DNA of 64,000 nt from NCBI GenBank assembly GCA_033763775.1, contig JANRJW010000014.1:89037-153036 (forward strand). Direction: 5' to 3'. Source of the stretch: Alphaproteobacteria bacterium (GTDB taxonomy: Bacteria > Pseudomonadota > Alphaproteobacteria > Rickettsiales > SXRF01). The position numbers were made by a program, and so were the translations under genes. Below are positions 1 to 64,000 of the stretch, piece after piece. The stretch's first letter is position 1; each line of letters starts with the position of its first letter. The notes below the pieces were generated by a model. That model had not been told where the DNA came from and made no database searches. It was given only the letters and a program-made list of their open reading frames with translations.

Positions 1-296
1 AGGGTGAAGCGGAGGCGATTCTGGCAGTCGCGGAAGCCACCGCCAAGGGGATCGACATGGTGTCACAATCGATCATGAAAAGCGGCGGCTCGGAAGCGGT
101 CGCGCTCAAAATTGCCGAGCAATATGTCGGTGCGTTTAAAGAGCTCGCCAAAACCTCCACCACCGTGCTGCTGCCCGCCAATCCCGGCGATGCTGGCTCG
201 ATGGTCGCACAAGCCCTCACGGTGTTCGATGCCATCCGTGATAAAACCTCCGGCAATCTCAAGGAAGGCGCCAAAGGCCCATGGGGCGGCGCTTAA
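1..296 (+). CDS. SPFH/band-7 (stomatin/prohibitin-type) protein, C-terminal fragment; 5' end outside window
   Basis: Frame 3 is open from base 3 to TAA at 294-296. The tail EAEAILAVAEATAKGIDMVSQSI...AEQYVGAFKELAKTSTTVLLP resembles SPFH-family C-termini. Confidence 0.6.
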   Translation, partial: GEAEAILAVAEATAKGIDMVSQSIMKSGGSEAVALKIAEQYVGAFKELAKTSTTVLLPANPGDAGSMVAQALTVFDAIRDKTSGNLKEGAKGPWGGA

Positions 297-297
297 T

Positions 298-417
298 ATT
301 CCCTCTCCCCAGCGGGGAGAGGGCTAGGGTGAGGGGGCTAGGGTGAGGGGGCTAAGCAACGAATACCCCCTCACCCGGCTCACTGCGTTCGCCACCCTCT
401 CTCCGCTGGGGAGAGGC
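298..417. repeat. Family-B composite palindromic repeat
   Basis: Contains ccctctcccc-agc-ggggagaggg hairpin, two tandem ctagggtgaggggg units, inverted ccccctcaccc, and a second ccctctctcc-gctg-gggagagg hairpin. Same motif set recurs at 4426, 18423, 20375 and 62373. Confidence 0.85.
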
Positions 418-2313
418 TTTTGGGCGATCCTATTACTGTCATCCGTCCTCTGTCATCCAACCTCCACTCTGGCAAAGACAGAGCATTGCCTCACGCTCTG
501 GGGCGCGTGCAAATATCCGGCAGGCTTTCGCCATTTCGAGTATGTCAATCCCGCCGCGCCGGTGGGCGGCACAGTCAAGCTCGCGGAAACCGGCACTTTT
601 GATTCGCTGAATCCCTTCATCCTTAAGGGTGTGAAAGCGCCGGCCATTGGCGGCCTGTTTGAATCGCTGATGGTGCAATCTTACGACGAGCCGCAAACCA
701 TGTATGGGCTGATTGCAAAGTCAGTTGATGTTGCCAAAGATAACCGCTCGGCCACTTTTGTCCTGCGCCCGGAAGCGAAGTTTTCCGATGGCTCGCGCAT
801 CACGCCGGAGGATGTCGTGTTTTCATTTGCGACCCTGCGTGACAAGGGCGACCCCACCTTCAAAATGCTTTATGGCGGCATTGAGCGGGTAGAGGTCACG
901 GGTAAAGACGCCGTCACCTTCTATTTCATCGAAAATGCTGGCCGCGAGCAACCGATGGTCGCAGCGCAGATGCCGATTTTATCAAAAGCGTACTACGAAA
1001 AAGTCGATTTCGAAAAAACTACTTTAACACCGCCAGTGGGCAGTGGGCCTTACCTGGTGGAGTCGCTCGAGCAGGGGCGCAGTATTATCTACAAACGAAA
1101 CCCGGACTATTGGGGCTGGCACCTGCCGGTAATGCGCGGCCAATATAATTTCGCACGCATCCGCTATGATTTTTACCGCGATGAAAATGTGGCGCTCGAA
1201 GGCTTAAAAGCAGGCGAATATGATTTCCGTCAGGAATATATCGCGCGCAACTGGGCGACCGCCTATGACACCCCCGCCGTGAAAGACGGGCGCATCATCA
1301 AGCGGATGATTAAGCACCAGATCCCGCAAGGCATGCAGGCCTTTGTGTTCAACACGCGCCATGAGAAATTTGCTGACCGCCGCGTGCGCGAGGCCATCGG
1401 CCTGACCATGGATTATGAATGGCAAAATAAAACGCTCTTTTACGGGGCTTATCTGCGCAATGACAGCTATTTCAATAACACTGATTTTGAAGCGGCAGGC
1501 CTGCCGGAGGGCAAGGAGCTGGCGCTGCTTGAACCATTCCGCTGTCATCCCGTGGAGCGAAGCAGCAGCGAAGCGAGCACGGGATCCAGAGAAGACCAAA
1601 GTCAGGAGACTTTGGTCGTCGAAAATAAAAAGCTGGATTCCCGCTTTCGCGGGAATGACGATAAGAGCTATTGTTTACCAGAAAATCTATTCATCACCCC
1701 TTTCAAAAACTGGGTCAGCGATGGCAGCGGCAATAATCGCGCTGGTTTGCTTCGTGCGCAGCAGCTGCTGAATGAAGCGGGCTGGAAGGTAGAACATGGC
1801 AAGCGTGTGAATGCACGCGGCGAGCAGATGAGCGTTGAATTCATGCTGCGCCAGCCGACCATGGAGCGCGTCATTCAGCCGATGCGAAAAGGCCTCGCAC
1901 GCCTTGGCATCGCCTCCTCCATCCGCATGGTGGATGATGCGCAGTACCAGAAACGTATCGACCAGTATGATTTTGATATTGTGAGCGTGTGGCTAAATCG
2001 CGGCGTGTTTTTTCCCGGAGCAGAGCAGATGACATTGTGGCACAGTTCCCAGGCGGATATCAAAGGCGGCAATAACATCACCGGCATCAAAAATCCGGCG
2101 GTGGATGCAGCACTGGCGGCGCTTACCTCGGCGCAAAGCCTGAAGGATTTAACCGCCGCCGGCCGCGCGCTCGACCGCGTGCTGCTCTGGGAACACATCG
2201 CCATCCCCCACTGGCATTCACCGGGCTTTCGCGTCGCTTACTGGAACAAATTCGGCCTGCCGGATGTGCAGGCGAAATATAATCTATGTTTCCAGTGCTG
2301 GTGGGTGAAGTAA
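343..2313 (+). CDS. yejA: ABC peptide (microcin C-type) importer, periplasmic family-5 substrate-binding protein, YejA-like
   Basis: 656-aa ORF. FEYVNPAAPVGGT...GTFDSLNPF and overall pattern match YejA-type SBPs, and it heads a yejB/E/F operon. The GTG at 343 lies inside a repeat, so the true start is uncertain. Confidence 0.8.
   Translation: MRGLSNEYPLTRLTAFATLSPLGRGFWAILLLSSVLCHPTSTLAKTEHCLTLWGACKYPAGFRHFEYVNPAAPVGGTVKLAETGTFDSLNPFILKGVKAPAIGGLFESLMVQSYDEPQTMYGLIAKSVDVAKDNRSATFVLRPEAKFSDGSRITPEDVVFSFATLRDKGDPTFKMLYGGIERVEVTGKDAVTFYFIENAGREQPMVAAQMPILSKAYYEKVDFEKTTLTPPVGSGPYLVESLEQGRSIIYKRNPDYWGWHLPVMRGQYNFARIRYDFYRDENVALEGLKAGEYDFRQEYIARNWATAYDTPAVKDGRIIKRMIKHQIPQGMQAFVFNTRHEKFADRRVREAIGLTMDYEWQNKTLFYGAYLRNDSYFNNTDFEAAGLPEGKELALLEPFRCHPVERSSSEASTGSREDQSQETLVVENKKLDSRFRGNDDKSYCLPENLFITPFKNWVSDGSGNNRAGLLRAQQLLNEAGWKVEHGKRVNARGEQMSVEFMLRQPTMERVIQPMRKGLARLGIASSIRMVDDAQYQKRIDQYDFDIVSVWLNRGVFFPGAEQMTLWHSSQADIKGGNNITGIKNPAVDAALAALTSAQSLKDLTAAGRALDRVLLWEHIAIPHWHSPGFRVAYWNKFGLPDVQAKYNLCFQCWWVK
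1544..1660. repeat. Family-A composite palindromic element, 117 bp, in frame inside yejA
   Basis: Termini gtcatcccgtg...cgcgggaatgac are inverted. Three internal hairpins: cccgtg..cacggg, gaccaaagtc-agga-gactttggtc, tcccgc-tttc-gcggga. Encodes CHPVERSSSEASTGSREDQSQETLVVENKKLDSRFRGNDD; 117 = 39 codons. Confidence 0.85.
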
Positions 2314-2315
2314 AA

Positions 2316-2392
2316 GTGGCTAGTGCTGGTGACTAGTGTTTGTGTTTATGATAGAAGCAACCTCACTAGCCACTAGCACTAGCCACTAGCAC
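2316..2392. repeat. Heptamer-arm palindrome filling the yejA-yejB gap
   Basis: Left arm gtggctagtgctggtgactagtg; right arm cactagccactagcactagccactagcac, built from cactagc units. It starts 3 nt after the yejA stop and ends 3 nt before the yejB ATG. Confidence 0.85.
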
Positions 2393-2394
2393 CC

Positions 2395-3501
2395 ATGACC
2401 ACCTACATCCTTCGCCGCCTGCTGCTGATGATTCCCACCTTGTTTGGGATCATGGTGCTGAATTTCGTGATTGTTCAGGCCGCGCCGGGCGGGCCGGTGG
2501 AGCGCATGGTCGCACAGCTGACCGATGTCACCGGCAGTGATGCGACCAGCCGCATCAGCGGCGCGGGCGGGTCGGATACGCTATCGCGAACCGATATACG
2601 GGTTGGTGATATGTCCTCCATCTATCGCGGCGCGCGCGGGCTGGATCCGGAGCTGGTGGAGCGCATCGAGAAAATGTATGGGTTTGATAAGCCCGCGCAT
2701 GAGCGTTTTTTCCTGATGATGAAAAGCTACCTGACGCTGGATTTCGGCGAGAGTTTTTACCGCAATGAATCAGTCATCTCGCTGATCGTGAATACGCTGC
2801 CGGTGACCATCTCGCTGGGGCTGTGGACGACACTCATCATCTACCTCATTTCCATTCCGCTCGGCATCCGAAAAGCGGTTCGCGATGGCTCGCGCTTTGA
2901 TGTGGCGACCTCGTGGCTCATCATCATCGGCTATGCTATTCCCAGCTTTCTGTTTGCGATCGTGCTGATTATTTTATTTGCCGGCGGTCAGTACTTTCAG
3001 ATTTTCCCGATGAAAGGCCTCCTGTCCGATAACTGGGAGGAGCTGTCGCTGCTTGGAAAAATAAGCGATTATTTCTGGCACATCACCCTGCCGGTTGCAG
3101 CCATGGTGATTTCCGGCTTTGCCTCGCTCACCATGCTCACCAAAAACTGCTTCCTGGAGGAAATCAGCAAGCAATATGTGCTGACCGCCCGCGCCAAGGG
3201 GCTCACCGAAAATCAGGTGCTTTACGGCCATGTATTTCGCAATGCCATGCTGGTAGTGATTGCCGGGCTGCCGGGCGCGCTGCTTCGCATTTTATTTACC
3301 AGTGCCCTGCTCATTGAGATTATTTTTTCCTTAAATGGCCTTGGCCTGCTTGGCTATGAGGCGGTAGTGAACCGCGACTATCCGGTGATGTTCGGCACGC
3401 TGTTTATTTTCACGCTGCTCGGCCTCATCACCTCGCTCATCGGCGACATCATCTACATGCTCATCGATCCGCGCATTGATTTTGAAAGGCGCGGTGCATG
3501 A
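2395..3501 (+). CDS. yejB: ABC transporter permease, YejB-like
   Basis: 368 aa. [34 protein letters not shown] is a typical DppB/YejB N-terminus. Multi-pass membrane protein in operon context. Confidence 0.85.
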
Positions 3502-4379
3502 GCCTGATATCCAGCGAACCATTCGTGCCGCACAGCTTCGCCCATATCGAGGAAAAGCGCGTCTTTCCAAAAGGCGCGGTGCCGGAGATCGCCTATAACA
3601 AATTCCTACGCGACTACGAAGCGCTGGAAGGCGTAAGCACAAGGCGCATCACCTATCAAAACGATGGCCTCACCATCACCGGCCTCATAGTGCTGCCGGA
3701 AAAGGTAAGCGCCCGAAATCACCCCCTCCTCATCTTCAACCGCGGCGGCAGCCGGGATTACGGCAAGCTCACGGTGGTAAACGTGCTGCGCCACATGGCA
3801 CCGTTTGCCAAGGCGGGCTATCTGGTGTTTGCCTCCAACTATCGCGGCAATGATGGCGGCGATGGTCAGGATGAATTTGGCGGCCGCGATGTCGGCGATG
3901 TGCTGGCGCTGCTGGATATTGCGCGCGCGCATGAAGCATTCGATGGCAAGCGTGCCTTCATGCTCGGCCATTCGCGCGGCGGCATGATGACGATGATGGC
4001 GCTGCGCGAAAAAGCCGCCGTGAAAGCGGCGGTGGTGCTCGCCGGCGTGTCGGATGTGCGCCGCTCAGCGCGCGAGCGCCCGGAGCTGCAAACAGCAGTG
4101 TTTGAGCGGCTTTTCCCCACCGGTGATCTCGACAAAGAATTTGAAAAACGCTCCTCCGTTGCGTGGGCAGATGAGATTGAAACGCCAGTGCTGCTGCTGC
4201 ACGGCGATGCCGATGAGGCCGCGGCAGTGGGGCATAGCATCGCACTTGCCGAAGCACTAGAGCGCGCTGGGAAAAAACACGCGCTGCATATTTACCCGCG
4301 CGGCAACCATTCGCTTTACCGCGTGTGGGATGATGTCATGGCTCGCTCACTGGGCTGGTTTGAGGAGCATGCTGTATGA
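3498..4379 (+). CDS. alpha/beta serine hydrolase (S9 prolyl-oligopeptidase / dienelactone-hydrolase-like)
   Basis: 293 aa with GHSRGG nucleophile elbow, LLLHGDAD and GNHSL (Ser-Asp-His pattern). Its ATG overlaps the yejB stop (ATGA). Confidence 0.7.
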
Positions 4380-4386
4380 TGGAAGG

Positions 4387-4418
4387 CATTAGGGATTCGG
4401 CTTTAGGGGTTAGGGGGG
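4387..4418. repeat. Degenerate heptamer array (cattagg gattcgg ctttagg ggttagg ggg)
   Basis: Tandem 7-nt periodicity seen directly. Related heptamers occur at 31622-31693 and 48797-48877. Confidence 0.6.
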
Positions 4419-4425
4419 ATCATTC

Positions 4426-4509
4426 TTCCCTCTCTGCGTTCCAGAAAGAAGGCCAGGGTGAGGATCTTACTTCCCCCTCTCCCTTTCAGGGAGAGGGTCG
4501 GGGTGAGGG
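4426..4509. repeat. Family-B palindromic repeat
   Basis: Contains ttccctctctgcg...ccagggtgagg followed by ccccctctccc-tttc-agggagaggg-tcggggtgaggg. Confidence 0.8.
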
Positions 4510-4530
4510 TAAACACCGGAATGAGGGTCT

Positions 4531-5781
4531 ATGAGTCCACTGACACAAAGAAGATTATCCCTCTTTACCGCCAACCGCCGCGGGTTCTGGAGCCTATGGA
4601 TTTTCCTCGCGCTCTTTTTGCTCACGCTCTTTGCCGAGCTGATAGCCAATGACAAGCCCATCGTTCTTTCCTACCAGAACCAGCTTTATTTCCCTGTTTT
4701 CAAAGCCTATAGCGAAAAAGAATTTGGCGGCGATTTTGAAACCGAAGCGGTGTATCGCGATCCTGAGGTTCAGAAACTGATCTTAAGCTGCAAGGACATT
4801 CACGCTATGCCGCCAGCGAAAATGCCAGTTTCCGAGAGCCGCGAGGGAGCGTACAAAGAAGTACGTAACCGAGAGGAAGCGCAGGAAACTGCATTTGCAG
4901 CAAGGCATAGTAGTGAATGTGGTTGGATGATCTGGCCGCTCATACGTTACAGCTATGACACCATCAATTACGACCTTGGCCGCCCTGCCCCTGCCCCGCC
5001 ATCCGCTGAAAACTGGCTGGGGGTGGATGATCAGGGGCGCGATGTGCTCGCACGCCTCATTTACGGCTTTCGTCTCTCGGTGCTGTTTGCACTAGCGCTC
5101 ACCATTTCCAGTTCCGTCATCGGCATTTTTGCGGGCGCAGTGCAGGGCTATTTTGGTGGCTGGGTGGATTTGATTTTCCAGCGCTTCATCGAAATCTGGC
5201 AAGGTCTGCCGGAATTATTTTTGCTGATTATTCTGGCCTCCATCATCACGCCAAGCTTTGGCTGGCTGCTGCTCATCCTGCTGCTTTTTTCATGGATGAG
5301 CCTGACCGGTGTGGTGCGCGCCGAGTTCCTGCGCGCGCGTAATTTTGATTATGTCAAGGCCGCACGCGCCCTTGGCGTTGGCGAATGGCGCATCATGATC
5401 CGCCATGTACTACCCAACGCCATGACCGCTGCCATGACGATGATTCCCTTCATCCTCGCCGGCTCCGTCACCGCGCTCACCACCCTTGATTTCCTTGGTT
5501 TTGGCCTGCCGCCCGGTTCGCCGTCGCTGGGCGAGCTGCTGCTGCAGGGCAAATCCAACCCACAGGCGCCGTGGCTCGGCTTTACTGGCTTTCTGGTGAT
5601 CGCCCTGCTGCTCGTGCTCATCATCTTTATTTCCGAAGCGGTGCGCGATGCGTTTGATCCAAGAAAGGTGACGGCAAATCTTAGCTCGCTTGCGAGCTTG
5701 GATTCCCGTCATCCCCGCGAAGGCGGGGATCTCATGCCACCAGGGAACCAGACCCCGCAACAAGTGCGGGGTGACAAATGA
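4531..5781 (+). CDS. yejE: ABC transporter permease, YejE-like
   Basis: 416 aa. N-terminus MSPLTQRRLSLFTANRRGFWSLWIF and WMIWPLIRYSYDT match YejE. It is longer than I recall for the family because of two repeat-derived segments. Confidence 0.85.
   Translation: MSPLTQRRLSLFTANRRGFWSLWIFLALFLLTLFAELIANDKPIVLSYQNQLYFPVFKAYSEKEFGGDFETEAVYRDPEVQKLILSCKDIHAMPPAKMPVSESREGAYKEVRNREEAQETAFAARHSSECGWMIWPLIRYSYDTINYDLGRPAPAPPSAENWLGVDDQGRDVLARLIYGFRLSVLFALALTISSSVIGIFAGAVQGYFGGWVDLIFQRFIEIWQGLPELFLLIILASIITPSFGWLLLILLLFSWMSLTGVVRAEFLRARNFDYVKAARALGVGEWRIMIRHVLPNAMTAAMTMIPFILAGSVTALTTLDFLGFGLPPGSPSLGELLLQGKSNPQAPWLGFTGFLVIALLLVLIIFISEAVRDAFDPRKVTANLSSLASLDSRHPREGGDLMPPGNQTPQQVRGDK
4797..4920. repeat. 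About 124-bp imperfect palindrome inside yejE
   Basis: acattcacgctatgcc...cagtttcc...gtac-aaagaa-gtac...ggaaactg...ggcatagtagtgaatgt. Read in frame as DIHAMPPAKMPVSESREGAYKEVRNREEAQETAFAARHSSEC. Confidence 0.75.
5668..5777. repeat. Family-A-like hairpin cluster forming the 3' end of yejE
   Basis: Hairpins atccccgc-gaag-gcggggat and accccgc-aacaagt-gcggggt. Translated as the tail [36 protein letters not shown] after the family-typical ...RDAFDPRK. Confidence 0.7.
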
Positions 5782-7373
5782 GCCTGCTTTCTATCCAAAA
5801 TCTTTCTCTCTCCTTTGGTGAAAAGAAAGTCGTAAGGAGCGTCTCACTCGAGATACATCGCGGCGAAATGCTGGCACTGGTTGGCGAGTCCGGCTCCGGC
5901 AAATCGCTCACAGCGCTGTCGATCATGGGGTTGCAACCCGGCGGGGCAACACGAGGCGGTCAGATCAACTTTGATAATCTTGAGATCCCCGCACAAGGCG
6001 GGGATGACGTTCTACGGCCACTACGCGGCAAGCGCATCTCCATGATCTTCCAGGAGCCAATGACAGCGCTCAACCCGCTCCATACCATTGGTAAGCAGAT
6101 TGCTGAGATGTTTGATGGTTATCCTCAGCGAGCCATCGGCGAGTCGAAGGATCTCAAGATCCCTCGACAAACTCGGGATGACAAGATTAGTGCTCTCCTC
6201 GACTCCGTCGGCCTTTCCCACTTCAAAGACCGCCTGGACGCCTATCCGCATCAGCTTTCCGGCGGCGAGCGCCAGCGTGTGATGATCGCCATGGCGATTG
6301 CCAATAAACCTGACCTGCTGATTGCCGACGAACCCACCACGGCGGTGGATGTCACCATCCAGAAGAAAATCCTCGAGCTGCTCAAAGAGCTGCAACAAAG
6401 CATGGGCATGGCGATCCTGTTCATCACCCATGACCTGACCGTGGTCAGGCGCCTGTGCGACCGCGTGGCGGTGATGAAGCAGGGCGAACTCGTGGAACAA
6501 GGCAAGGTGGTGGATGTCTTTGCCACCCCGAAACACCCCTACACCCAGCAATTACTGGCAAGTGAGCCAAAAGGCGAGGCCGTGGCGACCCAGGCCGATG
6601 CCCCGCAGCTTCTCTCCTGCCGCTCTCTGAAAGTCCACTTCCCCATCAGGCGCGGCCTGCTCCGGCGCACAGTGGGGCATGTGAAGGCGGTGGACGGCGT
6701 GGATCTCGAGGTACGAAAAGGCGAATGCATCGGCATTGTCGGCGAATCCGGCTCCGGCAAATCCACGCTCGGCTTTGCGCTGCTCAGGCTCATCCAAAGC
6801 GAAGGAAATATTACTTTCTTACCATCTGCCAGCCAGCAACCATCCACCAATCTTCGCCGCCACATGCAGCTGGTGTTTCAGGATCCCTATTCCAGCCTCA
6901 GCCCGCGCATGACGGTGGAACAGATTATCGGCGAAGGCTTGGGTGTGCATGAAAAGCACTTAACTGCAGCCGAGCACAGCCAGAAAATCCGTGACATATT
7001 GATGGAAGTCGGTCTGGATGAAACCGTACTTTCCCGCTTTCCGCATGAGTTTTCAGGCGGCCAGCGCCAAAGAATTTCCATTGCGCGCTCGGTGGTGCTG
7101 AGGCCGCAGCTGCTGGTGCTCGATGAGCCAACGAGCGCGCTGGATCTCACCATTCAGTCCCAGATCATTGATCTACTTAAAAATTTGCAACGCAAATATG
7201 GCCTGAGCTATGTGTTTATCAGCCACGACCTGCGCGTCATCCGCGCCATCGCCCACCGCATTGTGGTGATGCAAAAAGGCAAAATCGTTGAAACTGGCGA
7301 CACGCGCCGCGTTCTCGAAACCCCGCGCGAGGACTATACAAAAACACTCATCGAAGCAGCGTTTCTGAAATAA
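5778..7373 (+). CDS. yejF: ABC transporter ATP-binding protein with two ATPase domains, YejF-like
   Basis: 531 aa with two Walker A sites (GESGSGKS twice), two LSGG signatures, and an ATGA overlap with yejE. Confidence 0.85.
5982..6009. repeat. Family-A-type hairpin inside yejF
   Basis: gag-atccccgc-acaa-ggcggggat-gacg, read as [10 protein letters not shown]. Confidence 0.55.
6139..6183. repeat. Family-A half element inside yejF
   Basis: gaaggatctcaagatccctcgacaaactcgggatgac closely matches the right half of the intergenic element at 32709-32772 (gagggatcctaagatccctcgacgacgctcgggatgac). Read as [15 protein letters not shown]. Confidence 0.7.
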
Positions 7374-7374
7374 G

Positions 7375-8022
7375 TTGCAAAATATTAACGACCGCTTATC
7401 TTCTCGGTCTATGGACTCATCTGCCGCAAACAGCCAATCACACCCCAAACATCTTGATAAGAAATTTCTTGAAGATGTAATCAAAAATCTTCGCCCCAAG
7501 AGCGAGGTTTATACAGGCATCACGTTCCTCAAAAAACTCCTTGATAGCAAAGGCCCGGAAGGCGTGCTTGATTTTGTAAAGCGCGCATCGGTAGCGCTTG
7601 ATGAAGAAGGCAGCCTTGATCTTGCGTTTAATTTCAATGATGTTGAAAGAGAGATATTTAAAGAGTCGCGTCCGAATATGTCGCGGCGCAATTTCCTTCA
7701 TACGATTGGATACGCTGTACCCGGGGCGGTTTTTGGCGCCTATGGGGCTGCTTCTCTGGGGAATCGTGCTATCAAAAAAATAACAGGCGAGAAGAGCGAT
7801 GACACGCCCCCCACATCACGCAGGAATTTTCTTGGCCTTGTTAAAGATGTGACGGGCGAAATTCCTATGGACATTGCCAACCTGTTTATTGGTGCCGCCT
7901 TAATTAATGAGGGCTACGAAAAGTGGGTCGAGATCAAACTGGAACAAATCGCAGACGCCGTATCGCTGCTGGATGAGCGCATCAAGACAGAATCAAAAAG
8001 CTCATCTTCTCCCGGAAGATAA
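7375..8022 (+). CDS. hypothetical protein with two internal SRRNFL (twin-arginine-like) motifs
   Basis: 215-aa ORF (TTG start; alternative ATG at 7411) in a visibly AT-richer stretch. No family recognised. Confidence 0.4.
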   Translation: MQNINDRLSSRSMDSSAANSQSHPKHLDKKFLEDVIKNLRPKSEVYTGITFLKKLLDSKGPEGVLDFVKRASVALDEEGSLDLAFNFNDVEREIFKESRPNMSRRNFLHTIGYAVPGAVFGAYGAASLGNRAIKKITGEKSDDTPPTSRRNFLGLVKDVTGEIPMDIANLFIGAALINEGYEKWVEIKLEQIADAVSLLDERIKTESKSSSSPGR

Positions 8023-8026
8023 TCGA

Positions 8027-9001
8027 TTAAGGCACCAGCAGCAGCGAGCCGGTAGTTTTACGGTTTTCAAGGTCTGTTTGCGCCTCGGCTGCATCGGCCA
8101 GTTTATAAGTGCCGCCGATACTCACCTTGATGATGCCGCGCGCGACTAAATCCAGAAGTTCGGCGCAGCTTTCACGATAATCCGCTTCATTTTCAATGTG
8201 ATGCATTAGCGTTGGCCGCGTGATGTAAACCGAGCCTTTTTTGGAAAGCAGCAGCGGCTCAAATGCCGGCACCGGCCCCGACGCATTGCCATACGACACC
8301 AGCATGCCAAATTTCTTCAGTGAATCGAGCGATTCCATAAAGGTGGACTGGCCAACCGAGTCATAAACCACATCCACTCCCCTGCCCTCAGTCAGCTCAC
8401 GCACGCGGACGGATACTTTTTCCCTCGTGTATAAAATCACATGATCGCAGCCATGCGCCTTGGCAAGCGCCGCTTTGTCTTCGCTGGAAACGGTGCCGAT
8501 CACGGTTGCGCCCAGATGCTTTGCCCACTGGCTGGCAATCAGCCCCACACCGCCAGCCGCCGCGTGCAGCAGGATCACATCCCCTTTTTTCACAGGAAAG
8601 GTGCGCCTGAGCAGGTAATGCGCGGTTAAACCCTTCACCATCACCGCCGCCGCCACCTCATCGCTGAGTGCATTCGGGAGCTTCACCAGCCAGCGCGCGG
8701 GCAGTGCCCGATACTCGGCATATCCCCCCACCGTATCGCTGCAATAGGCGACGCGGTCACCGGCGGCAAAACCACTCACCCCCTGCCCCACAGCCTCCAC
8801 CACTCCGGATGCTTCCATACCCGGAATAATCGGATAGCGGGCGGCTTTGTAAAGGCCAGTACGGAAATAAATATCGATAAAATTGATGCCGATCGCTGTT
8901 TGCCGCACCAGCACTTCGCCCGCCTTTGGCTGTGGCTTTGCTACATCCTCATAGCGCAGCATTTCTGCCCCGCCAGTTTCGTGAATCTGAATCGCTTTCA
9001 T
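8027..9001 (-). CDS. qor: NADPH:quinone oxidoreductase (zeta-crystallin / MDR family)
   Basis: MKAIQIHETGGAEMLRYEDVAKPQPKAGEVLVRQTAIGINFIDIYFRTGLY plus AAAGGVG Rossmann motif. Start moved to the ATG at 9001. Confidence 0.8.
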   Translation of the reverse strand: MKAIQIHETGGAEMLRYEDVAKPQPKAGEVLVRQTAIGINFIDIYFRTGLYKAARYPIIPGMEASGVVEAVGQGVSGFAAGDRVAYCSDTVGGYAEYRALPARWLVKLPNALSDEVAAAVMVKGLTAHYLLRRTFPVKKGDVILLHAAAGGVGLIASQWAKHLGATVIGTVSSEDKAALAKAHGCDHVILYTREKVSVRVRELTEGRGVDVVYDSVGQSTFMESLDSLKKFGMLVSYGNASGPVPAFEPLLLSKKGSVYITRPTLMHHIENEADYRESCAELLDLVARGIIKVSIGGTYKLADAAEAQTDLENRKTTGSLLLVP

Positions 9002-9159
9002 AAGATTTTCTAGGCAGAAAAGCCGCAAAGGTCTAATGGATTTTTTTTCAAAGTCATTTATATGTGACGAGTGCTAGGCAGCGACGCGCGCAGAAGTTGA
9101 GCGTAGCAGCGCTACGTGATACTTCGAGCACGACGATAACGACGCAATCGGCCATAGAA

Positions 9160-10545
9160 ATGACTTTATTTTCAGACACCATATTCGCACTCGCCACACC
9201 GCTTGCCAAATCCGGCGTCGCCATCATCCGCATCAGCGGCAAGCTTGCTTTACCAACACTGATCCAGCTCACCGGTAAAACTAGTTGGCAACCAAATCTT
9301 GCTACTTACTGCACCTTTTTTTCCCCAATGCCCAATGCCCAATCCCCAATCCAAATCGACACTGGCCTCGCCCTTTACTTCGCCGCGCCCAAAAGCTTCA
9401 CCGGCGAGGATGTGGTGGAGCTGCATCTGCATGGCAGCCTCGCCGTCATCCGCGAGATGCAGACGGTGCTTTCTGAGATACCCGGTCTACGCCATGCCGA
9501 AGCCGGGGAATTCACTCGCCGCGCTTTTATGAATGGCAAAATGGATTTGCTGGAAGCAGAGGGGCTTGCGGATCTTATCGAAGCCGAAACGCTCCAGCAA
9601 AAACGACAGTCTCAAGCGCAAATGCAGGGCGAGATGAGCCGCTATTATGAGAGCCTTCGTACGCAGATGGTGCGCGCACTTGCCCATCTCGAGGCTTATA
9701 TCGATTTTCCTGAAGAAGAGATTCCGGAAAGCGTGATTATCAGCCTGAAAGATGATATTCATCAGATGGTTAATAATATCACTGCAGCACTGGATGACGG
9801 CAGAAGAGGCGAGCGGCTCAGGGAAGGGCTCACCATCGCCATCATCGGCGCGCCGAACGCTGGAAAATCAAGTATTCTCAACAGATTAGCTGGAAGGGAT
9901 GCCGCCATCGTCTCGCCGCTTGCTGGCACCACCAGAGATGTTATTGAAATTCATAAAGAAATAGCAGGTTTTCCCGTCACATTCCTCGACACCGCTGGGC
10001 TGAGAGATGCCGCAGATAGCATTGAAGAAGAGGGGGTTCGCCGCGCCCGCCAGCGCGCCGCCGGCGCGGATTTGAAGCTGATTGTCTTTGATGCCGGCCA
10101 GCCGATGGACAGCGAGAGCAGGGGGCAGATTGATGCCAATAGCCTGATTATACTAAATAAAATTGATTGCCATCCCGGAAAATTTTGCAGCAGCAAAATT
10201 TATCCGGGATCCAGCAAAGCCAAAAGTCAGGAGACTTTTGGCGTCGAAACCATCAACATCTCCGCCCTCACAGGCGAGGGTATGGATGTGCTTATGGCAT
10301 CTATCACTATGTTTATTCAGCAGAAATATCACACCAGCGAGTCTATATTGATCACGCGAGCGCGCCACCGCGAGCTGCTTGAGACCGCCAAAGCGCATCT
10401 GCTTCGCATCCAACTTGATGCGCCGCTGGAGTTAACCTGCGAAGAACTGAGGCGCGGCGCGGTCTGCCTTGGCAAAATCACTGGAAAAATCAGCGTGGAT
10501 GATGTATTGGACGTGGTCTTTTCCACATTCTGTATCGGTAAATGA
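9160..10545 (+). CDS. mnmE: tRNA modification GTPase MnmE (TrmE)
   Basis: DTIFALATP...[16 protein letters not shown]-domain GAPNAGKSS...DTAG...NKID, C-terminal FCIGK. Start placed at the ATG at 9160; the upstream ORF extension is non-homologous. Confidence 0.9.
9324..9357. repeat. Tandem heptamer array (cccaatg x2, cccaatc x2, plus a degenerate unit) inside mnmE
   Basis: Direct 7-nt periodicity, read as [10 protein letters not shown]. Confidence 0.8.
10169..10248. repeat. Family-A partial element in frame inside mnmE
   Basis: atcccgg-aaaattttgc-agca-gcaaaattt-atccgggat hairpin plus gccaaaagtc-agga-gacttttggc-gtcgaaa. About 85% identical by eye to the middle of the yejA copy. Encodes [27 protein letters not shown]. 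Confidence 0.8.
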
Positions 10546-12431
10546 GCTACGATTTTGACGTCATCATCATCGGCGGGGGCCACGCAGGAACAGAGGCGGC
10601 AAGCGCGGCAGCACGCCTTGGCGCGCGTACGGCGCTGATTACACAAAAGGCCACCACTATCGGTGAAATGTCATGCAACCCCGCTATTGGCGGCATCGGC
10701 AAAGGCACATTGGTGAGGGAAATTGACGCGCTGGATGGCGTCATGGGGCGCGCAATCGACCGCGCAGGCATCCATTACAAAATGCTCAATAGCAGCAAAG
10801 GCCCGGCTGTTCGCGGCCCACGCGCCCAGGCCGACCGCAAACTCTATCGCCAGGCCGTTCAAGAGATTCTCCGCGAATACGAACATCTCACCATCATCGA
10901 AGATTCCGTCGAAGACTTGCTTTTACATCCCCGCGCAAGCGGCGATCCTGTAGCTGCCATTAGCGGAATCCTCACTGCCTCTGGCCGTGAAATCCGCGCG
11001 CCGAAAATTGTCCTGACCACCGGCACTTTTCTTAATGGCCTGATCCATCTCGGCGAAAAGAAAATCCGCGCGGGCAGGGTGGGGGAGGCTCCCTCGATTG
11101 GCCTGTCAAACACACTCAAACGCATTGGTTTTAATACCGGCCGCTTAAAGACAGGAACGCCGGCACGCCTTGATGGCAAGACAATTAACTGGGGGATTCT
11201 AGAAGAACAAAAAGGCGATGAGCCGCCAACGCCATTTTCATATCTGACTGAGCGCGTTTCCGTGCCGCAGATATCCTGCTTCATCACTCACACAAGCCCC
11301 ACCACCCACGGAATCATCAGGGAGAATCTGCACCGCTCGCCAATGTATTCCGGCCAGATAGAATCTACTGGGCCGCGCTATTGCCCATCGATTGAAGACA
11401 AGGTGGTTCGCTTCGCTCACCGGCAGCGCCACCAGATTTTCCTTGAGCCGGAAGGGCTCGATGATGACACGGTTTACCCCAACGGCATTTCTACGTCGCT
11501 GCCGGAAGAAGTTCAGCACGCCCTCATAAAGACCATTCCGGGGCTTGAAAACGCGATTATACTTAGACCCGGTTATGCCATTGAATATGACTATGTCGAC
11601 CCACGCGAACTAAAGCCAACACTCGAAACCAAGAAGGTGAGTGGGCTTTATTTCGCTGGCCAGATCAATGGCACCACGGGCTATGAAGAAGCAGGAGGGC
11701 AGGGGGTAGTCGCCGGGCTGAACGCGGCCTTAGCGGCTGGTGGCTCTAAGCCGTTTATCCTTGATCGCTCGGACGCTTATATAGGAGTGATGATTGATGA
11801 CCTGATTACCCATGGCACCACTGAACCATACCGTATGTTTACATCGCGTTCAGAGTATCGCTTATCTCTGCGTGCCGATAATGCCGATCTTCGCCTGACC
11901 TCGCGCGCTATCGATATGGGGTGTGTCTCATCCCCTCGAGCCGCTATCTATAGAGAAAAGGAAGTTATCCACAATGTTTCACGTGAAACATTTTTGAACC
12001 TCTCCATGACGCCCAATGAAGCAATGGCTTACGGCATCAAATTAAATCAGGATGGCATTCGAAGAAATGCTCTTGAGCTACTTTCAAACCCCAACATCAC
12101 CTATGATGATCTGGTCAGACGGTGGCCACAGCTCGGAGAAATTAGGCCGGATATAAAAGAGCAAATCGAAATTGAGGCGATGTATAGCGGCTATCTTGAT
12201 CGTCAGATGGAAGATATTGAAAGCTTCAAAAAAGAAGAAAAAATGCTGATTCCTGAGAACTTTGATTTTGATCCACTACCTTCGATATCTAACGAGATCA
12301 AGGCCAAGCTCAAGGCTGCCCGCCCCGCGACCATTGGTTCTGCCAGCCGCATCCAAGGCATGACGCCGGCCGCGCTTGTAGCACTCATGGCGCATATCCG
12401 CAAATCGGAGCAGCTGAAAAAAAGTGCGTGA
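10542..12431 (+). CDS. mnmG: tRNA uridine 5-carboxymethylaminomethyl modification enzyme MnmG (GidA)
   Basis: 629 aa. [19 protein letters not shown] motif, [24 protein letters not shown] overlap with mnmE. Confidence 0.95.
11975..11990. promoter_or_regulatory. parS: parS centromere-like ParB-binding site (perfect TGTTTCACGTGAAACA), inside mnmG
   Basis: Exact match to the canonical 16-bp parS palindrome; flanks extend it to aatgtttcacgtgaaacattt. Confidence 0.85.
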
Positions 12432-13092
12432 AGATTGGTTTCACCAACTAAACCAGATCGAAAATGTTTCACGTGAAACATTTTCACGCCTATGTATCTA
12501 TCATGATCTGCTGGTTAAATGGCAAAGCAAAATCAATCTGGTAAGTCAATCGACAATAGCCGGCGCCTTCCACCGACACATCATCGATTCCTACCAGCTC
12601 GTTCCCATCATCAAAAAGCTCAAAAATGTTTCACGTGAAACATTTTCACTCGCCGATATCGGAACCGGCGCCGGTTTTCCGGGTATGGTTCTGGCGATCG
12701 TAGGGGCAGGGGATGTCCATCTCATTGATACCGATATAAAGAAGATGACTTTCCTGAGAGAGGTAAGTCGCTTAACGAAAACGAATGTGAACTTTCACCA
12801 ACAAAGAATTGAGTCCTGCCAACTACCAGAAACTGATTGTTTCACTTCACGTGCCACTTCAAGTTTGAGTGATTTGATCGAATGGGCATCCAAAAATGTT
12901 TCACGTGAAACATTTTTTCTCTTCCATAAGGGCAAAAACTATTCTAGTGAGTTAGATGAACTGAAAAGCAAATGGTCATTCGACCATCAGCTTTTTCCAA
13001 GCGTGACAGACCCTAGCGGGGTCATCATTCATCTATCCCATGTTGCGAGGCTGCCCGATGAAAACTCCGAACCAGCTGGAAAAAAACAATAA
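12424..13092 (+). CDS. rsmG: 16S rRNA (guanine527-N7)-methyltransferase RsmG (GidB)
   Basis: VSRET...[31 protein letters not shown]-binding motif. Position between mnmG and parA. GTG start. Confidence 0.85.
12465..12480. promoter_or_regulatory. parS: parS site (perfect TGTTTCACGTGAAACA), inside rsmG
   Basis: Exact consensus palindrome within aaaatgtttcacgtgaaacatttt. Encodes NVSRETF. Confidence 0.85.
12627..12642. promoter_or_regulatory. parS: parS site (perfect TGTTTCACGTGAAACA), inside rsmG
   Basis: Exact consensus palindrome. Encodes a second NVSRETF just before the SAM motif [10 protein letters not shown]. Confidence 0.85.
12897..12912. promoter_or_regulatory. parS: parS site (perfect TGTTTCACGTGAAACA), inside rsmG
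   Basis: Exact consensus palindrome. Encodes a third NVSRETF. Confidence 0.85.
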
Positions 13093-13882
13093 TACGAATA
13101 TTATTGCCGTCGTCAACCAGAAGGGCGGCGTTGGCAAAACCACCACCACCGTGAATCTCGCAACCGCACTGGCCGCCGTTGGCAAACAAGTGCTGGTGAT
13201 TGATTTTGACCCGCAGGGTAATGCCAGCACTGGCCTTGGTGTTGAACCGGGCGATCGCGCTGTGACCTCTTATGATATTATACTCAATGATACTGCACTG
13301 GAAGAGGCTATTCGAAAAACACCCGTGCCCAAGCTTGATGTGATTGCCGCAACCATTGACCTCACTGGCGCTGAGATTGAAATGGTGAGCCTGATTCAGC
13401 GCGAATATCGTCTGAAGAATGCTTTGAAGAGTAGTGCTGATCGCTATGACTATGTACTGATTGATTGCCCGCCATCGCTTGGCCTGCTGACCCTGAACGC
13501 GCTCACCGCTGCTCATAGCGTTCTCGTGCCGCTACAAACAGAATTTTATGCCCTTGAAGGCCTCAGCCACCTGATGCGCACCATTAAACTGGTACAAAGC
13601 GGGCTTAATCCAGAACTCTCGATTCAGGGTATTGTGCTCACCATGTATGACCGCCGTAATAAATTCACGGAGCAGATTGAGGCAGATGTACGAAGCTATT
13701 TCGGCGAACAGGTCTATCAGTCCGTTATCCCGCGCAATATCCGCATGTCGGAAGCACCAAGCCACGGCAAACCCGCGCTCATCTATGATATGCACTGTGC
13801 GGGCTCGAAGGCATATATTGCGCTCGCCAGCGAGATGTTGAAACGCGAGAAAGCCAAACAGCAAGAGGTGAGTGCGGCGTAA
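13058..13882 (+). CDS. parA: chromosome partitioning ATPase ParA
   Basis: IIAVVNQKGGVGKTTTTVNLA deviant Walker A; DCPPSLG. Start placed at the ATG at 13058. Confidence 0.9.
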   Translation: MKTPNQLEKNNNTNIIAVVNQKGGVGKTTTTVNLATALAAVGKQVLVIDFDPQGNASTGLGVEPGDRAVTSYDIILNDTALEEAIRKTPVPKLDVIAATIDLTGAEIEMVSLIQREYRLKNALKSSADRYDYVLIDCPPSLGLLTLNALTAAHSVLVPLQTEFYALEGLSHLMRTIKLVQSGLNPELSIQGIVLTMYDRRNKFTEQIEADVRSYFGEQVYQSVIPRNIRMSEAPSHGKPALIYDMHCAGSKAYIALASEMLKREKAKQQEVSAA

Positions 13883-13890
13883 TGATATTA

Positions 13891-13966
13891 GGCGCCAGAA
13901 GTCTACTGACTTTTGGCTTCACTGAGTCCCGGACAGTTTTTCGATAAAAAAACTTTCTGGGATAAC
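13891..13966. repeat. Family-A-related hairpin pair in the parA-parB gap
   Basis: gccagaagtc-tact-gacttttggc plus tcccgg..tttctgggataac. Related to 19681-19730 and 23070-23112. Confidence 0.7.
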
Positions 13967-13987
13967 AACCCAAAGGAGCATAAGCAA

Positions 13988-14944
13988 ATGGCACAAAAAG
14001 GACTCGGAAAAGGCTTATCAGCCCTCATTTCTGAAAACAGCGCTCTTGCGCCACAAAGCGCTCCCGCCGCAAGCCGTTCCGGAGGCGGAACGGTAAATGC
14101 GAGTGGCATCAGCCAGCTGCCGCTAACACAGCTTGCACCGGGCAAATATCAGCCGCGCACGCATTTTGATGAGGGCACGCTCACCGAGCTTGCCGAATCG
14201 ATTGAAAAAAATGGCGTGATGCAGCCGATCATCGTCCGTGCGATTAGCGGGCAAGCCAATCGCTTTGAGATCATCGCCGGGGAACGCCGCTGGAGAGCTG
14301 CAAAAATCGCAGGTTTGCAAACCATTCCTGCGATCGTGCGTGAGCTGACTGATAAGCAAGCGCTCGAGCTAGCGCTGGTTGAGAACGTTCAACGCCAGGA
14401 CCTCTCGCCACTTGAAGAGGCGAATGGCTATCAGCGGCTGATCGAGGAATTTGACTACACGCAGGATGAACTCGCCACCATCGTTGGCAAAAGCCGCAGC
14501 CATATTGGTAATTTGCTTCGCCTGCTATCGCTGCCGGAAGATGTGCGCCAGTTACTTGATAGTGGTGGCATTACGGTTGGTCACGCACGAGCACTGCTTT
14601 CCTGCCCCGATGCATCGCTGCTGGCGCAGGAAATTGTCAAGCGCGGGCTGAATGTGCGTCAGGCGGAAGAAATTGGCCGCATGATGCAGGGCAAAGACAA
14701 ACGCCACACGCCACGCGCCGCCAGCCAGCCAGCCGCACCACGCCCAGCCGGAAATACCGGCGCACCACGCGAGAAAGATGCCGATATTCTCGCACTGGAA
14801 GAATCGCTATCTGAAAATCTTGGGCTGCGCGTATCGATCAATGATCGCGGCCAGCAAGGCGAGATTATTGTGGCGTATGATAACCTCGCCCAGCTGGATG
14901 TCATCCTGCGCAAGCTCGGCAGCAATGCGGAAGAATTGGTTTAG
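13988..14944 (+). CDS. parB: chromosome partitioning protein ParB (parS-binding)
   Basis: MAQKGLGKGLSALI, IIAGERRWRAAK, HTH region. aaaggag RBS lies upstream of the ATG at 13988. Confidence 0.9.
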   Translation: MAQKGLGKGLSALISENSALAPQSAPAASRSGGGTVNASGISQLPLTQLAPGKYQPRTHFDEGTLTELAESIEKNGVMQPIIVRAISGQANRFEIIAGERRWRAAKIAGLQTIPAIVRELTDKQALELALVENVQRQDLSPLEEANGYQRLIEEFDYTQDELATIVGKSRSHIGNLLRLLSLPEDVRQLLDSGGITVGHARALLSCPDASLLAQEIVKRGLNVRQAEEIGRMMQGKDKRHTPRAASQPAAPRPAGNTGAPREKDADILALEESLSENLGLRVSINDRGQQGEIIVAYDNLAQLDVILRKLGSNAEELV

Positions 14945-14956
14945 CAGGAGCCTGAC

Positions 14957-15376
14957 TCAGGCTTTGCTGAGCATCAGCTGAAAAGCTTCGGTGCTGAGCG
15001 TCATCTGGCCAATATCGATCGGCTGCTTCTGCTTTTTCTCTAGGCCATTTCGCATCGCTTCTTCAATGCGGCGCTCGACCTCTTTCATGATTTTTTCTTC
15101 GATACTCATGCGCGCCTGCGGGCTCATTGCCGCGAGACTTTCCGGGGTGACGCCCATTTCCTGCATGACCCTTTCTGCGACTTTCTTTTTAAGCTCTTCC
15201 ATCTGCCATTCCCAATAACCGCTAATGCCGCGGCTGGTGATTTTTGTTAATATCGCCGCCGGATCATCCTTTTCATTCAGCTGCTTCATGAAGCTTGCTG
15301 CTTGATTGGCTTTTTCGTTTTTCTTTGCTGCATCTGAGCTGCTGCTTCGCAGTTGGCTGAGGCTGCTGATTTCCAT
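14957..15376 (-). CDS. hypothetical protein (Lys/Glu-rich, probably helical)
   Basis: 139-aa ORF with aaggag 8 nt upstream of the ATG at 15376. No family recognised. Confidence 0.5.
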   Translation of the reverse strand: MEISSLSQLRSSSSDAAKKNEKANQAASFMKQLNEKDDPAAILTKITSRGISGYWEWQMEELKKKVAERVMQEMGVTPESLAAMSPQARMSIEEKIMKEVERRIEEAMRNGLEKKQKQPIDIGQMTLSTEAFQLMLSKA

Positions 15377-15455
15377 GGCGACCACTCCTTTGAATGTTGA
15401 TTCTCACAGGCAACAACCATGCCAGAAAAAAATCACGGCAGGCAGGGCAGGGCGG

Positions 15456-16469
15456 CTAGCGCAGCTGTGTCAGCTGCATCAGTTTGCGGCTGGAGGCAGG
15501 AATCGGCGGTAAATCGCTGGTTTTGACTGCAAGTTCGGCCTCGACAAGCAGGGCGAGCGCTTTCGCAATAGTTGTGGTATTCCAGCTGTTTAAATGGCGC
15601 GTAATGACCGGCTTCTGACGGAAGAAAATCGGCGGACGTGCCGCTTCCACGACCATCTCCGGGGACTGCCCGACCTCGACCTGCATACGCAGGCTGTAAA
15701 GCCGGTTAAAATAGCGCTGCAGCGCGCGAAGATAGGCGATGGGCACCGCCCCCTCACGCAGCAGGTTAGAAAGCGCCTTATCCATCTGAGCGAGGTTTCG
15801 ATCAGCAACCGCACTCACCACCTCATCGAGCTCGGTATCACGGTTATAATCCGTGAGCATTCTGGCTTCTTCCAACGAAAGAGCCTTGCTTTCGCCCACA
15901 TAAGTAATGATTTTGGTCAGCTCCTGACGCGTCACATAACGATCATTACCCAGCTGCGAGGCAAGATGTTCTACCACGTCACTGGCGGCGCGAATACCGG
16001 CCTGGGACAGACTGCTGCGCACCAGCTCCGCGACATCACGCGCCTCGTCCTTGTAGCAGGGCAGGGCGGCGAGCCGCTGCTCTTTTTCAAACAGCGCGCG
16101 AAGGCTGGAGCGGGCATTTAAATCATCCGCCACCACAATCACAAACATATCACAGTGAAAATGATCAAGGGTGGATTCAATAATCTTGGTGAGCTTATCA
16201 CTGGCCGATCGCACCATCAGGCAGCGCCGGCCGCCCATCAGGCTAATCGCACCCAGCTCATCACTAAGGCGCGCCGGATCTTCAAGCAGACGCGGCTCTT
16301 CAAACTCGCTATAGGCAAACGGATCATCATTACCCGTCAGTGCCCACGCTTTGAGCTTTCCCGCACGTTCACGCGCAAGACCTGAATCCGGGCCATACAG
16401 AAGCACGCCCAGCACCGCGCTATCCGGCTTTGCGATAAAAGATTCTATCTGTTTGGCGGGGAGTTTCAT
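15456..16469 (-). CDS. holA: DNA polymerase III delta subunit HolA
   Basis: MKLPAKQIESFIAKPDSAVLGVLLYGPDSGL is a typical HolA N-terminus. Conserved leuS-lptE-holA order. Confidence 0.75.
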   Translation of the reverse strand: MKLPAKQIESFIAKPDSAVLGVLLYGPDSGLARERAGKLKAWALTGNDDPFAYSEFEEPRLLEDPARLSDELGAISLMGGRRCLMVRSASDKLTKIIESTLDHFHCDMFVIVVADDLNARSSLRALFEKEQRLAALPCYKDEARDVAELVRSSLSQAGIRAASDVVEHLASQLGNDRYVTRQELTKIITYVGESKALSLEEARMLTDYNRDTELDEVVSAVADRNLAQMDKALSNLLREGAVPIAYLRALQRYFNRLYSLRMQVEVGQSPEMVVEAARPPIFFRQKPVITRHLNSWNTTTIAKALALLVEAELAVKTSDLPPIPASSRKLMQLTQLR

Positions 16470-16473
16470 CGCG

Positions 16474-16956
16474 CTAGTGCGCCGAAAGCACGGATGATAA
16501 GCGCTGGTGATAAAGCTCGGCCAGCTCAGCAATGCCGCGCTTGATGGCATCCTGCTCCGAAACATAAGCCGAGTAATACTGGTTGGGCAGATTGTTATAG
16601 CTGCTGACATGGCGCAGGCTGCCGCCAGCTACCGACTGAGTTTCGCCAATGCGGTAAAGCTTGTAGTTGGAAACTAGGTTCACGTTATAGCGAGTCACCG
16701 TGCCATCACGCGAAACGCCAAGGCCGGCGGTCGTAATCGCAAGATCTGCAACCAAACGATAGGTCGGATTCACCGGCACCGCGCCACCCGGATTCAGCTT
16801 ATCTTCCAGCTGAATCTGCAGCTGCTGGCGCTGCGAGCGCTCCTGCGCGCTGGCCTCCACCACCACCCCCGCCACCGGCGAAGCCGCCGCTGGCACAGCG
16901 CTTTTAGCGCCATACATAGGCTGAAAACCGCAGGCGGATAGTAGGAAACACGTCAT
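16474..16956 (-). CDS. lptE: LPS-assembly lipoprotein LptE (RlpB)
   Basis: MTCFLLSAC lipobox, then GFQPMYG. Position between leuS and holA. The start codon lies inside a repeat; alternative ATG at 16974. Confidence 0.65.
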   Translation of the reverse strand: MTCFLLSACGFQPMYGAKSAVPAAASPVAGVVVEASAQERSQRQQLQIQLEDKLNPGGAVPVNPTYRLVADLAITTAGLGVSRDGTVTRYNVNLVSNYKLYRIGETQSVAGGSLRHVSSYNNLPNQYYSAYVSEQDAIKRGIAELAELYHQRLSSVLSAH

Positions 16957-17017
16957 GCCGGCGAAAGCCGGCATCCAGATTTGATAAGAACTGGATCCCC
17001 GGTTTCGCGGGGATGAC
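16952..17017. repeat. Family-A element (66 bp) at the leuS-lptE junction
   Basis: gtc-atgccggc-gaaa-gccggcat-ccag...ctgg-atccccg-gttt-cgcggggat-gac. Termini gtcat/atgac are inverted. Confidence 0.85.
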
Positions 17018-17023
17018 GATATT

Positions 17024-19588
17024 CTAACTAGCCACGACATTCACAATCCTGTTCGGCACCACGATGATTTTCCTGACCTCTTTATCCTTAAGCGCATCGC
17101 GCACGGTTTGCAACTCCATCACCACGCTTTCTGCCTTTTCTTTGGGCAGATCTTTGGCAAGCTGGATGGTGGTGCGCGTCTTGCCGTTAATCTGGATGGC
17201 AACGGTCACCTCATCCTCAGCAAGCAGCGCCGGGTCTGCTTTTGGCCATGGGCGCACCGACAGCTCGTCCTTGTGGCCGAGCTGCGACCAGCATTCTTCT
17301 GCAAGGTGCGGCAGGAACGGACAAAGAAGATGCAGCGCGGCTTCAAGCGCTTCTTTCATGACTTCCGGCGCAGCTTTGCCTGCACAGTCTTCCATCATGT
17401 TGGTCAGCTCGCGGATGCGCGCAATGGCCTTGTTGAAATGGAATTTCTCAATATCATCCGTCACCGCCGCAATGGTCTGGTGCGTTTTCTGACGCAAGTT
17501 TGCAGATGCATCATTTTCAACGGCAACTGCTGACGATGAGCTGGAAACCAACCGCCACACGCGCTGGATATAGCGCCACGCGCCTTCAATACCCGCATCC
17601 GTCCATTCGAGATCGCGATCCGGCGGCGAATCCGACAGCATGAAAAGGCGCGCCGCGTCGGCGCCGTAACTCTCGATGATATGGCGTGGATCCACCGTGT
17701 TTTTCTTGGATTTGCTCATCTTCTCGATGCGCCCGATAGTCACCGGTTTACCGGTTGCAATCTCTTTGCCTTCTGCCACCTCATCTGGCGAGAGCCATTT
17801 TCCTTCCGAAGATTTATAGGTTTCATGGCAGATCATGCCCTGCGTCTCTAAGCGTTTGAATGGCTCAGGCGGAACCTCATAACCACACTTGGCAAGAGCC
17901 CGCATAAAGAAACGCGAATAAAGCAAATGCAGCACCGCATGCTCAATGCCACCAATATAGCAATCCACCGGCAGCCATTTTTTCAAGGCATTAGGCTCTA
18001 GGGGATTGGGATCAGGGAGCGTTGCAAAGCGAGCAAAATACCAGGAGGACTCAAAGAACGTGTCAAACGTGTCTGTCTCACGCTCAGCGGGCTTGCCGCA
18101 GCTAGGGCAGGGGACGTGTTTCCATGTGGGGTGGCGCAAAAGCGGATTCCCCGGCTTATCAAACGTCACATCTTTGGGTAGCGCGACGGGCAGATCGGCC
18201 TCCGGCACGGGAACCACGCCGCAATCCTTGCAATGAATCACCGGAATCGGGCAGCCCCAGTAGCGCTGGCGGGAAATGCCCCAGTCGCGCAGGCGGTAAT
18301 TGATTTTTTCTTCGCCGCAGCCGATTTTTTTTAAAGCGTCTATCGCTTTTTTCTTGGCCTCAGTGACGTTTAGGCCGTTGAGGAAGTCGGAGTTGATGAG
18401 CGTTCCATCGCCTACATAAGGACCCTCACCCGCGGCGCTTTGCGCCGCTTCCCTCTCCCTGTCAGGGAGAGGGGTAGGGTGAGGGTGAACTACTGGCAGT
18501 ATCGGCAGCCCATATTTCTTCGCAAACTCATAGTCCCGCGCATCATGTGCCGGGCAGCCGAAAATCGCGCCGGTGCCGTAATCCATGAGCACGAAATTAG
18601 CCACATACAAAGGCACTTCGCGGCCATCAAACGGGTGAATGATTTTGAGCCCCGTATCAAAGCCTTTCTTTTCGGCTTTTTCGATGGCTTCTTCGGAGGT
18701 GCCGAGCTGGTTGCATTCGGCGATAAAAGTCGTGAGTCTCGAATTGCCAGTTGCCAGCTCTTTGGCAAGTGGATGGCCGGGTGAAATAGCGCAGAAACTC
18801 ATGCCGAAAATCGTGTCCGGGCGGGTAGTATAGATTTCGAGTTCTTCACTGGATGCCTGAGATTGGTGACTGACGACTTGCAACTTAAGCAGCGCGCCCG
18901 TCGACTTGCCAATCCACTTCTCCTGCATGATACGGACTTTGTCCGGCCACTCTTTAAGCGTTTCCAGCCCGGCAAGCAGCTCATCCGCACAATCAGAAAT
19001 ACGCAAAAACCACTGAGAGAGCCTCCGGCGCTCCACCAGCGCGCCCGAGCGCCAGCCGCGCCCATCCACCACCTGTTCGTTGGCCAGCACGGTATTATCA
19101 ACCGGATCCCAGTTCACTTCCGCTTCCTTGCGGTAGGCAAGCCCGGCTTCAAGGAATTTAAGGAAAAAAAGCTGCTCGTGCTTGTAATAATCCGGAAGGC
19201 AGGTGGCGAGTTCACGCGACCAATCATAAGAAAGGCCGATGAGCTTTAATTGCTCGCGCATGGTTTCGATATTTTTCAGCGTCCAGTCTTGCGGGTGGGC
19301 GCCGCGCTCAATCGCGGCATTCTCCGCCGGCAGACCAAACGCATCCCAGCCCATCGGGTGCAGCACATCATAGCCCTGCATACGGCGCGCACGCGCGATC
19401 ACATCACCCAGAGTATAGTTGCGCACATGCCCCATATGGATGTTGCCCGAAGGATAGGGAAACATCTCGAGGACGTAATATGAAGGGCGCGTTGCCGTGG
19501 ACGTCTGCGTTGTTTCAAAGGTGCGGTTTTGCTGCCAGTGGCGCTGCCACTTGGCTTCAGTTTCGCGGGCGTTGTAGCGTGGGGTCAT
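17024..19588 (-). CDS. leuS: leucine--tRNA ligase
   Basis: 854 aa. PYPSGNIHMGH (HIGH) and KMSKSKKN (KMSKS) motifs, collinear with LeuS. Confidence 0.97.
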   Translation of the reverse strand: MTPRYNARETEAKWQRHWQQNRTFETTQTSTATRPSYYVLEMFPYPSGNIHMGHVRNYTLGDVIARARRMQGYDVLHPMGWDAFGLPAENAAIERGAHPQDWTLKNIETMREQLKLIGLSYDWSRELATCLPDYYKHEQLFFLKFLEAGLAYRKEAEVNWDPVDNTVLANEQVVDGRGWRSGALVERRRLSQWFLRISDCADELLAGLETLKEWPDKVRIMQEKWIGKSTGALLKLQVVSHQSQASSEELEIYTTRPDTIFGMSFCAISPGHPLAKELATGNSRLTTFIAECNQLGTSEEAIEKAEKKGFDTGLKIIHPFDGREVPLYVANFVLMDYGTGAIFGCPAHDARDYEFAKKYGLPILPVVHPHPTPLPDREREAAQSAAGEGPYVGDGTLINSDFLNGLNVTEAKKKAIDALKKIGCGEEKINYRLRDWGISRQRYWGCPIPVIHCKDCGVVPVPEADLPVALPKDVTFDKPGNPLLRHPTWKHVPCPSCGKPAERETDTFDTFFESSWYFARFATLPDPNPLEPNALKKWLPVDCYIGGIEHAVLHLLYSRFFMRALAKCGYEVPPEPFKRLETQGMICHETYKSSEGKWLSPDEVAEGKEIATGKPVTIGRIEKMSKSKKNTVDPRHIIESYGADAARLFMLSDSPPDRDLEWTDAGIEGAWRYIQRVWRLVSSSSSAVAVENDASANLRQKTHQTIAAVTDDIEKFHFNKAIARIRELTNMMEDCAGKAAPEVMKEALEAALHLLCPFLPHLAEECWSQLGHKDELSVRPWPKADPALLAEDEVTVAIQINGKTRTTIQLAKDLPKEKAESVVMELQTVRDALKDKEVRKIIVVPNRIVNVVAS
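18423..18486. repeat. Family-B palindromic repeat in frame inside leuS
   Basis: ccctcaccc-gcggcgc-tttg-cgccgc-ttccctctccc-tgtc-agggagagggg-tagggtgaggg. Read on the minus strand as HPHPTPLPDREREAAQSAAGEG. Confidence 0.85.
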
Positions 19589-19597
19589 AAAAGTCTC

Positions 19598-19791
19598 GTC
19601 ATTCCCGCGACCTGTCCTGCGAAGCTTTAGCGAAGGAGGAAAGCGGGAATCCAGTTTTATCTCGTTTGTTTTTATCTAAGAGTAGACGCCAAATGTCTAC
19701 TGACATTTAGCTTTTCTGGATCCCGTGCTCGCATGACTGCTGACATGCTCCACGGGATGACGGGAGCCTAAGCGGCTTCGCCGCTAAGGCT
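19598..19791. repeat. Family-A composite element plus a perfect 11-bp hairpin in the leuS / DUF3576 gap
   Basis: gtcattcccgcg...aagcgggaatccag...tagacgccaaatgtctactgacatttagc...ggatcccgtg...cacgggatgac, then agcctaagcgg-cttcg-ccgctaaggct 6 nt past the DUF3576 gene stop. Confidence 0.85.
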
Positions 19792-19796
19792 TACCG

Positions 19797-20306
19797 TCAC
19801 TTCACATTTTTCACGCGTAGTTCACGCGCGCGGGTAAGGATGGTGTCTTCCAGCTTACGCTCGGTGGCTTTATCCACCGCCTGGTCACGCCACTGACCGC
19901 CTGAAAACTTCTGGCGAAATAATGTGATTTTTACGCCGTCTGCGCGCAGGGTCTTGTCGAGAATCAGCGCATTGGCTTTAAAGCGCTCGCCGGGAGTTTT
20001 GGGGTCTTCATACCACTCGGTGATAATCACGCCGCCAAAGGGATCGGCGGAGCTAAGCGGCATGAAAGAAAGCGTGTCCAGCGTGGCGCGCCACAGGAAG
20101 CTATTGACGCCGAGCGGCGAGTTATTTTCCTCGCCCTTCTTGCCGCCCGCCAGCACGATACCATCATCACCGGTGAGCTTGCCGCGGCCTTCCCGCAGCT
20201 GATCTTCCAGCGATTGCGGCAGACCAGCACGCTCGGTCTTAACATCCGAACAGGCAAGCAATGCAAGGGGAGCAAGGGGAGCAAGGGCAAATAACAAATA
20301 ACGCAT
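19797..20306 (-). CDS. DUF3576-family lipoprotein
   Basis: MRYLLFALAPLAPLALLAC lipobox; LWRATLDTLSFMPL...DPFGGVIITEWY is characteristic of alphaproteobacterial DUF3576. Confidence 0.7.
   Translation of the reverse strand: MRYLLFALAPLAPLALLACSDVKTERAGLPQSLEDQLREGRGKLTGDDGIVLAGGKKGEENNSPLGVNSFLWRATLDTLSFMPLSSADPFGGVIITEWYEDPKTPGERFKANALILDKTLRADGVKITLFRQKFSGGQWRDQAVDKATERKLEDTILTRARELRVKNVK
20263..20288. repeat. Tandem 9-mer (gcaagggga x2 plus gcaagggc) inside the DUF3576 signal peptide
   Basis: Direct repeat encoding APLAPLA. Confidence 0.7.
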
Positions 20307-20374
20307 AAGCGACTCCGTGTAGTTCGGGGTCGGAATGTAGTGAAAAGGAAAGGAGGGTGCAAGTAATTGATGAT

Positions 20375-20400
20375 CCCCTCTCCCCACTGGGGCGAGGAGG
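20375..20400. repeat. Family-B hairpin
   Basis: cccctctcccc-actg-gggcgaggagg. Confidence 0.6.
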
Positions 20401-20408
20401 ATTTGGAT

Positions 20409-20437
20409 AAAAAAAAGGGCGATCCGAAGATCGCCCT
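20409..20437 (-). terminator. Rho-independent terminator of the porin gene
   Basis: On the minus strand, gggcgatc-ttcg-gatcgccc is followed by an 8-T run about 30 nt after the porin stop. Confidence 0.75.
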
Positions 20438-20465
20438 TTCTTTTGGTTGTCGTTTCTAACCGAAA

Positions 20466-21608
20466 TTAGAAAGCGAGCTGAGAACCAACGAGGATAACAG
20501 TGCCATCGTTGTCTTCAGCAAGACCGGTACCAGCACCATCGATCTCGAAGAAGCTGACTTCGGCGTACGGGGTGAAGCCCGGAGCCAGTTTGTAGTCAAC
20601 GCCGACGGAGATGTTGGTGAACTCGTTATCCGAGTTGGTAGCTTCTTCCAGCGTGCTGTTCAGGTAGGTCACGCTTGCACCGAAGGGGCCCATTTCATAG
20701 GCTGCACCAGCGGTCCAGAAGTTGCGATCGTCTACGTTAGCAGTACGGTTCGAAAGGCTGTCGCCCCAAGAGCCGTAAGAACCAGCAAGAGCGAAGCCCA
20801 TGTAGGTTACTTTACCGCCAACCTGCCAGGTACGGAGATCTTCCTGGAGGTTAGACTCAGCATCGCCCCACTCGCCAGTTGCACCGACGTTCACGCCGAT
20901 CTGGTCGAATTTGCCATCATAGTTGAGGGCCCAGAGGAACACGTTCTCAACCTGACCGAAGTCAGCGTCAGCACGAGCTGCGCTCTGACCACGGCTGCTG
21001 CTGTCGAACAGGTAGCTTACGCCAGCCTGGAAGCCTGCAAAACGCGGGGTGTAGTAGCTGAGTTTGTTCAGGTTTTCCTGAGACTCATCACCGAGCTGAG
21101 CGCCGCTAGCCGCACCGTAATCGAGGATGAGGTCAGGGGTTGCAATGATCGGGTTAGAAGCCGGGGTGTTAGTGCCAACGCCGAAATAAGTCCAGTCACC
21201 ATCGATGCCACCGGTCGCGCGAGCGATGCGGGAAGCGTCAACTTTCATGGTGTTGGTTACGCCGAGGTCAGAACCGCCTTGCAGACGACCCCATGCACCT
21301 TCGAGGTACACATAGGTACGCGAAGCGTTGGTGCCTTGGCTGTCAACGTCATCGTTGGTATCAGCTTCGAGAGCAATGTGACCGCCGTAGCCGAGGCCAC
21401 CATCGGTTTTGCCATCGATGTTGAGGGTGATTTCGTTATCCGAACGGAACGCACCACCGCGCTCGCCCGCATCGTTGTCTTCGCTAACGAAGCCAGCCTG
21501 GAAATCGGAGAAACCACCAAGGGTCACCTTGGGGCCTTCAGCGTGTGCAGCGCCTGCGAGCAGGGCGGCACCGAGAAGGGAGGTCGTACCGAGAAGAATT
21601 TTTTTCAT
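20466..21608 (-). CDS. outer-membrane porin (alphaproteobacterial beta-barrel porin)
   Basis: Signal peptide MKKILLGTTSLLGAALLAGAAHA, alternating beta-strand pattern, Gly/Asp-rich loops, C-terminal ...VGSQLAF. Confidence 0.8.
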   Translation of the reverse strand: MKKILLGTTSLLGAALLAGAAHAEGPKVTLGGFSDFQAGFVSEDNDAGERGGAFRSDNEITLNIDGKTDGGLGYGGHIALEADTNDDVDSQGTNASRTYVYLEGAWGRLQGGSDLGVTNTMKVDASRIARATGGIDGDWTYFGVGTNTPASNPIIATPDLILDYGAASGAQLGDESQENLNKLSYYTPRFAGFQAGVSYLFDSSSRGQSAARADADFGQVENVFLWALNYDGKFDQIGVNVGATGEWGDAESNLQEDLRTWQVGGKVTYMGFALAGSYGSWGDSLSNRTANVDDRNFWTAGAAYEMGPFGASVTYLNSTLEEATNSDNEFTNISVGVDYKLAPGFTPYAEVSFFEIDGAGTGLAEDNDGTVILVGSQLAF

Positions 21609-21860
21609 ATCATTTTCCCTTTAGAGTTAAAGATGTGACTAGAATCATCACTTCTAGGTTACACAAAGTCGGATGACTCCATGCAATTACCTGCCGCCTG
21701 TTATTGTGCAAAGAGGAAGCGGTTGCAAGTCGGAAGCGTTTTTTGTAGACCAAAATACCGGCTTTTCACCCCGTCTGTTGCAATTGGGCAACAAAACCAC
21801 CACGAATAGCTTGTTTTTTTAAGGCTTTCTTAATATTCAACGCATTGAAAAACCACATTT

Positions 21861-22526
21861 ATGACATTGGTCAACCGCCTTACTGAGATCCGTGCAACAC
21901 TCGAAAAATCACGAATAAACTCCCCGCTAGCCGCCCCTGAAACATGCCTTTTAGCTGCCTCCAAAGGGCAGCCGGCTGAGCTGCTGGAGGAGGCGATAGC
22001 TCTGGGTATCCGTGATTTCGGTGAAAACCGCGTTCAGGAAGCTTATGATAAGTGGCCGCTGCTTAAAGAAAAATACCCTCACATCAGGCTGCATCTGATC
22101 GGCCCGCTGCAAACCAATAAGGTGAAAGATGCGCTCGGCCTGTTTGATGTGATCCAGACGGTGGATCGGGAGAAGCTCGCGCTCGCGCTGTCAAGGCTTC
22201 AGGCTTCAGGCTTCAGCCTTCAGGAAAAACAGTTTTACATACAGGTAAATACCGGCGAAGAGCCACAGAAAGCGGGCATTTTCCCGAAAGAAGCGGATGA
22301 TTTCATTCGTTTCTGCATCCACGATTTAAAGCTACCCATCATCGGGCTGATGTGCATACCGCCAGCGGATCAACCACCCGCGCCGCATTTTGCGCTGCTC
22401 AGGAATGTGGCGCTTACGCACGGCTTGAAAGAGCTATCGATGGGCATGTCCGGCGATTATGATATCGCCGCGAGGATGGGCTCAAGCTGCGTGCGGGTGG
22501 GGACGGCGTTGTTTGGTAGCCGGTAA
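21861..22526 (+). CDS. yggS: PLP-binding homeostasis protein, YggS family
   Basis: LLAASKGQP...FGENRVQE...LHLIGPLQTNKVK...QVNTGEEPQKAG...LSMGMSGDY. Confidence 0.85.
   Translation: MTLVNRLTEIRATLEKSRINSPLAAPETCLLAASKGQPAELLEEAIALGIRDFGENRVQEAYDKWPLLKEKYPHIRLHLIGPLQTNKVKDALGLFDVIQTVDREKLALALSRLQASGFSLQEKQFYIQVNTGEEPQKAGIFPKEADDFIRFCIHDLKLPIIGLMCIPPADQPPAPHFALLRNVALTHGLKELSMGMSGDYDIAARMGSSCVRVGTALFGSR
22195..22225. repeat. Tandem heptamer array (aggcttc x3, agccttc, agg) inside yggS
   Basis: Direct 7-nt periodicity, read as LQASGFSLQ. The same heptamer (as gaagcct) forms one arm of the priA element at 30683-30757. Confidence 0.8.
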
Positions 22527-22598
22527 TTGGAGCTTCGGTAATTAGTGATTGGAAGCCAGCAATTTTTCCAATTACCGAAGCTCCAATTACCAATCACC
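22522..22598. repeat. Heptamer-arm palindrome between convergent yggS and the 22594-23010 ORF
   Basis: taattggagcttcggtaatt pairs perfectly with aattaccgaagctccaatta (20 bp) across a 26-nt loop. The arms contain both genes' stop codons. Confidence 0.85.
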
Positions 22599-23010
22599 CC
22601 AGCTTGTGGCTGGCCTCATACTTCCCACTTACCGCTGCAAATAAATGTTTGCCGATATCGCCGCCAGTTTGCTGTTCAAAAATGCTGCTGGCAATGGCGG
22701 TGAATAAACCAAGCGGCCCACCAAATAAAGCGCCGCCCGCTATCTGCGCGCCTGTGGAGATCGCATCGCCCGTCATCTCGCGATAAGCGGTGGATACCAG
22801 CGGGATATGCTGGAGCGGATTAATGACATCCAGCAGATCGGCAAAGCTGTCAAAAAAATGATCGTTTTGAATATCCGGCGCGGTGGCCATGCGCGCCTGA
22901 TAGGGCGAGAGGCTACGCTCAGGCTGCGTCTGTGGTAGCGGATGAATAACAATAGGCGTGGTCATGGCGAATGCAGGAGCAAGGAGCGTGCCATCCGCCT
23001 TCGCCATCAT
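22594..23010 (-). CDS. hypothetical protein
   Basis: 138-aa ORF from the ATG at 23010. Gly-rich hydrophobic C-terminal half (GAQIAGGALFGGPLGLFTAIASSIF). No family recognised; the N-terminus overlaps a repeat. Confidence 0.45.
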   Translation of the reverse strand: MMAKADGTLLAPAFAMTTPIVIHPLPQTQPERSLSPYQARMATAPDIQNDHFFDSFADLLDVINPLQHIPLVSTAYREMTGDAISTGAQIAGGALFGGPLGLFTAIASSIFEQQTGGDIGKHLFAAVSGKYEASHKLG

Positions 23011-23112
23011 TCCCACGACCCGTTCGCCAAAGCTCTAGTATAGGAGGAAAGGGGGAATACAGTCATTCAATAGACGAAAAATGCCTGCTGACATTTTTAT
23101 TTTCTGGGATAA
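23007..23112. repeat. Degenerate Family-A composite element directly after the atpC stop
   Basis: catcattcccacgacccgttcgccaaagctctagtataggaggaaagggggaatacag...tagacgaaaaatgcctgctgacatttttattttctgggataac aligns by eye with 19598-19735. Confidence 0.75.
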
Positions 23113-23115
23113 CGG

Positions 23116-23355
23116 CTAGGCTGTCACCAATAACGTGCAGCGCTCTGGCATAACTTCTGCCACGCCGCCAGAAATCGCAAATTCTTTTTTCTCGCCGCTC
23201 GAAAGCTCAACGCTGACCGTGCCTTCCTTCAGCGTCGCAATCACTGGCGCGTGGCCAGACAGCACACCAAACTCGCCCTCAGAGCCGGGCACGCCAATAT
23301 ATTCTGCTTCGCCATCAAAGAGCGTTTTTTCGGGGGTGATAAGTTGGCATTTCAT
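23116..23355 (-). CDS. atpC: F1 ATP synthase epsilon subunit, N-terminal beta-sandwich domain only (79 aa)
   Basis: LITPEKTLFDGEAEYIGVPGSEGEFGVLSGHAPVIATLKEG...ISGGVAEVMPERCTLLVTA stop. Sits downstream of atpD. The C-terminal helical hairpin is absent. Confidence 0.8.
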   Translation of the reverse strand: MKCQLITPEKTLFDGEAEYIGVPGSEGEFGVLSGHAPVIATLKEGTVSVELSSGEKKEFAISGGVAEVMPERCTLLVTA

Positions 23356-23426
23356 AGTTGCTGGTTCCTAGTTGCTGGTTGCTGGTTATTAAATTGCTAG
23401 CAACTAGCAACCAATAACCAGCAACT
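23356..23426. repeat. Heptamer-arm palindrome in the atpD-atpC gap
   Basis: Left arm agttgctggttcctagttgctggttgctggttatt; right arm tagcaactagcaaccaataaccagcaact. Units are gttgctg/gttatt. Confidence 0.85.
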
Positions 23427-23430
23427 TAAA

Positions 23431-24873
<1,443 letters not shown>

Positions 24874-24879
24874 TTATTC

Positions 24880-25791
24880 CTAAACGGCTTCTGCGCCGCT
24901 GATAATTTCGATGAGTTCTTTGGTAATCGCCGCCTGACGGGTGCGGTTGTATTTGAGGTTGAGTTTTTTGATCATATCGCCGGCGTTGCGCGTGGCATTA
25001 TCCATCGCGGTCATGCGCGCGCCCTGCTCGGAGGCAGCATTTTCCAGAAGCGCACGATACACCTGCACGCTTAAGTTTTTCGGCAGCAGCTCGGCGAGGA
25101 TGTCCTCCTCAGAGGGTTCGTAGTCGTAAGAAGTGGCGAGTGATGAGTGGTGAGTGGTGAGTGTGTCGTTGGAAGGTTTCTCGCCACTCGCTACTCGCCA
25201 CTCGCTACTCAAAGGAATAAGCTGCTGCCATGTCACTTCCTGCGCGATGGCGGATTTGAATTTGTTGTAGACGATGTGACACACATCAAACTCGCCGGCC
25301 GCAAACCACTCGCGAATCAGCAGCGCCACCGGCTCTGCATCCGCAAACGTCACTTTCTTTTTCGGCAGGTCGAAATCGCCCGCGAAATAAGGCTGAAATT
25401 CAAGGCGCATCATGTCGCGCCCTTTGCGACCCACATAAAGCAGCTTCACCTGCTTACCCTGCGCGACCAGCTCACGCGCCTTGCGACGCGCACTGCGCAC
25501 AATCGAGCTATTGAACGCACCGCAAAGGCCGCGATCACCCGTTGCCACCACAAGGAGAATTTTATCCTGCTTACCCGTTCCAACTAAAAACGGATTGGTG
25601 GAGGTGTCGCGCTGGGACGCAGCGAGGCTCGCAATCATGTGCTCCATGGCTTCCGCGTAGGGACGCGCATTTTCTGCCGCCTCTTTCGCACGGCGAAGTT
25701 TCGCCGCTGCCACCATCTTCATCGCTTTGGTGATCTTCTGCGTCGATTTGACCGACTTGATACGGACTTTAAGGTCTTTGAGGCTAGGCAT
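24880..25791 (-). CDS. atpG: F1 ATP synthase gamma subunit
   Basis: [35 protein letters not shown]...[11 protein letters not shown]. Confidence 0.92.
25132..25209. repeat. Heptamer-arm palindrome (GTGAGTG type), about 78 bp, in frame inside atpG
   Basis: Left arm agtggcgagtgatgagtggtgagtggtgagtg; right arm ctcgccactcgctactcgccactcgctact. Read as [26 protein letters not shown] sister copy is in priA at 31390-31472. Confidence 0.85.
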
Positions 25792-26015
25792 CAGAGTCTC
25801 AGTTCTTGGAGTTTGTGATTGCTCTGGTTTTCATAGGTAATTGAATCTCCCAACTGTTGCTTGGCATTGAGTAAATCAACGCCATAAACATCACCCTGGC
25901 CAGACATTTCAATAACCGCATCCTTGCAAATTTTTATCTTCTTTGTGTCATTATTTGGCGCGGCTTTGAATCGTATGTAGCCAAAATTCTTATCCATATC
26001 GTACATGATTTTCAT
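25791..26015 (-). CDS. DUF2283-like small protein
   Basis: 74 aa. [16 protein letters not shown]...[15 protein letters not shown] fits the DUF2283 pattern (M-I-YD...YI...G-IGIEIL-A). ATGA overlap with the upstream ORF and TGATG overlap with the atpG start. Confidence 0.6.
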
Positions 26016-26566
26016 TTGCGTCCCCTTTCAGGAATCGTCACGCGCTCATTCTCAGGAACGCCAAGCTCTTCTAGAAGCTTGTTTAGACCACCGACTAAAT
26101 CTTCGAGTGTTTTAGCGGCGATAAATTTGCTGTAATTTTCAGTTGTTGATGCACCGCGCGCTTCCATCTGCGCTTTTTTATCATCTTCTTCAACCGGCGT
26201 GAATGCCTCATCAAACTTGAAAGTCTTATGTTTAATTTCTGAGAGTCTTTTTTTCAGCTGAAGATTGATATTATGCAGCATCTCGTCTGCGTTATTATCA
26301 ATCGCATCGGCATGCTCGCGTGCCTCCTTTTCAGTCTTAAAAAGTGATTTGAAATGCTCTCTTGCTTGATCAAGCGATAACCCAATATCAAATTCCAGCG
26401 CAGGGCCGTCAGCAGAGTCGGTGAATTTTGTTTGGACCAGTTTATCCGTATCGAGATAAATGCCCGGCAACTCGCCAAGAGCCTTAAACGCGCGCGCGAG
26501 TCCCTGATGAAGCCGGCGATGCGTTTCATCAGTAATATCGGCTAGGTATTTTAATTCTTCGCTCAT
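26012..26566 (-). CDS. hypothetical acidic protein (184 aa), no recognised family
   Basis: ORF from the ATG at 26566, 4 nt after the atpA stop. Lower GC than the flanks. The ORF-track TTG at 26590 would overlap atpA. Confidence 0.55.
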   Translation of the reverse strand: MSEELKYLADITDETHRRLHQGLARAFKALGELPGIYLDTDKLVQTKFTDSADGPALEFDIGLSLDQAREHFKSLFKTEKEAREHADAIDNNADEMLHNINLQLKKRLSEIKHKTFKFDEAFTPVEEDDKKAQMEARGASTTENYSKFIAAKTLEDLVGGLNKLLEELGVPENERVTIPERGRK

Positions 26567-26570
26567 GCTA

Positions 26571-28100
26571 TCAGGCAAACCTTTTCGCAATCTGCATGAT
26601 GACTGTTTTCAGACGATCTTCGATGGCATCATCCAGCTTCTGACTTTTTTCAATGTCGCTGATGATGTCTTTGCTCGCACCGCGCAGCTCAGCCAGCAGC
26701 GCCTGCTCGAACTTGCCCACTTCTTTGGTTGGGATGCCATCCAGATAGCCTTTCACACCGGCATAAATCACGCAGACCTGCTCAGGCGTGGAAAGCGGCG
26801 AGTATTGCGGCTGTTTGAGCAGCTCGGTGAGGCGCTGGCCGCGCGCGAGCAGCTTCTGCGTTGCGGCGTCAAGGTCGGAGCCGAACTGGGCGAAGGCTTC
26901 CATCTCGCGGTACTGCGCGAGCTCAAGCTTGATCGAACCTGCCACCTGCTTCATCGCCTTAATCTGCGCGGCAGAACCCACGCGCGATACCGACAGACCC
27001 ACGTTCACCGCCGGACGCACGCCTTTGTAGAACAGGTCGGTCTCAAGGAAGATCTGGCCGTCGGTGATCGAGATCACGTTGGTGGGAATATAGGCCGAAA
27101 CGTCACCCGCCTGGGTTTCAATCACCGGCAGGGCGGTGAGGCTGCCCGCCTTCATATCATCCGACATTTTGGCGGCGCGCTCAAGCAGGCGCGAGTGAAT
27201 GTAGAACACGTCGCCCGGGTAAGCTTCGCGTCCCGGCGGACGGCGCAGCAGCAGCGACATCTGGCGATACGCCACCGCTTGCTTGGAAAGATCATCATAA
27301 ATGATCAGCGCATGCATGCCGTTATCGCGGAAATATTCACCCATCGCACAGCCCGTGTAAGGCGCGAGGAATTGCAGCGGCGCTGGCTCAGAGGCGGTCG
27401 CAGCCACCACGATCGAGTACTGCATCGCGCCTTGCTCTTCGAGCTTTTTCACCACCTGCGCTACCGTCGAGCGCTTCTGGCCGATACAGACATAAATACA
27501 ATAGAGTTTCTTGCTTTCGTCGGAGCCAGCGTTGGCCGCTTTCTGGTTAAGGATCGTATCAATCGCAATCGCGGTTTTGCCGGTCTGGCGATCGCCGATG
27601 ATGAGCTCCCTCTGGCCACGGCCAATCGGAATCAGCGAATCAATCGCCTTGATACCAGTCGACATCGGCTCATGCACCGATTTACGCGCGATAATGCCCG
27701 GCGCTTTCACTTCCACACGCGCACGGGTGACATCTTTCAGGGGGCCTTTGCCATCAATCGGATTACCGAGCGCATCCACCACGCGGCCAAGCAGACCCTT
27801 GCCCACCGGGCAGTCCACAATCGCGCCGGTACGCTTCACCGTGTCGCCTTCTTTTACCTGACGATCATCACCGAAAATCACCACGCCGACATTGTCAGAC
27901 GCAAGGTTCAGCGCCATACCTTTCAGACCACCCGCAAACTCCACCATCTCGCCGGCCTGCACATTTTCAAGGCCGTAGATGGTGGCGATACCGTCACCCA
28001 CCGAGACCACCTGGCCGGTTTCCGACAGCTCTGCCTGCGGGCTGAATGATAAAATCTGCGCCTTGAGGATGTTTGAAATTTCCGATGCCTTGATATCCAT
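26571..28100 (-). CDS. atpA: F1 ATP synthase alpha subunit
   Basis: 509 aa. [15 protein letters not shown] Walker A; conserved throughout. Confidence 0.98.
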
Positions 28101-28141
28101 GTGTTTACCGCTCCTTATGGCTACTTAATTTCTCGTGTTAT

Positions 28142-28222
28142 GTTGCGTAGGTTTCGTATGTTGCGCAGGTTGCGAATGATTTAAACCTACGAAACATTCG
28201 AAACATGCGAAACCTACGCAAC
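28142..28222. repeat. Heptamer-arm palindrome in the atpH-atpA gap
   Basis: gttgcgtaggtttcgtatgttgcgcaggttgcgaatg / cctacgaaacattcgaaacatgcgaaacctacgcaac. The right arm supplies the last two codons and the stop of atpH. Confidence 0.85.
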
Positions 28223-28768
28223 CCTCTTCAATTCCTGTTCCAGCCTTGCCAGCTTGCCTGCGATCGATCCATCGAACTGCTGGCTGCCGATTCTAACCAC
28301 CATGCCGCCAAGCAGGCTGCTATCCACGCTGGCTGATAAATTGATTTTTTTACCCACCATCTTGCCCAGCGACTCGCCAATTTTAGCAAGCTCCGCCGGC
28401 GGCAGGATCTGGGCGCTGATGACCTCAGCCGCCACTTCCCCGCGCGACGCCGCCACGCGCGATGCAAACTGACGGGCGATTTCCGGCAGCGCGCCAAGGC
28501 GGCGGCCATGTGCCAGCACACGCACCAGTTTCTGGGTGATCTCATGCGCGCCAATCTTGGAAAGTGCCGCCTGCAGCGCGCGCTCGGCTTGCTCACGCGT
28601 CATCAGCGGACTGACGAGAAGACGCGATAGCTCGGCATCTTCTTCCACCGCCCGCATGAGTCGGCCAAGGTCTTTTTCAACCGCCGCCAGCACGCCAGCA
28701 GCATCCGCCACCCCGAACAACGCGGTCACATAACGCTCGGCAAGCCTTAGAAATCCTGAGTTTTTCAT
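28214..28768 (-). CDS. atpH: F1 ATP synthase delta subunit (OSCP)
   Basis: 184 aa. RYVTALFGVA N-terminus, GGMVVRIGSQQFDGSIAGKL C-terminal motif. First gene of the F1 operon. Confidence 0.85.
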   Translation of the reverse strand: MKNSGFLRLAERYVTALFGVADAAGVLAAVEKDLGRLMRAVEEDAELSRLLVSPLMTREQAERALQAALSKIGAHEITQKLVRVLAHGRRLGALPEIARQFASRVAASRGEVAAEVISAQILPPAELAKIGESLGKMVGKKINLSASVDSSLLGGMVVRIGSQQFDGSIAGKLARLEQELKRVA

Positions 28769-28853
28769 CGAAAAATGCGTGCTAAAATGGTTTTGGGTGC
28801 CGCAAATTAGGAAACTTTATCCACAGATGCAACAGGAAAGTGGCAGGCGCGAA

Positions 28854-29795
28854 CTAGAATGGCGCCTTGACCATCATCGTGCAGGCAGAATAGACATGAA
28901 CTGAGTCCGGATCATAGCCTTGCGTATTTTGCACATTATAACGCGCGGGGATTTCATCCGTAAGGCAATAGCGCGAATTAGGTCCGGGTGAGCCAAAATA
29001 ATCTGGTATATTGCTAGAAAAATACGGCATATACCAGCTCAAGACCTCCCAGTTATTATACGAGGCGGCGCGCGCAATGCCGCTGAGCGGCATACCATCA
29101 TCGATTTTGCTGTCAAACGCATAGGCCTGCGGCGCGGTAAGCACCGTTATAACCCCGCTATCCGGTATGTCGGCAGAAAGCAGATAATAATGCCCGACAT
29201 CGGGTAAATACCCAACCCCGCCTATCTCCAGGTCATTCACATCATAATAGCTGAGGCTCCACATGGCAGGAGAGCCGTTAAACGATCCGCCATAGACCGA
29301 TGGAAAATAAACCCTGCCTTGATTAGGCGTGCTAGAATGGTAAACTTTTAACCCCTGAATCAGCCCGGCCTCCTGCATCCACCACAATGCGTGCTGCACC
29401 TCATGGGCGCCAACCGCACCGCCTGGCAGCGCTGTATTAAAGGCTGTGTGATTATGAATGATACTATTACCGTCGCCATCATATGCGCCGCCAGCCGTGA
29501 TGGCTGTGCCGGCAGGCGAAAACTGCGTGAAACCATAGCGGGCGGCATTGGCACAATCACCGGGCAGGCAGCGATATTTGGACTGAAATGCATGCACCGC
29601 GCTATTGAGCTCTTCAATTTCACCCACGGCCTTGCGAGTGACCCCCGCCTCCATGAGCGCATTGCCAGCCACCACACCACCCAACAACAACCCAATGACC
29701 AGCAACACAATCGACACTTCAACCAGCGTGAAACCACGCTTGGCGCTAGCGAGCGCCGTTCTGGCAGGTGTTGATGTGGTTCTGGTGGGTAGCAT
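28854..29795 (-). CDS. type IV pilin / pseudopilin-like protein with prepilin N-terminal methylation motif
   Basis: ...SAKRG/FTLVEVSIVLLVIGLLLGG (class III signal, Glu5) followed by an approximately 280-aa domain of no recognised family. Start placed at the ATG at 29795. Confidence 0.7.
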   Translation of the reverse strand: MLPTRTTSTPARTALASAKRGFTLVEVSIVLLVIGLLLGGVVAGNALMEAGVTRKAVGEIEELNSAVHAFQSKYRCLPGDCANAARYGFTQFSPAGTAITAGGAYDGDGNSIIHNHTAFNTALPGGAVGAHEVQHALWWMQEAGLIQGLKVYHSSTPNQGRVYFPSVYGGSFNGSPAMWSLSYYDVNDLEIGGVGYLPDVGHYYLLSADIPDSGVITVLTAPQAYAFDSKIDDGMPLSGIARAASYNNWEVLSWYMPYFSSNIPDYFGSPGPNSRYCLTDEIPARYNVQNTQGYDPDSVHVYSACTMMVKAPF

Positions 29796-29863
29796 GCAAT
29801 AAAGGTTCAGGCGTGTTGCTTTTTCTATATAACGAGAAAAAGAATAAATGATTAACAAGCCGC

Positions 29864-31987
29864 CTACAAAAACCCCACCGGATCGATATCTATCTTAATA
29901 CGCACGGAAGAGGGCGGTTTTACCGATTCCAACCAGCCGCTCATCAGCTCCGGCAGATTCACCTTGCGATCCGCGCGCACGAGAAGGCGCCAGCGATAGA
30001 GGCCGCGCAGGCGATAAAGCGGAGCAGGGGCGGGGCCTAGTAGGCGGATGACGGATGACGGATGACGGATGACAGGAAAACTAGCCGCAAGCTGCTTGGC
30101 TGTTTTGATGACCGCATCTTCTTTGCTGCCTTCCACAATTACGGCGGCAAGGCGAGCAAAAGGCGGCATCTTCGCGCTTTCGCGGGCGGCAAGTTCGGCC
30201 GCCACAAACTGATCGCGATCATTTGACGCCAGCGCCTGCATGACCGGATGATCCGGCTGGTAGCTCTGCAGATAGACCACGCCCGGGATTTGCTCACGCC
30301 CAGCGCGGCCAGACAGCTGGTGAAGCAGCTGATAGGTTTTTTCCGCCGCGCGCAGATCGCCGCCGCCAAGGCCTAAATCGCCATCCACCACCCCCACCAC
30401 CGAAAGCCCGCCAAAATGATGCCCCTTGGCGATCATCTGCGTGCCAATCAGCAGGTCGAGTTTTTTTTGTTCCATATCCGAAATAATTTGCGCCGCTTCC
30501 TTATTACCCGTCAGCTGGTCACTCGCCATCACCGCGATGCGGGCTGTTGGAAACAGCGCGCGCGCCTCCTCTTCAATGCGCTCCACACCGGGGCCACACG
30601 CCGCCAGCGACTCTTTCTCACCGCACGCCGGACAGACGGGTGGCAGCGGCTCGCGGTGGTGGCAGTGGTGACATTGGAGGAAGGGCTTTGGGCTTTGGGC
30701 TTTGGGCTCTGGTAAAGCAAAATCTCCCTGAAGCCTGGAGCCTGAAGCCTGAAGCCCATGCAACACCAGCCAGCTTGAACACTCCGCGCACTCAAAGCGG
30801 TGGCCGCAATGGCGACATAGCACCAACGGCGCATAGCCGCGCCGGTTGAGGAAAAGGAGCGCCTGCTCGCCGCGCGCGATGGCACTCGCCACTGCATCGC
30901 GCAGCTTTGGTGAAATGAACTGCGTGGCCGGCATTTTCTCGAGCCGCATATCGATCAGCTGCGTGGTGGGCAGGCAGGCGCCGCCGTGGCGCGCGGGCAG
31001 GCGCAGCTCGGCATATTTTCCTTGCTGGGCATTCAATACACTCTCCAGCGAAGGCGTGGCTGAGGCCAGTACCACCGGTATTTTTTCAAACCGCGCCCGC
31101 GAAACCGCCATATCGCGCGCATGGTAAATCACCTGGTCTTCCTGCTTGTAGGCCTGGTCGTGCTCTTCATCCACCACGATCAGCTTCAGGTTTCGGTAGG
31201 GAAGAAACAACGCTGAGCGCGCGCCCACCACCACCGGCGCAGCGCCGCTGGCAATCGCTTTCCACGCCTCACGTTTTTGTGCAGGCGTGACATGCGAATG
31301 CCATACCAGCGGGCGAAAGCCAAAGCGCGCTTCAAACCGCGCCATCCACTGCACGGAAAGAGCGATTTCGGGAAGGAGAATGAGAATTTGTGAGTGACGA
31401 GTGGCAAGTGGTGAGTGGTGAGTAATAGTATCTTTTTCTTTCTCGCCACTCGCCACTTGCCACTCGCCACTCAGCGCCTGCGCGATCGCCTCAAAATACA
31501 CCTCCGTCTTGCCTGAGCCAGTAACGCCATCGAGCAGCGTGACGGAAAAACCAGCTGCTAGTTTTTGGATGAGCGCATCCGCCGCCGCACGCTGGGCAGG
31601 CGAGAGCGTGGCAAGTTGGTAAGAATGGGATTGGGGATTCGATGCATTCTTTTTTCTTCCCCTAACCCCTAATCCCAAATCCCTAATCCCTAGCGGCAGC
31701 GCCATTTTCAGCATCAGGCCGGCCGGCGCACAATTATACCACGCCGCCCATTTTATAAATTCAATGAAATGCGGAGCAAAAGATGGCGCATCCAGCTTCT
31801 CGATCACCGCTTTTAGTTTCGCCTGCGGAATGTTTGCCGTGCCCGCACCCAGCACCAGACCAAGCGACGAGGCGCGCCCAAACGGCACACGAACGAGATC
31901 GCCACGTTCAAGCGCCATCCCATCTGGCACTACGTAGTCAAACCCGTGCGCCACGCCGGTAGGAAGTAGCACCTCAACTTGTTTCAT
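29864..31987 (-). CDS. priA: primosomal replication-restart helicase PriA
   Basis: [14 protein letters not shown] Walker A, DEEHD, Cys-rich zinc region [14 protein letters not shown]...CHHCHH...CPACG. Confidence 0.9.
30046..30073. repeat. Four perfect tandem heptamers (ggatgac x4) inside priA
   Basis: Direct reading. The complement gtcatcc equals the Family-A terminus. Read as IRHPSSVIR. Confidence 0.9.
30683..30757. repeat. Heptamer-arm palindrome, about 75 bp, inside the priA zinc-finger region
   Basis: gggcttt x3 plus gggctct, spacer, then gaagcct/ggagcct/gaagcct/gaagccc. Read as [25 protein letters not shown] between the two Cys clusters. Confidence 0.8.
31390..31472. repeat. Heptamer-arm palindrome (GTGAGTG type) in frame inside priA
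   Basis: gtgagtgacgagtggcaagtggtgagtggtgagt / ctcgccactcgccacttgccactcgccactc. Read as [25 protein letters not shown]. Confidence 0.85.
31622..31693. repeat. Heptamer-arm palindrome (TTAGGGG/ATTGGGG type), about 72 bp, inside priA
   Basis: aatgggattggggattcgatgcatt / cccctaacccctaatcccaaatccctaatccctag. Read as [24 protein letters not shown]. Confidence 0.8.
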
Positions 31988-32049
31988 ATTGCCAAGCGCC
32001 CCAGAATTATTCTATCGTGACGCTATCTTTAACTGATGGAATCGCTTTT

Positions 32050-32706
32050 ATGAAATTCTTTGTCGATACCGCCGATATTGCTGAAATCCGTGATCTCGCC
32101 GCCACCGGCCTGCTCGACGGCGTGACCACTAACCCAACACTTGTGGCCAAATCCGGCCGCGATTTTTTCGAGGTGCTGAAAGATATTTGCGCGGTGGTGA
32201 CCGGGCCGGTCTCCGCCGAAGTGACCGCCACCGACACGGACGGCATGATCAAAGAAGGCGAAAAGCTTGCGCGCATCGCCGACAACATCACCATCAAACT
32301 GCCGATGACCTGGGATGGGCTGAAAGCATGCCGCCATTTTTCGAGCAAGAACATCATGACCAACGTCACGCTGTGCTTCTCCGCGCCGCAGGCGCTGCTC
32401 GCCGCCAAGGCCGGCGCAACCTTTGTGTCGCCGTTTGTCGGCAGACTGGATGATATCGGCGAGGTGGGCATGAAGCTGATCGAGGATATCTGCACCATCT
32501 ACAAGCAGTATGATGCGTTGGAAACGCAGGTCTTGGTTGCAAGCGTGCGAAACCTGCAGCACATCACCGACGCCGCGAAACTGGGCGCGCATGTGGCGAC
32601 CATCCCACCAAAAGTGCTGCGCGACATGATTCACCACCCGCTGACCGACAAGGGACTCGCCACCTTCCTTGAGGATTGGAAGAAAACAGGGCAGAAAATT
32701 GCTTAA
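32050..32706 (+). CDS. tal: transaldolase, short type 3B (fructose-6-phosphate aldolase-like fold)
   Basis: [36 protein letters not shown]...KLPMTWDGL...[11 protein letters not shown]. Confidence 0.85.
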
Positions 32707-32708
32707 TT

Positions 32709-32772
32709 GTCATCCCGACTAAGCGGAGCGCATAGAGGGATCCTAAGATCCCTCGACGACGCTCGGGATGAC
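32709..32772. repeat. Family-A element (64 bp), intergenic
   Basis: gtcatcccga...gagggatc-ctaa-gatccctc...tcgggatgac; nested palindrome with inverted termini. Confidence 0.9.
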
Positions 32773-32788
32773 AGAATGCAGGAAATAG

Positions 32789-33520
32789 ATGAGTGCAAAA
32801 CCAACCATCCAAAACGCCCTCACCGAAGCCGATATCCGCGCCTACCTTAAGGCGCACCCACAATTCCTGCGCAACAACCCCGATATCCTGACTGATATCG
32901 CCTCACCATCGCGCGATCTCGGCGGCGGGGTGATTGATTTTCAGCAGTTCATGGTGAAAAACCTGCAATCCACCAGCCGCGATTTGCAAAGCAAATATGA
33001 CCTCCTCGTCGAATATTGCCGCGACAATCTTTCCTCGCAGCAGCAGGTGCATGAGGCCGCGCTGAAACTGGTGCGCGCCAAGAGCATCGAACAGCTGCTG
33101 GAAATCATTGCGCTGGATCTTGTCAGTTTGTTTGGTGTCGATGTGGTGCGCCTCGCCATGGAGTCCGATATTCAGGTGGACACCTCCTACGGCGAAAGCG
33201 ATTTTTCCGGCATCGTCTTCATCGCCCCCGGCACCTGTGACGCCGCGCTGGGCAAAGGTAAGCGCGTGAAACTGGTGGCAGATAGCACGCGCCATCCACC
33301 CGCCGGCTTTGATGAGATTTTTGCTGAATGTGACACGATGATCGAAAGCTGCGCGCTGCTGCGTCTCGATATGGACAGCATCGACCGGCAGGTCATGCTG
33401 GCATTTGGTGTGCGCAGCAAAGAGCGCTTCCACCCCGGCCAAGGCATTGAACTGCTGAATTTTCTTGCGCAGGTAGTGGCGCATCAGCTGGATCGCTACT
33501 TGGACGAAATGACCGTATGA
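32789..33520 (+). CDS. DUF484-family protein
   Basis: LTEADIRAYLKAHPQFLRNNPDIL N-terminus. Sits directly upstream of xerC and overlaps it (ATGA). Confidence 0.75.
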   Translation: MSAKPTIQNALTEADIRAYLKAHPQFLRNNPDILTDIASPSRDLGGGVIDFQQFMVKNLQSTSRDLQSKYDLLVEYCRDNLSSQQQVHEAALKLVRAKSIEQLLEIIALDLVSLFGVDVVRLAMESDIQVDTSYGESDFSGIVFIAPGTCDAALGKGKRVKLVADSTRHPPAGFDEIFAECDTMIESCALLRLDMDSIDRQVMLAFGVRSKERFHPGQGIELLNFLAQVVAHQLDRYLDEMTV

Positions 33521-34422
33521 CCAGCGCTGGCGCGCCGCTTGTAAGCGCGTGGCTGGATTGGATGGCCAGCACCAAACGCGCCTCGCGCCACACCTTGATT
33601 TCCTACCGCCACGACCTTGAGAATTTTCTGGGTTTTCTGCAGCAGCATCTTGGCGGCGCCGCAGGTAAAAAACAGCTGGCCGCGCTCGAACTGCGTGATT
33701 TCCGCGCCTGGCTCGCGGCGCGCAGCCACGACTACGACCCGGCCTCCACCGCGCGCGCGCTGTCTGCGGTCAAAAGTTTTTATCGCTGGCTGGAGCAGCA
33801 GGGGCACGGCAAAAACAGCGCCATCTTCCACATGCGCAGCCCGAAGATCGGCCGCGCGCTGCCCAAGGCGCTGGCGGTAGATCAGGCGCAGCATGCTGTC
33901 GTTGGGATTGAAAGCGCCGATGGCGAAGCGTGGATTAATGCGCGCAACCTCGCGCTGCTGCTACTCATTTATGGCTGCGGCCTGCGCATCAGCGAGGCGC
34001 TTTCGGTGAAGCGCTCAGACGCCGGGCAGACGATGTTAAGGCTGGTGGGTAAGGGCAACAAGGAGCGGCAGGTGCCAGTGCTGCCGGTCGTTACGCAGGC
34101 CATTGAGAGCTATCTGGCGCTCTGCCCGCATCATGGCGCGGCGGATACGGCGCTGTTTGTGGGTAAGGAAGGAAAGCCCTTAAATCCCGGCGTATTCCAG
34201 CGCACACTGCGCCAGCTGCGCCGTCAGCTCGGCCTGCCCGAATCCACCACGCCGCACGCCTTCCGCCACAGCTTTGCCACCCACCTGCTTTCTGCCGGCG
34301 GCGATTTGCGCTCCATTCAGGAGCTGCTCGGCCATGCGAGCCTGTCCACCACCCAGCGCTACACCCATGTCGACCGCCAGCGGCTGATGAACGCCTACCA
34401 AAACGCCCACCCACGAGCTTGA
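33517..34422 (+). CDS. xerC: tyrosine site-specific recombinase XerC
   Basis: 301 aa. ...RISEAL...HAFRHSFATHLL...LLGHASLSTTQRYTHV catalytic R-H-R-Y pattern. Confidence 0.85.
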   Translation: MTSAGAPLVSAWLDWMASTKRASRHTLISYRHDLENFLGFLQQHLGGAAGKKQLAALELRDFRAWLAARSHDYDPASTARALSAVKSFYRWLEQQGHGKNSAIFHMRSPKIGRALPKALAVDQAQHAVVGIESADGEAWINARNLALLLLIYGCGLRISEALSVKRSDAGQTMLRLVGKGNKERQVPVLPVVTQAIESYLALCPHHGAADTALFVGKEGKPLNPGVFQRTLRQLRRQLGLPESTTPHAFRHSFATHLLSAGGDLRSIQELLGHASLSTTQRYTHVDRQRLMNAYQNAHPRA

Positions 34423-34463
34423 AGCATGACGAATATGCCCTACATTAAGCTAAACCACAGGAG

Positions 34464-35162
34464 ATGATGATGCGCCTAGCTGCCCTGATGATTGCTGCGA
34501 TGATCTCGCTTTCTGCCGCCAGCCATGCTGAGTATGCGGCTAAACCGTTCAGCCTGCCACCACTGCCTTATGGCTACGAGGCGCTCGAGCCGGTGATTGG
34601 CGCCGAAACCATGCGCCTGCACCATACCCGCCACCATCAGGCGCAGGTGGATAATCTCAATGCGCAGCTTGCTAATTTCCCTGAGCTGGCGAATATGAGT
34701 GTGGAGCAGATTCTAGCAAAAGTTTCCAGCTACCCGCCAGCGGTGCGCAATAATGCGGGCGGCCACTGGAATCATAGCTTCTTCTGGCAGATCATGGCGC
34801 CAAAAGGAAAAGGCGGCGCGCCGAGCGAGGCGCTGAAACAAGCTGTGGATAAGCAATTTGGCAGCATGGACGGCCTGCGCGAGGCGTTTGACAAAGCCTC
34901 TGGCTCGCTGTTTGGCTCAGGCTGGGTATGGCTGGTGGTGAAAGAGGACGGCACGCTCGCCCTCACCACCACTCCCAACCAGGACAACCCGCTCATGGAT
35001 GTGGCCACCGTGCGCGGCGCGCCGATTCTCGGCAATGACCTGTGGGAACACGCTTTTTATCTCGGCTATCAGAACCGCCGCGCGGACTATATCAAGGCGT
35101 GGTGGGAGCTGGTGAACTGGCAGGAAGTCAGCCGCCGCTATGAAACGGCGTTAAAACGTTAG
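34464..35162 (+). CDS. Fe/Mn-family superoxide dismutase with N-terminal signal peptide
   Basis: MMMRLAALMIAAMISLSAASHA / EYAAKPFSLPPLPYGYEALEP...HHTRHHQ...DLWEHAFYL metal ligands. Confidence 0.85.
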   Translation: MMMRLAALMIAAMISLSAASHAEYAAKPFSLPPLPYGYEALEPVIGAETMRLHHTRHHQAQVDNLNAQLANFPELANMSVEQILAKVSSYPPAVRNNAGGHWNHSFFWQIMAPKGKGGAPSEALKQAVDKQFGSMDGLREAFDKASGSLFGSGWVWLVVKEDGTLALTTTPNQDNPLMDVATVRGAPILGNDLWEHAFYLGYQNRRADYIKAWWELVNWQEVSRRYETALKR

Positions 35163-35174
35163 GCGCATCAGTCG

Positions 35175-35385
35175 ATTCCCGCTTTCGCCGCAGCAACGGA
35201 TGGTGTATGAGGCGAACTAAGCACCCGTAGCTCAGCTGGATAGAGCGCCTGCCTCCGACCGTGTCCGCCGAAGCCTTGGCGAAGGCGGAAGGCAAAGGTC
35301 ATAAAGCGCCCAATTCCCGCTTTCGCCGCAGCAATGGATGGTGTATGAGGCGAACTAAGCACCCGTAGCTCAGCTGGATAGAGCG
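35175..35385 (+). repeat. Tandem duplication (two 73-nt copies, 138-nt period, 1 mismatch) covering the tRNA-Arg upstream leader and 5' part
   Basis: attcccgctttcgccgcagcaa(c/t)ggatggtgtatgaggcgaactaagcacccgtagctcagctggatagagcg occurs at 35175-35247 and 35313-35385. Confidence 0.9.
35221..35300 (+). pseudogene. tRNA-Arg fragment: acceptor 5' strand, D arm and anticodon arm interrupted by an approximately 30-nt hairpin; T arm and 3' acceptor missing
   Basis: gcacccgtagctcagctggatagagcg matches the intact tRNA. Next come cctgcctccga, the insert ccgtgtccgccgaagccttggcgaaggcgg, then aaggcaaaggtc, after which similarity ends. Confidence 0.7.
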
Positions 35386-35435
35386 TTGCCCTCCGAAGGC
35401 AAAGGTCGGACGTTCGAATCGTCTCGGGTGCGCCA
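35359..35435 (+). tRNA. tRNA-Arg (anticodon CCG), CCA encoded
   Basis: Manual cloverleaf: gcacccg/cgggtgc acceptor, gctc..gagc D stem, ttgcc-ctCCGaa-ggcaa anticodon arm, ggacg-ttcgaat-cgtct T arm; 77 nt. Confidence 0.9.
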
Positions 35436-35559
35436 CATCAAAAAATACATAGCTTAATCAACGCGATAAGGACATTCAGCATCGTCACAAAACCTTAATT
35501 TTTATTTATCTTACCGCTGACTTATAGTGTTAGGCATCAACCCTTAAAGCGACGCGCCC

Positions 35560-38262
35560 ATGCCACTGACACTGCAAGACCTGAAAGAGGCTACATCTCA
35601 AGCGAGATTCAATCGTAAAGAGTTAATCAGTTTAATTGAAGAGCATGGGCTGGTTGAGCGCGGCGGAAACAATAACTGGGGCGTGCCAGGACGCGCCGAT
35701 ATTAATCCGGTTTATATCCCTGATTACACAGAAATTAACAGCACCGTATGGAACAAGCTACTTAGAATCATGGAGCAGCTTGAAAAAGAAAAAGCGCCCA
35801 CCGAGACCGCCCCCAAAGCACCGCAGTGGCTGCATGATGAGTTGAAGAATATGCCCGAATGGGAGCTGGATGAAAGCCGGCTAGGCGAAAAGAGCGTCAC
35901 CCTGCGTAGCAAAGCCGCGCCGGAATTCGCCTTTGACGTGCCTCTGAGTGGCAATGATGTCATCGATAAAAAGACTTTCGATCTTTATGTTCAAAGCTAT
36001 GCAGGAAGTGAAAAAGAGCTGCTAAGTCTGACCAAATATCTTAAGCTACTTAGCGGACTTGATGAAAATGAGTGGAAGCTGGAGCGCAGCGCGCAAGGCA
36101 CGAAGCTCGTATCGCAGATGCAGGATATTCCGGACATTGAGCTAACCGGCAGGCCAGATCAACTGATCAAAAAAACAAACGACGCCAAAGAATATGCTGA
36201 GCTTTATCGAAATGATTTAGCGAAAAACCCAGCCGCAGCGCCTGAGCCCGCCTCCCCCGCGCCGCCAGAGCCTGAGATCCGCGCAGCGAAAAAGCTAGCC
36301 CCTGGCGCGGTGAAATCACCCGAGGAAGGTCAGCATGTGCTGATTCTTGACAGCAGCGCGATCATTGAGCTGGGGTCTTTTACTTTCGGTAAAAATGGCA
36401 ACAAGACCTCCCTGCTTGATATCGTGAAAGCCACGCAGAAGCTGCCGAATGTGAGCAAAATCATCATCCCCGATTATGTGGCGGATTTTGAAGTGCGCGG
36501 GCAGGGCACGCATTACGACGAAAAAGGCCAGCTGCTGGTGAGCGAAAGCATTCACGATAAAAAGAATTACGGCAATGACTATAAAGACGTGCGCGATAAC
36601 TTCCAGCGGCTCATCCACAATGCCGTGCGCCGTCATGTCGCGGCGGATGGCACGGTGGAATTTCTACATAATGCGGATGTGCCTGCTGAGCAGGTGAACA
36701 CCAGCATCGTCATCTGGGAGACACCCAAAGGCCGCGAATATGGCGAAGATATCTATACCAAGCTGAACGCAGGCAAGGTTCAGGAGGTGTTTGATAGCTA
36801 TGTCAGCAAGCCGGACGACCGAAGCTCGCGAAACAACTACGGTGAGCAGCAAATTGAGGCCATTTGCAACGACCGGGATTTTTACGCTGCGCCGGTGCAT
36901 ATCATCACCTCTGACAGGAACTACATCAGGGAAAGTAAGAACAATAAAACCGCAAACAAACAAAACAAAGCTTACCGCACCACGTTTGAATATCTTGATG
37001 CGGAGCTGTCATCGCGCGGACAGGAGCATCGCAATAAAATTGGCATGAGCTTCCAAAATGCTAAGGAAGCCTATGAGTATCTTCTGAACGACAGTAACGG
37101 AAAAATGGGAAAGGTTCAGGATGATAGTAGGCACATAACATCTCCCATCAGGCCTTTGATTCAAGACGGTATATTGGCTGCTGAAGCGGCGGGAGCCGCC
37201 GCCGCTGCGAGCCGACCCACTGTAACGCCAGCGGTAGCGCCGCGCCCAACTGTTGCGTTAAAGCCAGTGCGGGTGCCGGTGGTGCCTGCTGCAACGCCTG
37301 CTCCAACGGCTGTTCCAACTCCAGCTCCGGTGCCACCGCCCGCGGCGCGCACACTGGACGTTTCGCCGGAAGGCAGAGCATTTGGCGATTTGCTGCTGCG
37401 ACTGATGAATGATCGCGACCTTAACCGCTCTGGTTTTGCCAAGCTGATAAATGAGAACCTGCCACCGGATCAGTCCATGGATATTCAAACCGTGCGGGGT
37501 ATTTTATCTGGTAAGGAGCCGGTGAGCGAGGCACTGCTGGAGGTTATCGAAACCATCGCGATTGATCAGAACCCGCAGATCAATAACAAGGAAGATGCAA
37601 AGCAGGAGCTGCGGCAGGCTTGGGACAAAGCATGTGCGCAGCAGACGAACATGGCCAGCAGACAAGCTGTTGATAGCGCGGGTTACCATGGCTTTGGTGA
37701 TAAAGTTGCCGCGCTGTTTGAAAAGCGCAACGTGACCGACCCGGAAAAAATTGCAAGTGCCATCCGCGAGCAGATTGGCGTGCTGAAGCCGACCGAGCCG
37801 ACGATTGATAGCGCGCTGATACAAAAGATATTTGATGGTGAGCACCTGCCTTCGCCGGGGCTTGCTGCCGCGCTGCGCAAAGCGCTGGATAACCCCCCGG
37901 GTTTTGATGACGCCTATCAGAAAGCGCGTAGCGCGAAACCTCAGCCGCAAGAACTTTCAAAACTGCGTGAAAAAATCAAAAAACACTTCACGGATCTCGA
38001 TGAAACACTCGGCCTTAACGATATCGGCGTAGCAGGTAGAATTGGCCAGAAGCGCAATGTCGGCAGCTTGCTGGGCAAAGGCGGAAATGTGAGCTTTGAT
38101 GCCGAGCAGCTGGGAAGCTTTGGTTCAAATCTGAGCGGCTGGATGGAACGCGAACTCGGGGCAACACCCACGCAGGTCGCCGCGTTTCAAGCGGACTGGG
38201 AGCTTTTCAGCCGCGCCTATCTCGAAGAGCAGCAGAAGAAGCAGCTGAGCGCCGCGAAGTAG
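35560..38262 (+). CDS. large orphan protein (900 aa) with central PIN-like nuclease motifs, Pro/Ala linker and C-terminal HTH-like modules
   Basis: HVLILDSSAIIELG ... IIIPDYVADFEV ... GEQQIEAICNDRDF..VHIITSDRNYI resembles the PIN acidic-residue pattern. The Pro/Ala-rich linker is about residues 540-600. LLRLMNDRDLNRSGFAKLIN..DIQTVRGILSG is XRE-HTH-like. No overall family recognised. Confidence 0.55.
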   Translation: MPLTLQDLKEATSQARFNRKELISLIEEHGLVERGGNNNWGVPGRADINPVYIPDYTEINSTVWNKLLRIMEQLEKEKAPTETAPKAPQWLHDELKNMPEWELDESRLGEKSVTLRSKAAPEFAFDVPLSGNDVIDKKTFDLYVQSYAGSEKELLSLTKYLKLLSGLDENEWKLERSAQGTKLVSQMQDIPDIELTGRPDQLIKKTNDAKEYAELYRNDLAKNPAAAPEPASPAPPEPEIRAAKKLAPGAVKSPEEGQHVLILDSSAIIELGSFTFGKNGNKTSLLDIVKATQKLPNVSKIIIPDYVADFEVRGQGTHYDEKGQLLVSESIHDKKNYGNDYKDVRDNFQRLIHNAVRRHVAADGTVEFLHNADVPAEQVNTSIVIWETPKGREYGEDIYTKLNAGKVQEVFDSYVSKPDDRSSRNNYGEQQIEAICNDRDFYAAPVHIITSDRNYIRESKNNKTANKQNKAYRTTFEYLDAELSSRGQEHRNKIGMSFQNAKEAYEYLLNDSNGKMGKVQDDSRHITSPIRPLIQDGILAAEAAGAAAAASRPTVTPAVAPRPTVALKPVRVPVVPAATPAPTAVPTPAPVPPPAARTLDVSPEGRAFGDLLLRLMNDRDLNRSGFAKLINENLPPDQSMDIQTVRGILSGKEPVSEALLEVIETIAIDQNPQINNKEDAKQELRQAWDKACAQQTNMASRQAVDSAGYHGFGDKVAALFEKRNVTDPEKIASAIREQIGVLKPTEPTIDSALIQKIFDGEHLPSPGLAAALRKALDNPPGFDDAYQKARSAKPQPQELSKLREKIKKHFTDLDETLGLNDIGVAGRIGQKRNVGSLLGKGGNVSFDAEQLGSFGSNLSGWMERELGATPTQVAAFQADWELFSRAYLEEQQKKQLSAAK

Positions 38263-38271
38263 CGGCAGGCG

Positions 38272-39258
38272 CTACCCCAGCCACATCTTCGCCAGCGAAT
38301 AGTAAAGCGGGATGCCAAAGACGATGTTAAACGGAAAGGTGATGGCCAGCGACATCGGCAGGTAGATCGCCGCTTGTGCCTCCGGCAGGGCGAGGCGCAT
38401 CGCCGCCGGCACCGCGATGTAGGACGCGCTGGCAAACAGCACCGCATAGAGCGTGCCCGTGCCGACATCGAGGCCGATGGCCGTGGCAACGCCAAGCCCG
38501 GCGAGCGCGCTTAATATCGGCATGTAAATCGCAAATGCCACCAGCGAAAAAGTGAACTGGCGCAGATGGTGCAGGTTTTTGGCAACGAGCAGCCCCATAT
38601 CCAGCAGAAATAGCGCGAGAATGCCTTGAAACGGATCCACCAGAAAGGCTTTCATTTTTTCCATGCCTGGCTCGCCGGTGATCCAGCCGATGACAAACGA
38701 TCCCATCAGCAGCAAAATCGCACCATTGGTGAAAATCTCGCGGTTAAGGAGCTTTTTTTCTTCCTGCTCATGCCCGCGCGTCTCCGGGGCATCGCGGTGA
38801 GCAAGGAACAATCCAGACAGTACCGCCGGCGCTTCCATCAGCGCGAGGATGGCCACGATATAGCCCGCATAGGCCACCTCATCGAGCTTCAGGAACGAGG
38901 CCGCCGTCACAAACGTGACCATGCTGATCGAGCCGTAATGCGCCGCCACCGCCGCCGCTGTCGGGGAATCGAGCTTGCTGGTTTTCCTCAGCAGCCAGTA
39001 ACCAACGAATGGCTGCACAAAGCCAAAGGCCACGCCAATACCAATTGCCCAGAAAATCTGCGCGGTGAACTCGTGCGTATTGGCCAGCGCCACGCCACCC
39101 TTAAAGCCAATCGACATCATCAGGTAAATGGAAAGGTAGCGGCTGATGCTTTCCGGCACATCAAGATCCGACTTGATAAACCCCGCAAGCAGGCCAAGGC
39201 CAAAAAAGAGAATCGGCGGCGAAAGCAGGTTTTGCGTGAAGAGGTGCAGGATTTCCAT
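38272..39258 (-). CDS. SbtA-like / DUF897-family permease (sodium-dependent bicarbonate transporter family)
   Basis: 328 aa, about 10 TM segments. N-terminus LLSPPILFFGLGLLAGFIKSDLDVPESISRYLSIYLMMSIGFKGG resembles the Sbt_1 family. Confidence 0.6.
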   Translation of the reverse strand: MEILHLFTQNLLSPPILFFGLGLLAGFIKSDLDVPESISRYLSIYLMMSIGFKGGVALANTHEFTAQIFWAIGIGVAFGFVQPFVGYWLLRKTSKLDSPTAAAVAAHYGSISMVTFVTAASFLKLDEVAYAGYIVAILALMEAPAVLSGLFLAHRDAPETRGHEQEEKKLLNREIFTNGAILLLMGSFVIGWITGEPGMEKMKAFLVDPFQGILALFLLDMGLLVAKNLHHLRQFTFSLVAFAIYMPILSALAGLGVATAIGLDVGTGTLYAVLFASASYIAVPAAMRLALPEAQAAIYLPMSLAITFPFNIVFGIPLYYSLAKMWLG

Positions 39259-39269
39259 GAGGCGCTCCT

Positions 39270-40064
39270 TTAAAAATCCGGGTAGTAATAGCGCGCATGC
39301 GGCGCGATGTCTTTTAGTTTTTTCAGCACCGTCTCCAGCGGCACATCCATGGGTTTAGCCTTCTGTTTTATCACAGAAAAATCATATTTACCAAGCCGCC
39401 TGCCGACAACATCTTCCAGTAGCATCGGCTGCGCTACCAGCGATTCATAGCGCAGCAGCGTGAGGTTTTTTTCCTGCTCATAGAGGCGCTGGTAGAGCAT
39501 GTCCAGCAGACGGATTTGCCGCTCCAGCAGCTCCATGGGCGCGCGCTGAAGCGCCGCAAGCTGCGGCCAGAAATAGCTGGCCGCCGGTAGTTCGCCGCGG
39601 GAAACCGGAAGGGGGCTCATGCGCCACGAAGCGAGCACCTCCAGCGGACTACGAATCAGCGCGATGATGCGAAACTGGCCAGAGGCGACCAGCTGCGGTA
39701 GCGCGCCGAGAAACAGCCCGTTATGTTTTGCCGCCAGCAGAAAATCCGCGCCAAGCCCACCGCGCACCAGCGGCACCACCGGCACCATATGTTCGCCGTT
39801 TTCATTCAGATAATTGGTGACTGGCCGACCATCTGCCCGCCGGTGATCCATCACCGGCTGGCCAGTAAGCAGCATGGTGCGAAGGCGCTGCATGTCGCGG
39901 GTGAGGGCTACGGCAAACGCCTCGGCGTTTGGCGCGGTTCTGGCAAGCTCCACCTGCCAGAGCGGCTCGCTGAGGCAGACACTCTCTTCCATGCTGTCGG
40001 TCAGCGCCGAAAGCAGCGTGGTGCCACTGCGGGGCAGGCCGGTGAGAAGCCACGGCTTGCTCAT
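39270..40064 (-). CDS. sulfotransferase-family protein
   Basis: MSKPWLLTGLPRSGTTLLS matches the 5'-PSB loop (PRSGTT) of PAPS-dependent sulfotransferases. ATGA overlap with the upstream glycosyltransferase. Confidence 0.65.
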   Translation of the reverse strand: MSKPWLLTGLPRSGTTLLSALTDSMEESVCLSEPLWQVELARTAPNAEAFAVALTRDMQRLRTMLLTGQPVMDHRRADGRPVTNYLNENGEHMVPVVPLVRGGLGADFLLAAKHNGLFLGALPQLVASGQFRIIALIRSPLEVLASWRMSPLPVSRGELPAASYFWPQLAALQRAPMELLERQIRLLDMLYQRLYEQEKNLTLLRYESLVAQPMLLEDVVGRRLGKYDFSVIKQKAKPMDVPLETVLKKLKDIAPHARYYYPDF

Positions 40065-41002
40065 GAAGGTTTGCGCCCAAGAAGTGTGCCAACATGCGCA
40101 AGCCACGCCTGCTCAAACGCCTCGGCGCTGTAATGTTTTGCCGTCTCCATGCCCGCCGCCGCGCAGCGCTCGGCCAACGCCTCATCCATCATCGCGCGGT
40201 GAACAATGTCTGCGAGCGAGCCGAGCTCACGGTAAGAACAGGTGAGCGAGTTTTCGCCGTAGCGCAGATAATCACGCCCGGCCAAACCATCCAGCCCGGT
40301 CACCATCGTGCCAAGCGCCATCGCTTCGAGCGGCACCAGCCCGAATCCTTCGGCAATGGTGAGATTGATAAGATAGCGCACCGAAGCCAGACGTTGCTGA
40401 AATTCTGTCCGCGATAGCTCCGTGCCCGTCACCAGCTGATCCAGCCGCACATCCGGCGCGCGGCGCGCCATGGCGGTGGCGAGAAAATGATACAGAATCG
40501 CCGTATCCGGTCCATCGCGCTTGATGAACACCAGCGCCGAATGCGCCGGCCGATCGCGCCATGGCGGCAGCGCCAGGCCGGGCTCAACCATCGCAAAAGG
40601 CGCCGTCACCGGCGCGGTGATGCCCCACACCGAGGCGAGATAGCGCTGCACCGTGGTGCTCGCCGCGACATAAAGATCAAACTGCCCATCAAGCACGCCA
40701 TGGGTATTAAATCCCTGCACATACATGATTTTGCGCCCGGGCAGACGCGCGCCAAAAAGAAAATTAGAAAAAGCCGGCGCGCTGACCAGCAGGTCATCAT
40801 CCGTCATCTGATCGTCCAGCTGCTGCAAGCTGCAGCGCTCCATCGGATGATCATAGGTAAAGGGCGAGACCTTGCCGCGCTGCACCTCAACATCCACCAA
40901 CCGGTAGCCAAAACGCATGCTAATCAGCCTGCCAAGGCGGTAAAGCATGTAGGCGCCACCCGCCGGCAGACTTGCACCTATTACATAAACACTGGTCGTC
41001 AT
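40061..41002 (-). CDS. glycosyltransferase, GT-B group 1 (GT4-like)
   Basis: 313 aa. EGFGLVPLEAMALGTMV (E-x7-E motif). Confidence 0.7.
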   Translation of the reverse strand: MTTSVYVIGASLPAGGAYMLYRLGRLISMRFGYRLVDVEVQRGKVSPFTYDHPMERCSLQQLDDQMTDDDLLVSAPAFSNFLFGARLPGRKIMYVQGFNTHGVLDGQFDLYVAASTTVQRYLASVWGITAPVTAPFAMVEPGLALPPWRDRPAHSALVFIKRDGPDTAILYHFLATAMARRAPDVRLDQLVTGTELSRTEFQQRLASVRYLINLTIAEGFGLVPLEAMALGTMVTGLDGLAGRDYLRYGENSLTCSYRELGSLADIVHRAMMDEALAERCAAAGMETAKHYSAEAFEQAWLAHVGTLLGRKPS

Positions 41003-41236
41003 TGCTTTATAAAAATCTGATTAATCTACATATTTTACTCTGTCTTAACCATCATGACAATTCTGAAAATAGCTTTTGCAGCACCTTCACATATTTGTCA
41101 CAAATAAATGCTTCAGATTATCCACAGGCTAGGCTAATGTTTCACTATCAGATCTGTGATCTGGTTATGTCTATTTGTGACGGTTCCTAAACCTAGGGAC
41201 AAATAGTTTTTCTAACGTTAGTAAAAAGGTAGTTTT

Positions 41237-41578
41237 ATGAAAACCCAAACTAAAGACTTAAGCATCGCATGGCAGGCTTGCCTGATGGTGATGCTGACCG
41301 CCATCGTGATCTCGATGCCGGAACTTGCTATGGCCAACTCCAACACCCCGATGGGTAACGTGCTGTGTACGGTAGTTGCATGGTTCACCGGCAACACCGG
41401 TAAAGGCCTTGCCACCATCGCGATCACCGTAATCGGTATCGGCGCACTCCTCGGTAAAGTATCCTGGGGTATGGCGATCATCGTTGGTATCGGCGTTGCG
41501 ATCGTATTCGGTGCCGCAGGCATCGTGAACACGATGGGCGCTGGCGGTGGTTCTACCCAGACTTGCGTTACTTCCTAA
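41237..41578 (+). CDS. virB2: VirB2/TrbC-family type IV secretion pilin
   Basis: Long leader ...PELAMA, then NVLCTVVAWFTGNTGKGLATIAITVIGIGALLGKVSWGMAIIVGIGVAIVFGAAGIV. This aligns well from memory with Agrobacterium VirB2 (two hydrophobic segments). Confidence 0.8.
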   Translation: MKTQTKDLSIAWQACLMVMLTAIVISMPELAMANSNTPMGNVLCTVVAWFTGNTGKGLATIAITVIGIGALLGKVSWGMAIIVGIGVAIVFGAAGIVNTMGAGGGSTQTCVTS

Positions 41579-41605
41579 TCGTAAGATTGGTAAAGCCAAG
41601 AAAAA

Positions 41606-41633
41606 CCCTGCCGAGCAATCGGCGGGGTTTTTT
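41606..41633 (+). terminator. Rho-independent terminator-like hairpin after virB2
   Basis: ccctgccg-agcaat-cggcgggg followed by tttttt, about 30 nt after the stop. Confidence 0.65.
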
Positions 41634-41669
41634 GTTGTTTGATACATCTGCACTTCGTATGCTGACTCC

Positions 41670-43124
41670 ATGAACATGCGCTATTTTCCACACAGTTTGG
41701 TCGTTCTTGTTTTTGGTATTGCGGTTCTTTTCGCTTTTGCCAATCAGACAGTCATTTTTCAAGACCCTGATACACTATGGCATATACGTGCCGGAGACCT
41801 GATCCGCCAGCATGGCATTGATAGCAATGAGCCCTGGTCGTGGACAGCGGGTGATTATCCATGGATCAATATTGCCTGGCTACCCGACATCGCGATGAGC
41901 TGGCTCTATGAGCTGGGTGGTTTAAGTTTACTCGCTGCCTGTACGTTGATCCTCTTTACCCTGGTCATTGCATCACTCGCTGCTATCGGCTTGAAACTTA
42001 AAGCAACAATAAGCATTATGGCATTGCCGCTTTTTTACAGCGCCGGCATCCTTGCCGAGGGAATGCTGGCACGGCCGCAGCTACTCAGTCTGCTATTTGC
42101 TGCTGCCGTATATGCGCTGTTGCGTTTTGCGCATACTCGCACGCTCTTGTGGCTGCTGCCGCTCTACTTGCTATGGAGTAATAGCCATGGGGGCTATATC
42201 ACCATGTTTGTTATCATTGGTATGTTCTTCATTGAGGCAGTGGTACAAAACCAGACGACGAAAGCGAAATGGCTTGCATTGATTGCCGCTGGCTGCGCTC
42301 TGTTGACTCTCGCTAACCCTTATGGGGTGCACATCCTCAGCGCCACGCTTGCCGTGCTGAGCACCCCTGCCAATCAGTTGCTGCATGAATGGCAAACTAC
42401 AGCACCAGCGCAATATCTCTACCTGCTCGGATGGCTTGTGCTGATGGTGATTGCTGGTGGCATGCGCAGCAAAGAGATTCCTCTCGCCGATAAGCTGCTT
42501 GCAATATTCTGGCTGGTAATGGCGATGGCGTCGCTACGCATGACTTACTTCGCCGCTATTTTCAGCTTCCCCTATCTGGTGCAGGCGCTAAGTGCATGGC
42601 AAAAAACCCTTCCGACGCTGACGAAAGATTTTCAAGCGCTGAGTAGTGATCCAATGCGCTGGAAAATATCGCTTACCGCAGTGGCCTTGATTGTCTTCTT
42701 ATTGTCACCCTGGCGCAGCTATATTCTGAGTGATATAAGCTTGCCCGAACATATCGCACCCAAAGTGGAGGTGGAGTTTCTTGCTGCGAATTATCCCCAG
42801 CTGAAACTAATGAACCACTATGATTTTGGCGGCTATCTGATTTATCGACGCGACCTTGGCCTTGAGCCATTCATCGATGGACGCGCAGAAACAGCCTACC
42901 CGCGAACGCTGATTATTGATTATTTTGTTCTCCAGAAATTAGATATTGGTTGGGAAAAAGTAGCAGCCGACTATGGTATTCAAGCGTTCCTATTGCCCCT
43001 GAAAGACAAGGATGGCATATCGCGCTCACCGCAAATTGCTATACTGGATCAGTCACCGCAATGGAAACGCGTTTTCACCGGCGATATTGCGGCGGTTTAT
43101 ATTCATCGAAATCTGAGCAGATAA
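41670..43124 (+). CDS. polytopic membrane protein, possible GT-C-fold glycosyltransferase
   Basis: 484 aa, more than 10 predicted TM segments. Acidic first-loop motif FQDPDTLWHIRAGD and a soluble C-terminal domain. Family not identified with certainty. Confidence 0.45.
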   Translation: MNMRYFPHSLVVLVFGIAVLFAFANQTVIFQDPDTLWHIRAGDLIRQHGIDSNEPWSWTAGDYPWINIAWLPDIAMSWLYELGGLSLLAACTLILFTLVIASLAAIGLKLKATISIMALPLFYSAGILAEGMLARPQLLSLLFAAAVYALLRFAHTRTLLWLLPLYLLWSNSHGGYITMFVIIGMFFIEAVVQNQTTKAKWLALIAAGCALLTLANPYGVHILSATLAVLSTPANQLLHEWQTTAPAQYLYLLGWLVLMVIAGGMRSKEIPLADKLLAIFWLVMAMASLRMTYFAAIFSFPYLVQALSAWQKTLPTLTKDFQALSSDPMRWKISLTAVALIVFLLSPWRSYILSDISLPEHIAPKVEVEFLAANYPQLKLMNHYDFGGYLIYRRDLGLEPFIDGRAETAYPRTLIIDYFVLQKLDIGWEKVAADYGIQAFLLPLKDKDGISRSPQIAILDQSPQWKRVFTGDIAAVYIHRNLSR

Positions 43125-44792
43125 TCATGGCCTGATACGCTCATAATAAATGAAGCGAAGCTGGTTTTTATCGTTGAGCGCTGCCTCTGTAGCAAGAATA
43201 GAGGCGCTGCCTTTAAATTTTTCATAATATAAACGCAACACTGGGAGCAATTCTTGTGGAACATCGATGTAGCGCTCAACCATTCGATAATTATTGGTAA
43301 ACTCAGGAAGCGCATGCATGCCATGGTCACTGAGGAAAGCAGGTTTCTTTGCGCCCCAAATGTGTCCAAAAATAATATAATCTGGCCTTCGAGACAAAAC
43401 ATATTGCCCATCACCCTTGAGATGCCCCACGACATAGGCAGTGAAATCATCTGGAACAACCGCGGCATCATAGGGCTTTCTCGCTATATATTTATCATTA
43501 AGCCCTAGCATATCAATATAGCGAAACTGAGGCGCTATATAAGGTAAAGCACCGGCAGGGTTGATCGCAATCAACGATCCTGACGGCCAGTTTTCACTGA
43601 TGTAAGGCCCTGCCGATAGCCCCGAAATTGCGCCTTTTGATAAATAATCATCTAATTCAACATAACCAAACTGTAAAATAGAAAGCACGATCATCGCACC
43701 AGAGAAATCTCGAAAATACCTTTCGTTTTTTTCTATTAGCCAACCTGCTGTGTAAAAAATAAATATCGCCAGAAGCGGAATGATCGGTACATAAAAACGC
43801 AAATATTTCATGTGATCACCGCCACTGGTAATCACATGCCAGAAGAGCGCAGTTATCAACAGCAAGAGATAAAAAGCTGTGCGAGATTTTAATGCATAAT
43901 CACGGATCATCCAGAAGAGCACAAGCACCGCAAGAGGCAGCAAAGGTGGCACATAAAATATTTGAAAGATATAAAACCAGCCAAGGCGAGTCAGCAGATC
44001 GGCAGGAATGCCATACACTTTGGCATAGTACGTATTAGGCAGGAAATCGCCATACATATGGTATTTCCACGCCATCCACGGCGCAAAAAGCAGCATGAAG
44101 CCAAAAAAGAGCAGCATCAGGCGCGAAAAATCGAGATATTTGCGCTGCGATGGCAGCAGCCAGAAAAGCCCAAGCACAATGCCGGTGATGCCCCAGATCA
44201 TGAGGCCTTCCATGCGCGTCATGGTCGCAAGCGCAAAGAGGACACCGGTTAAAAACACCATTTTTTTGCTCAGGCCAAACTCAAGCCAGTACAGCACGAG
44301 GCAAACAGCACCGGTGAGTAGAAAGCTGAAAAGAACGGCCTCCAGCCCGCCCATCACCCATGCGAGCACCGGCACCGCTGAGGCGACAAGCCCAACGCAT
44401 AGCGCGGCATTAATCTGATGGGCGTAATATTTCTCGCTGCTGGCAAATTTCCGCCGGTACATGGTCTGCGTAAAGCCATAAAGCACCGCCAGTAAGGCAA
44501 AATATCCCGCAAAGCTAACCACACGAGTTGCGAGTACCAGATCCATGCCCAGCCAGCCAAGAGCGGCAATCAGCACCATGTAAAGAAAGTTCGAATAGCC
44601 CTCAACCGGCTCATCGCCGCGGCTCCACACGAGGCCGTAGCCCTCGAGCCAATTGCGCGCATAGACCAGTGTGATGTAGGAATCATCCTGATAAAAGCCG
44701 CGCGTAAACCACCATACGACCAGCGCAATCGCAGCGCTTTGAAGGTAAATATAGGCAGGCGGCCAATGCGCTTTTTTAGGAAGCGCTGCCAT
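43125..44792 (-). CDS. GT-C-fold membrane glycosyltransferase (ArnT/PMT/arabinofuranosyltransferase-like)
   Basis: 555 aa. N-terminal FYQDDSYITLVYARNWLEGYGLVWSRGDEPVEGYSNFLY is typical of DD-motif GT-C enzymes. Many TM segments and a C-terminal soluble domain. Confidence 0.6.
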   Translation of the reverse strand: MAALPKKAHWPPAYIYLQSAAIALVVWWFTRGFYQDDSYITLVYARNWLEGYGLVWSRGDEPVEGYSNFLYMVLIAALGWLGMDLVLATRVVSFAGYFALLAVLYGFTQTMYRRKFASSEKYYAHQINAALCVGLVASAVPVLAWVMGGLEAVLFSFLLTGAVCLVLYWLEFGLSKKMVFLTGVLFALATMTRMEGLMIWGITGIVLGLFWLLPSQRKYLDFSRLMLLFFGFMLLFAPWMAWKYHMYGDFLPNTYYAKVYGIPADLLTRLGWFYIFQIFYVPPLLPLAVLVLFWMIRDYALKSRTAFYLLLLITALFWHVITSGGDHMKYLRFYVPIIPLLAIFIFYTAGWLIEKNERYFRDFSGAMIVLSILQFGYVELDDYLSKGAISGLSAGPYISENWPSGSLIAINPAGALPYIAPQFRYIDMLGLNDKYIARKPYDAAVVPDDFTAYVVGHLKGDGQYVLSRRPDYIIFGHIWGAKKPAFLSDHGMHALPEFTNNYRMVERYIDVPQELLPVLRLYYEKFKGSASILATEAALNDKNQLRFIYYERIRP

Positions 44793-45472
44793 TAATAGAC
44801 GCCTGGCTTATTCGTGAAGGTGCCAATCACCTCGCCCTTTGCCAGCACATGCGGCTGAATGATATCTTCCACATATTGCCCGCCAAACAGGCCAGAAAGA
44901 TTCACCGACGGCACCGAAAGCGCATACACCGTGAAATGGTAGCGGTGAAGACGCGTATCATTCCATGGCGGGCAGGGGCCATCATAGCCGCCATGCGGGC
45001 CTTCGCCCATGAAGCGCGCATAATCATTCTGCCCAACCACACCGTAAGCACGCTTGCCTAGCTCTTTACCCCCTTTGGTGATGCCGCGGCTATCTGCCCC
45101 CTCGGCAATGGCGACCATGGTGGAGGGAATATCCACCAGCACCCAGTGGTAGAAATTCTGCCGAGGAAATTCGCGCGGAATGACTTTACCCTCCTGATTC
45201 GCCAGCTCAAAGCTCTGGGGCACATCGCGATCGACCACCAGAATCACATAAGACTTCGTGCCTTCCGGCGCGCCCGACCATTCAATCGATGGATTAATGT
45301 TCTGGCCATCTTTGGTTTTTCCCTGACCATCAGGAATGCAGTAAGCAAAGCGCTCGGGGATGGGTTTGCCATTCTCAATGCCACCCACTTTCACCGTGAG
45401 CTTGGCGGGCTCCTGCGCAAGGGCGGGGGAGGCAAGCGTCATCGCGATCAAGGCTGGAAGAATGAATTTCAT
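44792..45472 (-). CDS. YbhB/YbcL-family phosphatidylethanolamine-binding (PEBP) protein with signal peptide
   Basis: MKFILPALIAMTLASPALA; PSIEWSGAPEGTKSYVILVVDRDVP...YHWVLVDIP...GPCPP...HRYHFTVYAL. Its stop overlaps the GT-C start (TAATG). Confidence 0.8.
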   Translation of the reverse strand: MKFILPALIAMTLASPALAQEPAKLTVKVGGIENGKPIPERFAYCIPDGQGKTKDGQNINPSIEWSGAPEGTKSYVILVVDRDVPQSFELANQEGKVIPREFPRQNFYHWVLVDIPSTMVAIAEGADSRGITKGGKELGKRAYGVVGQNDYARFMGEGPHGGYDGPCPPWNDTRLHRYHFTVYALSVPSVNLSGLFGGQYVEDIIQPHVLAKGEVIGTFTNKPGVY

Positions 45473-45523
45473 AGGTATACTCACTATGGGTTGAATAATC
45501 GTACTGCAATGTCTATATTTCAT

Positions 45524-45602
45524 GTCATTGCGAGCGTAGCGAAGCAATCCAGCAGTTGCAAGAAAATCTGGATTGCTTCGTCGCTTCACTCCTCGCAATG
45601 AC
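45524..45602. repeat. 79-bp palindromic element (gtcattgcgag type)
   Basis: gtcattgcgagcgtagcgaagcaatccag...ctggattgcttcgtcgcttcactcctcgcaatgac; inverted termini. Confidence 0.85.
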
Positions 45603-45615
45603 AAGAAGGAATTTT

Positions 45616-46167
45616 ATGTTCATCCAGACCGAACCGACCCCCAACCCGCTCACCATGAAATTCATCCCGGGCGTAGCTGTGCTTGAATCCGGCACAAAAT
45701 TCTACACCGGCCTTGAATCTGCGAAAGAGTCGCCTCTGGCGAAAAGCTTGTTTGAAGCAGGCGATGTCGAGGCGGTGTTTTTCGGCAGCGATTTCATCAC
45801 CATCACCAAAAACGAAAAAAGCCACTGGGAGGCGCTGCGCCCGATTTTGCTTTCCATCATTCTTGATCACTTCACGGCCGGAAAACCGGTGATTGTGAGC
45901 GGCGCAACCGCCGCCAATACCGCCAGCGCCGACGATAGCGAGCTGGTGAAACAAATCAAAGAACTGATCGACACGCGCGTGCGCCCGGCGGTGGCGCAGG
46001 ATGGCGGCGATATTATTTTTCGCGGCTTTGAAGATGGCATTGTGCAGCTGGAGCTGCATGGCTCATGCTCCGGCTGCCCAAGCTCCACCGTGACGCTGAA
46101 AAACGGCATTGAAAATATGCTAAAGCATTATGTACCGGAAGTGGTGGCGGTCGAGGCGGTGAATTAG
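45616..46167 (+). CDS. NifU/Nfu-family Fe-S cluster scaffold or carrier protein
   Basis: MFIQTEPTPNPLTMKFIPG (Nfu_N) and LHGSCSGCPSSTVTLKNGIE (CxxC NifU C-domain). Confidence 0.85.
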   Translation: MFIQTEPTPNPLTMKFIPGVAVLESGTKFYTGLESAKESPLAKSLFEAGDVEAVFFGSDFITITKNEKSHWEALRPILLSIILDHFTAGKPVIVSGATAANTASADDSELVKQIKELIDTRVRPAVAQDGGDIIFRGFEDGIVQLELHGSCSGCPSSTVTLKNGIENMLKHYVPEVVAVEAVN

Positions 46168-46170
46168 CGC

Positions 46171-47127
46171 GTGACACCCTTTATCCTGCAGATTCTGTTT
46201 GGCATTACCCTGCTGGTTGCAGGCGGCGAGCTGCTGGTGCGCGGCGCCGTAACGGTTGCCAAATATTTCAAACTTTCCACCACGGTGATTGGCCTGACCA
46301 TCGTCGCTTACGGCACCTCCTCGCCGGAGATGATTGTAAGCATTCAGGCCGCAGCCGGCGGCAGCCCGGACATTTCGCTGGGTAATGTGATTGGCAGTAA
46401 TATCGGCAATATTCTTGCCATTCTCGCTTTGGTTGCCATCATCACACCGCTTAGAGCCTGCCCGGATCTGATTAAGCGCGATGGCTGGATCATGGTAGGG
46501 GTGTCGGTGCTATTGCTGCTGCTCTGCCTTGATGGTGAAATCAGCCGTTTTGATGCGCTGATCTTTTTAAGCGGTGCGTTTTATTACACCTACCGTACCA
46601 TACAGAGCTCCAAACTGCGCCCGGTGCTGCCGGTGCCTGAGGCGCAGGAAGTGCCGAATACCGATAAAAAAGCCTGCCTGCCCTGCGCGGTTGCTTACAT
46701 CGCCGTTGGCCTGGGACTTCTCACTACCGGCGCGGATATCCTGATTGATGGCTCCAGCGGTTTAGCTCGCATGTTCGGCGTGTCGGAAGCGGTGATTGGC
46801 CTGACCATTGTCGCCATCGGCACCTCGACGCCGGAGCTGATTACCTCGCTCGTTGCCGCTTTCCGCAAGCAGGCAGATTTGTCGATCGCCAACATCATCG
46901 GCAGCAATATTTTCAATATCTTAGGCATTGTCGGCGTCTCCGCCGCCATCACGCCGATCGCGGTTTCCGCTCAGTTCCTGAGTGTTGATTTGTACGTGAT
47001 GATTGGCGCGGCGCTGATTGGCCTTTGGATGCTTTATTCCAAACATACGCTCTCGCGGCTGGAAGGCGCTGTCCTGCTGTTGCTTTATATTGCGTACGTA
47101 GTATATCAGTACGCTTTCACTGTATGA
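46171..47127 (+). CDS. Ca2+/Na+ antiporter, CaCA (YrbG) family
   Basis: Two alpha-repeats: GTSSPEMIVS...GNVIGSNIGNIL and GTSTPELITS...ANIIGSNIFNIL. GTG start. Confidence 0.85.
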   Translation: MTPFILQILFGITLLVAGGELLVRGAVTVAKYFKLSTTVIGLTIVAYGTSSPEMIVSIQAAAGGSPDISLGNVIGSNIGNILAILALVAIITPLRACPDLIKRDGWIMVGVSVLLLLLCLDGEISRFDALIFLSGAFYYTYRTIQSSKLRPVLPVPEAQEVPNTDKKACLPCAVAYIAVGLGLLTTGADILIDGSSGLARMFGVSEAVIGLTIVAIGTSTPELITSLVAAFRKQADLSIANIIGSNIFNILGIVGVSAAITPIAVSAQFLSVDLYVMIGAALIGLWMLYSKHTLSRLEGAVLLLLYIAYVVYQYAFTV

Positions 47128-47135
47128 GTTGCGTT

Positions 47136-47243
47136 GTCATCCCCGCGAAAGCGGGGATCCAGTCTAAGCCGTGATTAGTGACGAAAGAATTTTTTTCCTC
47201 GCTGGCGCGAGTAACGCTGGATTCCTGCTTTCGCAGGAATGAC
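47136..47243. repeat. Family-A element (108 bp), intergenic
   Basis: gtc-atccccgc-gaaa-gcggggat-ccag ... ctgg-attcctgc-tttc-gcaggaat-gac. Confidence 0.9.
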
Positions 47244-47291
47244 GGAACTATACTGGTAATTTTGCGAAATCTGAAAAAAACAGAGTTTTTT

Positions 47292-48224
47292 ATGCCCCTG
47301 CAACTTTTTGCCAAACGCCCGAATTTCGATTTCATGGGCAAACGCTGGATTGGTTTCATTGTCTCCGGTCTGCTGACGCTGGGATCGCTTGGGCTGGTAT
47401 TCACGCAGGGTCTGAATTTCGGCATTGATTTTACCGGCGGTATTTTAATGGAAATCGAAACACCGGAGCCAGCGGATCTTGCCACCATGCGCACTGCACT
47501 TTCCGGCCAGGGCTTCGGGGAAATTTCGCTGCAGAATATCGGTGATGATAAAAATGTGATGATCCGCATTCAGGTCTCCAAGGATGATGATCAGGCCAAA
47601 CTCACCGAAAAAGTGAAAGAGATTCTGGCCAGCTCCATTGGAGGCGGCATTGATTATCGCAAAATTGATTATGTCGGCCCGACCATCGGCGAAGAGCTGG
47701 TCAGGAACGGATTAATTGCGCTGGCGCTCTCGTTTCTTTCTATCCTTGTTTATGTGTGGTTTCGCTTTGAATGGCAATATGGTTTCGGCGCTATTTTAGC
47801 GCTGTTTCACGACGCGATCATGATGATCGGTTTTTTTGCCGTAACGCAGTTTGAGTTCGGGCTGGTAGCACTCGCTGCGGTGCTGACCGTCGTTGGCTAC
47901 TCCATCAATGATTCGGTGGTGATTTATGACCGTATCCGCGAAAATCTACGCCGCTACAAAAAAATGCCCATCATGGAGCTGCTCAATATCAGCATCAACG
48001 ACACCATGTCGCGCACCATCCTCACCGCTTCCACCACGCTGCTTGCTGCACTCGCGCTCGCGCTGTTTGGCGGCGAGGTGATCAAAGGCTTTTCATGGGC
48101 GATGGTGTTTGGCGTGATTGTCGGCACTTATTCGTCGGTCTATATCTCTGCACCGACACTGCTTTATTTGAAGATTCGTACCGAAGGACAGGAAGCTGAC
48201 CACTCGCCAGCCGCCATTCACTAG
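47292..48224 (+). CDS. secF: protein translocase subunit SecF
   Basis: FDFMGKRWIGFIVSG...GIDFTGG...DAIMMIGFF...SINDSVVIYDRIRE. Confidence 0.9.
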   Translation: MPLQLFAKRPNFDFMGKRWIGFIVSGLLTLGSLGLVFTQGLNFGIDFTGGILMEIETPEPADLATMRTALSGQGFGEISLQNIGDDKNVMIRIQVSKDDDQAKLTEKVKEILASSIGGGIDYRKIDYVGPTIGEELVRNGLIALALSFLSILVYVWFRFEWQYGFGAILALFHDAIMMIGFFAVTQFEFGLVALAAVLTVVGYSINDSVVIYDRIRENLRRYKKMPIMELLNISINDTMSRTILTASTTLLAALALALFGGEVIKGFSWAMVFGVIVGTYSSVYISAPTLLYLKIRTEGQEADHSPAAIH

Positions 48225-48236
48225 CTGGGTATTTTC

Positions 48237-48335
48237 GTCATTCCCCGAATTTTTGCGCTTGCAAAAATTCCAGGGGAATCCAGTATGCTAAACCATGGAT
48301 CGCCCTAGAATTCGTAAGCGAATTCGGGCGATGAC
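48237..48335. repeat. Family-A element (99 bp), intergenic
   Basis: gtc-attccccgaatttttgc-gctt-gcaaaaattccaggggaat-ccag ... cgccctagaattcg-taag-cgaattcgggcg-atgac. Confidence 0.9.
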
Positions 48336-48358
48336 GGGTATGAAAAGGAGCCTAACCC

Positions 48359-48796
48359 ATGGAACATCCCGGACTTCATGGCTATTATTTTGAGGAGCTG
48401 AGCCTCGGGCAGCAGGCGAGCGTCTCGCGCACCATCACCGAAACTGACCTTCGCAACTTTTCCGGCGTCTCCGGCGATACCAACCCGATGCACTTGAGCG
48501 AAGAATTCGCTAAGCAAACCATCTTTGGTGGCACCATTGTGCATGGCATGCTCACTGCCAGCCTGATTTCCGCCGTCATCGGCACCAAGCTGCCCGGCCC
48601 GGGCTGCATCTACATGAGCCAGAGCCTCAAATTCCTTGCGCCCGTGCGCGTCGGCGATACGGTGTATGCCACCGCTACCGTGAAAGCGCTGGTGCCGGAG
48701 AAAAAACGCGTGGTACTGACCACGCAGTGTTTTGTTAAGGAGACGCTGGTGGTGGATGGCGAAGCGCTGATTAAGGTACCTTCTAAAAGGGATTAA
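48359..48796 (+). CDS. MaoC-like (R)-specific enoyl-CoA hydratase / hot-dog dehydratase
   Basis: FSGVSGDTNPMHL...IVHGML motif; 145 aa. Confidence 0.8.
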   Translation: MEHPGLHGYYFEELSLGQQASVSRTITETDLRNFSGVSGDTNPMHLSEEFAKQTIFGGTIVHGMLTASLISAVIGTKLPGPGCIYMSQSLKFLAPVRVGDTVYATATVKALVPEKKRVVLTTQCFVKETLVVDGEALIKVPSKRD

Positions 48797-48877
48797 GCAT
48801 TAGGGATTGGGGATTATGGGTTGACTTTAACGATACTCACTCTACTCCCTAATGCCTAATCACCAATGCCTAATGCC
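48797..48877. repeat. Heptamer-arm palindrome (cattagg/cctaatg type) upstream of ribF
   Basis: gcattagggattggggattatgggttg / ctccctaatgcctaatcaccaatgcctaatgcc. Confidence 0.8.
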
Positions 48878-48883
48878 TATTTT

Positions 48884-49807
48884 ATGCATCTCATCCGCGA
48901 TCTGAAACCCGACCAATTCCCAAAAGGCTGCGTGCTGGCGATTGGGAATTTCGACGGTGTGCATCTGGGGCACCGCGACATCATCACGCGCTGCGTGGCG
49001 CTGGCGCGCGCCGAGGGGGTGCCAGCGGTGGTGATGAGTTTTGAGCCGCACCCAAGGGAATTTTTTGGCCGCACGAATGAACCGCTCAGGATTTTCTCGC
49101 CCAAGCAGAAAGCCCTCGCGCTGAAACTACTCGGGGTGGATGCGCTGCTGCTGCTGCGTTTTAACCACGAGCTTGCCGCCACCAGCGCCGATGATTTTGT
49201 AAAAAAACTGCTCATCAAGACGCTGCGTGTGCGCCATGTCGTGACTGGTCAGAACTTCGCCTTTGGCAAGGGCAGGGGCGGCAGCAGTGATTTCCTGACC
49301 AAGCAGGCGCGCGCCCATGGCTTTGGCTTTACCGCCTGCGCGCAGCTGACGGATGCGCAAGGCCATATGATTTCTTCCAGCGCCATTCGCACCGCACTGA
49401 AAGAGGGCGACCTTAAAACGGCACGCGCTATGCTGGGGGACGATTATGCCATCGCAGGCCACGTCATTCACGGCGAAAAGCGCGGACGAACCATCGGCTT
49501 TCCCACCATGAACCTCTCCCTGAAGAAACGCTTTATCCCACGAAAAGGCGTCTATGCGGCGACGCTGAAAGTCGCGGGCAGGGACTATGATGCGGTGGTC
49601 AATATCGGCATCAAACCCACCTTCGGCAGCCATGCGCCGCTTCTTGAAGCCCACGCCTTCGGGCTTGAAGGCGATATGTATGGCCGCTATGCATGCATCA
49701 CGCTTAAGGCTTTCCTTCGCGATGAAATGCGCTATGAATCGCTTGACCTACTCAAAGCTCAGATTACCCATGACGCCAGCCTCGCCCGACAACTCCTCGC
49801 CAACTAA
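48884..49807 (+). CDS. ribF: bifunctional riboflavin kinase / FAD synthetase
   Basis: AIGNFDGVHLGH...GHVIHGEKRGRTIGFPTMN. Start placed at the ATG at 48884; the earlier ATGs lie inside the repeat. Confidence 0.88.
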   Translation: MHLIRDLKPDQFPKGCVLAIGNFDGVHLGHRDIITRCVALARAEGVPAVVMSFEPHPREFFGRTNEPLRIFSPKQKALALKLLGVDALLLLRFNHELAATSADDFVKKLLIKTLRVRHVVTGQNFAFGKGRGGSSDFLTKQARAHGFGFTACAQLTDAQGHMISSSAIRTALKEGDLKTARAMLGDDYAIAGHVIHGEKRGRTIGFPTMNLSLKKRFIPRKGVYAATLKVAGRDYDAVVNIGIKPTFGSHAPLLEAHAFGLEGDMYGRYACITLKAFLRDEMRYESLDLLKAQITHDASLARQLLAN

Positions 49808-50285
49808 GCCGCGCTATCTACTGCTCGGACTGGGTGTGGCGCTGTGCATCTTCATTGCCGACCAGCTATGCAAATGGTGGATGCTCGAGATCATCGATAT
49901 TGATGCGCGACCGCCCATCGAGGTGACTGGTTTTTTTAACCTGGTGATGGTATGGAACCCGGGCGTGAGCTTTGGCATGTTCGCCCGCCACGATATGCCG
50001 ATGGTGCTTTCAGCGGTTGCCATCATCATTTGCTGTATTCTGTTTATGTGGCTGAAAAAAGCCGAAACACGCTATGTGGCAATCGCCATCGGCCTCGTGA
50101 TTGGCGGCGCGCTGGGCAATGTGATGGATCGGTTTCGCTTCGGGGCGGTGGCGGATTTTTTTGATTTTCACCTCGGCGGTCTGCACTGGCCGGCCTTCAA
50201 TATCGCCGATAGCTGCATTTTTATCGGAGTTGCCGTTTTGCTGCTGGATAGTATAGTGACCAAGCCCAAGAGGGATGAAAGATAA
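49770..50285 (+). CDS. lspA: lipoprotein signal peptidase II
   Basis: ADQLCKWW...NPGVSFG...GGALGNVMDRFRFGAVADFFDFH...WPAFNIADS. Confidence 0.88.
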   Translation: MTPASPDNSSPTKPRYLLLGLGVALCIFIADQLCKWWMLEIIDIDARPPIEVTGFFNLVMVWNPGVSFGMFARHDMPMVLSAVAIIICCILFMWLKKAETRYVAIAIGLVIGGALGNVMDRFRFGAVADFFDFHLGGLHWPAFNIADSCIFIGVAVLLLDSIVTKPKRDER

Positions 50286-50889
50286 AACGATGAAAAATGA
50301 ACTGACCAAAACAAGCCTCGTACTCTGCCTGATGATGCTCGCTGGCTGCGGCACCACCACCGTGAAAGAAACGCTCGGCATTGACCAGCGCGCGCCGGAT
50401 GAATTCCGCGTGGTCTCGCGCCCGCCACTTTCAGTGCCGCCACAATTCAGCCTGCGCCCGCCAGCTGTGCCCGATGGCACCACTACCGCCGGTGCGGATG
50501 ACAAAGCGCGCGCCGCTGTTGTGGGCATTGCAGCCCCGGAAGATAATCGGTTCGTACTGCAACCGCAGCCAGGCCAGAGCGCGCCCGCAGCGCCCGCCAG
50601 CAGCAAAACCAGCGCCGAACAGCGCCTGCTTGAACAGGCCGGCGCCGCCAGCGCTGACCCCACCGTGCGCCGCGAGCTGGCCGAAGAAAAATTGATCCGC
50701 CAGCAGCAGAAAGAAGAGCGCCCATGGTGGGATCTTGGCCTTGTGCCTGAGAAAAAAGAACCCGTGGTGGATGCCAGAGGTGAAGCCGAGCGTCTTGAGA
50801 AAAACGAGCGCGAAGGCAAAGCCCCCACGGAGGGCGAAACCGCCACAACCAAACCCAAAGATCGCGGCGTTCTGGACTGGCTGTGGTAG
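50275..50889 (+). CDS. DUF3035-family lipoprotein
   Basis: LVLCLMMLAGC lipobox; APDEFRVVSRPPLSVPP motif. Typical position after lspA. Alternative ATG at 50290. Confidence 0.7.
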   Translation: MKDKTMKNELTKTSLVLCLMMLAGCGTTTVKETLGIDQRAPDEFRVVSRPPLSVPPQFSLRPPAVPDGTTTAGADDKARAAVVGIAAPEDNRFVLQPQPGQSAPAAPASSKTSAEQRLLEQAGAASADPTVRRELAEEKLIRQQQKEERPWWDLGLVPEKKEPVVDARGEAERLEKNEREGKAPTEGETATTKPKDRGVLDWLW

Positions 50890-52214
50890 CTCGCCCCAAG
50901 CAACTCCTGTGGTCGCTCGCCGCGAGCCTGATATGGCTGACCAAGCCGGCCGCCGCTCAGACGATCGAACACTTCACGCTAAGCAATGGCATGGAGGTCG
51001 TTGTCACCCAGAATCACCGCGTGCCGGCGGTAAGCCACATGGTGTGGTACCGCGTGGGCGCGGCGGATGACCCGCCCGGCAAATCCGGCCTTGCCCACTT
51101 CCATGAACATGTGATGTTTCTGGGCACACCCCGCTACAGCCGCGGCCAGTATAGCGATATCATCGCCCGCCACGGCGGCGAGCAGAATGCTTTCACCGGC
51201 TATGACGCCACTTCTTATTTTGTCAATATCGCCAAAGAACATCTGCCGCTGGTCATGGAGCTCGAGGCCGACCGCATGCGCGGCCTTACCCCATCGGACG
51301 AAGCGATTGCCAAAGAACGCCAGGTGATTCTGGAAGAGCGGCGCATGCGCATTGAAAATAACCCGGATGCGCTGCTAAGCGAACAGGTCAGCGCCATGCT
51401 GTTTCGCAACCATCCCTACCAGATTCCAGTCATTGGCTGGATGCATGAAATGGAAGGCCTCAGCAAACAGGATGTGCTGGATTTTCACGCGCGCTACTAT
51501 CATCCGAATAATGCTATTTTGATTGTCTCAGGCGATATCACCGCCAGCGAGCTGAAGCCTCTCGCAGAAAAATATTATGGCGCACTGAAACGAAAAGAGA
51601 TTCCCAAGCGCCGCTGGCAAAGCGAACCACCGCAGATCGCCGCGCGCCGCATTTCGATGACGCATCCCAATGTCAGCCAGCCCATCTGGAGCCGCACCTA
51701 CAGCGCGGCCAGCCTGGCAGACGGCAACAAAGAACAGGCGCTACCACTGTTTCTGCTATCGCAGCTCCTCGGGGGCGGCAAAACCAGCCGGCTTTATCAG
51801 GCGCTGGTGGTGGAGCAGAAACTCGCCAGCAGCATCAGTACAAGCTACAGTGGTTTTACGCTGGGCCCCGCGCAATTCGAAATCACCGCCGTGCCGGAAA
51901 AAAATGTGACACTGGAAGCACTGGAACAAGCCATTGATGGCGAAATTAAACGGCTCGAAAATGGCATCAGCAGCGACGAACTCGCACGCGCCAAAACACT
52001 CTACAAAGCAGATAGCATCTATGCCCGCGAAGGCCTGACCTCAATGGCGCGCATCATGGGCTGGATACGCATTCTCGGTCTGCCTGCGGATTATTTCACG
52101 CAGTGGCCGGCGCTGATTGACAAGGTGGATCAAGCAGAGGTGCTGCAGGCCGCGCGCGACACGCTGCGCGAGCAGCAATCAGTGACGGCCATCTTGCTGC
52201 CGGAGGTGAAATGA
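50883..52214 (+). CDS. M16 (pitrilysin) family zinc peptidase, active subunit
   Basis: HFHEHVMF (HxxEH) zinc motif, signal peptide, 443 aa. Confidence 0.85.
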   Translation: MVARPKQLLWSLAASLIWLTKPAAAQTIEHFTLSNGMEVVVTQNHRVPAVSHMVWYRVGAADDPPGKSGLAHFHEHVMFLGTPRYSRGQYSDIIARHGGEQNAFTGYDATSYFVNIAKEHLPLVMELEADRMRGLTPSDEAIAKERQVILEERRMRIENNPDALLSEQVSAMLFRNHPYQIPVIGWMHEMEGLSKQDVLDFHARYYHPNNAILIVSGDITASELKPLAEKYYGALKRKEIPKRRWQSEPPQIAARRISMTHPNVSQPIWSRTYSAASLADGNKEQALPLFLLSQLLGGGKTSRLYQALVVEQKLASSISTSYSGFTLGPAQFEITAVPEKNVTLEALEQAIDGEIKRLENGISSDELARAKTLYKADSIYAREGLTSMARIMGWIRILGLPADYFTQWPALIDKVDQAEVLQAARDTLREQQSVTAILLPEVK

Positions 52215-53590
52215 TGACGTTTTTTTCCGCCCCGGCCAAGGTTGTAAAGCCTCTCTATCTGAAATGCAGGCGTCTGGTTTTTGCTGGCTCAATGATGGCG
52301 ATGGCTGTCGCAAGCCTCTTCGCGACGACCACCGCCGCTTACGCCGCTGATGTGCAGGAAATCACGACCCAAAGCGGTATCAAAGCCTGGCTGGTGGAAG
52401 ATCGTTCGCTGCCTGTTTTTGCTGTGAAAATCGCCTTCACCGGTGCTGGTAGCGCTTATGACCCCGAAGGCAGAGAAGGCCGCGCCACCATGGCCGCCGC
52501 CCTGCTGACCGAAGGCGCAGGCGCGCTGGATAGCCGCGCCTTCAGCACCGAGGTGGAATCACACGCGCTGGGGCTGCAGGTTGGCGCCGAAGAAGACCAT
52601 CTCTATGTGTCGCTCGAATCGCTGAGCGAGCATCAGGACAAAGCGTTTGAGCTGCTCGGGCTTGCCCTGACCAGCCCACGCTTTGATAGCGACTCGATGG
52701 AGCGCGTGAAGAACCAGATGCTCTCCATCATCAAACAGCAGGAAAGCCGCCCGGGCTATCAGCTGCAGCTGGCCATGGCGAGCACCATTTTCGCCGGCCA
52801 TCCTTATGGCCGTGCGCCGCTGGGTAGCGCCAGCAGCCTTTCGCGCCTGGCTCGCGGCGATCTGAAACATTACCATGAGCGCTACCTGACGCGCGGCAAC
52901 ATCGTGGTGGCGATCACCGGAGATCTGAGCGCCGCAGACGCGAAACGCTTACTCGAGCAGCATCTGGGCACGCTTCCAGAACATTACGACCCAGAAATGA
53001 CCATTGCCGAAGCTGAGTTTCCTGCAAAAGCGCAGCAGGTGCATGTGGATTTTGATGTGCCGCAGACCATGGTCGGCTTTGCGCTGCCCGGACTGAAGCG
53101 CACCGACCCCGACTACATGACCGCCCACGTGATGAACCATATTCTTGGTGGTGGCGGCAGCCTGAATGCACGGCTTGGCCGCGAAATTCGTGAAAAGCGT
53201 GGGCTGGCTTATTCGGTTTATTCCGGACTGGAGCCCATGGCGCATGGCGCGCTGCTGCGCGGCGGCTTTGCCACCAGAAGCGAGCAGGCAGGCGAAGCCA
53301 TCCGCACCTTGAATGACACCCTCGCCGCCTTCGCCAAAGATGGCCCCAACACGAGCGAGCTAGCCGATGCCAAAGATTTCCTGAAAGGTTCGTTTGTGCT
53401 CAGCCTGGATAGTAATGCGGAAATCGCAGCATTTCTGCTGAACATGCAGCTGCATCAGCTGGGTGCTGATTATCTGAGCCGCCGCAATGCGCTGGTGGAT
53501 GCCGTGACCGCGCCGCAGGTCGCCGCCATGGCGCAGCGGCTGATTGTGCCCGGCAGATTGCAGCTGGTCACCGTGGGGAAAAAGCCGTGA
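52211..53590 (+). CDS. M16 family peptidase, non-catalytic partner subunit
   Basis: 459 aa collinear with M16 domains but lacking HxxEH. ATGA overlap with the preceding M16 gene. Confidence 0.75.
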   Translation: MMTFFSAPAKVVKPLYLKCRRLVFAGSMMAMAVASLFATTTAAYAADVQEITTQSGIKAWLVEDRSLPVFAVKIAFTGAGSAYDPEGREGRATMAAALLTEGAGALDSRAFSTEVESHALGLQVGAEEDHLYVSLESLSEHQDKAFELLGLALTSPRFDSDSMERVKNQMLSIIKQQESRPGYQLQLAMASTIFAGHPYGRAPLGSASSLSRLARGDLKHYHERYLTRGNIVVAITGDLSAADAKRLLEQHLGTLPEHYDPEMTIAEAEFPAKAQQVHVDFDVPQTMVGFALPGLKRTDPDYMTAHVMNHILGGGGSLNARLGREIREKRGLAYSVYSGLEPMAHGALLRGGFATRSEQAGEAIRTLNDTLAAFAKDGPNTSELADAKDFLKGSFVLSLDSNAEIAAFLLNMQLHQLGADYLSRRNALVDAVTAPQVAAMAQRLIVPGRLQLVTVGKKP

Positions 53591-54831
53591 CCGCCTACCG
53601 TCAGCTGACCACCCATTGCCCGCCGCCAAGTGCTGAAACACTGGCACGGCTTGAAGCGCCGCTTGCCAGCCTTAAACATCCGCATAACAGCACCGCTCCG
53701 CTACTGCGCAGCTGGCAGGCGCAGGGCGAACTGCCGCCGCTGCAGGCACTGGCAGACGAACTGCGCCAGCGTTTCGACCATGTTATCATCGTTGGCGCTG
53801 GCGGCTCCGGCCTCAGCGGCCGCGTGCTGAGCTGCCTCAGGCCAAGCCTTGCGCCGCAGCTGCATTTTCTGGAAAATATCGACCCCGATGCCATCGGCGA
53901 TCTGCTGCAGCGTGTTGTGCTGGAAAAGAGCGTTTTTATTTTTATCAGCAAGTCCGGCGCCACGGTAGAAACGCTGGCGCATTTTCATGCCATTACGGCA
54001 GTGCTGGCGCAGCAGCTGGGAAGCGCCCGCATCCCGCATCACGGCCTTGCCATTACCATGGCTGGTGATAATCCCCTGCGCCGCGCCGCAACCCATCTGA
54101 ACATGCGCTGCCTTGACCACCCGGCCGATATTGGTGGACGTTTTTCTTTGTTTACTGCCGTGGGGTTGTTGCCCGCCGCTATCGCTGGCATTGACCTTCC
54201 GGCGCTGCTTGGCGGCGCCGCCAGCGTCGGCACGCAGCTGATGCAAGTCCAATCGCCGGGCGAGTTCGCACCAGCGCTGGGCGCCGCCATGCAATATGAC
54301 GCACTTAAGCAGGGGCGCAGCATCAGTGTGATGCTGCCTTATGCCCAGCGGCTGGAGGGTTTCTCCAGCTGGTATCGCCAGAGCTGGGCAGAGAGCCTGG
54401 GTAAAAGCGGGCGCGGCACCACCCCCATCCGCGCGGTTGGCAGCACCGATCAGCACAGCCAGCTGCAACTTTATCTGGATGGGCCGAAAGATAAATTCTT
54501 TACCATGATCCTGCTGGATCGTCTCGGCACCGGCCAGCCCATCGGCACCCTTGCCGACCCAGCGCTCGCTTTCATCTCGGGAAGAACCACCGGCGATGTG
54601 CTGGCCGCGCAGCAACAGGCAACACTGACATCGCTTGCGAATTCCGGTGCGCCGGTGCGTGTGATGCAGCTTGCAGCACTGAATGAGAGCTCGCTTGGCG
54701 GCTTGCTCGCGCATTTCACGCTGGAAATTATCCTGATGGCCGCGCTGCTGGAGGTCAACCCCTTTGACCAGCCTGCAGTGGAAGAAGGCAAGCAGCTGGC
54801 GCGTGATTATCTGCTGAGGCCAGCCCCATGA
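53587..54831 (+). CDS. pgi: glucose-6-phosphate isomerase-like SIS-domain protein (short form)
   Basis: IIVGAGGSGLSGRVL, ISKSGATVETL, and a C-terminal NPFDQPAVEEGK motif typical of PGI. GTG start. Confidence 0.65.
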   Translation: MTAYRQLTTHCPPPSAETLARLEAPLASLKHPHNSTAPLLRSWQAQGELPPLQALADELRQRFDHVIIVGAGGSGLSGRVLSCLRPSLAPQLHFLENIDPDAIGDLLQRVVLEKSVFIFISKSGATVETLAHFHAITAVLAQQLGSARIPHHGLAITMAGDNPLRRAATHLNMRCLDHPADIGGRFSLFTAVGLLPAAIAGIDLPALLGGAASVGTQLMQVQSPGEFAPALGAAMQYDALKQGRSISVMLPYAQRLEGFSSWYRQSWAESLGKSGRGTTPIRAVGSTDQHSQLQLYLDGPKDKFFTMILLDRLGTGQPIGTLADPALAFISGRTTGDVLAAQQQATLTSLANSGAPVRVMQLAALNESSLGGLLAHFTLEIILMAALLEVNPFDQPAVEEGKQLARDYLLRPAP

Positions 54832-56633
54832 ACATCCGCCTGTTGCCTACTACGCTGATCAACCGCATCGCAGCAGGGGAGGTGATTGAACGCCCCGCCT
54901 CGGCGGTGAAAGAGCTGGTGGAAAACGCGCTGGATGCCGGCGCCACCCGCATTGATATCGCCCTTGAGGAAGCAGGCAAATCATCGCTGGTGGTGAGCGA
55001 CAACGGCAAAGGCATGAGCGCAGATGAACTTGCCCTGGCGGTGCAGCGCCACGCCACCTCCAAGCTGCCATCGGACGATCTGCTGGACATACGCAGCCTT
55101 GGATTTCGCGGCGAAGCACTGCCCTCGATTGGATCTGTAAGCCGCATGAGTATTGAAAGCCGCGCACGTGGCGAAAGTGAGGCATGGCAGATTACACTGG
55201 AAGGCGGGCAGGTTGGTACTCCCAGACCAACTGCGCGCAGCGAAGGCACACGCGTGAGCGTGAAAGATTTGTTCTTTGCCACCCCGGCGCGCCTGAAATT
55301 CCTCAAAAGCGACCGCAGCGAAAATGCGCAGGCACAGGATGTGGTGCGCCGTCTGGCCATGGCGCGGCCGCATGTCTCGTTTCAACTCACACTCGATGGC
55401 CGAAACGTGCTGACCTGCGATGCCACACAAGGTGAGCTGATTGATGCCCGCCTTGCCCGACTTGCCGATCTGATGGGCAAAGAATTTGCTGCCAATGCGC
55501 TGGCACTTGCCATGCAGCGCGAATCCATCCAGCTTTCCGGCTTTGCCGCGCTGCCCACCTTCAACCGCGGCACCTCCAGCGAGCAATATCTGTTTGTCAA
55601 TGGCCGCCCGGTGCGTGACCGGTTACTTCTGGGTGTGGTGAAGGCCGCCTATCAGGATGTGCTGGCGCATGATCGCCATCCGGTGGTGGCGCTGTTTCTT
55701 GACCTGCCGCCCGAGGAGGTGGATGTCAATGTGCACCCCGCCAAGGCTGAGGTGCGCTTTCGTGACCCGCAAATGGTGCGCGGCCTGATTCTGGGAGGTA
55801 TCCGTCAGGCGCTTGCTGAAGCAGGGTTTCGCACCGCGAGCACCGTCAGCGCGCAGGCGCTCAGCCGCTTCAGCAGCACCCAGAGCTATGGTTTTGCAAG
55901 CAAGCCCGCGGCCACAACCCCGGCCTATGCCTTCGCGCTGCATGAACCATCAAGCCACGCCTATGCCGCCCCGCCGGAGCTGCTCAGCCCGGCCATGACC
56001 CCGCCCATGGCCAGACCCAACAGTAGCGACCCCACAGCCGCTGACTATACCAGCTACCCGCTCGGCGCCGCCCGCGCACAGCTGCACAAAACCTATATTA
56101 TTGCCGAAACAAAGGATGGCATGGTCATTGTCGATCAACACGCCGCCCATGAACGTCTGGTGTTGGAAAGCATGAAAGCACAGATGCAGCAGGGCGGCAT
56201 TGCCCGCCAGAGCCTGCTGCTGCCGGAAGTGGTGACGCTGACGCCCGCGCTGTGCGAAGCACTGCTGGCGCGCGCCAGCGAGCTGCAGGAGTTCGGGCTG
56301 ACCATTGAGGCGTTCGGTGCGGATTCGCTGGTCGTGCGCGAAGTGCCTGCCATGCTTGGCGAGATTGATGCCGGCGCTCTGGTGCGCGAGCTTGCCGATA
56401 ATATCAGCGAATTTGGTGAAACTATCGCCCTGAAAGAGCGCACTCTCGCACTCGCCAGCACCATGGCCTGCCATGGCAGCGTGCGGGCTGGTCGCGCCCT
56501 TTCCATCCATGAAATGAATGCCCTGTTGCGCCAGATGGAAGCCACCCCCAATTCCGGCCAATGCAACCATGGACGACCCACCACCATTACGCTAAAAGAG
56601 CGTGATATCGAAAAACTTTTCGGCCGAACCTGA
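54828..56633 (+). CDS. mutL: DNA mismatch repair protein MutL
   Basis: IRLLPTTLINRIAAGEVIERPASAVKELVENALDAGA...GFRGEAL. Confidence 0.93.
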   Translation: MNIRLLPTTLINRIAAGEVIERPASAVKELVENALDAGATRIDIALEEAGKSSLVVSDNGKGMSADELALAVQRHATSKLPSDDLLDIRSLGFRGEALPSIGSVSRMSIESRARGESEAWQITLEGGQVGTPRPTARSEGTRVSVKDLFFATPARLKFLKSDRSENAQAQDVVRRLAMARPHVSFQLTLDGRNVLTCDATQGELIDARLARLADLMGKEFAANALALAMQRESIQLSGFAALPTFNRGTSSEQYLFVNGRPVRDRLLLGVVKAAYQDVLAHDRHPVVALFLDLPPEEVDVNVHPAKAEVRFRDPQMVRGLILGGIRQALAEAGFRTASTVSAQALSRFSSTQSYGFASKPAATTPAYAFALHEPSSHAYAAPPELLSPAMTPPMARPNSSDPTAADYTSYPLGAARAQLHKTYIIAETKDGMVIVDQHAAHERLVLESMKAQMQQGGIARQSLLLPEVVTLTPALCEALLARASELQEFGLTIEAFGADSLVVREVPAMLGEIDAGALVRELADNISEFGETIALKERTLALASTMACHGSVRAGRALSIHEMNALLRQMEATPNSGQCNHGRPTTITLKERDIEKLFGRT

Positions 56634-57628
56634 TGTTTGATGCTTTCCCTCTTTATGTTCCGTTGTCGCTGGGCGCTTTCATCGCCACGCTGGTGGGCAC
56701 CCGCGTCTTGCTGGTTGCACAGAAAAGGCGCACCCCCGCGCCCGAGATTGCCGTGCTGACACGAAAAAAACCTCCCGCATTGCCCGGCGGCGGCGGCATT
56801 GCACCGGTCGTTGCCATCATGGTGTGCCTGACGCTGGCGGACTTTCCCTTTGAGATTCTGCTGGCCATGCTGCTGCTGGCCGCCAGCTGCCTGATGCACA
56901 GCCTGATCAGCCTGCCGCTGATGATCCGTTCGCTGGTGATGGTGCTGGCGACCACCATTCCCCTGAGCCTGATGCCGCACGGTCTGTTTGGCCAGTGGCT
57001 GCCTGTGAATACTGACAAGTTGTTTACCGGTCTTTTGTGGATCTGGTTCATGGCCACCACCGCCTCGATTGAAAAGCAGGACGGGCCGTTTACCATTCCC
57101 TGCATCGCCATCGCCGGGGCGCTGTGCCTGGTCGCCGTCTTTGCCGGCCAGTTTCCATCGCCGCTTTCGATTCACAGCCTGCTGGTCGCCTGCGCGCTGG
57201 CGGGCTTCATGTGGTGGAACTGGCCACCTGCCAAAATACGCATGGGTGAAGTGGGTGCGGTGCCGATAGCGTTTCTGATCGGCTACCTGCTGATGGTAGC
57301 AGCCAATAGCGGCTATCACTACACCGCTTTCATTCTCTGCGCTTACATCGTCAGTGATGGCCTGGCCACCCAGCTGCGCCGCCTTGCGACGCGCCACCCA
57401 TCCGCCCCCTATTTTTATCAGCTGGCCGCGGCGCAAGGGCTGGCGCCAAGGCGCATCGCTGATCTGATGATCGGGGTGCATCTGCTGCTGGGTTTCCTTG
57501 CGCTGCGCTGCCTGATTGATCCTCAATCCAGCCTGCTTTATATCGCACTGGCCTATGGCTGCGCGTTGGCACTCATGGTGTTTTTTGCCACCCGAAAACC
57601 GGCCACGGAGTCGCTGCCCCATGCCTGA
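56633..57628 (+). CDS. divergent MraY/WecA-like (GT4 polyprenyl-phosphate sugar-phosphate transferase family) membrane protein
   Basis: 331 aa, multi-pass. WNWPPAKIRMGEVGAVPIAFLIGYLL resembles the NxxPAKIFMGDxGS motif but with Glu for Asp. Sits upstream of a CapD-like gene. Confidence 0.5.
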   Translation: MFDAFPLYVPLSLGAFIATLVGTRVLLVAQKRRTPAPEIAVLTRKKPPALPGGGGIAPVVAIMVCLTLADFPFEILLAMLLLAASCLMHSLISLPLMIRSLVMVLATTIPLSLMPHGLFGQWLPVNTDKLFTGLLWIWFMATTASIEKQDGPFTIPCIAIAGALCLVAVFAGQFPSPLSIHSLLVACALAGFMWWNWPPAKIRMGEVGAVPIAFLIGYLLMVAANSGYHYTAFILCAYIVSDGLATQLRRLATRHPSAPYFYQLAAAQGLAPRRIADLMIGVHLLLGFLALRCLIDPQSSLLYIALAYGCALALMVFFATRKPATESLPHA

Positions 57629-59513
57629 TGCTGTTCGTCTGCGCAGCTTGGCCGTCGCCTGCTTTGACCTGATCGCGGCAGCGCTCAGCTTCGTACTGTC
57701 GATGATGATCCGCCTCGGCGATGATTTTTCTTTTTCGCTGTCTTATGTCGCTTTGGGACTGCCAATTTTCACCTTCACTGCGGCGGTGATTTTTGCCAGC
57801 ATGCGATTGCACCGTGCATCATGGCGCTATGCCTCGCTGCATGACCTGCTAACTATCGCGCGCGCCGTGTCGCTGGCCGTGTTGGTGTTTGCGCTGGTGA
57901 TGTTTTTTGTCACTCGCCTTGATGACATGCCACGCGCCGCGCTGGTGATTAACTGGATGCTGCTGATGCTGCTGCTGGGTGCGCCGCGCCTCGCCTTTCG
58001 CGCATGGCATGATGGCAACCTGAAGCTCAGCTCTGGCGCCAATCATCATCACGGACAGATTCCGGTGCTGCTGATTGGTAATCCCGCAAGCTGCGAACAG
58101 TTCATACGCGAGCAAGGGCGTAACCGACATGCGCTGTTTCGCGCTGTTGGCATCATCACCAGCGACCATCTTCACCATGGCCGCACCATTCACGGCGTGC
58201 CCGTTTACGGCGATTTAGGCGCCATGCGTGCCGTGCTGCGCAAACTGATGCGCCGTGGCACGCAGCCACAGAAAATCATCTGCGCCGATGAAACAACATC
58301 GCCGGAAGCACTGCGCAGCCTGCTTGCTACGGCCAAAGAACACGGTTTGTCGCTGGCGCGGCTGCCGCGGCGCGATGAGCTCAGGCCGGGGATCGAAGAC
58401 ACCCAGACCTTAAAGCCGATTGTCATTGAAGATCTTCTGGGGCGCGCGCAGAACGTGCATGACCATCGCGACGTGCGCCGCTTTGTCAGCGGCAAAACGG
58501 TGCTGATCACTGGCGCGGGCGGCACCATCGGCAGTGAGCTGACCCGCCAGATCGCGACCTACGCCCCCGCCAAGCTGGTGATTGCTGAGCTTTCCGAATT
58601 CCACCTTTATCAGATTGAGCGCGAAATACGCGCACGCCACCCCGGGCAGCAGGTAATATTTATCCTGTGCGATGTCAGGGATAGCCGCCATGTCGACCAT
58701 GTATTCAGCCAGCATAAGCCTGACATCGTCATCCATGCCGCTGCCATCAAACATGTGCCAATGGCCGAGTTTAACATCGAAGAGGCGATCCTGACCAATG
58801 TCATGGGCACGCGCAACATTGCCGAAGCCGCCGTAAAGCACGGCGCCGGCACCATGCTGATGATCTCCACCGACAAGGCAGTCAACCCCACCAACGTGAT
58901 GGGCGCCACCAAGCGCCTTGCCGAAAGCTATTGCCAGGCGATGGGCAGCCTCGGCCAAACCCGCTTTGTCACCGTGCGCTTTGGTAATGTGCTGGGTTCC
59001 ACCGGCTCGGTGGTGCCGCTGTTTCAGGAACAGATCGCGCGCGGCGGCCCGGTGACAGTGACCCACCCCGATATCACCCGCTATTTCATGACCGTGCGTG
59101 AAGCCGTCGAGCTGGTGCTTCAGGCCGCCACGCTCGGCACCACCATGAAAGAGCGCAACGAGTGTATTTTTGTGCTCGATATGGGACAGCCGATGAAAAT
59201 CAAAGATCTTGCCGAGCAGATGATCCGCCTCGCCGGGCTAACCCCCGGTAAAGACATTGAAATTAGCTATACCGGCCTTCGCCCCGGCGAAAAACTGTAT
59301 GAAGAGCTGTTTCACGGCGGCGAAAATGCGCTTCGCACCGAGCACCAGAGCATTTTCCTGGCGAGCCCGCGCGGAGCCGAACTTGCCTCTTTACGAAACG
59401 CTCTAGAATCGCTACTTGATGCCACACAAAACCGCGATAAGCTCGCCGCACTTGCGCAGCTTAAAGCACTTGTGCCTGAATTCACCCACGACCCACGTTA
59501 CCCAGCCCTATGA
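57621..59513 (+). CDS. polysaccharide biosynthesis protein CapD/WbpM/PglF-like (membrane-anchored UDP-sugar 4,6-dehydratase)
   Basis: N-terminal TM segments, [14 protein letters not shown] Rossmann motif, [18 protein letters not shown]. Confidence 0.85.
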
Positions 59514-61057
59514 CCATCGCCCGCGCACTGCTCTCTGTTTCCGATAAAACTGGCCTGGTGCCTTTCGCCCAGTTTCTTGCCGCACAAGGGGTGGAGATTC
59601 TTTCCACTGGCGGTACCGCGAGGGCGCTACGGGATGCCGGCCTTACCGTGAAAGATGTCTCGGGGCATACCGGCTTTCCGGAAATGATGGATGGGCGTGT
59701 TAAAACACTGCACCCCAAAATCCATGGCGGCTTGCTTGCACTGCGTGATCACCCCGAACACCTGCGCGCGATGAAAGACCACGGCATTACGCCGATCGAT
59801 CTGGTCGTGATCAATCTTTATCCGTTTGAACAGACCGTAGCGAAGGGTGCATCGTTCGACGATTGTATCGAGAATATTGATATTGGCGGCCCGGCGATGG
59901 TGCGCTCTTCCGCCAAGAATCATGCTTATGTGACCATCATCACCGACCCGGCGGATTATGAGGTGGTGATGGCCGAGATGAAAACGGGCAGCGGCGCTAC
60001 GACACCAGAAACACGCAGGAAGCTTGCGGCCAAAGCCTTTGCCCGAACGGCTGCGTATGACAGCGCCATCAGCCAGTGGTTTGCCGCGCAGCATGACGAA
60101 CTATTTCCAAAGCAGCTCCAAATTTCGGCCAGCCTCAAGCAGCCACTTAGCTACGGCGAAAACCCCCACCAGCAAGCTGCGTTTTACGCGCTGCCAAACC
60201 CACGCTTTGGCCTCGTCACCGCCCGCCAGCTGCAGGGCAAGGAGCTGTCCTACAATAATATCAACGACACCGATGCCGCGTGGGAACTGGTGAGCGAATT
60301 TGATGCACCAGCCGTTGCCATCATCAAGCACGCCAATCCGTGCGGCGTGGCGACCGGTAAGGATCTACGCGAGGCGTATCTTCGCGCCTATGCCTGCGAT
60401 ACCACCAGCGCCTTTGGCGGCATCATCGCGGTCAACCGCGAGCTGGACGTAGCGGCCGCCGAAGAAATGTCCAAGCTGTTTGTCGAGGTCATCATCGCAC
60501 CTAAAATTTCCAAGGAAGCCGCCGAGCTACTGGCGAAGAAAACCAAGCTGCGTGTGCTGGAAACTGGCGGCATGCCAGATCCCAAGGCCAAGGATGTGGT
60601 GGTAAAATCAGTGACTGGCGGCCTGCTCGTGCAAACGCGCGACGACACGCTTTTTGATGAAGCCGCTCTCAAAACCGCAACCAAACTCGCCCCCACAAAC
60701 GAGCAGCTGGCCGACCTCACCATGGCGCTCACCGTTGCCAAACATGTGAAGTCCAATGCCATTGTGCTGGTGAAAAACGGCCAGACGGTGGGTATCGGCG
60801 CTGGCCAGATGAGCCGCATTGACTCCACCAAAATCGCCGTGCGCAAAGCCTGTGAAGCCGGTCTTTCCACGCAAGGAGCCGCGCTTGCTTCGGAGGCGTT
60901 TTTCCCATTTGCTGATAATGTATTACTGGCGGCAGAAAGCGGCATCAGCGCCATCATCCAGCCTGGCGGCTCCATCCGTGATAGCGAAGTAATCGAAGCG
61001 GCCGATAAGGCCGGTATCGCGATGGTCTTTACCGGCGTTCGGCATTTCAGGCATTAA
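59510..61057 (+). CDS. purH: bifunctional AICAR transformylase / IMP cyclohydrolase
   Basis: [12 protein letters not shown]...STGGTA...[10 protein letters not shown]...[10 protein letters not shown]. Confidence 0.95.
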
Positions 61058-61062
61058 TAAAC

Positions 61063-62355
61063 CTAATCACCAAAATAGCCTTTCCACGCCATCTCCAGCA
61101 GCTCTTCGCTGACCGTCACTGGCTGCCCGCGATACAGGCAGACATCGCGCATGCGCTCGATGAGGTCGCGCGGTTCGCAGGCGCGAAGCTCTTTCTTTGA
61201 GGCCTCATAGCGCCCATGCAGCGCTTTCAGGAAACTCTCCGGCACGGTGACGTTGTAGCGCTGTGCATAACGGCGGAAAATCGCGTTGTAATTCTCCGTT
61301 GTCGGCTTATCGATGGTGAGGCGGTAGCCAATGCGGCGCAGGAATGCGGGATCAGTGACATCTTCCGGCCGCAGGTTGGTGGCGATAATCAGCATGAGCA
61401 GGAACGGCACCTGAATCTTCTGCCCACCAAACAGCGTGAGGAAATCCACGCGGTGCTCGAGAGGAATAATCCAGCGGTTAAGCAGCTCGCTTGGCTCCAC
61501 ATGCTGGCGGCCAAAATCATCAATCAGGAAGGTGCCGCCATTGGCTTTCATGTGCAGCGGTGCTTCGTAATATTTGAGCGAGGGCAGGTAGGTCATGTCG
61601 AGCGACTCCAGCGTCATCTCGCCGCCCGCCACTACAAATGGCCGCTTGATTTTCACCCAGCGACCATCCACCGCGCCCGGCTTTGCCGCTACGTCTACGG
61701 CATGGTGGCAATGGGTGTCGTAAAGGCGGATGATGTGGGTATCCACTGCGATAGCATGCGGTATCCAGATATCGCCCTGCATGACGTGATGCAGCGCACG
61801 CCCCATGCTGGTTTTGCCGTTGCCGGGCGGCCCCGATACAAACAGGCTGCGCCCCGAGGATACCGCCATGCCCGCCACTTCCACCGAAGCGCTGTCGAGC
61901 ACCAGCTCGGATAGCGCCTGTGAGACCTGCTGCGGCGTCACCGCGCGCGGCTGGCTTGCATCCCATTCAAACATCGCCGTATAGGCCGCAAGCGATACCG
62001 GCGCCGGACCAATATAGCCCGAAATATCCAGCTGGCGCTGCGCGCGTTCACGCCCGCGCTGAGAGAGATTATAGCGGTAGCCCTGCTGCTCGTTATGCCC
62101 AAGCACCTCCAGCAGGTTGTCAATACGCATCGCCTCCAGCAGCTCCGCCACCACTAACTGCGGCAAATGCATGCGCTTTGCGATATCTTCAGTGGTAAAT
62201 TGCGGCAGAATATAAGCAGTTTTCAGCGCAATGTCTGAAAGCAGCGCCCGCGAAACCCCCGCCCCTGCAACGCTGGTCGGCGCGGCCGGAGCCATGCCAT
62301 CTTCCAGGGAAATGAGCTTCGGAAGCGCACTTATGGTCTCGTTCGCGATCATCAT
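61063..62355 (-). CDS. AAA+ family ATPase of unknown role
   Basis: GPPGNGKTS Walker A, FLIDDFGRQ Walker B-like, ATNLRPEDVTDPAFLRRI sensor/arginine region. The N-terminal approximately 150 aa is unassigned. Confidence 0.6.
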   Translation of the reverse strand: MMIANETISALPKLISLEDGMAPAAPTSVAGAGVSRALLSDIALKTAYILPQFTTEDIAKRMHLPQLVVAELLEAMRIDNLLEVLGHNEQQGYRYNLSQRGRERAQRQLDISGYIGPAPVSLAAYTAMFEWDASQPRAVTPQQVSQALSELVLDSASVEVAGMAVSSGRSLFVSGPPGNGKTSMGRALHHVMQGDIWIPHAIAVDTHIIRLYDTHCHHAVDVAAKPGAVDGRWVKIKRPFVVAGGEMTLESLDMTYLPSLKYYEAPLHMKANGGTFLIDDFGRQHVEPSELLNRWIIPLEHRVDFLTLFGGQKIQVPFLLMLIIATNLRPEDVTDPAFLRRIGYRLTIDKPTTENYNAIFRRYAQRYNVTVPESFLKALHGRYEASKKELRACEPRDLIERMRDVCLYRGQPVTVSEELLEMAWKGYFGD

Positions 62356-62372
62356 ACATTAACCCTTTTTTT

Positions 62373-62497
62373 CCTCCCCCCTTGAGGGGGAGGGTTAGGG
62401 TAGGGGGTCAAGAAACATTACCCCTCACCTCGGTTTGCCTAAAACTTAGCTGACGCTACGTCATAAGGCAAACCGTCCTCTGCCTCAAGGGGAGAGG
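62373..62497. repeat. Family-B composite repeat between the AAA+ gene and gdh
   Basis: cctcccccc-ttga-gggggaggg-ttagggtaggggg, inverted cccctcacc, ggtttgcct...aggcaaacc hairpin, cctctgcc-tcaa-ggggagagg. Confidence 0.85.
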
Positions 62498-62499
62498 AA

Positions 62500-64000
62500 T
62501 TAGGTGAGTTTACGAATATGTTTGAGTGCTACCATCAGGCGCGGCGCGTCAAAGCCATCGGTACTTTTCAGGTCGGCAAGGAAGCTATCATACGAGGCAA
62601 GCTGCGCACTTGTCGCCCAGGCCTTCGCGCCACCCGCGTTAAATGCGGCCTGAGCCAGACGCCGATGCTCGTCGGACAGCTGGCTGATGAGTGCCTGCAG
62701 CGCCAGCTTCTCCCAATGCGAGGAGACCACAATTTTCTGCGCCGAAATTTTCAGCCAGAACAAGCTGAGTCGCGCACCAACTTCAAAGAACTCTGCACCG
62801 ATATCGCGCACGTCTTTTTTCAGCTGGCTGGCCACCGTGATGATATCCAGCGCCGAGCCCATGCCCTCGAGCGAAGAAATGGCAAGCGCCAGCTTCTGCG
62901 GCACCCCCTCTGCCATCAGCTGCGTGCGGATTTTTTCCTGCTCACGCGAGAGCGTTTCTGACTGCATTTTGCCGAGGAGTTTTTCGATCTGCGTAATCTG
63001 CGGGGTGATGTGCGCCGAGACTTTATCCATCGCCAGCGGCAGTGGGAAATTGCGTAGCAGCCACATCGCCTGCGCCGCGATAAACTGATTAGCCGCTACC
63101 TGCATGGCAACCTGCACCGGCACCGGCACACTGGATGCCAGCGCCTCAATCTCGTTCCAGATGGTGCGCAGACCAAAGCTATCACGCGCCAGCGCATATG
63201 CCGCCGCGACATCGCGCGCGCCTGCGCCGGTTTCTTCCATCAGGTCGAAATAAAACGTGATGCCTGCGCGGTTCACGAGGCTGTTGGTCATGACGGTCGC
63301 GATGATCTCGCGCCGCAAGCGATGTTTCTCAATCGCCTCGGCAAAGTCTCTCTGCATCGCCTGCGGGAAATAACGCTTCAGATCCGAAACGAAGTACGGC
63401 TCGTCCGGCAGGCTGGAGCTGAGCAGCTGCTGGTAGATGTCCATCTTGCTGTAAGCCAGCAGCACCGCAATTTCCGGCCGGGTGAGGCCTTTTTTAGCGG
63501 CGCGCAGCTCGCTTATCTGCTTATCCGTGGGCAAAAATTCAATCGCGCGATCCAGCAGCCCGGTTTTTTCCAGCGTGTGGATGAGCCGCTGCTGCGCATC
63601 AAGCAGCACCCAGCCCTGCTGCTCAGCCAGCGTAATGGCCTGCGTTTGCAGGATGTTGTCTTTGAGCACGAGGCCGGCCACTTCGTCTGTCATCTTCCTC
63701 AGCACGCTGTCGCGCTTTACCTGCGGCAGCGCCTTGGAAGCCACCAGCGGACTGAAGGCGATTTTGATATTCACCTCGTGATCCGAGCAATCCACCCCGG
63801 CCGAGTTATCAATCGCATCGGTATTAATGCGTCCGCCTGCGCGCGCATATTCGATGCGGCCTTTCTGGGTGAAGCCAAGATTGCCGCCCTCACCAACGAT
63901 TCTGCAACGAAGCTCGCGGCCATTCACACGCACCGCGTTATTCGCGCGGTCGCCGACCGATTCATGGCTTTCTTCTTCAGCCTTCACGTAGGTGCCGATA
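62500..64000 (-). CDS. gdhB: NAD-specific glutamate dehydrogenase, large (about 1600 aa) type, C-terminal part; 5' end outside window
   Basis: GEGGNLGFTQKGRIEYARAGGRINTDAIDNSAGVDCSDHEVNIKI is characteristic of the Bac_GDH family. The frame stays open to the window edge. Confidence 0.85.
   Translation of the reverse strand, partial: IGTYVKAEEESHESVGDRANNAVRVNGRELRCRIVGEGGNLGFTQKGRIEYARAGGRINTDAIDNSAGVDCSDHEVNIKIAFSPLVASKALPQVKRDSVLRKMTDEVAGLVLKDNILQTQAITLAEQQGWVLLDAQQRLIHTLEKTGLLDRAIEFLPTDKQISELRAAKKGLTRPEIAVLLAYSKMDIYQQLLSSSLPDEPYFVSDLKRYFPQAMQRDFAEAIEKHRLRREIIATVMTNSLVNRAGITFYFDLMEETGAGARDVAAAYALARDSFGLRTIWNEIEALASSVPVPVQVAMQVAANQFIAAQAMWLLRNFPLPLAMDKVSAHITPQITQIEKLLGKMQSETLSREQEKIRTQLMAEGVPQKLALAISSLEGMGSALDIITVASQLKKDVRDIGAEFFEVGARLSLFWLKISAQKIVVSSHWEKLALQALISQLSDEHRRLAQAAFNAGGAKAWATSAQLASYDSFLADLKSTDGFDAPRLMVALKHIRKLT

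What the first reader, a model, noticed from the sequence alone, without database searches (positions are those of the whole stretch)
41237..44792. Orphan VirB2/TrbC pilin gene followed by and facing GT-C-type membrane glycosyltransferases: possible glycosylated conjugative-type pilin
A well-conserved VirB2 homologue sits alone, with no other virB/trb genes in 64 kb, in a lower-GC block. It is followed 90 nt downstream by a 484-aa polytopic protein with an acidic first-loop motif. A convergent 555-aa DD-motif GT-C enzyme is co-transcribed with a periplasmic PEBP protein. In Pseudomonas, the GT-C arabinosyltransferase TfpW is encoded directly after the type IV pilin it glycosylates. An analogous arrangement around a T4SS pilin has not been described, to my knowledge. 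The pilin has an extra Ser/Thr-rich tail (GAGGGSTQTCVTS). One caveat is that VirB2/TrbC pilins are usually C-terminally trimmed and cyclised.
Basis: inference. Interest (0 to 1): 0.65.

Follow-up and report, generated by a model that had tools for sequence, protein, structure and literature searches.

The report
T4SS pilin gene flanked by glycosyltransferases
A very conserved, separately transcribed extra copy of the type IV secretion pilin gene in a freshwater Rickettsiales-like bacterium sits among changeable membrane glycosyltransferase genes, which suggests but does not prove that this pilus is sugar-modified, something not yet described for bacterial pili of this class.

Summary
41237-41578 encodes a TrbC/VirB2 pilin (Pfam 67 bits). 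41670-43124 (484 aa) and 43125-44792 (555 aa) are both GT-C-fold glycosyltransferases. The 555-aa enzyme is AftB-like, with all AftB catalytic and donor-binding residues kept. No other T4SS gene lies in the 64 kb.

"Orphan" is misleading. The closest relative's MAG carries a VirB2-VirB4-VirB6-VirB8-VirB9 operon on another contig. The window gene is therefore an unlinked pilin paralogue, as in the scattered rvh systems of Rickettsiales. It has its own strong terminator, was the only local gene assembled in a lake metatranscriptome, and is more conserved than its housekeeping neighbours. Only its Ser/Thr/Gly-rich ends vary.

Across about 22 related lineages the pilin gene keeps its place beside PEBP-NifU-SecF. 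The slot next to it holds GT-C genes of two families, plus a third candidate family, in 8 lineages. A GT4+sulfotransferase pair lies upstream in about 11 loci. In one genome a 484-type gene heads the T4SS operon itself.

Against this, most loci have no adjacent GT-C. Orthologues of the 555-aa enzyme sit beside mlaA-mlaC in sister genomes. The 484 family is mostly found without VirB2.

Pilin glycosylation is a reasonable, untested hypothesis (about 0.4). A general surface-glycan islet is the main rival.

The parts
39270..40106 (-). PAPS-type sulfotransferase (278 aa). It is paired with the GT4 gene, and the pair recurs upstream of the pilin gene in relatives.
   Evidence: Pfam Sulfotransfer_3 and Sulfotransfer_1. 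Orthologues 36-45% identical lie next to GT4 and VirB2 in L013, L016, L019, L025, L026, L034, L036, L042 and L043.
40061..41002 (-). GT4-family (GT-B) cytoplasmic glycosyltransferase (313 aa), transcribed divergently from the pilin gene.
   Evidence: Pfam Glycos_transf_1 at 27.6 bits and Glyco_trans_1_4. Orthologues are 44-48% identical in 10 related loci.
41003..41236 (.). AT-rich (33% GC) divergent intergenic region, presumed to hold the promoters for the pilin gene and for the GT4-sulfotransferase pair.
   Evidence: GC. A metatranscriptome contig starts at 41164, 73 nt before the ATG. Only weak consensus promoter matches were found.
41237..41578 (+). Unlinked VirB2/TrbC pilin paralogue. It has a 33-aa signal peptide ending AMA, an 80-aa mature protein, an invariant core, invariant Cys44 and Cys110, and variable Ser/Thr/Gly/Asn-rich N- and C-terminal segments.
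   Evidence: Pfam PF04956 at 67 bits. 606 homologues, the best 120 being 74-94% identical. Alignments. It is more conserved than NifU, SecF, RibF and PEBP.
41600..41640 (+). Strong intrinsic terminator directly after the pilin gene: 15-bp stem, tetraloop, T-run.
   Evidence: The same kind of hairpin plus T-run follows every unlinked VirB2 copy in 17 relatives and is absent after the operon-linked copies L051 and L052.
41670..43124 (+). 484-aa GT-C-fold membrane glycosyltransferase of an unnamed family. Its start codon is 30 nt after the terminator T-run.
   Evidence: AF2 pLDDT 92. Foldseek top hits are DPY19, STT3/PglB/AglB and AftA, E 4e-7 to 6e-4. D34, W65, W70, W169, H173, R290 and D403-G404-R405 are invariant. 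Family members lie next to VirB2 in L010, L025, L026, L029 and L037.
43125..44792 (-). 555-aa AftB-like GT-C glycosyltransferase, probably using a polyprenyl-phospho-pentofuranose donor. It is convergent with the 484-aa gene and translationally coupled to the PEBP gene.
   Evidence: The family profile hits only AftB in the PDB, E 7e-26. Foldseek top hits are AftB 9dlf and 9dlh. AftB D62, E172, R221, T274 and R372 align to D37, E151, R193, T254 and R332, all invariant or at least 90% conserved.
44792..45472 (-). Periplasmic PEBP (YbhB/YbcL family) protein. It is the conserved neighbour that anchors the locus.
   Evidence: Pfam PBP at 117.6 bits and TIGR00481. A 226-aa gene call with signal peptide is seen in L004. 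It is syntenic in about 22 lineages.

Best explanation
Shown: the gene is an unlinked pilin (VirB2) paralogue of a P-type/rvh-like type IV secretion system, in a freshwater alphaproteobacterium whose relatives are labelled Rickettsiales. Inferred from expression and conservation: it is probably the major pilin. It is a monocistronic unit with its own strong terminator. It is expressed in situ. It is under stronger constraint than the neighbouring housekeeping genes. The exceptions are its two ends, which would face the periplasm in the membrane-inserted pool and the outside of the assembled pilus. The rest of the T4SS lies elsewhere in the genome; this is shown for the closest relative only.

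Shown: the pilin gene is embedded in a changeable set of glycan genes. A GT4 glycosyltransferase and a sulfotransferase lie upstream. A 484-aa GT-C enzyme lies directly downstream. An AftB-like 555-aa GT-C enzyme is co-transcribed with the PEBP gene.

Inferred mechanism: the 484-aa gene is expressed at a low level, by read-through of the pilin terminator. In the periplasm, one or both GT-C enzymes transfer sugar from polyprenyl-phosphate-linked donors onto Ser/Thr residues of the variable pilin ends before pilus assembly. This parallels TfpW acting on PilA. For the 555-aa enzyme the sugar is probably a pentofuranose. The cytoplasmic GT4 and sulfotransferase may build or decorate the donor glycan. 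Replacement of the GT-C gene between lineages would then diversify the pilus surface.
For: - **Pilin identity and conservation.**
- **T4SS elsewhere.** The same MAG as the 94%-identical locus L010 has, on contig L052, VirB2 paralogue-VirB4-VirB6-VirB8-VirB9. L051 shows the same, and L055 and others have ORFs of matching size and order.
- **Separate transcription.** A terminator follows the pilin gene here and in 17 relatives.
- **Both enzymes are GT-C.**. AftB active-site residues are conserved in the 555-aa family.
- **Recurrent adjacency of GT-C genes to VirB2**:
  - 484 family on the same strand downstream: window/L010 and L029.
  - 484 family convergent: L025. Just beyond PEBP: L026.
  - 484 family at the head of a VirB2-VirB4-VirB6-VirB8 operon: L037.
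  - 555 family convergent: L001/L003/L035.
  - A 27%-identical member of the 555 family on the same strand: L006.
  - A third ~10-TM candidate family on the same strand: L012/L020.
- **Non-orthologous replacement.** The 484-type genes next to VirB2 are only 25-31% identical between lineages, while flanking genes are 50-75% identical.
- **GT4+sulfotransferase.** The pair is directly upstream of VirB2 in about 9 loci and stays with VirB2 in a rearranged context, L043.
- **Local control.** Within the ±10 kb fetched around each pilin gene, all matches to the two GT-C family profiles lie within two genes of VirB2.
Against: - No direct evidence of any modification exists.
- 14 of about 22 syntenic lineages have VirB2 directly against PEBP, with no GT-C gene.
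- Orthologues of the 555-aa enzyme (49-50% identical) in the genomes of L013 and L016 lie after mlaA-mlaC, overlapping mlaC in L065. They are not near VirB2. Another lies after gshA.
- Of 80 distant 484-family loci from metagenomes, only 2 have a VirB2 within 6 kb. A 33%-identical member sits in a ybgC-tol context without VirB2.
- Tail composition does not differ visibly between loci with and without an adjacent GT-C.
- The variable tail plus Cys pair is generic to rvh-type VirB2, including the operon copies.
- Cryo-EM studies of bacterial conjugative pili and T-pili report no glycosylation (PMC9905601).
- No donor-pathway genes (UbiA-type PRTase, DprE1/E2, GtrA/MATE flippase) are in the window.
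- A weak leaderless promoter for the 484-aa gene cannot be excluded.
Confidence: 0.42

Rival explanations
1. This is a flexible surface-glycan islet with no enzyme-substrate relation. The GT-C enzymes, GT4 and sulfotransferase modify LPS, a capsule or another envelope glycolipid. They lie next to the pilin gene only because this site is a hot spot where genes for exposed, phage- or grazer-selected surface structures accumulate and are exchanged.
For: - The content on both sides of VirB2 varies between lineages. L009 has an O-antigen-like cluster (DegT, GT2, WbqC, Acyl_transf_3). L024 has an arylsulfotransferase. L001 has an FkbM methyltransferase.
- 555-aa orthologues are coupled to mlaA-mlaC in sister genomes. 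In the window the gene is coupled to a periplasmic PEBP-family protein.
- AftB and ArnT, the best structural matches of the 555-aa enzyme, act on glycans or lipids.
- Distant 484-family members neighbour GT2/GtrA and GT87 genes and lack VirB2.
- The Phaeobacter homologue of the 555-aa enzyme sits in an EPS-type cluster.
- The two GT-C genes have lower GC than their surroundings.
Against: - The association follows VirB2 into other contexts: L037, at the head of the T4SS operon, and L043.
- Two GT-C families and a third candidate family use the same-strand slot just after the pilin terminator, leaving little or no room for a promoter.
- No A1 or A2 profile match occurs 2-10 kb from the pilin in the same loci.
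- The window has its own separate initiating glycan genes 12 kb away (WbpL/WecA-like and Polysacc_synt_2).
Confidence: 0.35
2. The GT-C enzymes glycosylate a different exported protein. Candidates are the type-IV-pilin-like proteins of this clade, as in TfpW/TfpO systems, or the co-transcribed periplasmic partner. The VirB2 adjacency would then be incidental.
For: - A prepilin-like gene (GFTLIE motif) lies directly upstream of VirB2 in L001/L003 and near it in L037. Its homologue is in the window at 28854-29858.
- 555-family genes are translationally coupled or overlapping with genes for exported proteins in three contexts: PEBP, MlaC, and a 1823-aa PKD/Laminin_G protein in Phaeobacter.
- Foldseek places protein-modifying GT-Cs (DPY19, STT3, PglB) at the top for the 484-aa model.
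Against: - The prepilin-like gene is near VirB2 in only 2 lineages and is 11 kb away in the window.
- Foldseek ranking among GT-C members does not predict the acceptor.
Confidence: 0.13
3. The unlinked VirB2 copy has a role other than forming an external pilus, for example only an inner channel or stalk component, or a membrane protein recruited to a new role. The neighbouring enzymes might modify the lipid that co-assembles with VirB2-type pilins rather than the protein.
For: - The core conservation is extreme for a pilin.
- Conjugative pili are 1:1 pilin-phospholipid assemblies (PMC9905601).
- The 555-aa gene is linked to lipid-related periplasmic proteins.
Against: - In some lineages the same conserved type is the copy in the T4SS operon (L037, L039, L033, L032), so it is a normal T4SS subunit.
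- Nothing specific supports lipid modification.
Confidence: 0.05

Closest known systems
PilA-TfpW (Pseudomonas aeruginosa group IV pilins) and PilA-TfpO/PilO (group I)
   Same: A glycosyltransferase gene lies immediately downstream of the major pilin gene. TfpW is a GT-C enzyme with a DDX motif in the first periplasmic loop and uses a polyprenyl-P-D-Araf donor (bioRxiv 10.1101/2020.04.19.049825). The 555-aa enzyme is AftB-like, with the donor-binding residues conserved. The glycosylated pilin regions are Ser/Thr-rich and surface-exposed.
   Different: The pilin here is a VirB2/TrbC (T4SS) pilin, not a type IV pilin. Neither enzyme has TfpW's C-terminal TPR domain. No TfpX-like gene or D-Araf pathway genes were seen. 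Sequence similarity to TfpW could not be tested. TfpO/PglL are Wzy_C-type enzymes, not GT-C. Adjacency here is present in only a minority of lineages.
Rickettsiales vir homologue (rvh) T4SS, with unlinked or multiplied virB2 (Rickettsia RvhB2; Anaplasmataceae VirB2 paralogues)
   Same: T4SS genes are scattered in islets, with virB2 apart from virB3-B4-B6 and virB8-B11 (PMC2653234). Distant VirB2 relatives of the window protein are in Midichloriaceae and Jidaibacter. Tandem VirB2 copies occur in relatives (L006 with 3, L014, L017, L019 and L042 with 2). Environmental Rickettsiales with higher GC and an rvh T4SS are known (PMC9352585).
   Different: The papers retrieved report no glycan genes beside virB2 in classical Rickettsiales, and none of the Midichloriaceae or Jidaibacter loci fetched here has them. 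In this clade both an operon copy and an unlinked, more conserved copy exist.
Mycobacterial AftB (terminal beta-1,2 arabinofuranosyltransferase; PDB 9dlf, 9dlh)
   Same: The transmembrane part is homologous at profile level (E 7e-26). It is the best fold match. The DD motif with nucleophile D62, and E172, R221, T274 and R372, are all conserved.
   Different: Foldseek alignment identity is 15-17%. The periplasmic domain is different and smaller. The organism is a Gram-negative alphaproteobacterium without arabinogalactan. The donor and acceptor are unknown.
GT136-type three-component pentofuranose systems (Citrobacter youngae O antigens)
   Same: A GT-C enzyme adds a pentofuranose side chain in the periplasm from a polyprenyl-phosphate donor, in Gram-negative bacteria (PMC11127046). 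This is a precedent for the rival reading of glycan modification.
   Different: Those systems cluster the GT-C gene with a polyprenyl-phosphoribose synthase and a MATE flippase. Neither is in this locus. Membership in GT136 was not tested.
Archaeal Ced/Ted conjugation-like pili (CedA1, TedC)
   Same: These are VirB2-like pilins for which diffuse peripheral cryo-EM density 'consistent with glycosylation' was reported (PMC9905601).
   Different: They are archaeal and use N-glycosylation machinery. No specific sites were resolved, and there is no adjacent GT-C gene logic.

Membership tests
TrbC/VirB2 pilin (PF04956) | Profile match above the curated threshold | tested here: met
   67.2 bits against a cutoff of 27.9, covering residues 6-99.
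TrbC/VirB2 pilin (PF04956) | Long signal peptide with an Ala-x-Ala cleavage site, and two hydrophobic helices joined by a short basic loop | tested here: met
   Read directly from the sequence and alignment...PELAMA|NSNTPMG..., helix GLATIAITVIGIGALLG, loop KVSW, helix GMAIIVGIGVAIVFGAAGIV. No signal-peptide predictor was run.
TrbC/VirB2 pilin (PF04956) | Works with a T4SS (VirB3-B11) encoded in the same genome | tested here: inconclusive
   None in the 64-kb window. The closest relative's MAG has VirB2-VirB4-VirB6-VirB8-VirB9 on contig L052. The window's own genome could not be searched. Runs that hold the window also hold fragments about 90% identical to L052.
TrbC/VirB2 pilin (PF04956) | C-terminal trimming or head-to-tail cyclisation, as in RP4 TrbC and Ti VirB2 | not testable with these tools
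   The conserved Cys44/Cys110 pair suggests a disulfide instead. This is inference only.
GT-C fold glycosyltransferases | Polytopic membrane core with the GT-C fold | tested here: met
   484 aa: pLDDT 92, with Foldseek hits to DPY19, STT3, PglB, AglB and AftA, E 4e-7 to 6e-4, TM-score 0.5-0.6. 555 aa: pLDDT 95, with AftB, ArnT and STT3 as top hits.
GT-C fold glycosyltransferases | Conserved catalytic Asp in the first extracytoplasmic loop | tested here: met
   D34 is invariant in 72 sequences of the 484 family. D36 and D37 are invariant in 70 sequences of the 555 family.
AftB-like arabinofuranosyltransferases | Sequence homology to AftB | tested here: met
   The profile of 70 family members hits only AftB in the PDB: E 7.1e-26, profile positions 16-346 against AftB residues 38-397.
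AftB-like arabinofuranosyltransferases | Catalytic nucleophile and donor-binding residues (D62, E172, R221, T274, R372 of M. chubuense AftB) | tested here: met
   They align to D37, E151, R193, T254 and R332 of the window protein, all invariant or at least 90% conserved. The roles of these residues come from PMC12041299.
AftB-like arabinofuranosyltransferases | Polyprenyl-phospho-arabinose donor pathway in the genome (UbiA-type PRTase, DprE1/DprE2) | tested here: inconclusive
   Absent from the 64-kb window. The rest of the genome is not available. One 39%-identical orthologue lies two genes from a UbiA-family gene of unknown role.
TfpW-type pilin glycosylation system | GT-C gene immediately downstream of the pilin gene it modifies | tested here: met
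   The 484-aa gene starts 91 nt after the pilin stop, on the same strand. The same layout with other GT-C genes occurs in L006, L010, L012, L020 and L029. This concerns arrangement only; modification was not shown.
TfpW-type pilin glycosylation system | Large C-terminal periplasmic TPR domain | tested here: not met
   Neither protein has a TPR Pfam match. In the models the C-terminal domains are small mixed alpha/beta domains.
TfpW-type pilin glycosylation system | Sequence homology to TfpW and a TfpX-like partner | not tested
   No TfpW or TfpX sequence or structure was available in the libraries searched.
TfpW-type pilin glycosylation system | Pilin carries the glycan | not testable with these tools
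   This needs mass spectrometry.
PglL/TfpO O-oligosaccharyltransferases (Wzy_C) | Wzy_C / O-antigen ligase domain | tested here: not met
   Neither membrane protein has a Wzy_C match in Pfam or NCBIfam.
rvh-type (Rickettsiales) T4SS | T4SS genes scattered, with virB2 separate from the virB3/4/6 and virB8-11 islets | tested here: met
   VirB2 lies in a housekeeping context here and in about 22 lineages. The VirB4/6/8/9 cluster is on a separate contig in relatives. The family description is from PMC2653234.
rvh-type (Rickettsiales) T4SS | Duplicated virB4/8/9 and multiple virB6 | not tested
   Only one cluster per relative was seen within the fetched flanks.

The most novel reading that the evidence does not exclude
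In free-living, freshwater Rickettsiales-like bacteria, the VirB2 pilus of the rvh-type T4SS is O-glycosylated on its hypervariable, disulfide-looped ends. The enzymes are interchangeable GT-C glycosyltransferases encoded beside the pilin gene, and the glycan may carry pentofuranose and/or sulfate. This would be the first glycosylated bacterial T4SS pilin. It would give a diversity-generating sugar coat analogous to type IV pilin and flagellin glycosylation islands.
Probability: 0.38. Interest if true: 0.8.

Novelty: new variant of a known kind. Interest (0 to 1): 0.58.

Why it matters
The papers found here describe VirB2/TrbC pilins as processed by signal-peptide cleavage, trimming and cyclisation. 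I also recall N-acetylation by TraX. Structural work states that no glycosylation has been described for bacterial conjugative pili or T-pili (PMC9905601). A pilin-linked and exchangeable set of GT-C enzymes would add a new layer of surface variation to type IV secretion systems. It would do so in the lineage thought to resemble the free-living ancestor of Rickettsiales, where the role of the T4SS (bacterial killing, defence against grazers, host contact) is open. The locus also yields two testable enzymes. One is an AftB-like GT-C in a Gram-negative bacterium. The other belongs to a widespread GT-C family that has no Pfam, NCBIfam or PDB match. Even if the rival reading is right, the locus is a clear example of a surface-glycan hot spot anchored on a pilin gene.

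Tried and rejected
- **Sequence searches of the 484-aa protein.** Pfam, NCBIfam and PDB gave nothing, with the single sequence or the profile. Only the fold search placed it.
- **Relation between the two GT-C families.** Profile-profile comparison gave probability 1.9%, so they are not demonstrably related by sequence.
- **Third family (L012/L020).** It has only a sub-threshold Pfam PTPS_related match (20.4 bits against 26.4). There was no hhalign signal to either family and no PDB hit.
- **Metagenome scan with the full 484-family alignment.** It failed because no stretch was conserved enough. I repeated it with closer sequences.
- **Tail composition versus adjacent GT-C.** No visible correlation.
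- **The Cys44/Cys110 pair as a special feature of the 'orphan'.** Rejected, because all rvh-type VirB2 proteins have it, including operon copies, Midichloriaceae and planctomycete hits.
- **tRNA-Arg-bounded genomic island with an integrase.** Only a housekeeping-type XerC with DUF484 lies upstream. The partial tRNA duplication is noted but not interpreted as an att site.
- **T4SS in the window's own population.** Laying L052 on the runs that hold the window gave patchy matches only, about 90% identical over the first 2.6 kb plus fragments of virB8. This is suggestive, not decisive.
- **VirB2 copies counted as independent loci.** L034/L029, L038/L030 and L046/L040 are probably halves of one tandem-VirB2 locus split by assembly, so I did not count them separately.
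- **Other RNA elements.** An Rfam scan of 34-46.5 kb found only the tRNA.

Full report
**1. What is in the sequence**

- 41237-41578 (+) encodes a 113-aa protein that matches Pfam TrbC/VIRB2 at 67 bits, against a cutoff of 27.9.
- After a 91-nt gap comes a 484-aa polytopic protein (41670-43124, +).
- Convergent with it, stop codons abutting, is a 555-aa polytopic protein (43125-44792, -).
- The start of the 555-aa gene overlaps by one base the stop of a periplasmic PEBP/YbhB-family gene. The true extent of that gene is about 44792-45472, because the longer listed ORF runs into a repeat element.
- Upstream and divergent are a GT4 glycosyltransferase (40061-41002) and a sulfotransferase (39270-40106).

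I scanned every large ORF of the window against Pfam. The context is chromosomal housekeeping: mnmE, gidA, gidB, parAB, leuS, the atp operon, priA, xerC, sodB, nifU, secF, ribF, lspA, M16 peptidases, pgi and mutL. There is no other T4SS, relaxase or conjugation gene.

The pilin gene itself is 55%, the window mean.

**2. The two membrane proteins are GT-C glycosyltransferases**

*The 555-aa protein.* It has about 355 homologues; JGI names some 'arabinofuranosyltransferase', and some distant members carry Pfam PMT_2.
- A profile of 70 members hits a single PDB sequence, mycobacterial AftB, at E 7e-26.
- The AF2 model (pLDDT 95) has AftB as its best fold match, followed by ArnT and STT3.
- The structural paper identifies the AftB residues that act as nucleophile or bind the donor: D62, E172, R221, T274 and R372 (PMC12041299). 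In the HMMER alignment these fall on D37, E151, R193, T254 and R332. All are invariant or at least 90% conserved in the family.
- I infer a polyprenyl-phosphate-linked pentofuranose or similar donor. The acceptor is unknown.

*The 484-aa protein.* It has no match in Pfam, NCBIfam or the PDB by sequence.
- Its AF2 model (pLDDT 92) is clearly a GT-C fold. The best matches are the C-mannosyltransferase DPY19, STT3/PglB/AglB oligosaccharyltransferases and AftA.
- D34 in the first loop ('QDPD') is invariant. So are W65, W70, W169, H173, R290 and D403-G404-R405.
- The two families are not detectably related by profile comparison.

**3. The pilin is not a true orphan**

The VirB2-like protein has 606 homologues; the best 120 are 74-94% identical. 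Nearly all come from MAGs labelled Rickettsiales bacterium or Alphaproteobacteria bacterium. More distant relatives are in Midichloriaceae and Candidatus Jidaibacter.

The MAG that holds the closest copy of the locus is RE-15aug16-6. Its locus L010 has a pilin 94% identical and a 484-aa protein 88% identical to the window's. On another contig (L052) the same MAG has a second VirB2 paralogue, followed by a 100-aa ORF, VirB4, VirB6, VirB8 and VirB9. L051 shows the same, with Pfam matches to VirB4, VirB6 and VirB8. L055, L064 and others have ORFs of matching size and order after their VirB2 copies.

So the window gene is an unlinked paralogue, and the machine is encoded elsewhere. This matches the 'archipelago' layout of the Rickettsiales rvh system (PMC2653234). 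Free-living, higher-GC Rickettsiales with an rvh T4SS are already known (PMC9352585). For the window's own genome this is inference. Laying L052 on the metagenomes that hold the window gave only patchy matches of about 90% identity.

**4. Properties of the unlinked copy**

- **Synteny.** In about 22 species-level lineages the gene keeps the same position, convergent with PEBP and followed by nifU, secF and ribF.
- **Conservation.** It is the most conserved protein of the neighbourhood: 76-86% identity over its full length, against about 70% for NifU and SecF, 50-60% for PEBP and about 48% for RibF. The core from 'TPMG' to 'GAAGIV' is almost invariant.
- **Variable parts.** These are the few residues after the signal-peptide site, and a Gly/Ser/Thr/Asn-rich tail of 7-25 residues. 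The tail ends in an invariant Cys followed by 0-6 residues.
- **Possible disulfide.** This Cys, together with a second invariant Cys near the N-terminus, occurs in all rvh-type VirB2 proteins, including operon copies. A disulfide tying the two ends together is a plausible substitute for cyclisation. That is my inference only.
- **Copy number.** The gene is often tandemly multiplied: three copies in L006, two in L014, L017, L019 and L042.
- **Terminator.** A strong intrinsic terminator follows the gene (41600-41640). An equivalent hairpin plus T-run follows every unlinked copy in 17 relatives, but not the operon copies L051 and L052.
- **Expression.** In a lake metatranscriptome, a 321-nt contig (word depth 21.8, 99% identical) covers 41164-41484. 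Contig depth is a crude measure, and DNA carry-over cannot be excluded.

Together these features fit a highly expressed structural subunit.

**5. Is the link to glycosyltransferases more than chance?**

*For a link.*
- The slot beside VirB2 holds a GT-C gene in 8 of about 22 syntenic lineages, and in two further contexts:
  - 484 family plus 555 family: window and L010.
  - 555 family, convergent: L001/L003 and L035.
  - A 27%-identical member of the 555 family on the same strand: L006.
  - 484 family on the same strand (L029), convergent (L025), or just beyond PEBP (L026).
  - A third ~10-TM family with a weak PTPS_related match on the same strand: L012 and L020, the latter with a PAP2 phosphatase.
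  - In L037, a 484-family gene directly upstream of a VirB2-VirB4-VirB6-VirB8 operon.
- The 484-type genes at this slot are only 25-31% identical between lineages, while flanking genes are 50-75% identical. This indicates replacement rather than vertical descent.
- The GT4+sulfotransferase pair lies directly upstream of VirB2 in about 9 loci. It stays with VirB2 where the downstream context has changed, in L043.
- Within the ±10 kb fetched around each pilin gene, every match to the two GT-C family profiles lies within two genes of VirB2.
- In the window the 484-aa start codon is 30 nt after the terminator T-run, and in L029 about 11 nt. That leaves little room for a promoter, so expression by read-through is likely. 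From memory, the P. aeruginosa 1244 pilA-pilO pair is transcribed in this way.

*Against a link.*
- 14 lineages have nothing between VirB2 and PEBP.
- Orthologues of the 555-aa enzyme in the genomes of L013 and L016 lie after mlaA-mlaC, overlapping mlaC in L065, far from VirB2. Another lies after gshA.
- Of 80 distant 484-family loci from soil-type metagenomes, only two have a VirB2 within 6 kb. Their neighbours are heterogeneous (GT2, GtrA, GT87).
- A 33%-identical member lies in a ybgC-tol context.
- Tail composition does not track the presence of an adjacent GT-C.
- The regions around VirB2 also carry other surface-glycan genes: an O-antigen-like cluster in L009, an arylsulfotransferase in L024 and an FkbM methyltransferase in L001. 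This is what a general flexible surface islet would look like.

**6. Most likely mechanism and its rivals**

I rate pilin glycosylation as the single best-supported functional reading, at about 0.4. The shown parts are the pilin identity, the GT-C identity, the AftB-like active site, the separate transcription and the recurrent adjacency.

The inferred steps are these. VirB2 inserts in the inner membrane with both ends in the periplasm. The GT-C enzymes, whose active sites face the periplasm, transfer sugar from polyprenyl-phosphate donors to Ser/Thr of the variable ends. The modified pilin is then polymerised by the T4SS encoded elsewhere. Exchange of the GT-C gene alters the pilus surface.

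The rivals:
- **General surface-glycan islet without an enzyme-substrate relation (0.35).** This reading is especially plausible for the 555-aa enzyme, given its mlaAC-linked orthologues.
- **Another exported acceptor (0.13).** An example is the type-IV-pilin-like proteins that neighbour VirB2 in L001/L003 and L037 and lie at 28854-29858 in the window.
- **A non-pilus or lipid-directed role (0.05).**

**7. Comparison with known systems and novelty**

The arrangement resembles PilA-TfpW. The locus fails TfpW membership on the TPR domain, and homology to TfpW could not be tested. It is not a PglL/TfpO-type system, because there is no Wzy_C domain. The 555-aa enzyme passes the sequence and active-site tests for an AftB-like enzyme.

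Searches of the paper library found no report of a glycosylated bacterial VirB2-type pilin. The cryo-EM comparison paper states that none has been described for bacterial conjugation pili. It reports only diffuse density consistent with glycosylation on archaeal Ced/Ted pili.

I therefore class the finding as a possible new variant of a known kind: pilin-adjacent glycosylation, transferred to a T4SS pilin. It is well supported as a genomic pattern and untested as biochemistry.

Noticed in passing
window 11973-12917: Four copies of the perfect palindrome AAAATGTTTCACGTGAAACATTTT lie within about 950 bp, inside the 3' end of gidA and in gidB, just upstream of parA-parB. The core TGTTTCACGTGAAACA matches the parS consensus as I recall it, so this is probably the ParB loading cluster near the origin. 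The stretch is also the GC minimum of that part of the window (44.5%).
   Followed up: partly
window 35175-35258 and 35313-35396: An 84-nt direct repeat (94% identical) duplicates 46 nt of upstream sequence plus the 5' part of tRNA-Arg(CCG). The first copy is a tRNA fragment with a 31-nt GC-rich hairpin inserted in the anticodon loop, and it lacks the T-arm. Only the second copy (35359-35435) is called as a tRNA. It may be a scar of a rearrangement at the edge of the variable block 35.5-45 kb.
   Followed up: partly
window 45520-45610, 47136-47163, 5698-5731, 16952-17027, 1633-1659: Short REP-like palindromic repeats (for example GTCATCCCCGCGAAAGCGGGGATC) are scattered in intergenic regions. 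They artificially lengthen the listed ORFs of the PEBP, nifU and secF genes (translations such as RSNPDFLATAGLLRYARND and IPAFAGMT). In the metagenome runs, the 30 nt at 45523-45553 have many-fold higher depth, with loose ends on both sides, so the element is multi-copy in the community.
   Followed up: partly
window 28854-29858 (-): A type-IV-prepilin-like gene (N_methyl motif GFTLVEVSIV; 334-aa ORF, probably shorter) lies between priA and the atp operon. Homologues (E about 1e-22) lie directly upstream of the VirB2 gene in L001/L003 and near it in L037.
   Followed up: partly
window 35560-38262 (+): A 900-aa ORF directly after the tRNA-Arg has no Pfam or NCBIfam match. It has long Pro/Ala-rich linkers and is not found in the flanks of related loci.
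   Followed up: no
window 56633-59513 (+): A WecA/WbpL-type polyprenyl-phosphate sugar-phosphate transferase (PF00953) and a Polysacc_synt_2 dehydratase (WbpM/PglF-like) follow mutL. They are conserved in the same position in L006 and L009. They could initiate a lipid-linked glycan.
   Followed up: no
L052 768-1559 (+): In the closest relative's MAG, a TraX-family gene lies two genes upstream of the T4SS operon (Pfam TraX, E 5.5e-12). From memory, TraX is the F-pilin N-acetylase. This would be a second possible pilin modification enzyme in this clade.
   Followed up: no
L006 8873-10339; also L014, L017, L019, L042, L040/L046: The unlinked VirB2 gene is tandemly multiplied (2-3 copies) in several lineages. 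The copies differ mainly in the N-terminal segment and the tail. Several 'separate' loci are probably halves of one such array broken by assembly.
   Followed up: partly
L150 2533-9629 (Phaeobacter sp. 22II1-1F12B): A 33%-identical homologue of the 555-aa enzyme overlaps the stop of a gene for a 1823-aa secreted protein with Laminin_G, PKD and Big_9 domains. An EPS-type cluster follows, including a Sulfotransfer_2 gene. This is another case where the family is coupled to an exported protein.
   Followed up: no
window 25132-25211 and 31391-31473: Two near-identical hairpin-forming elements are built from GTGAGTG/CACTCGC-type short repeats (35-nt arms, 89% complementary). One lies between atp genes and one inside or next to priA. 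Their function is unknown.
   Followed up: no
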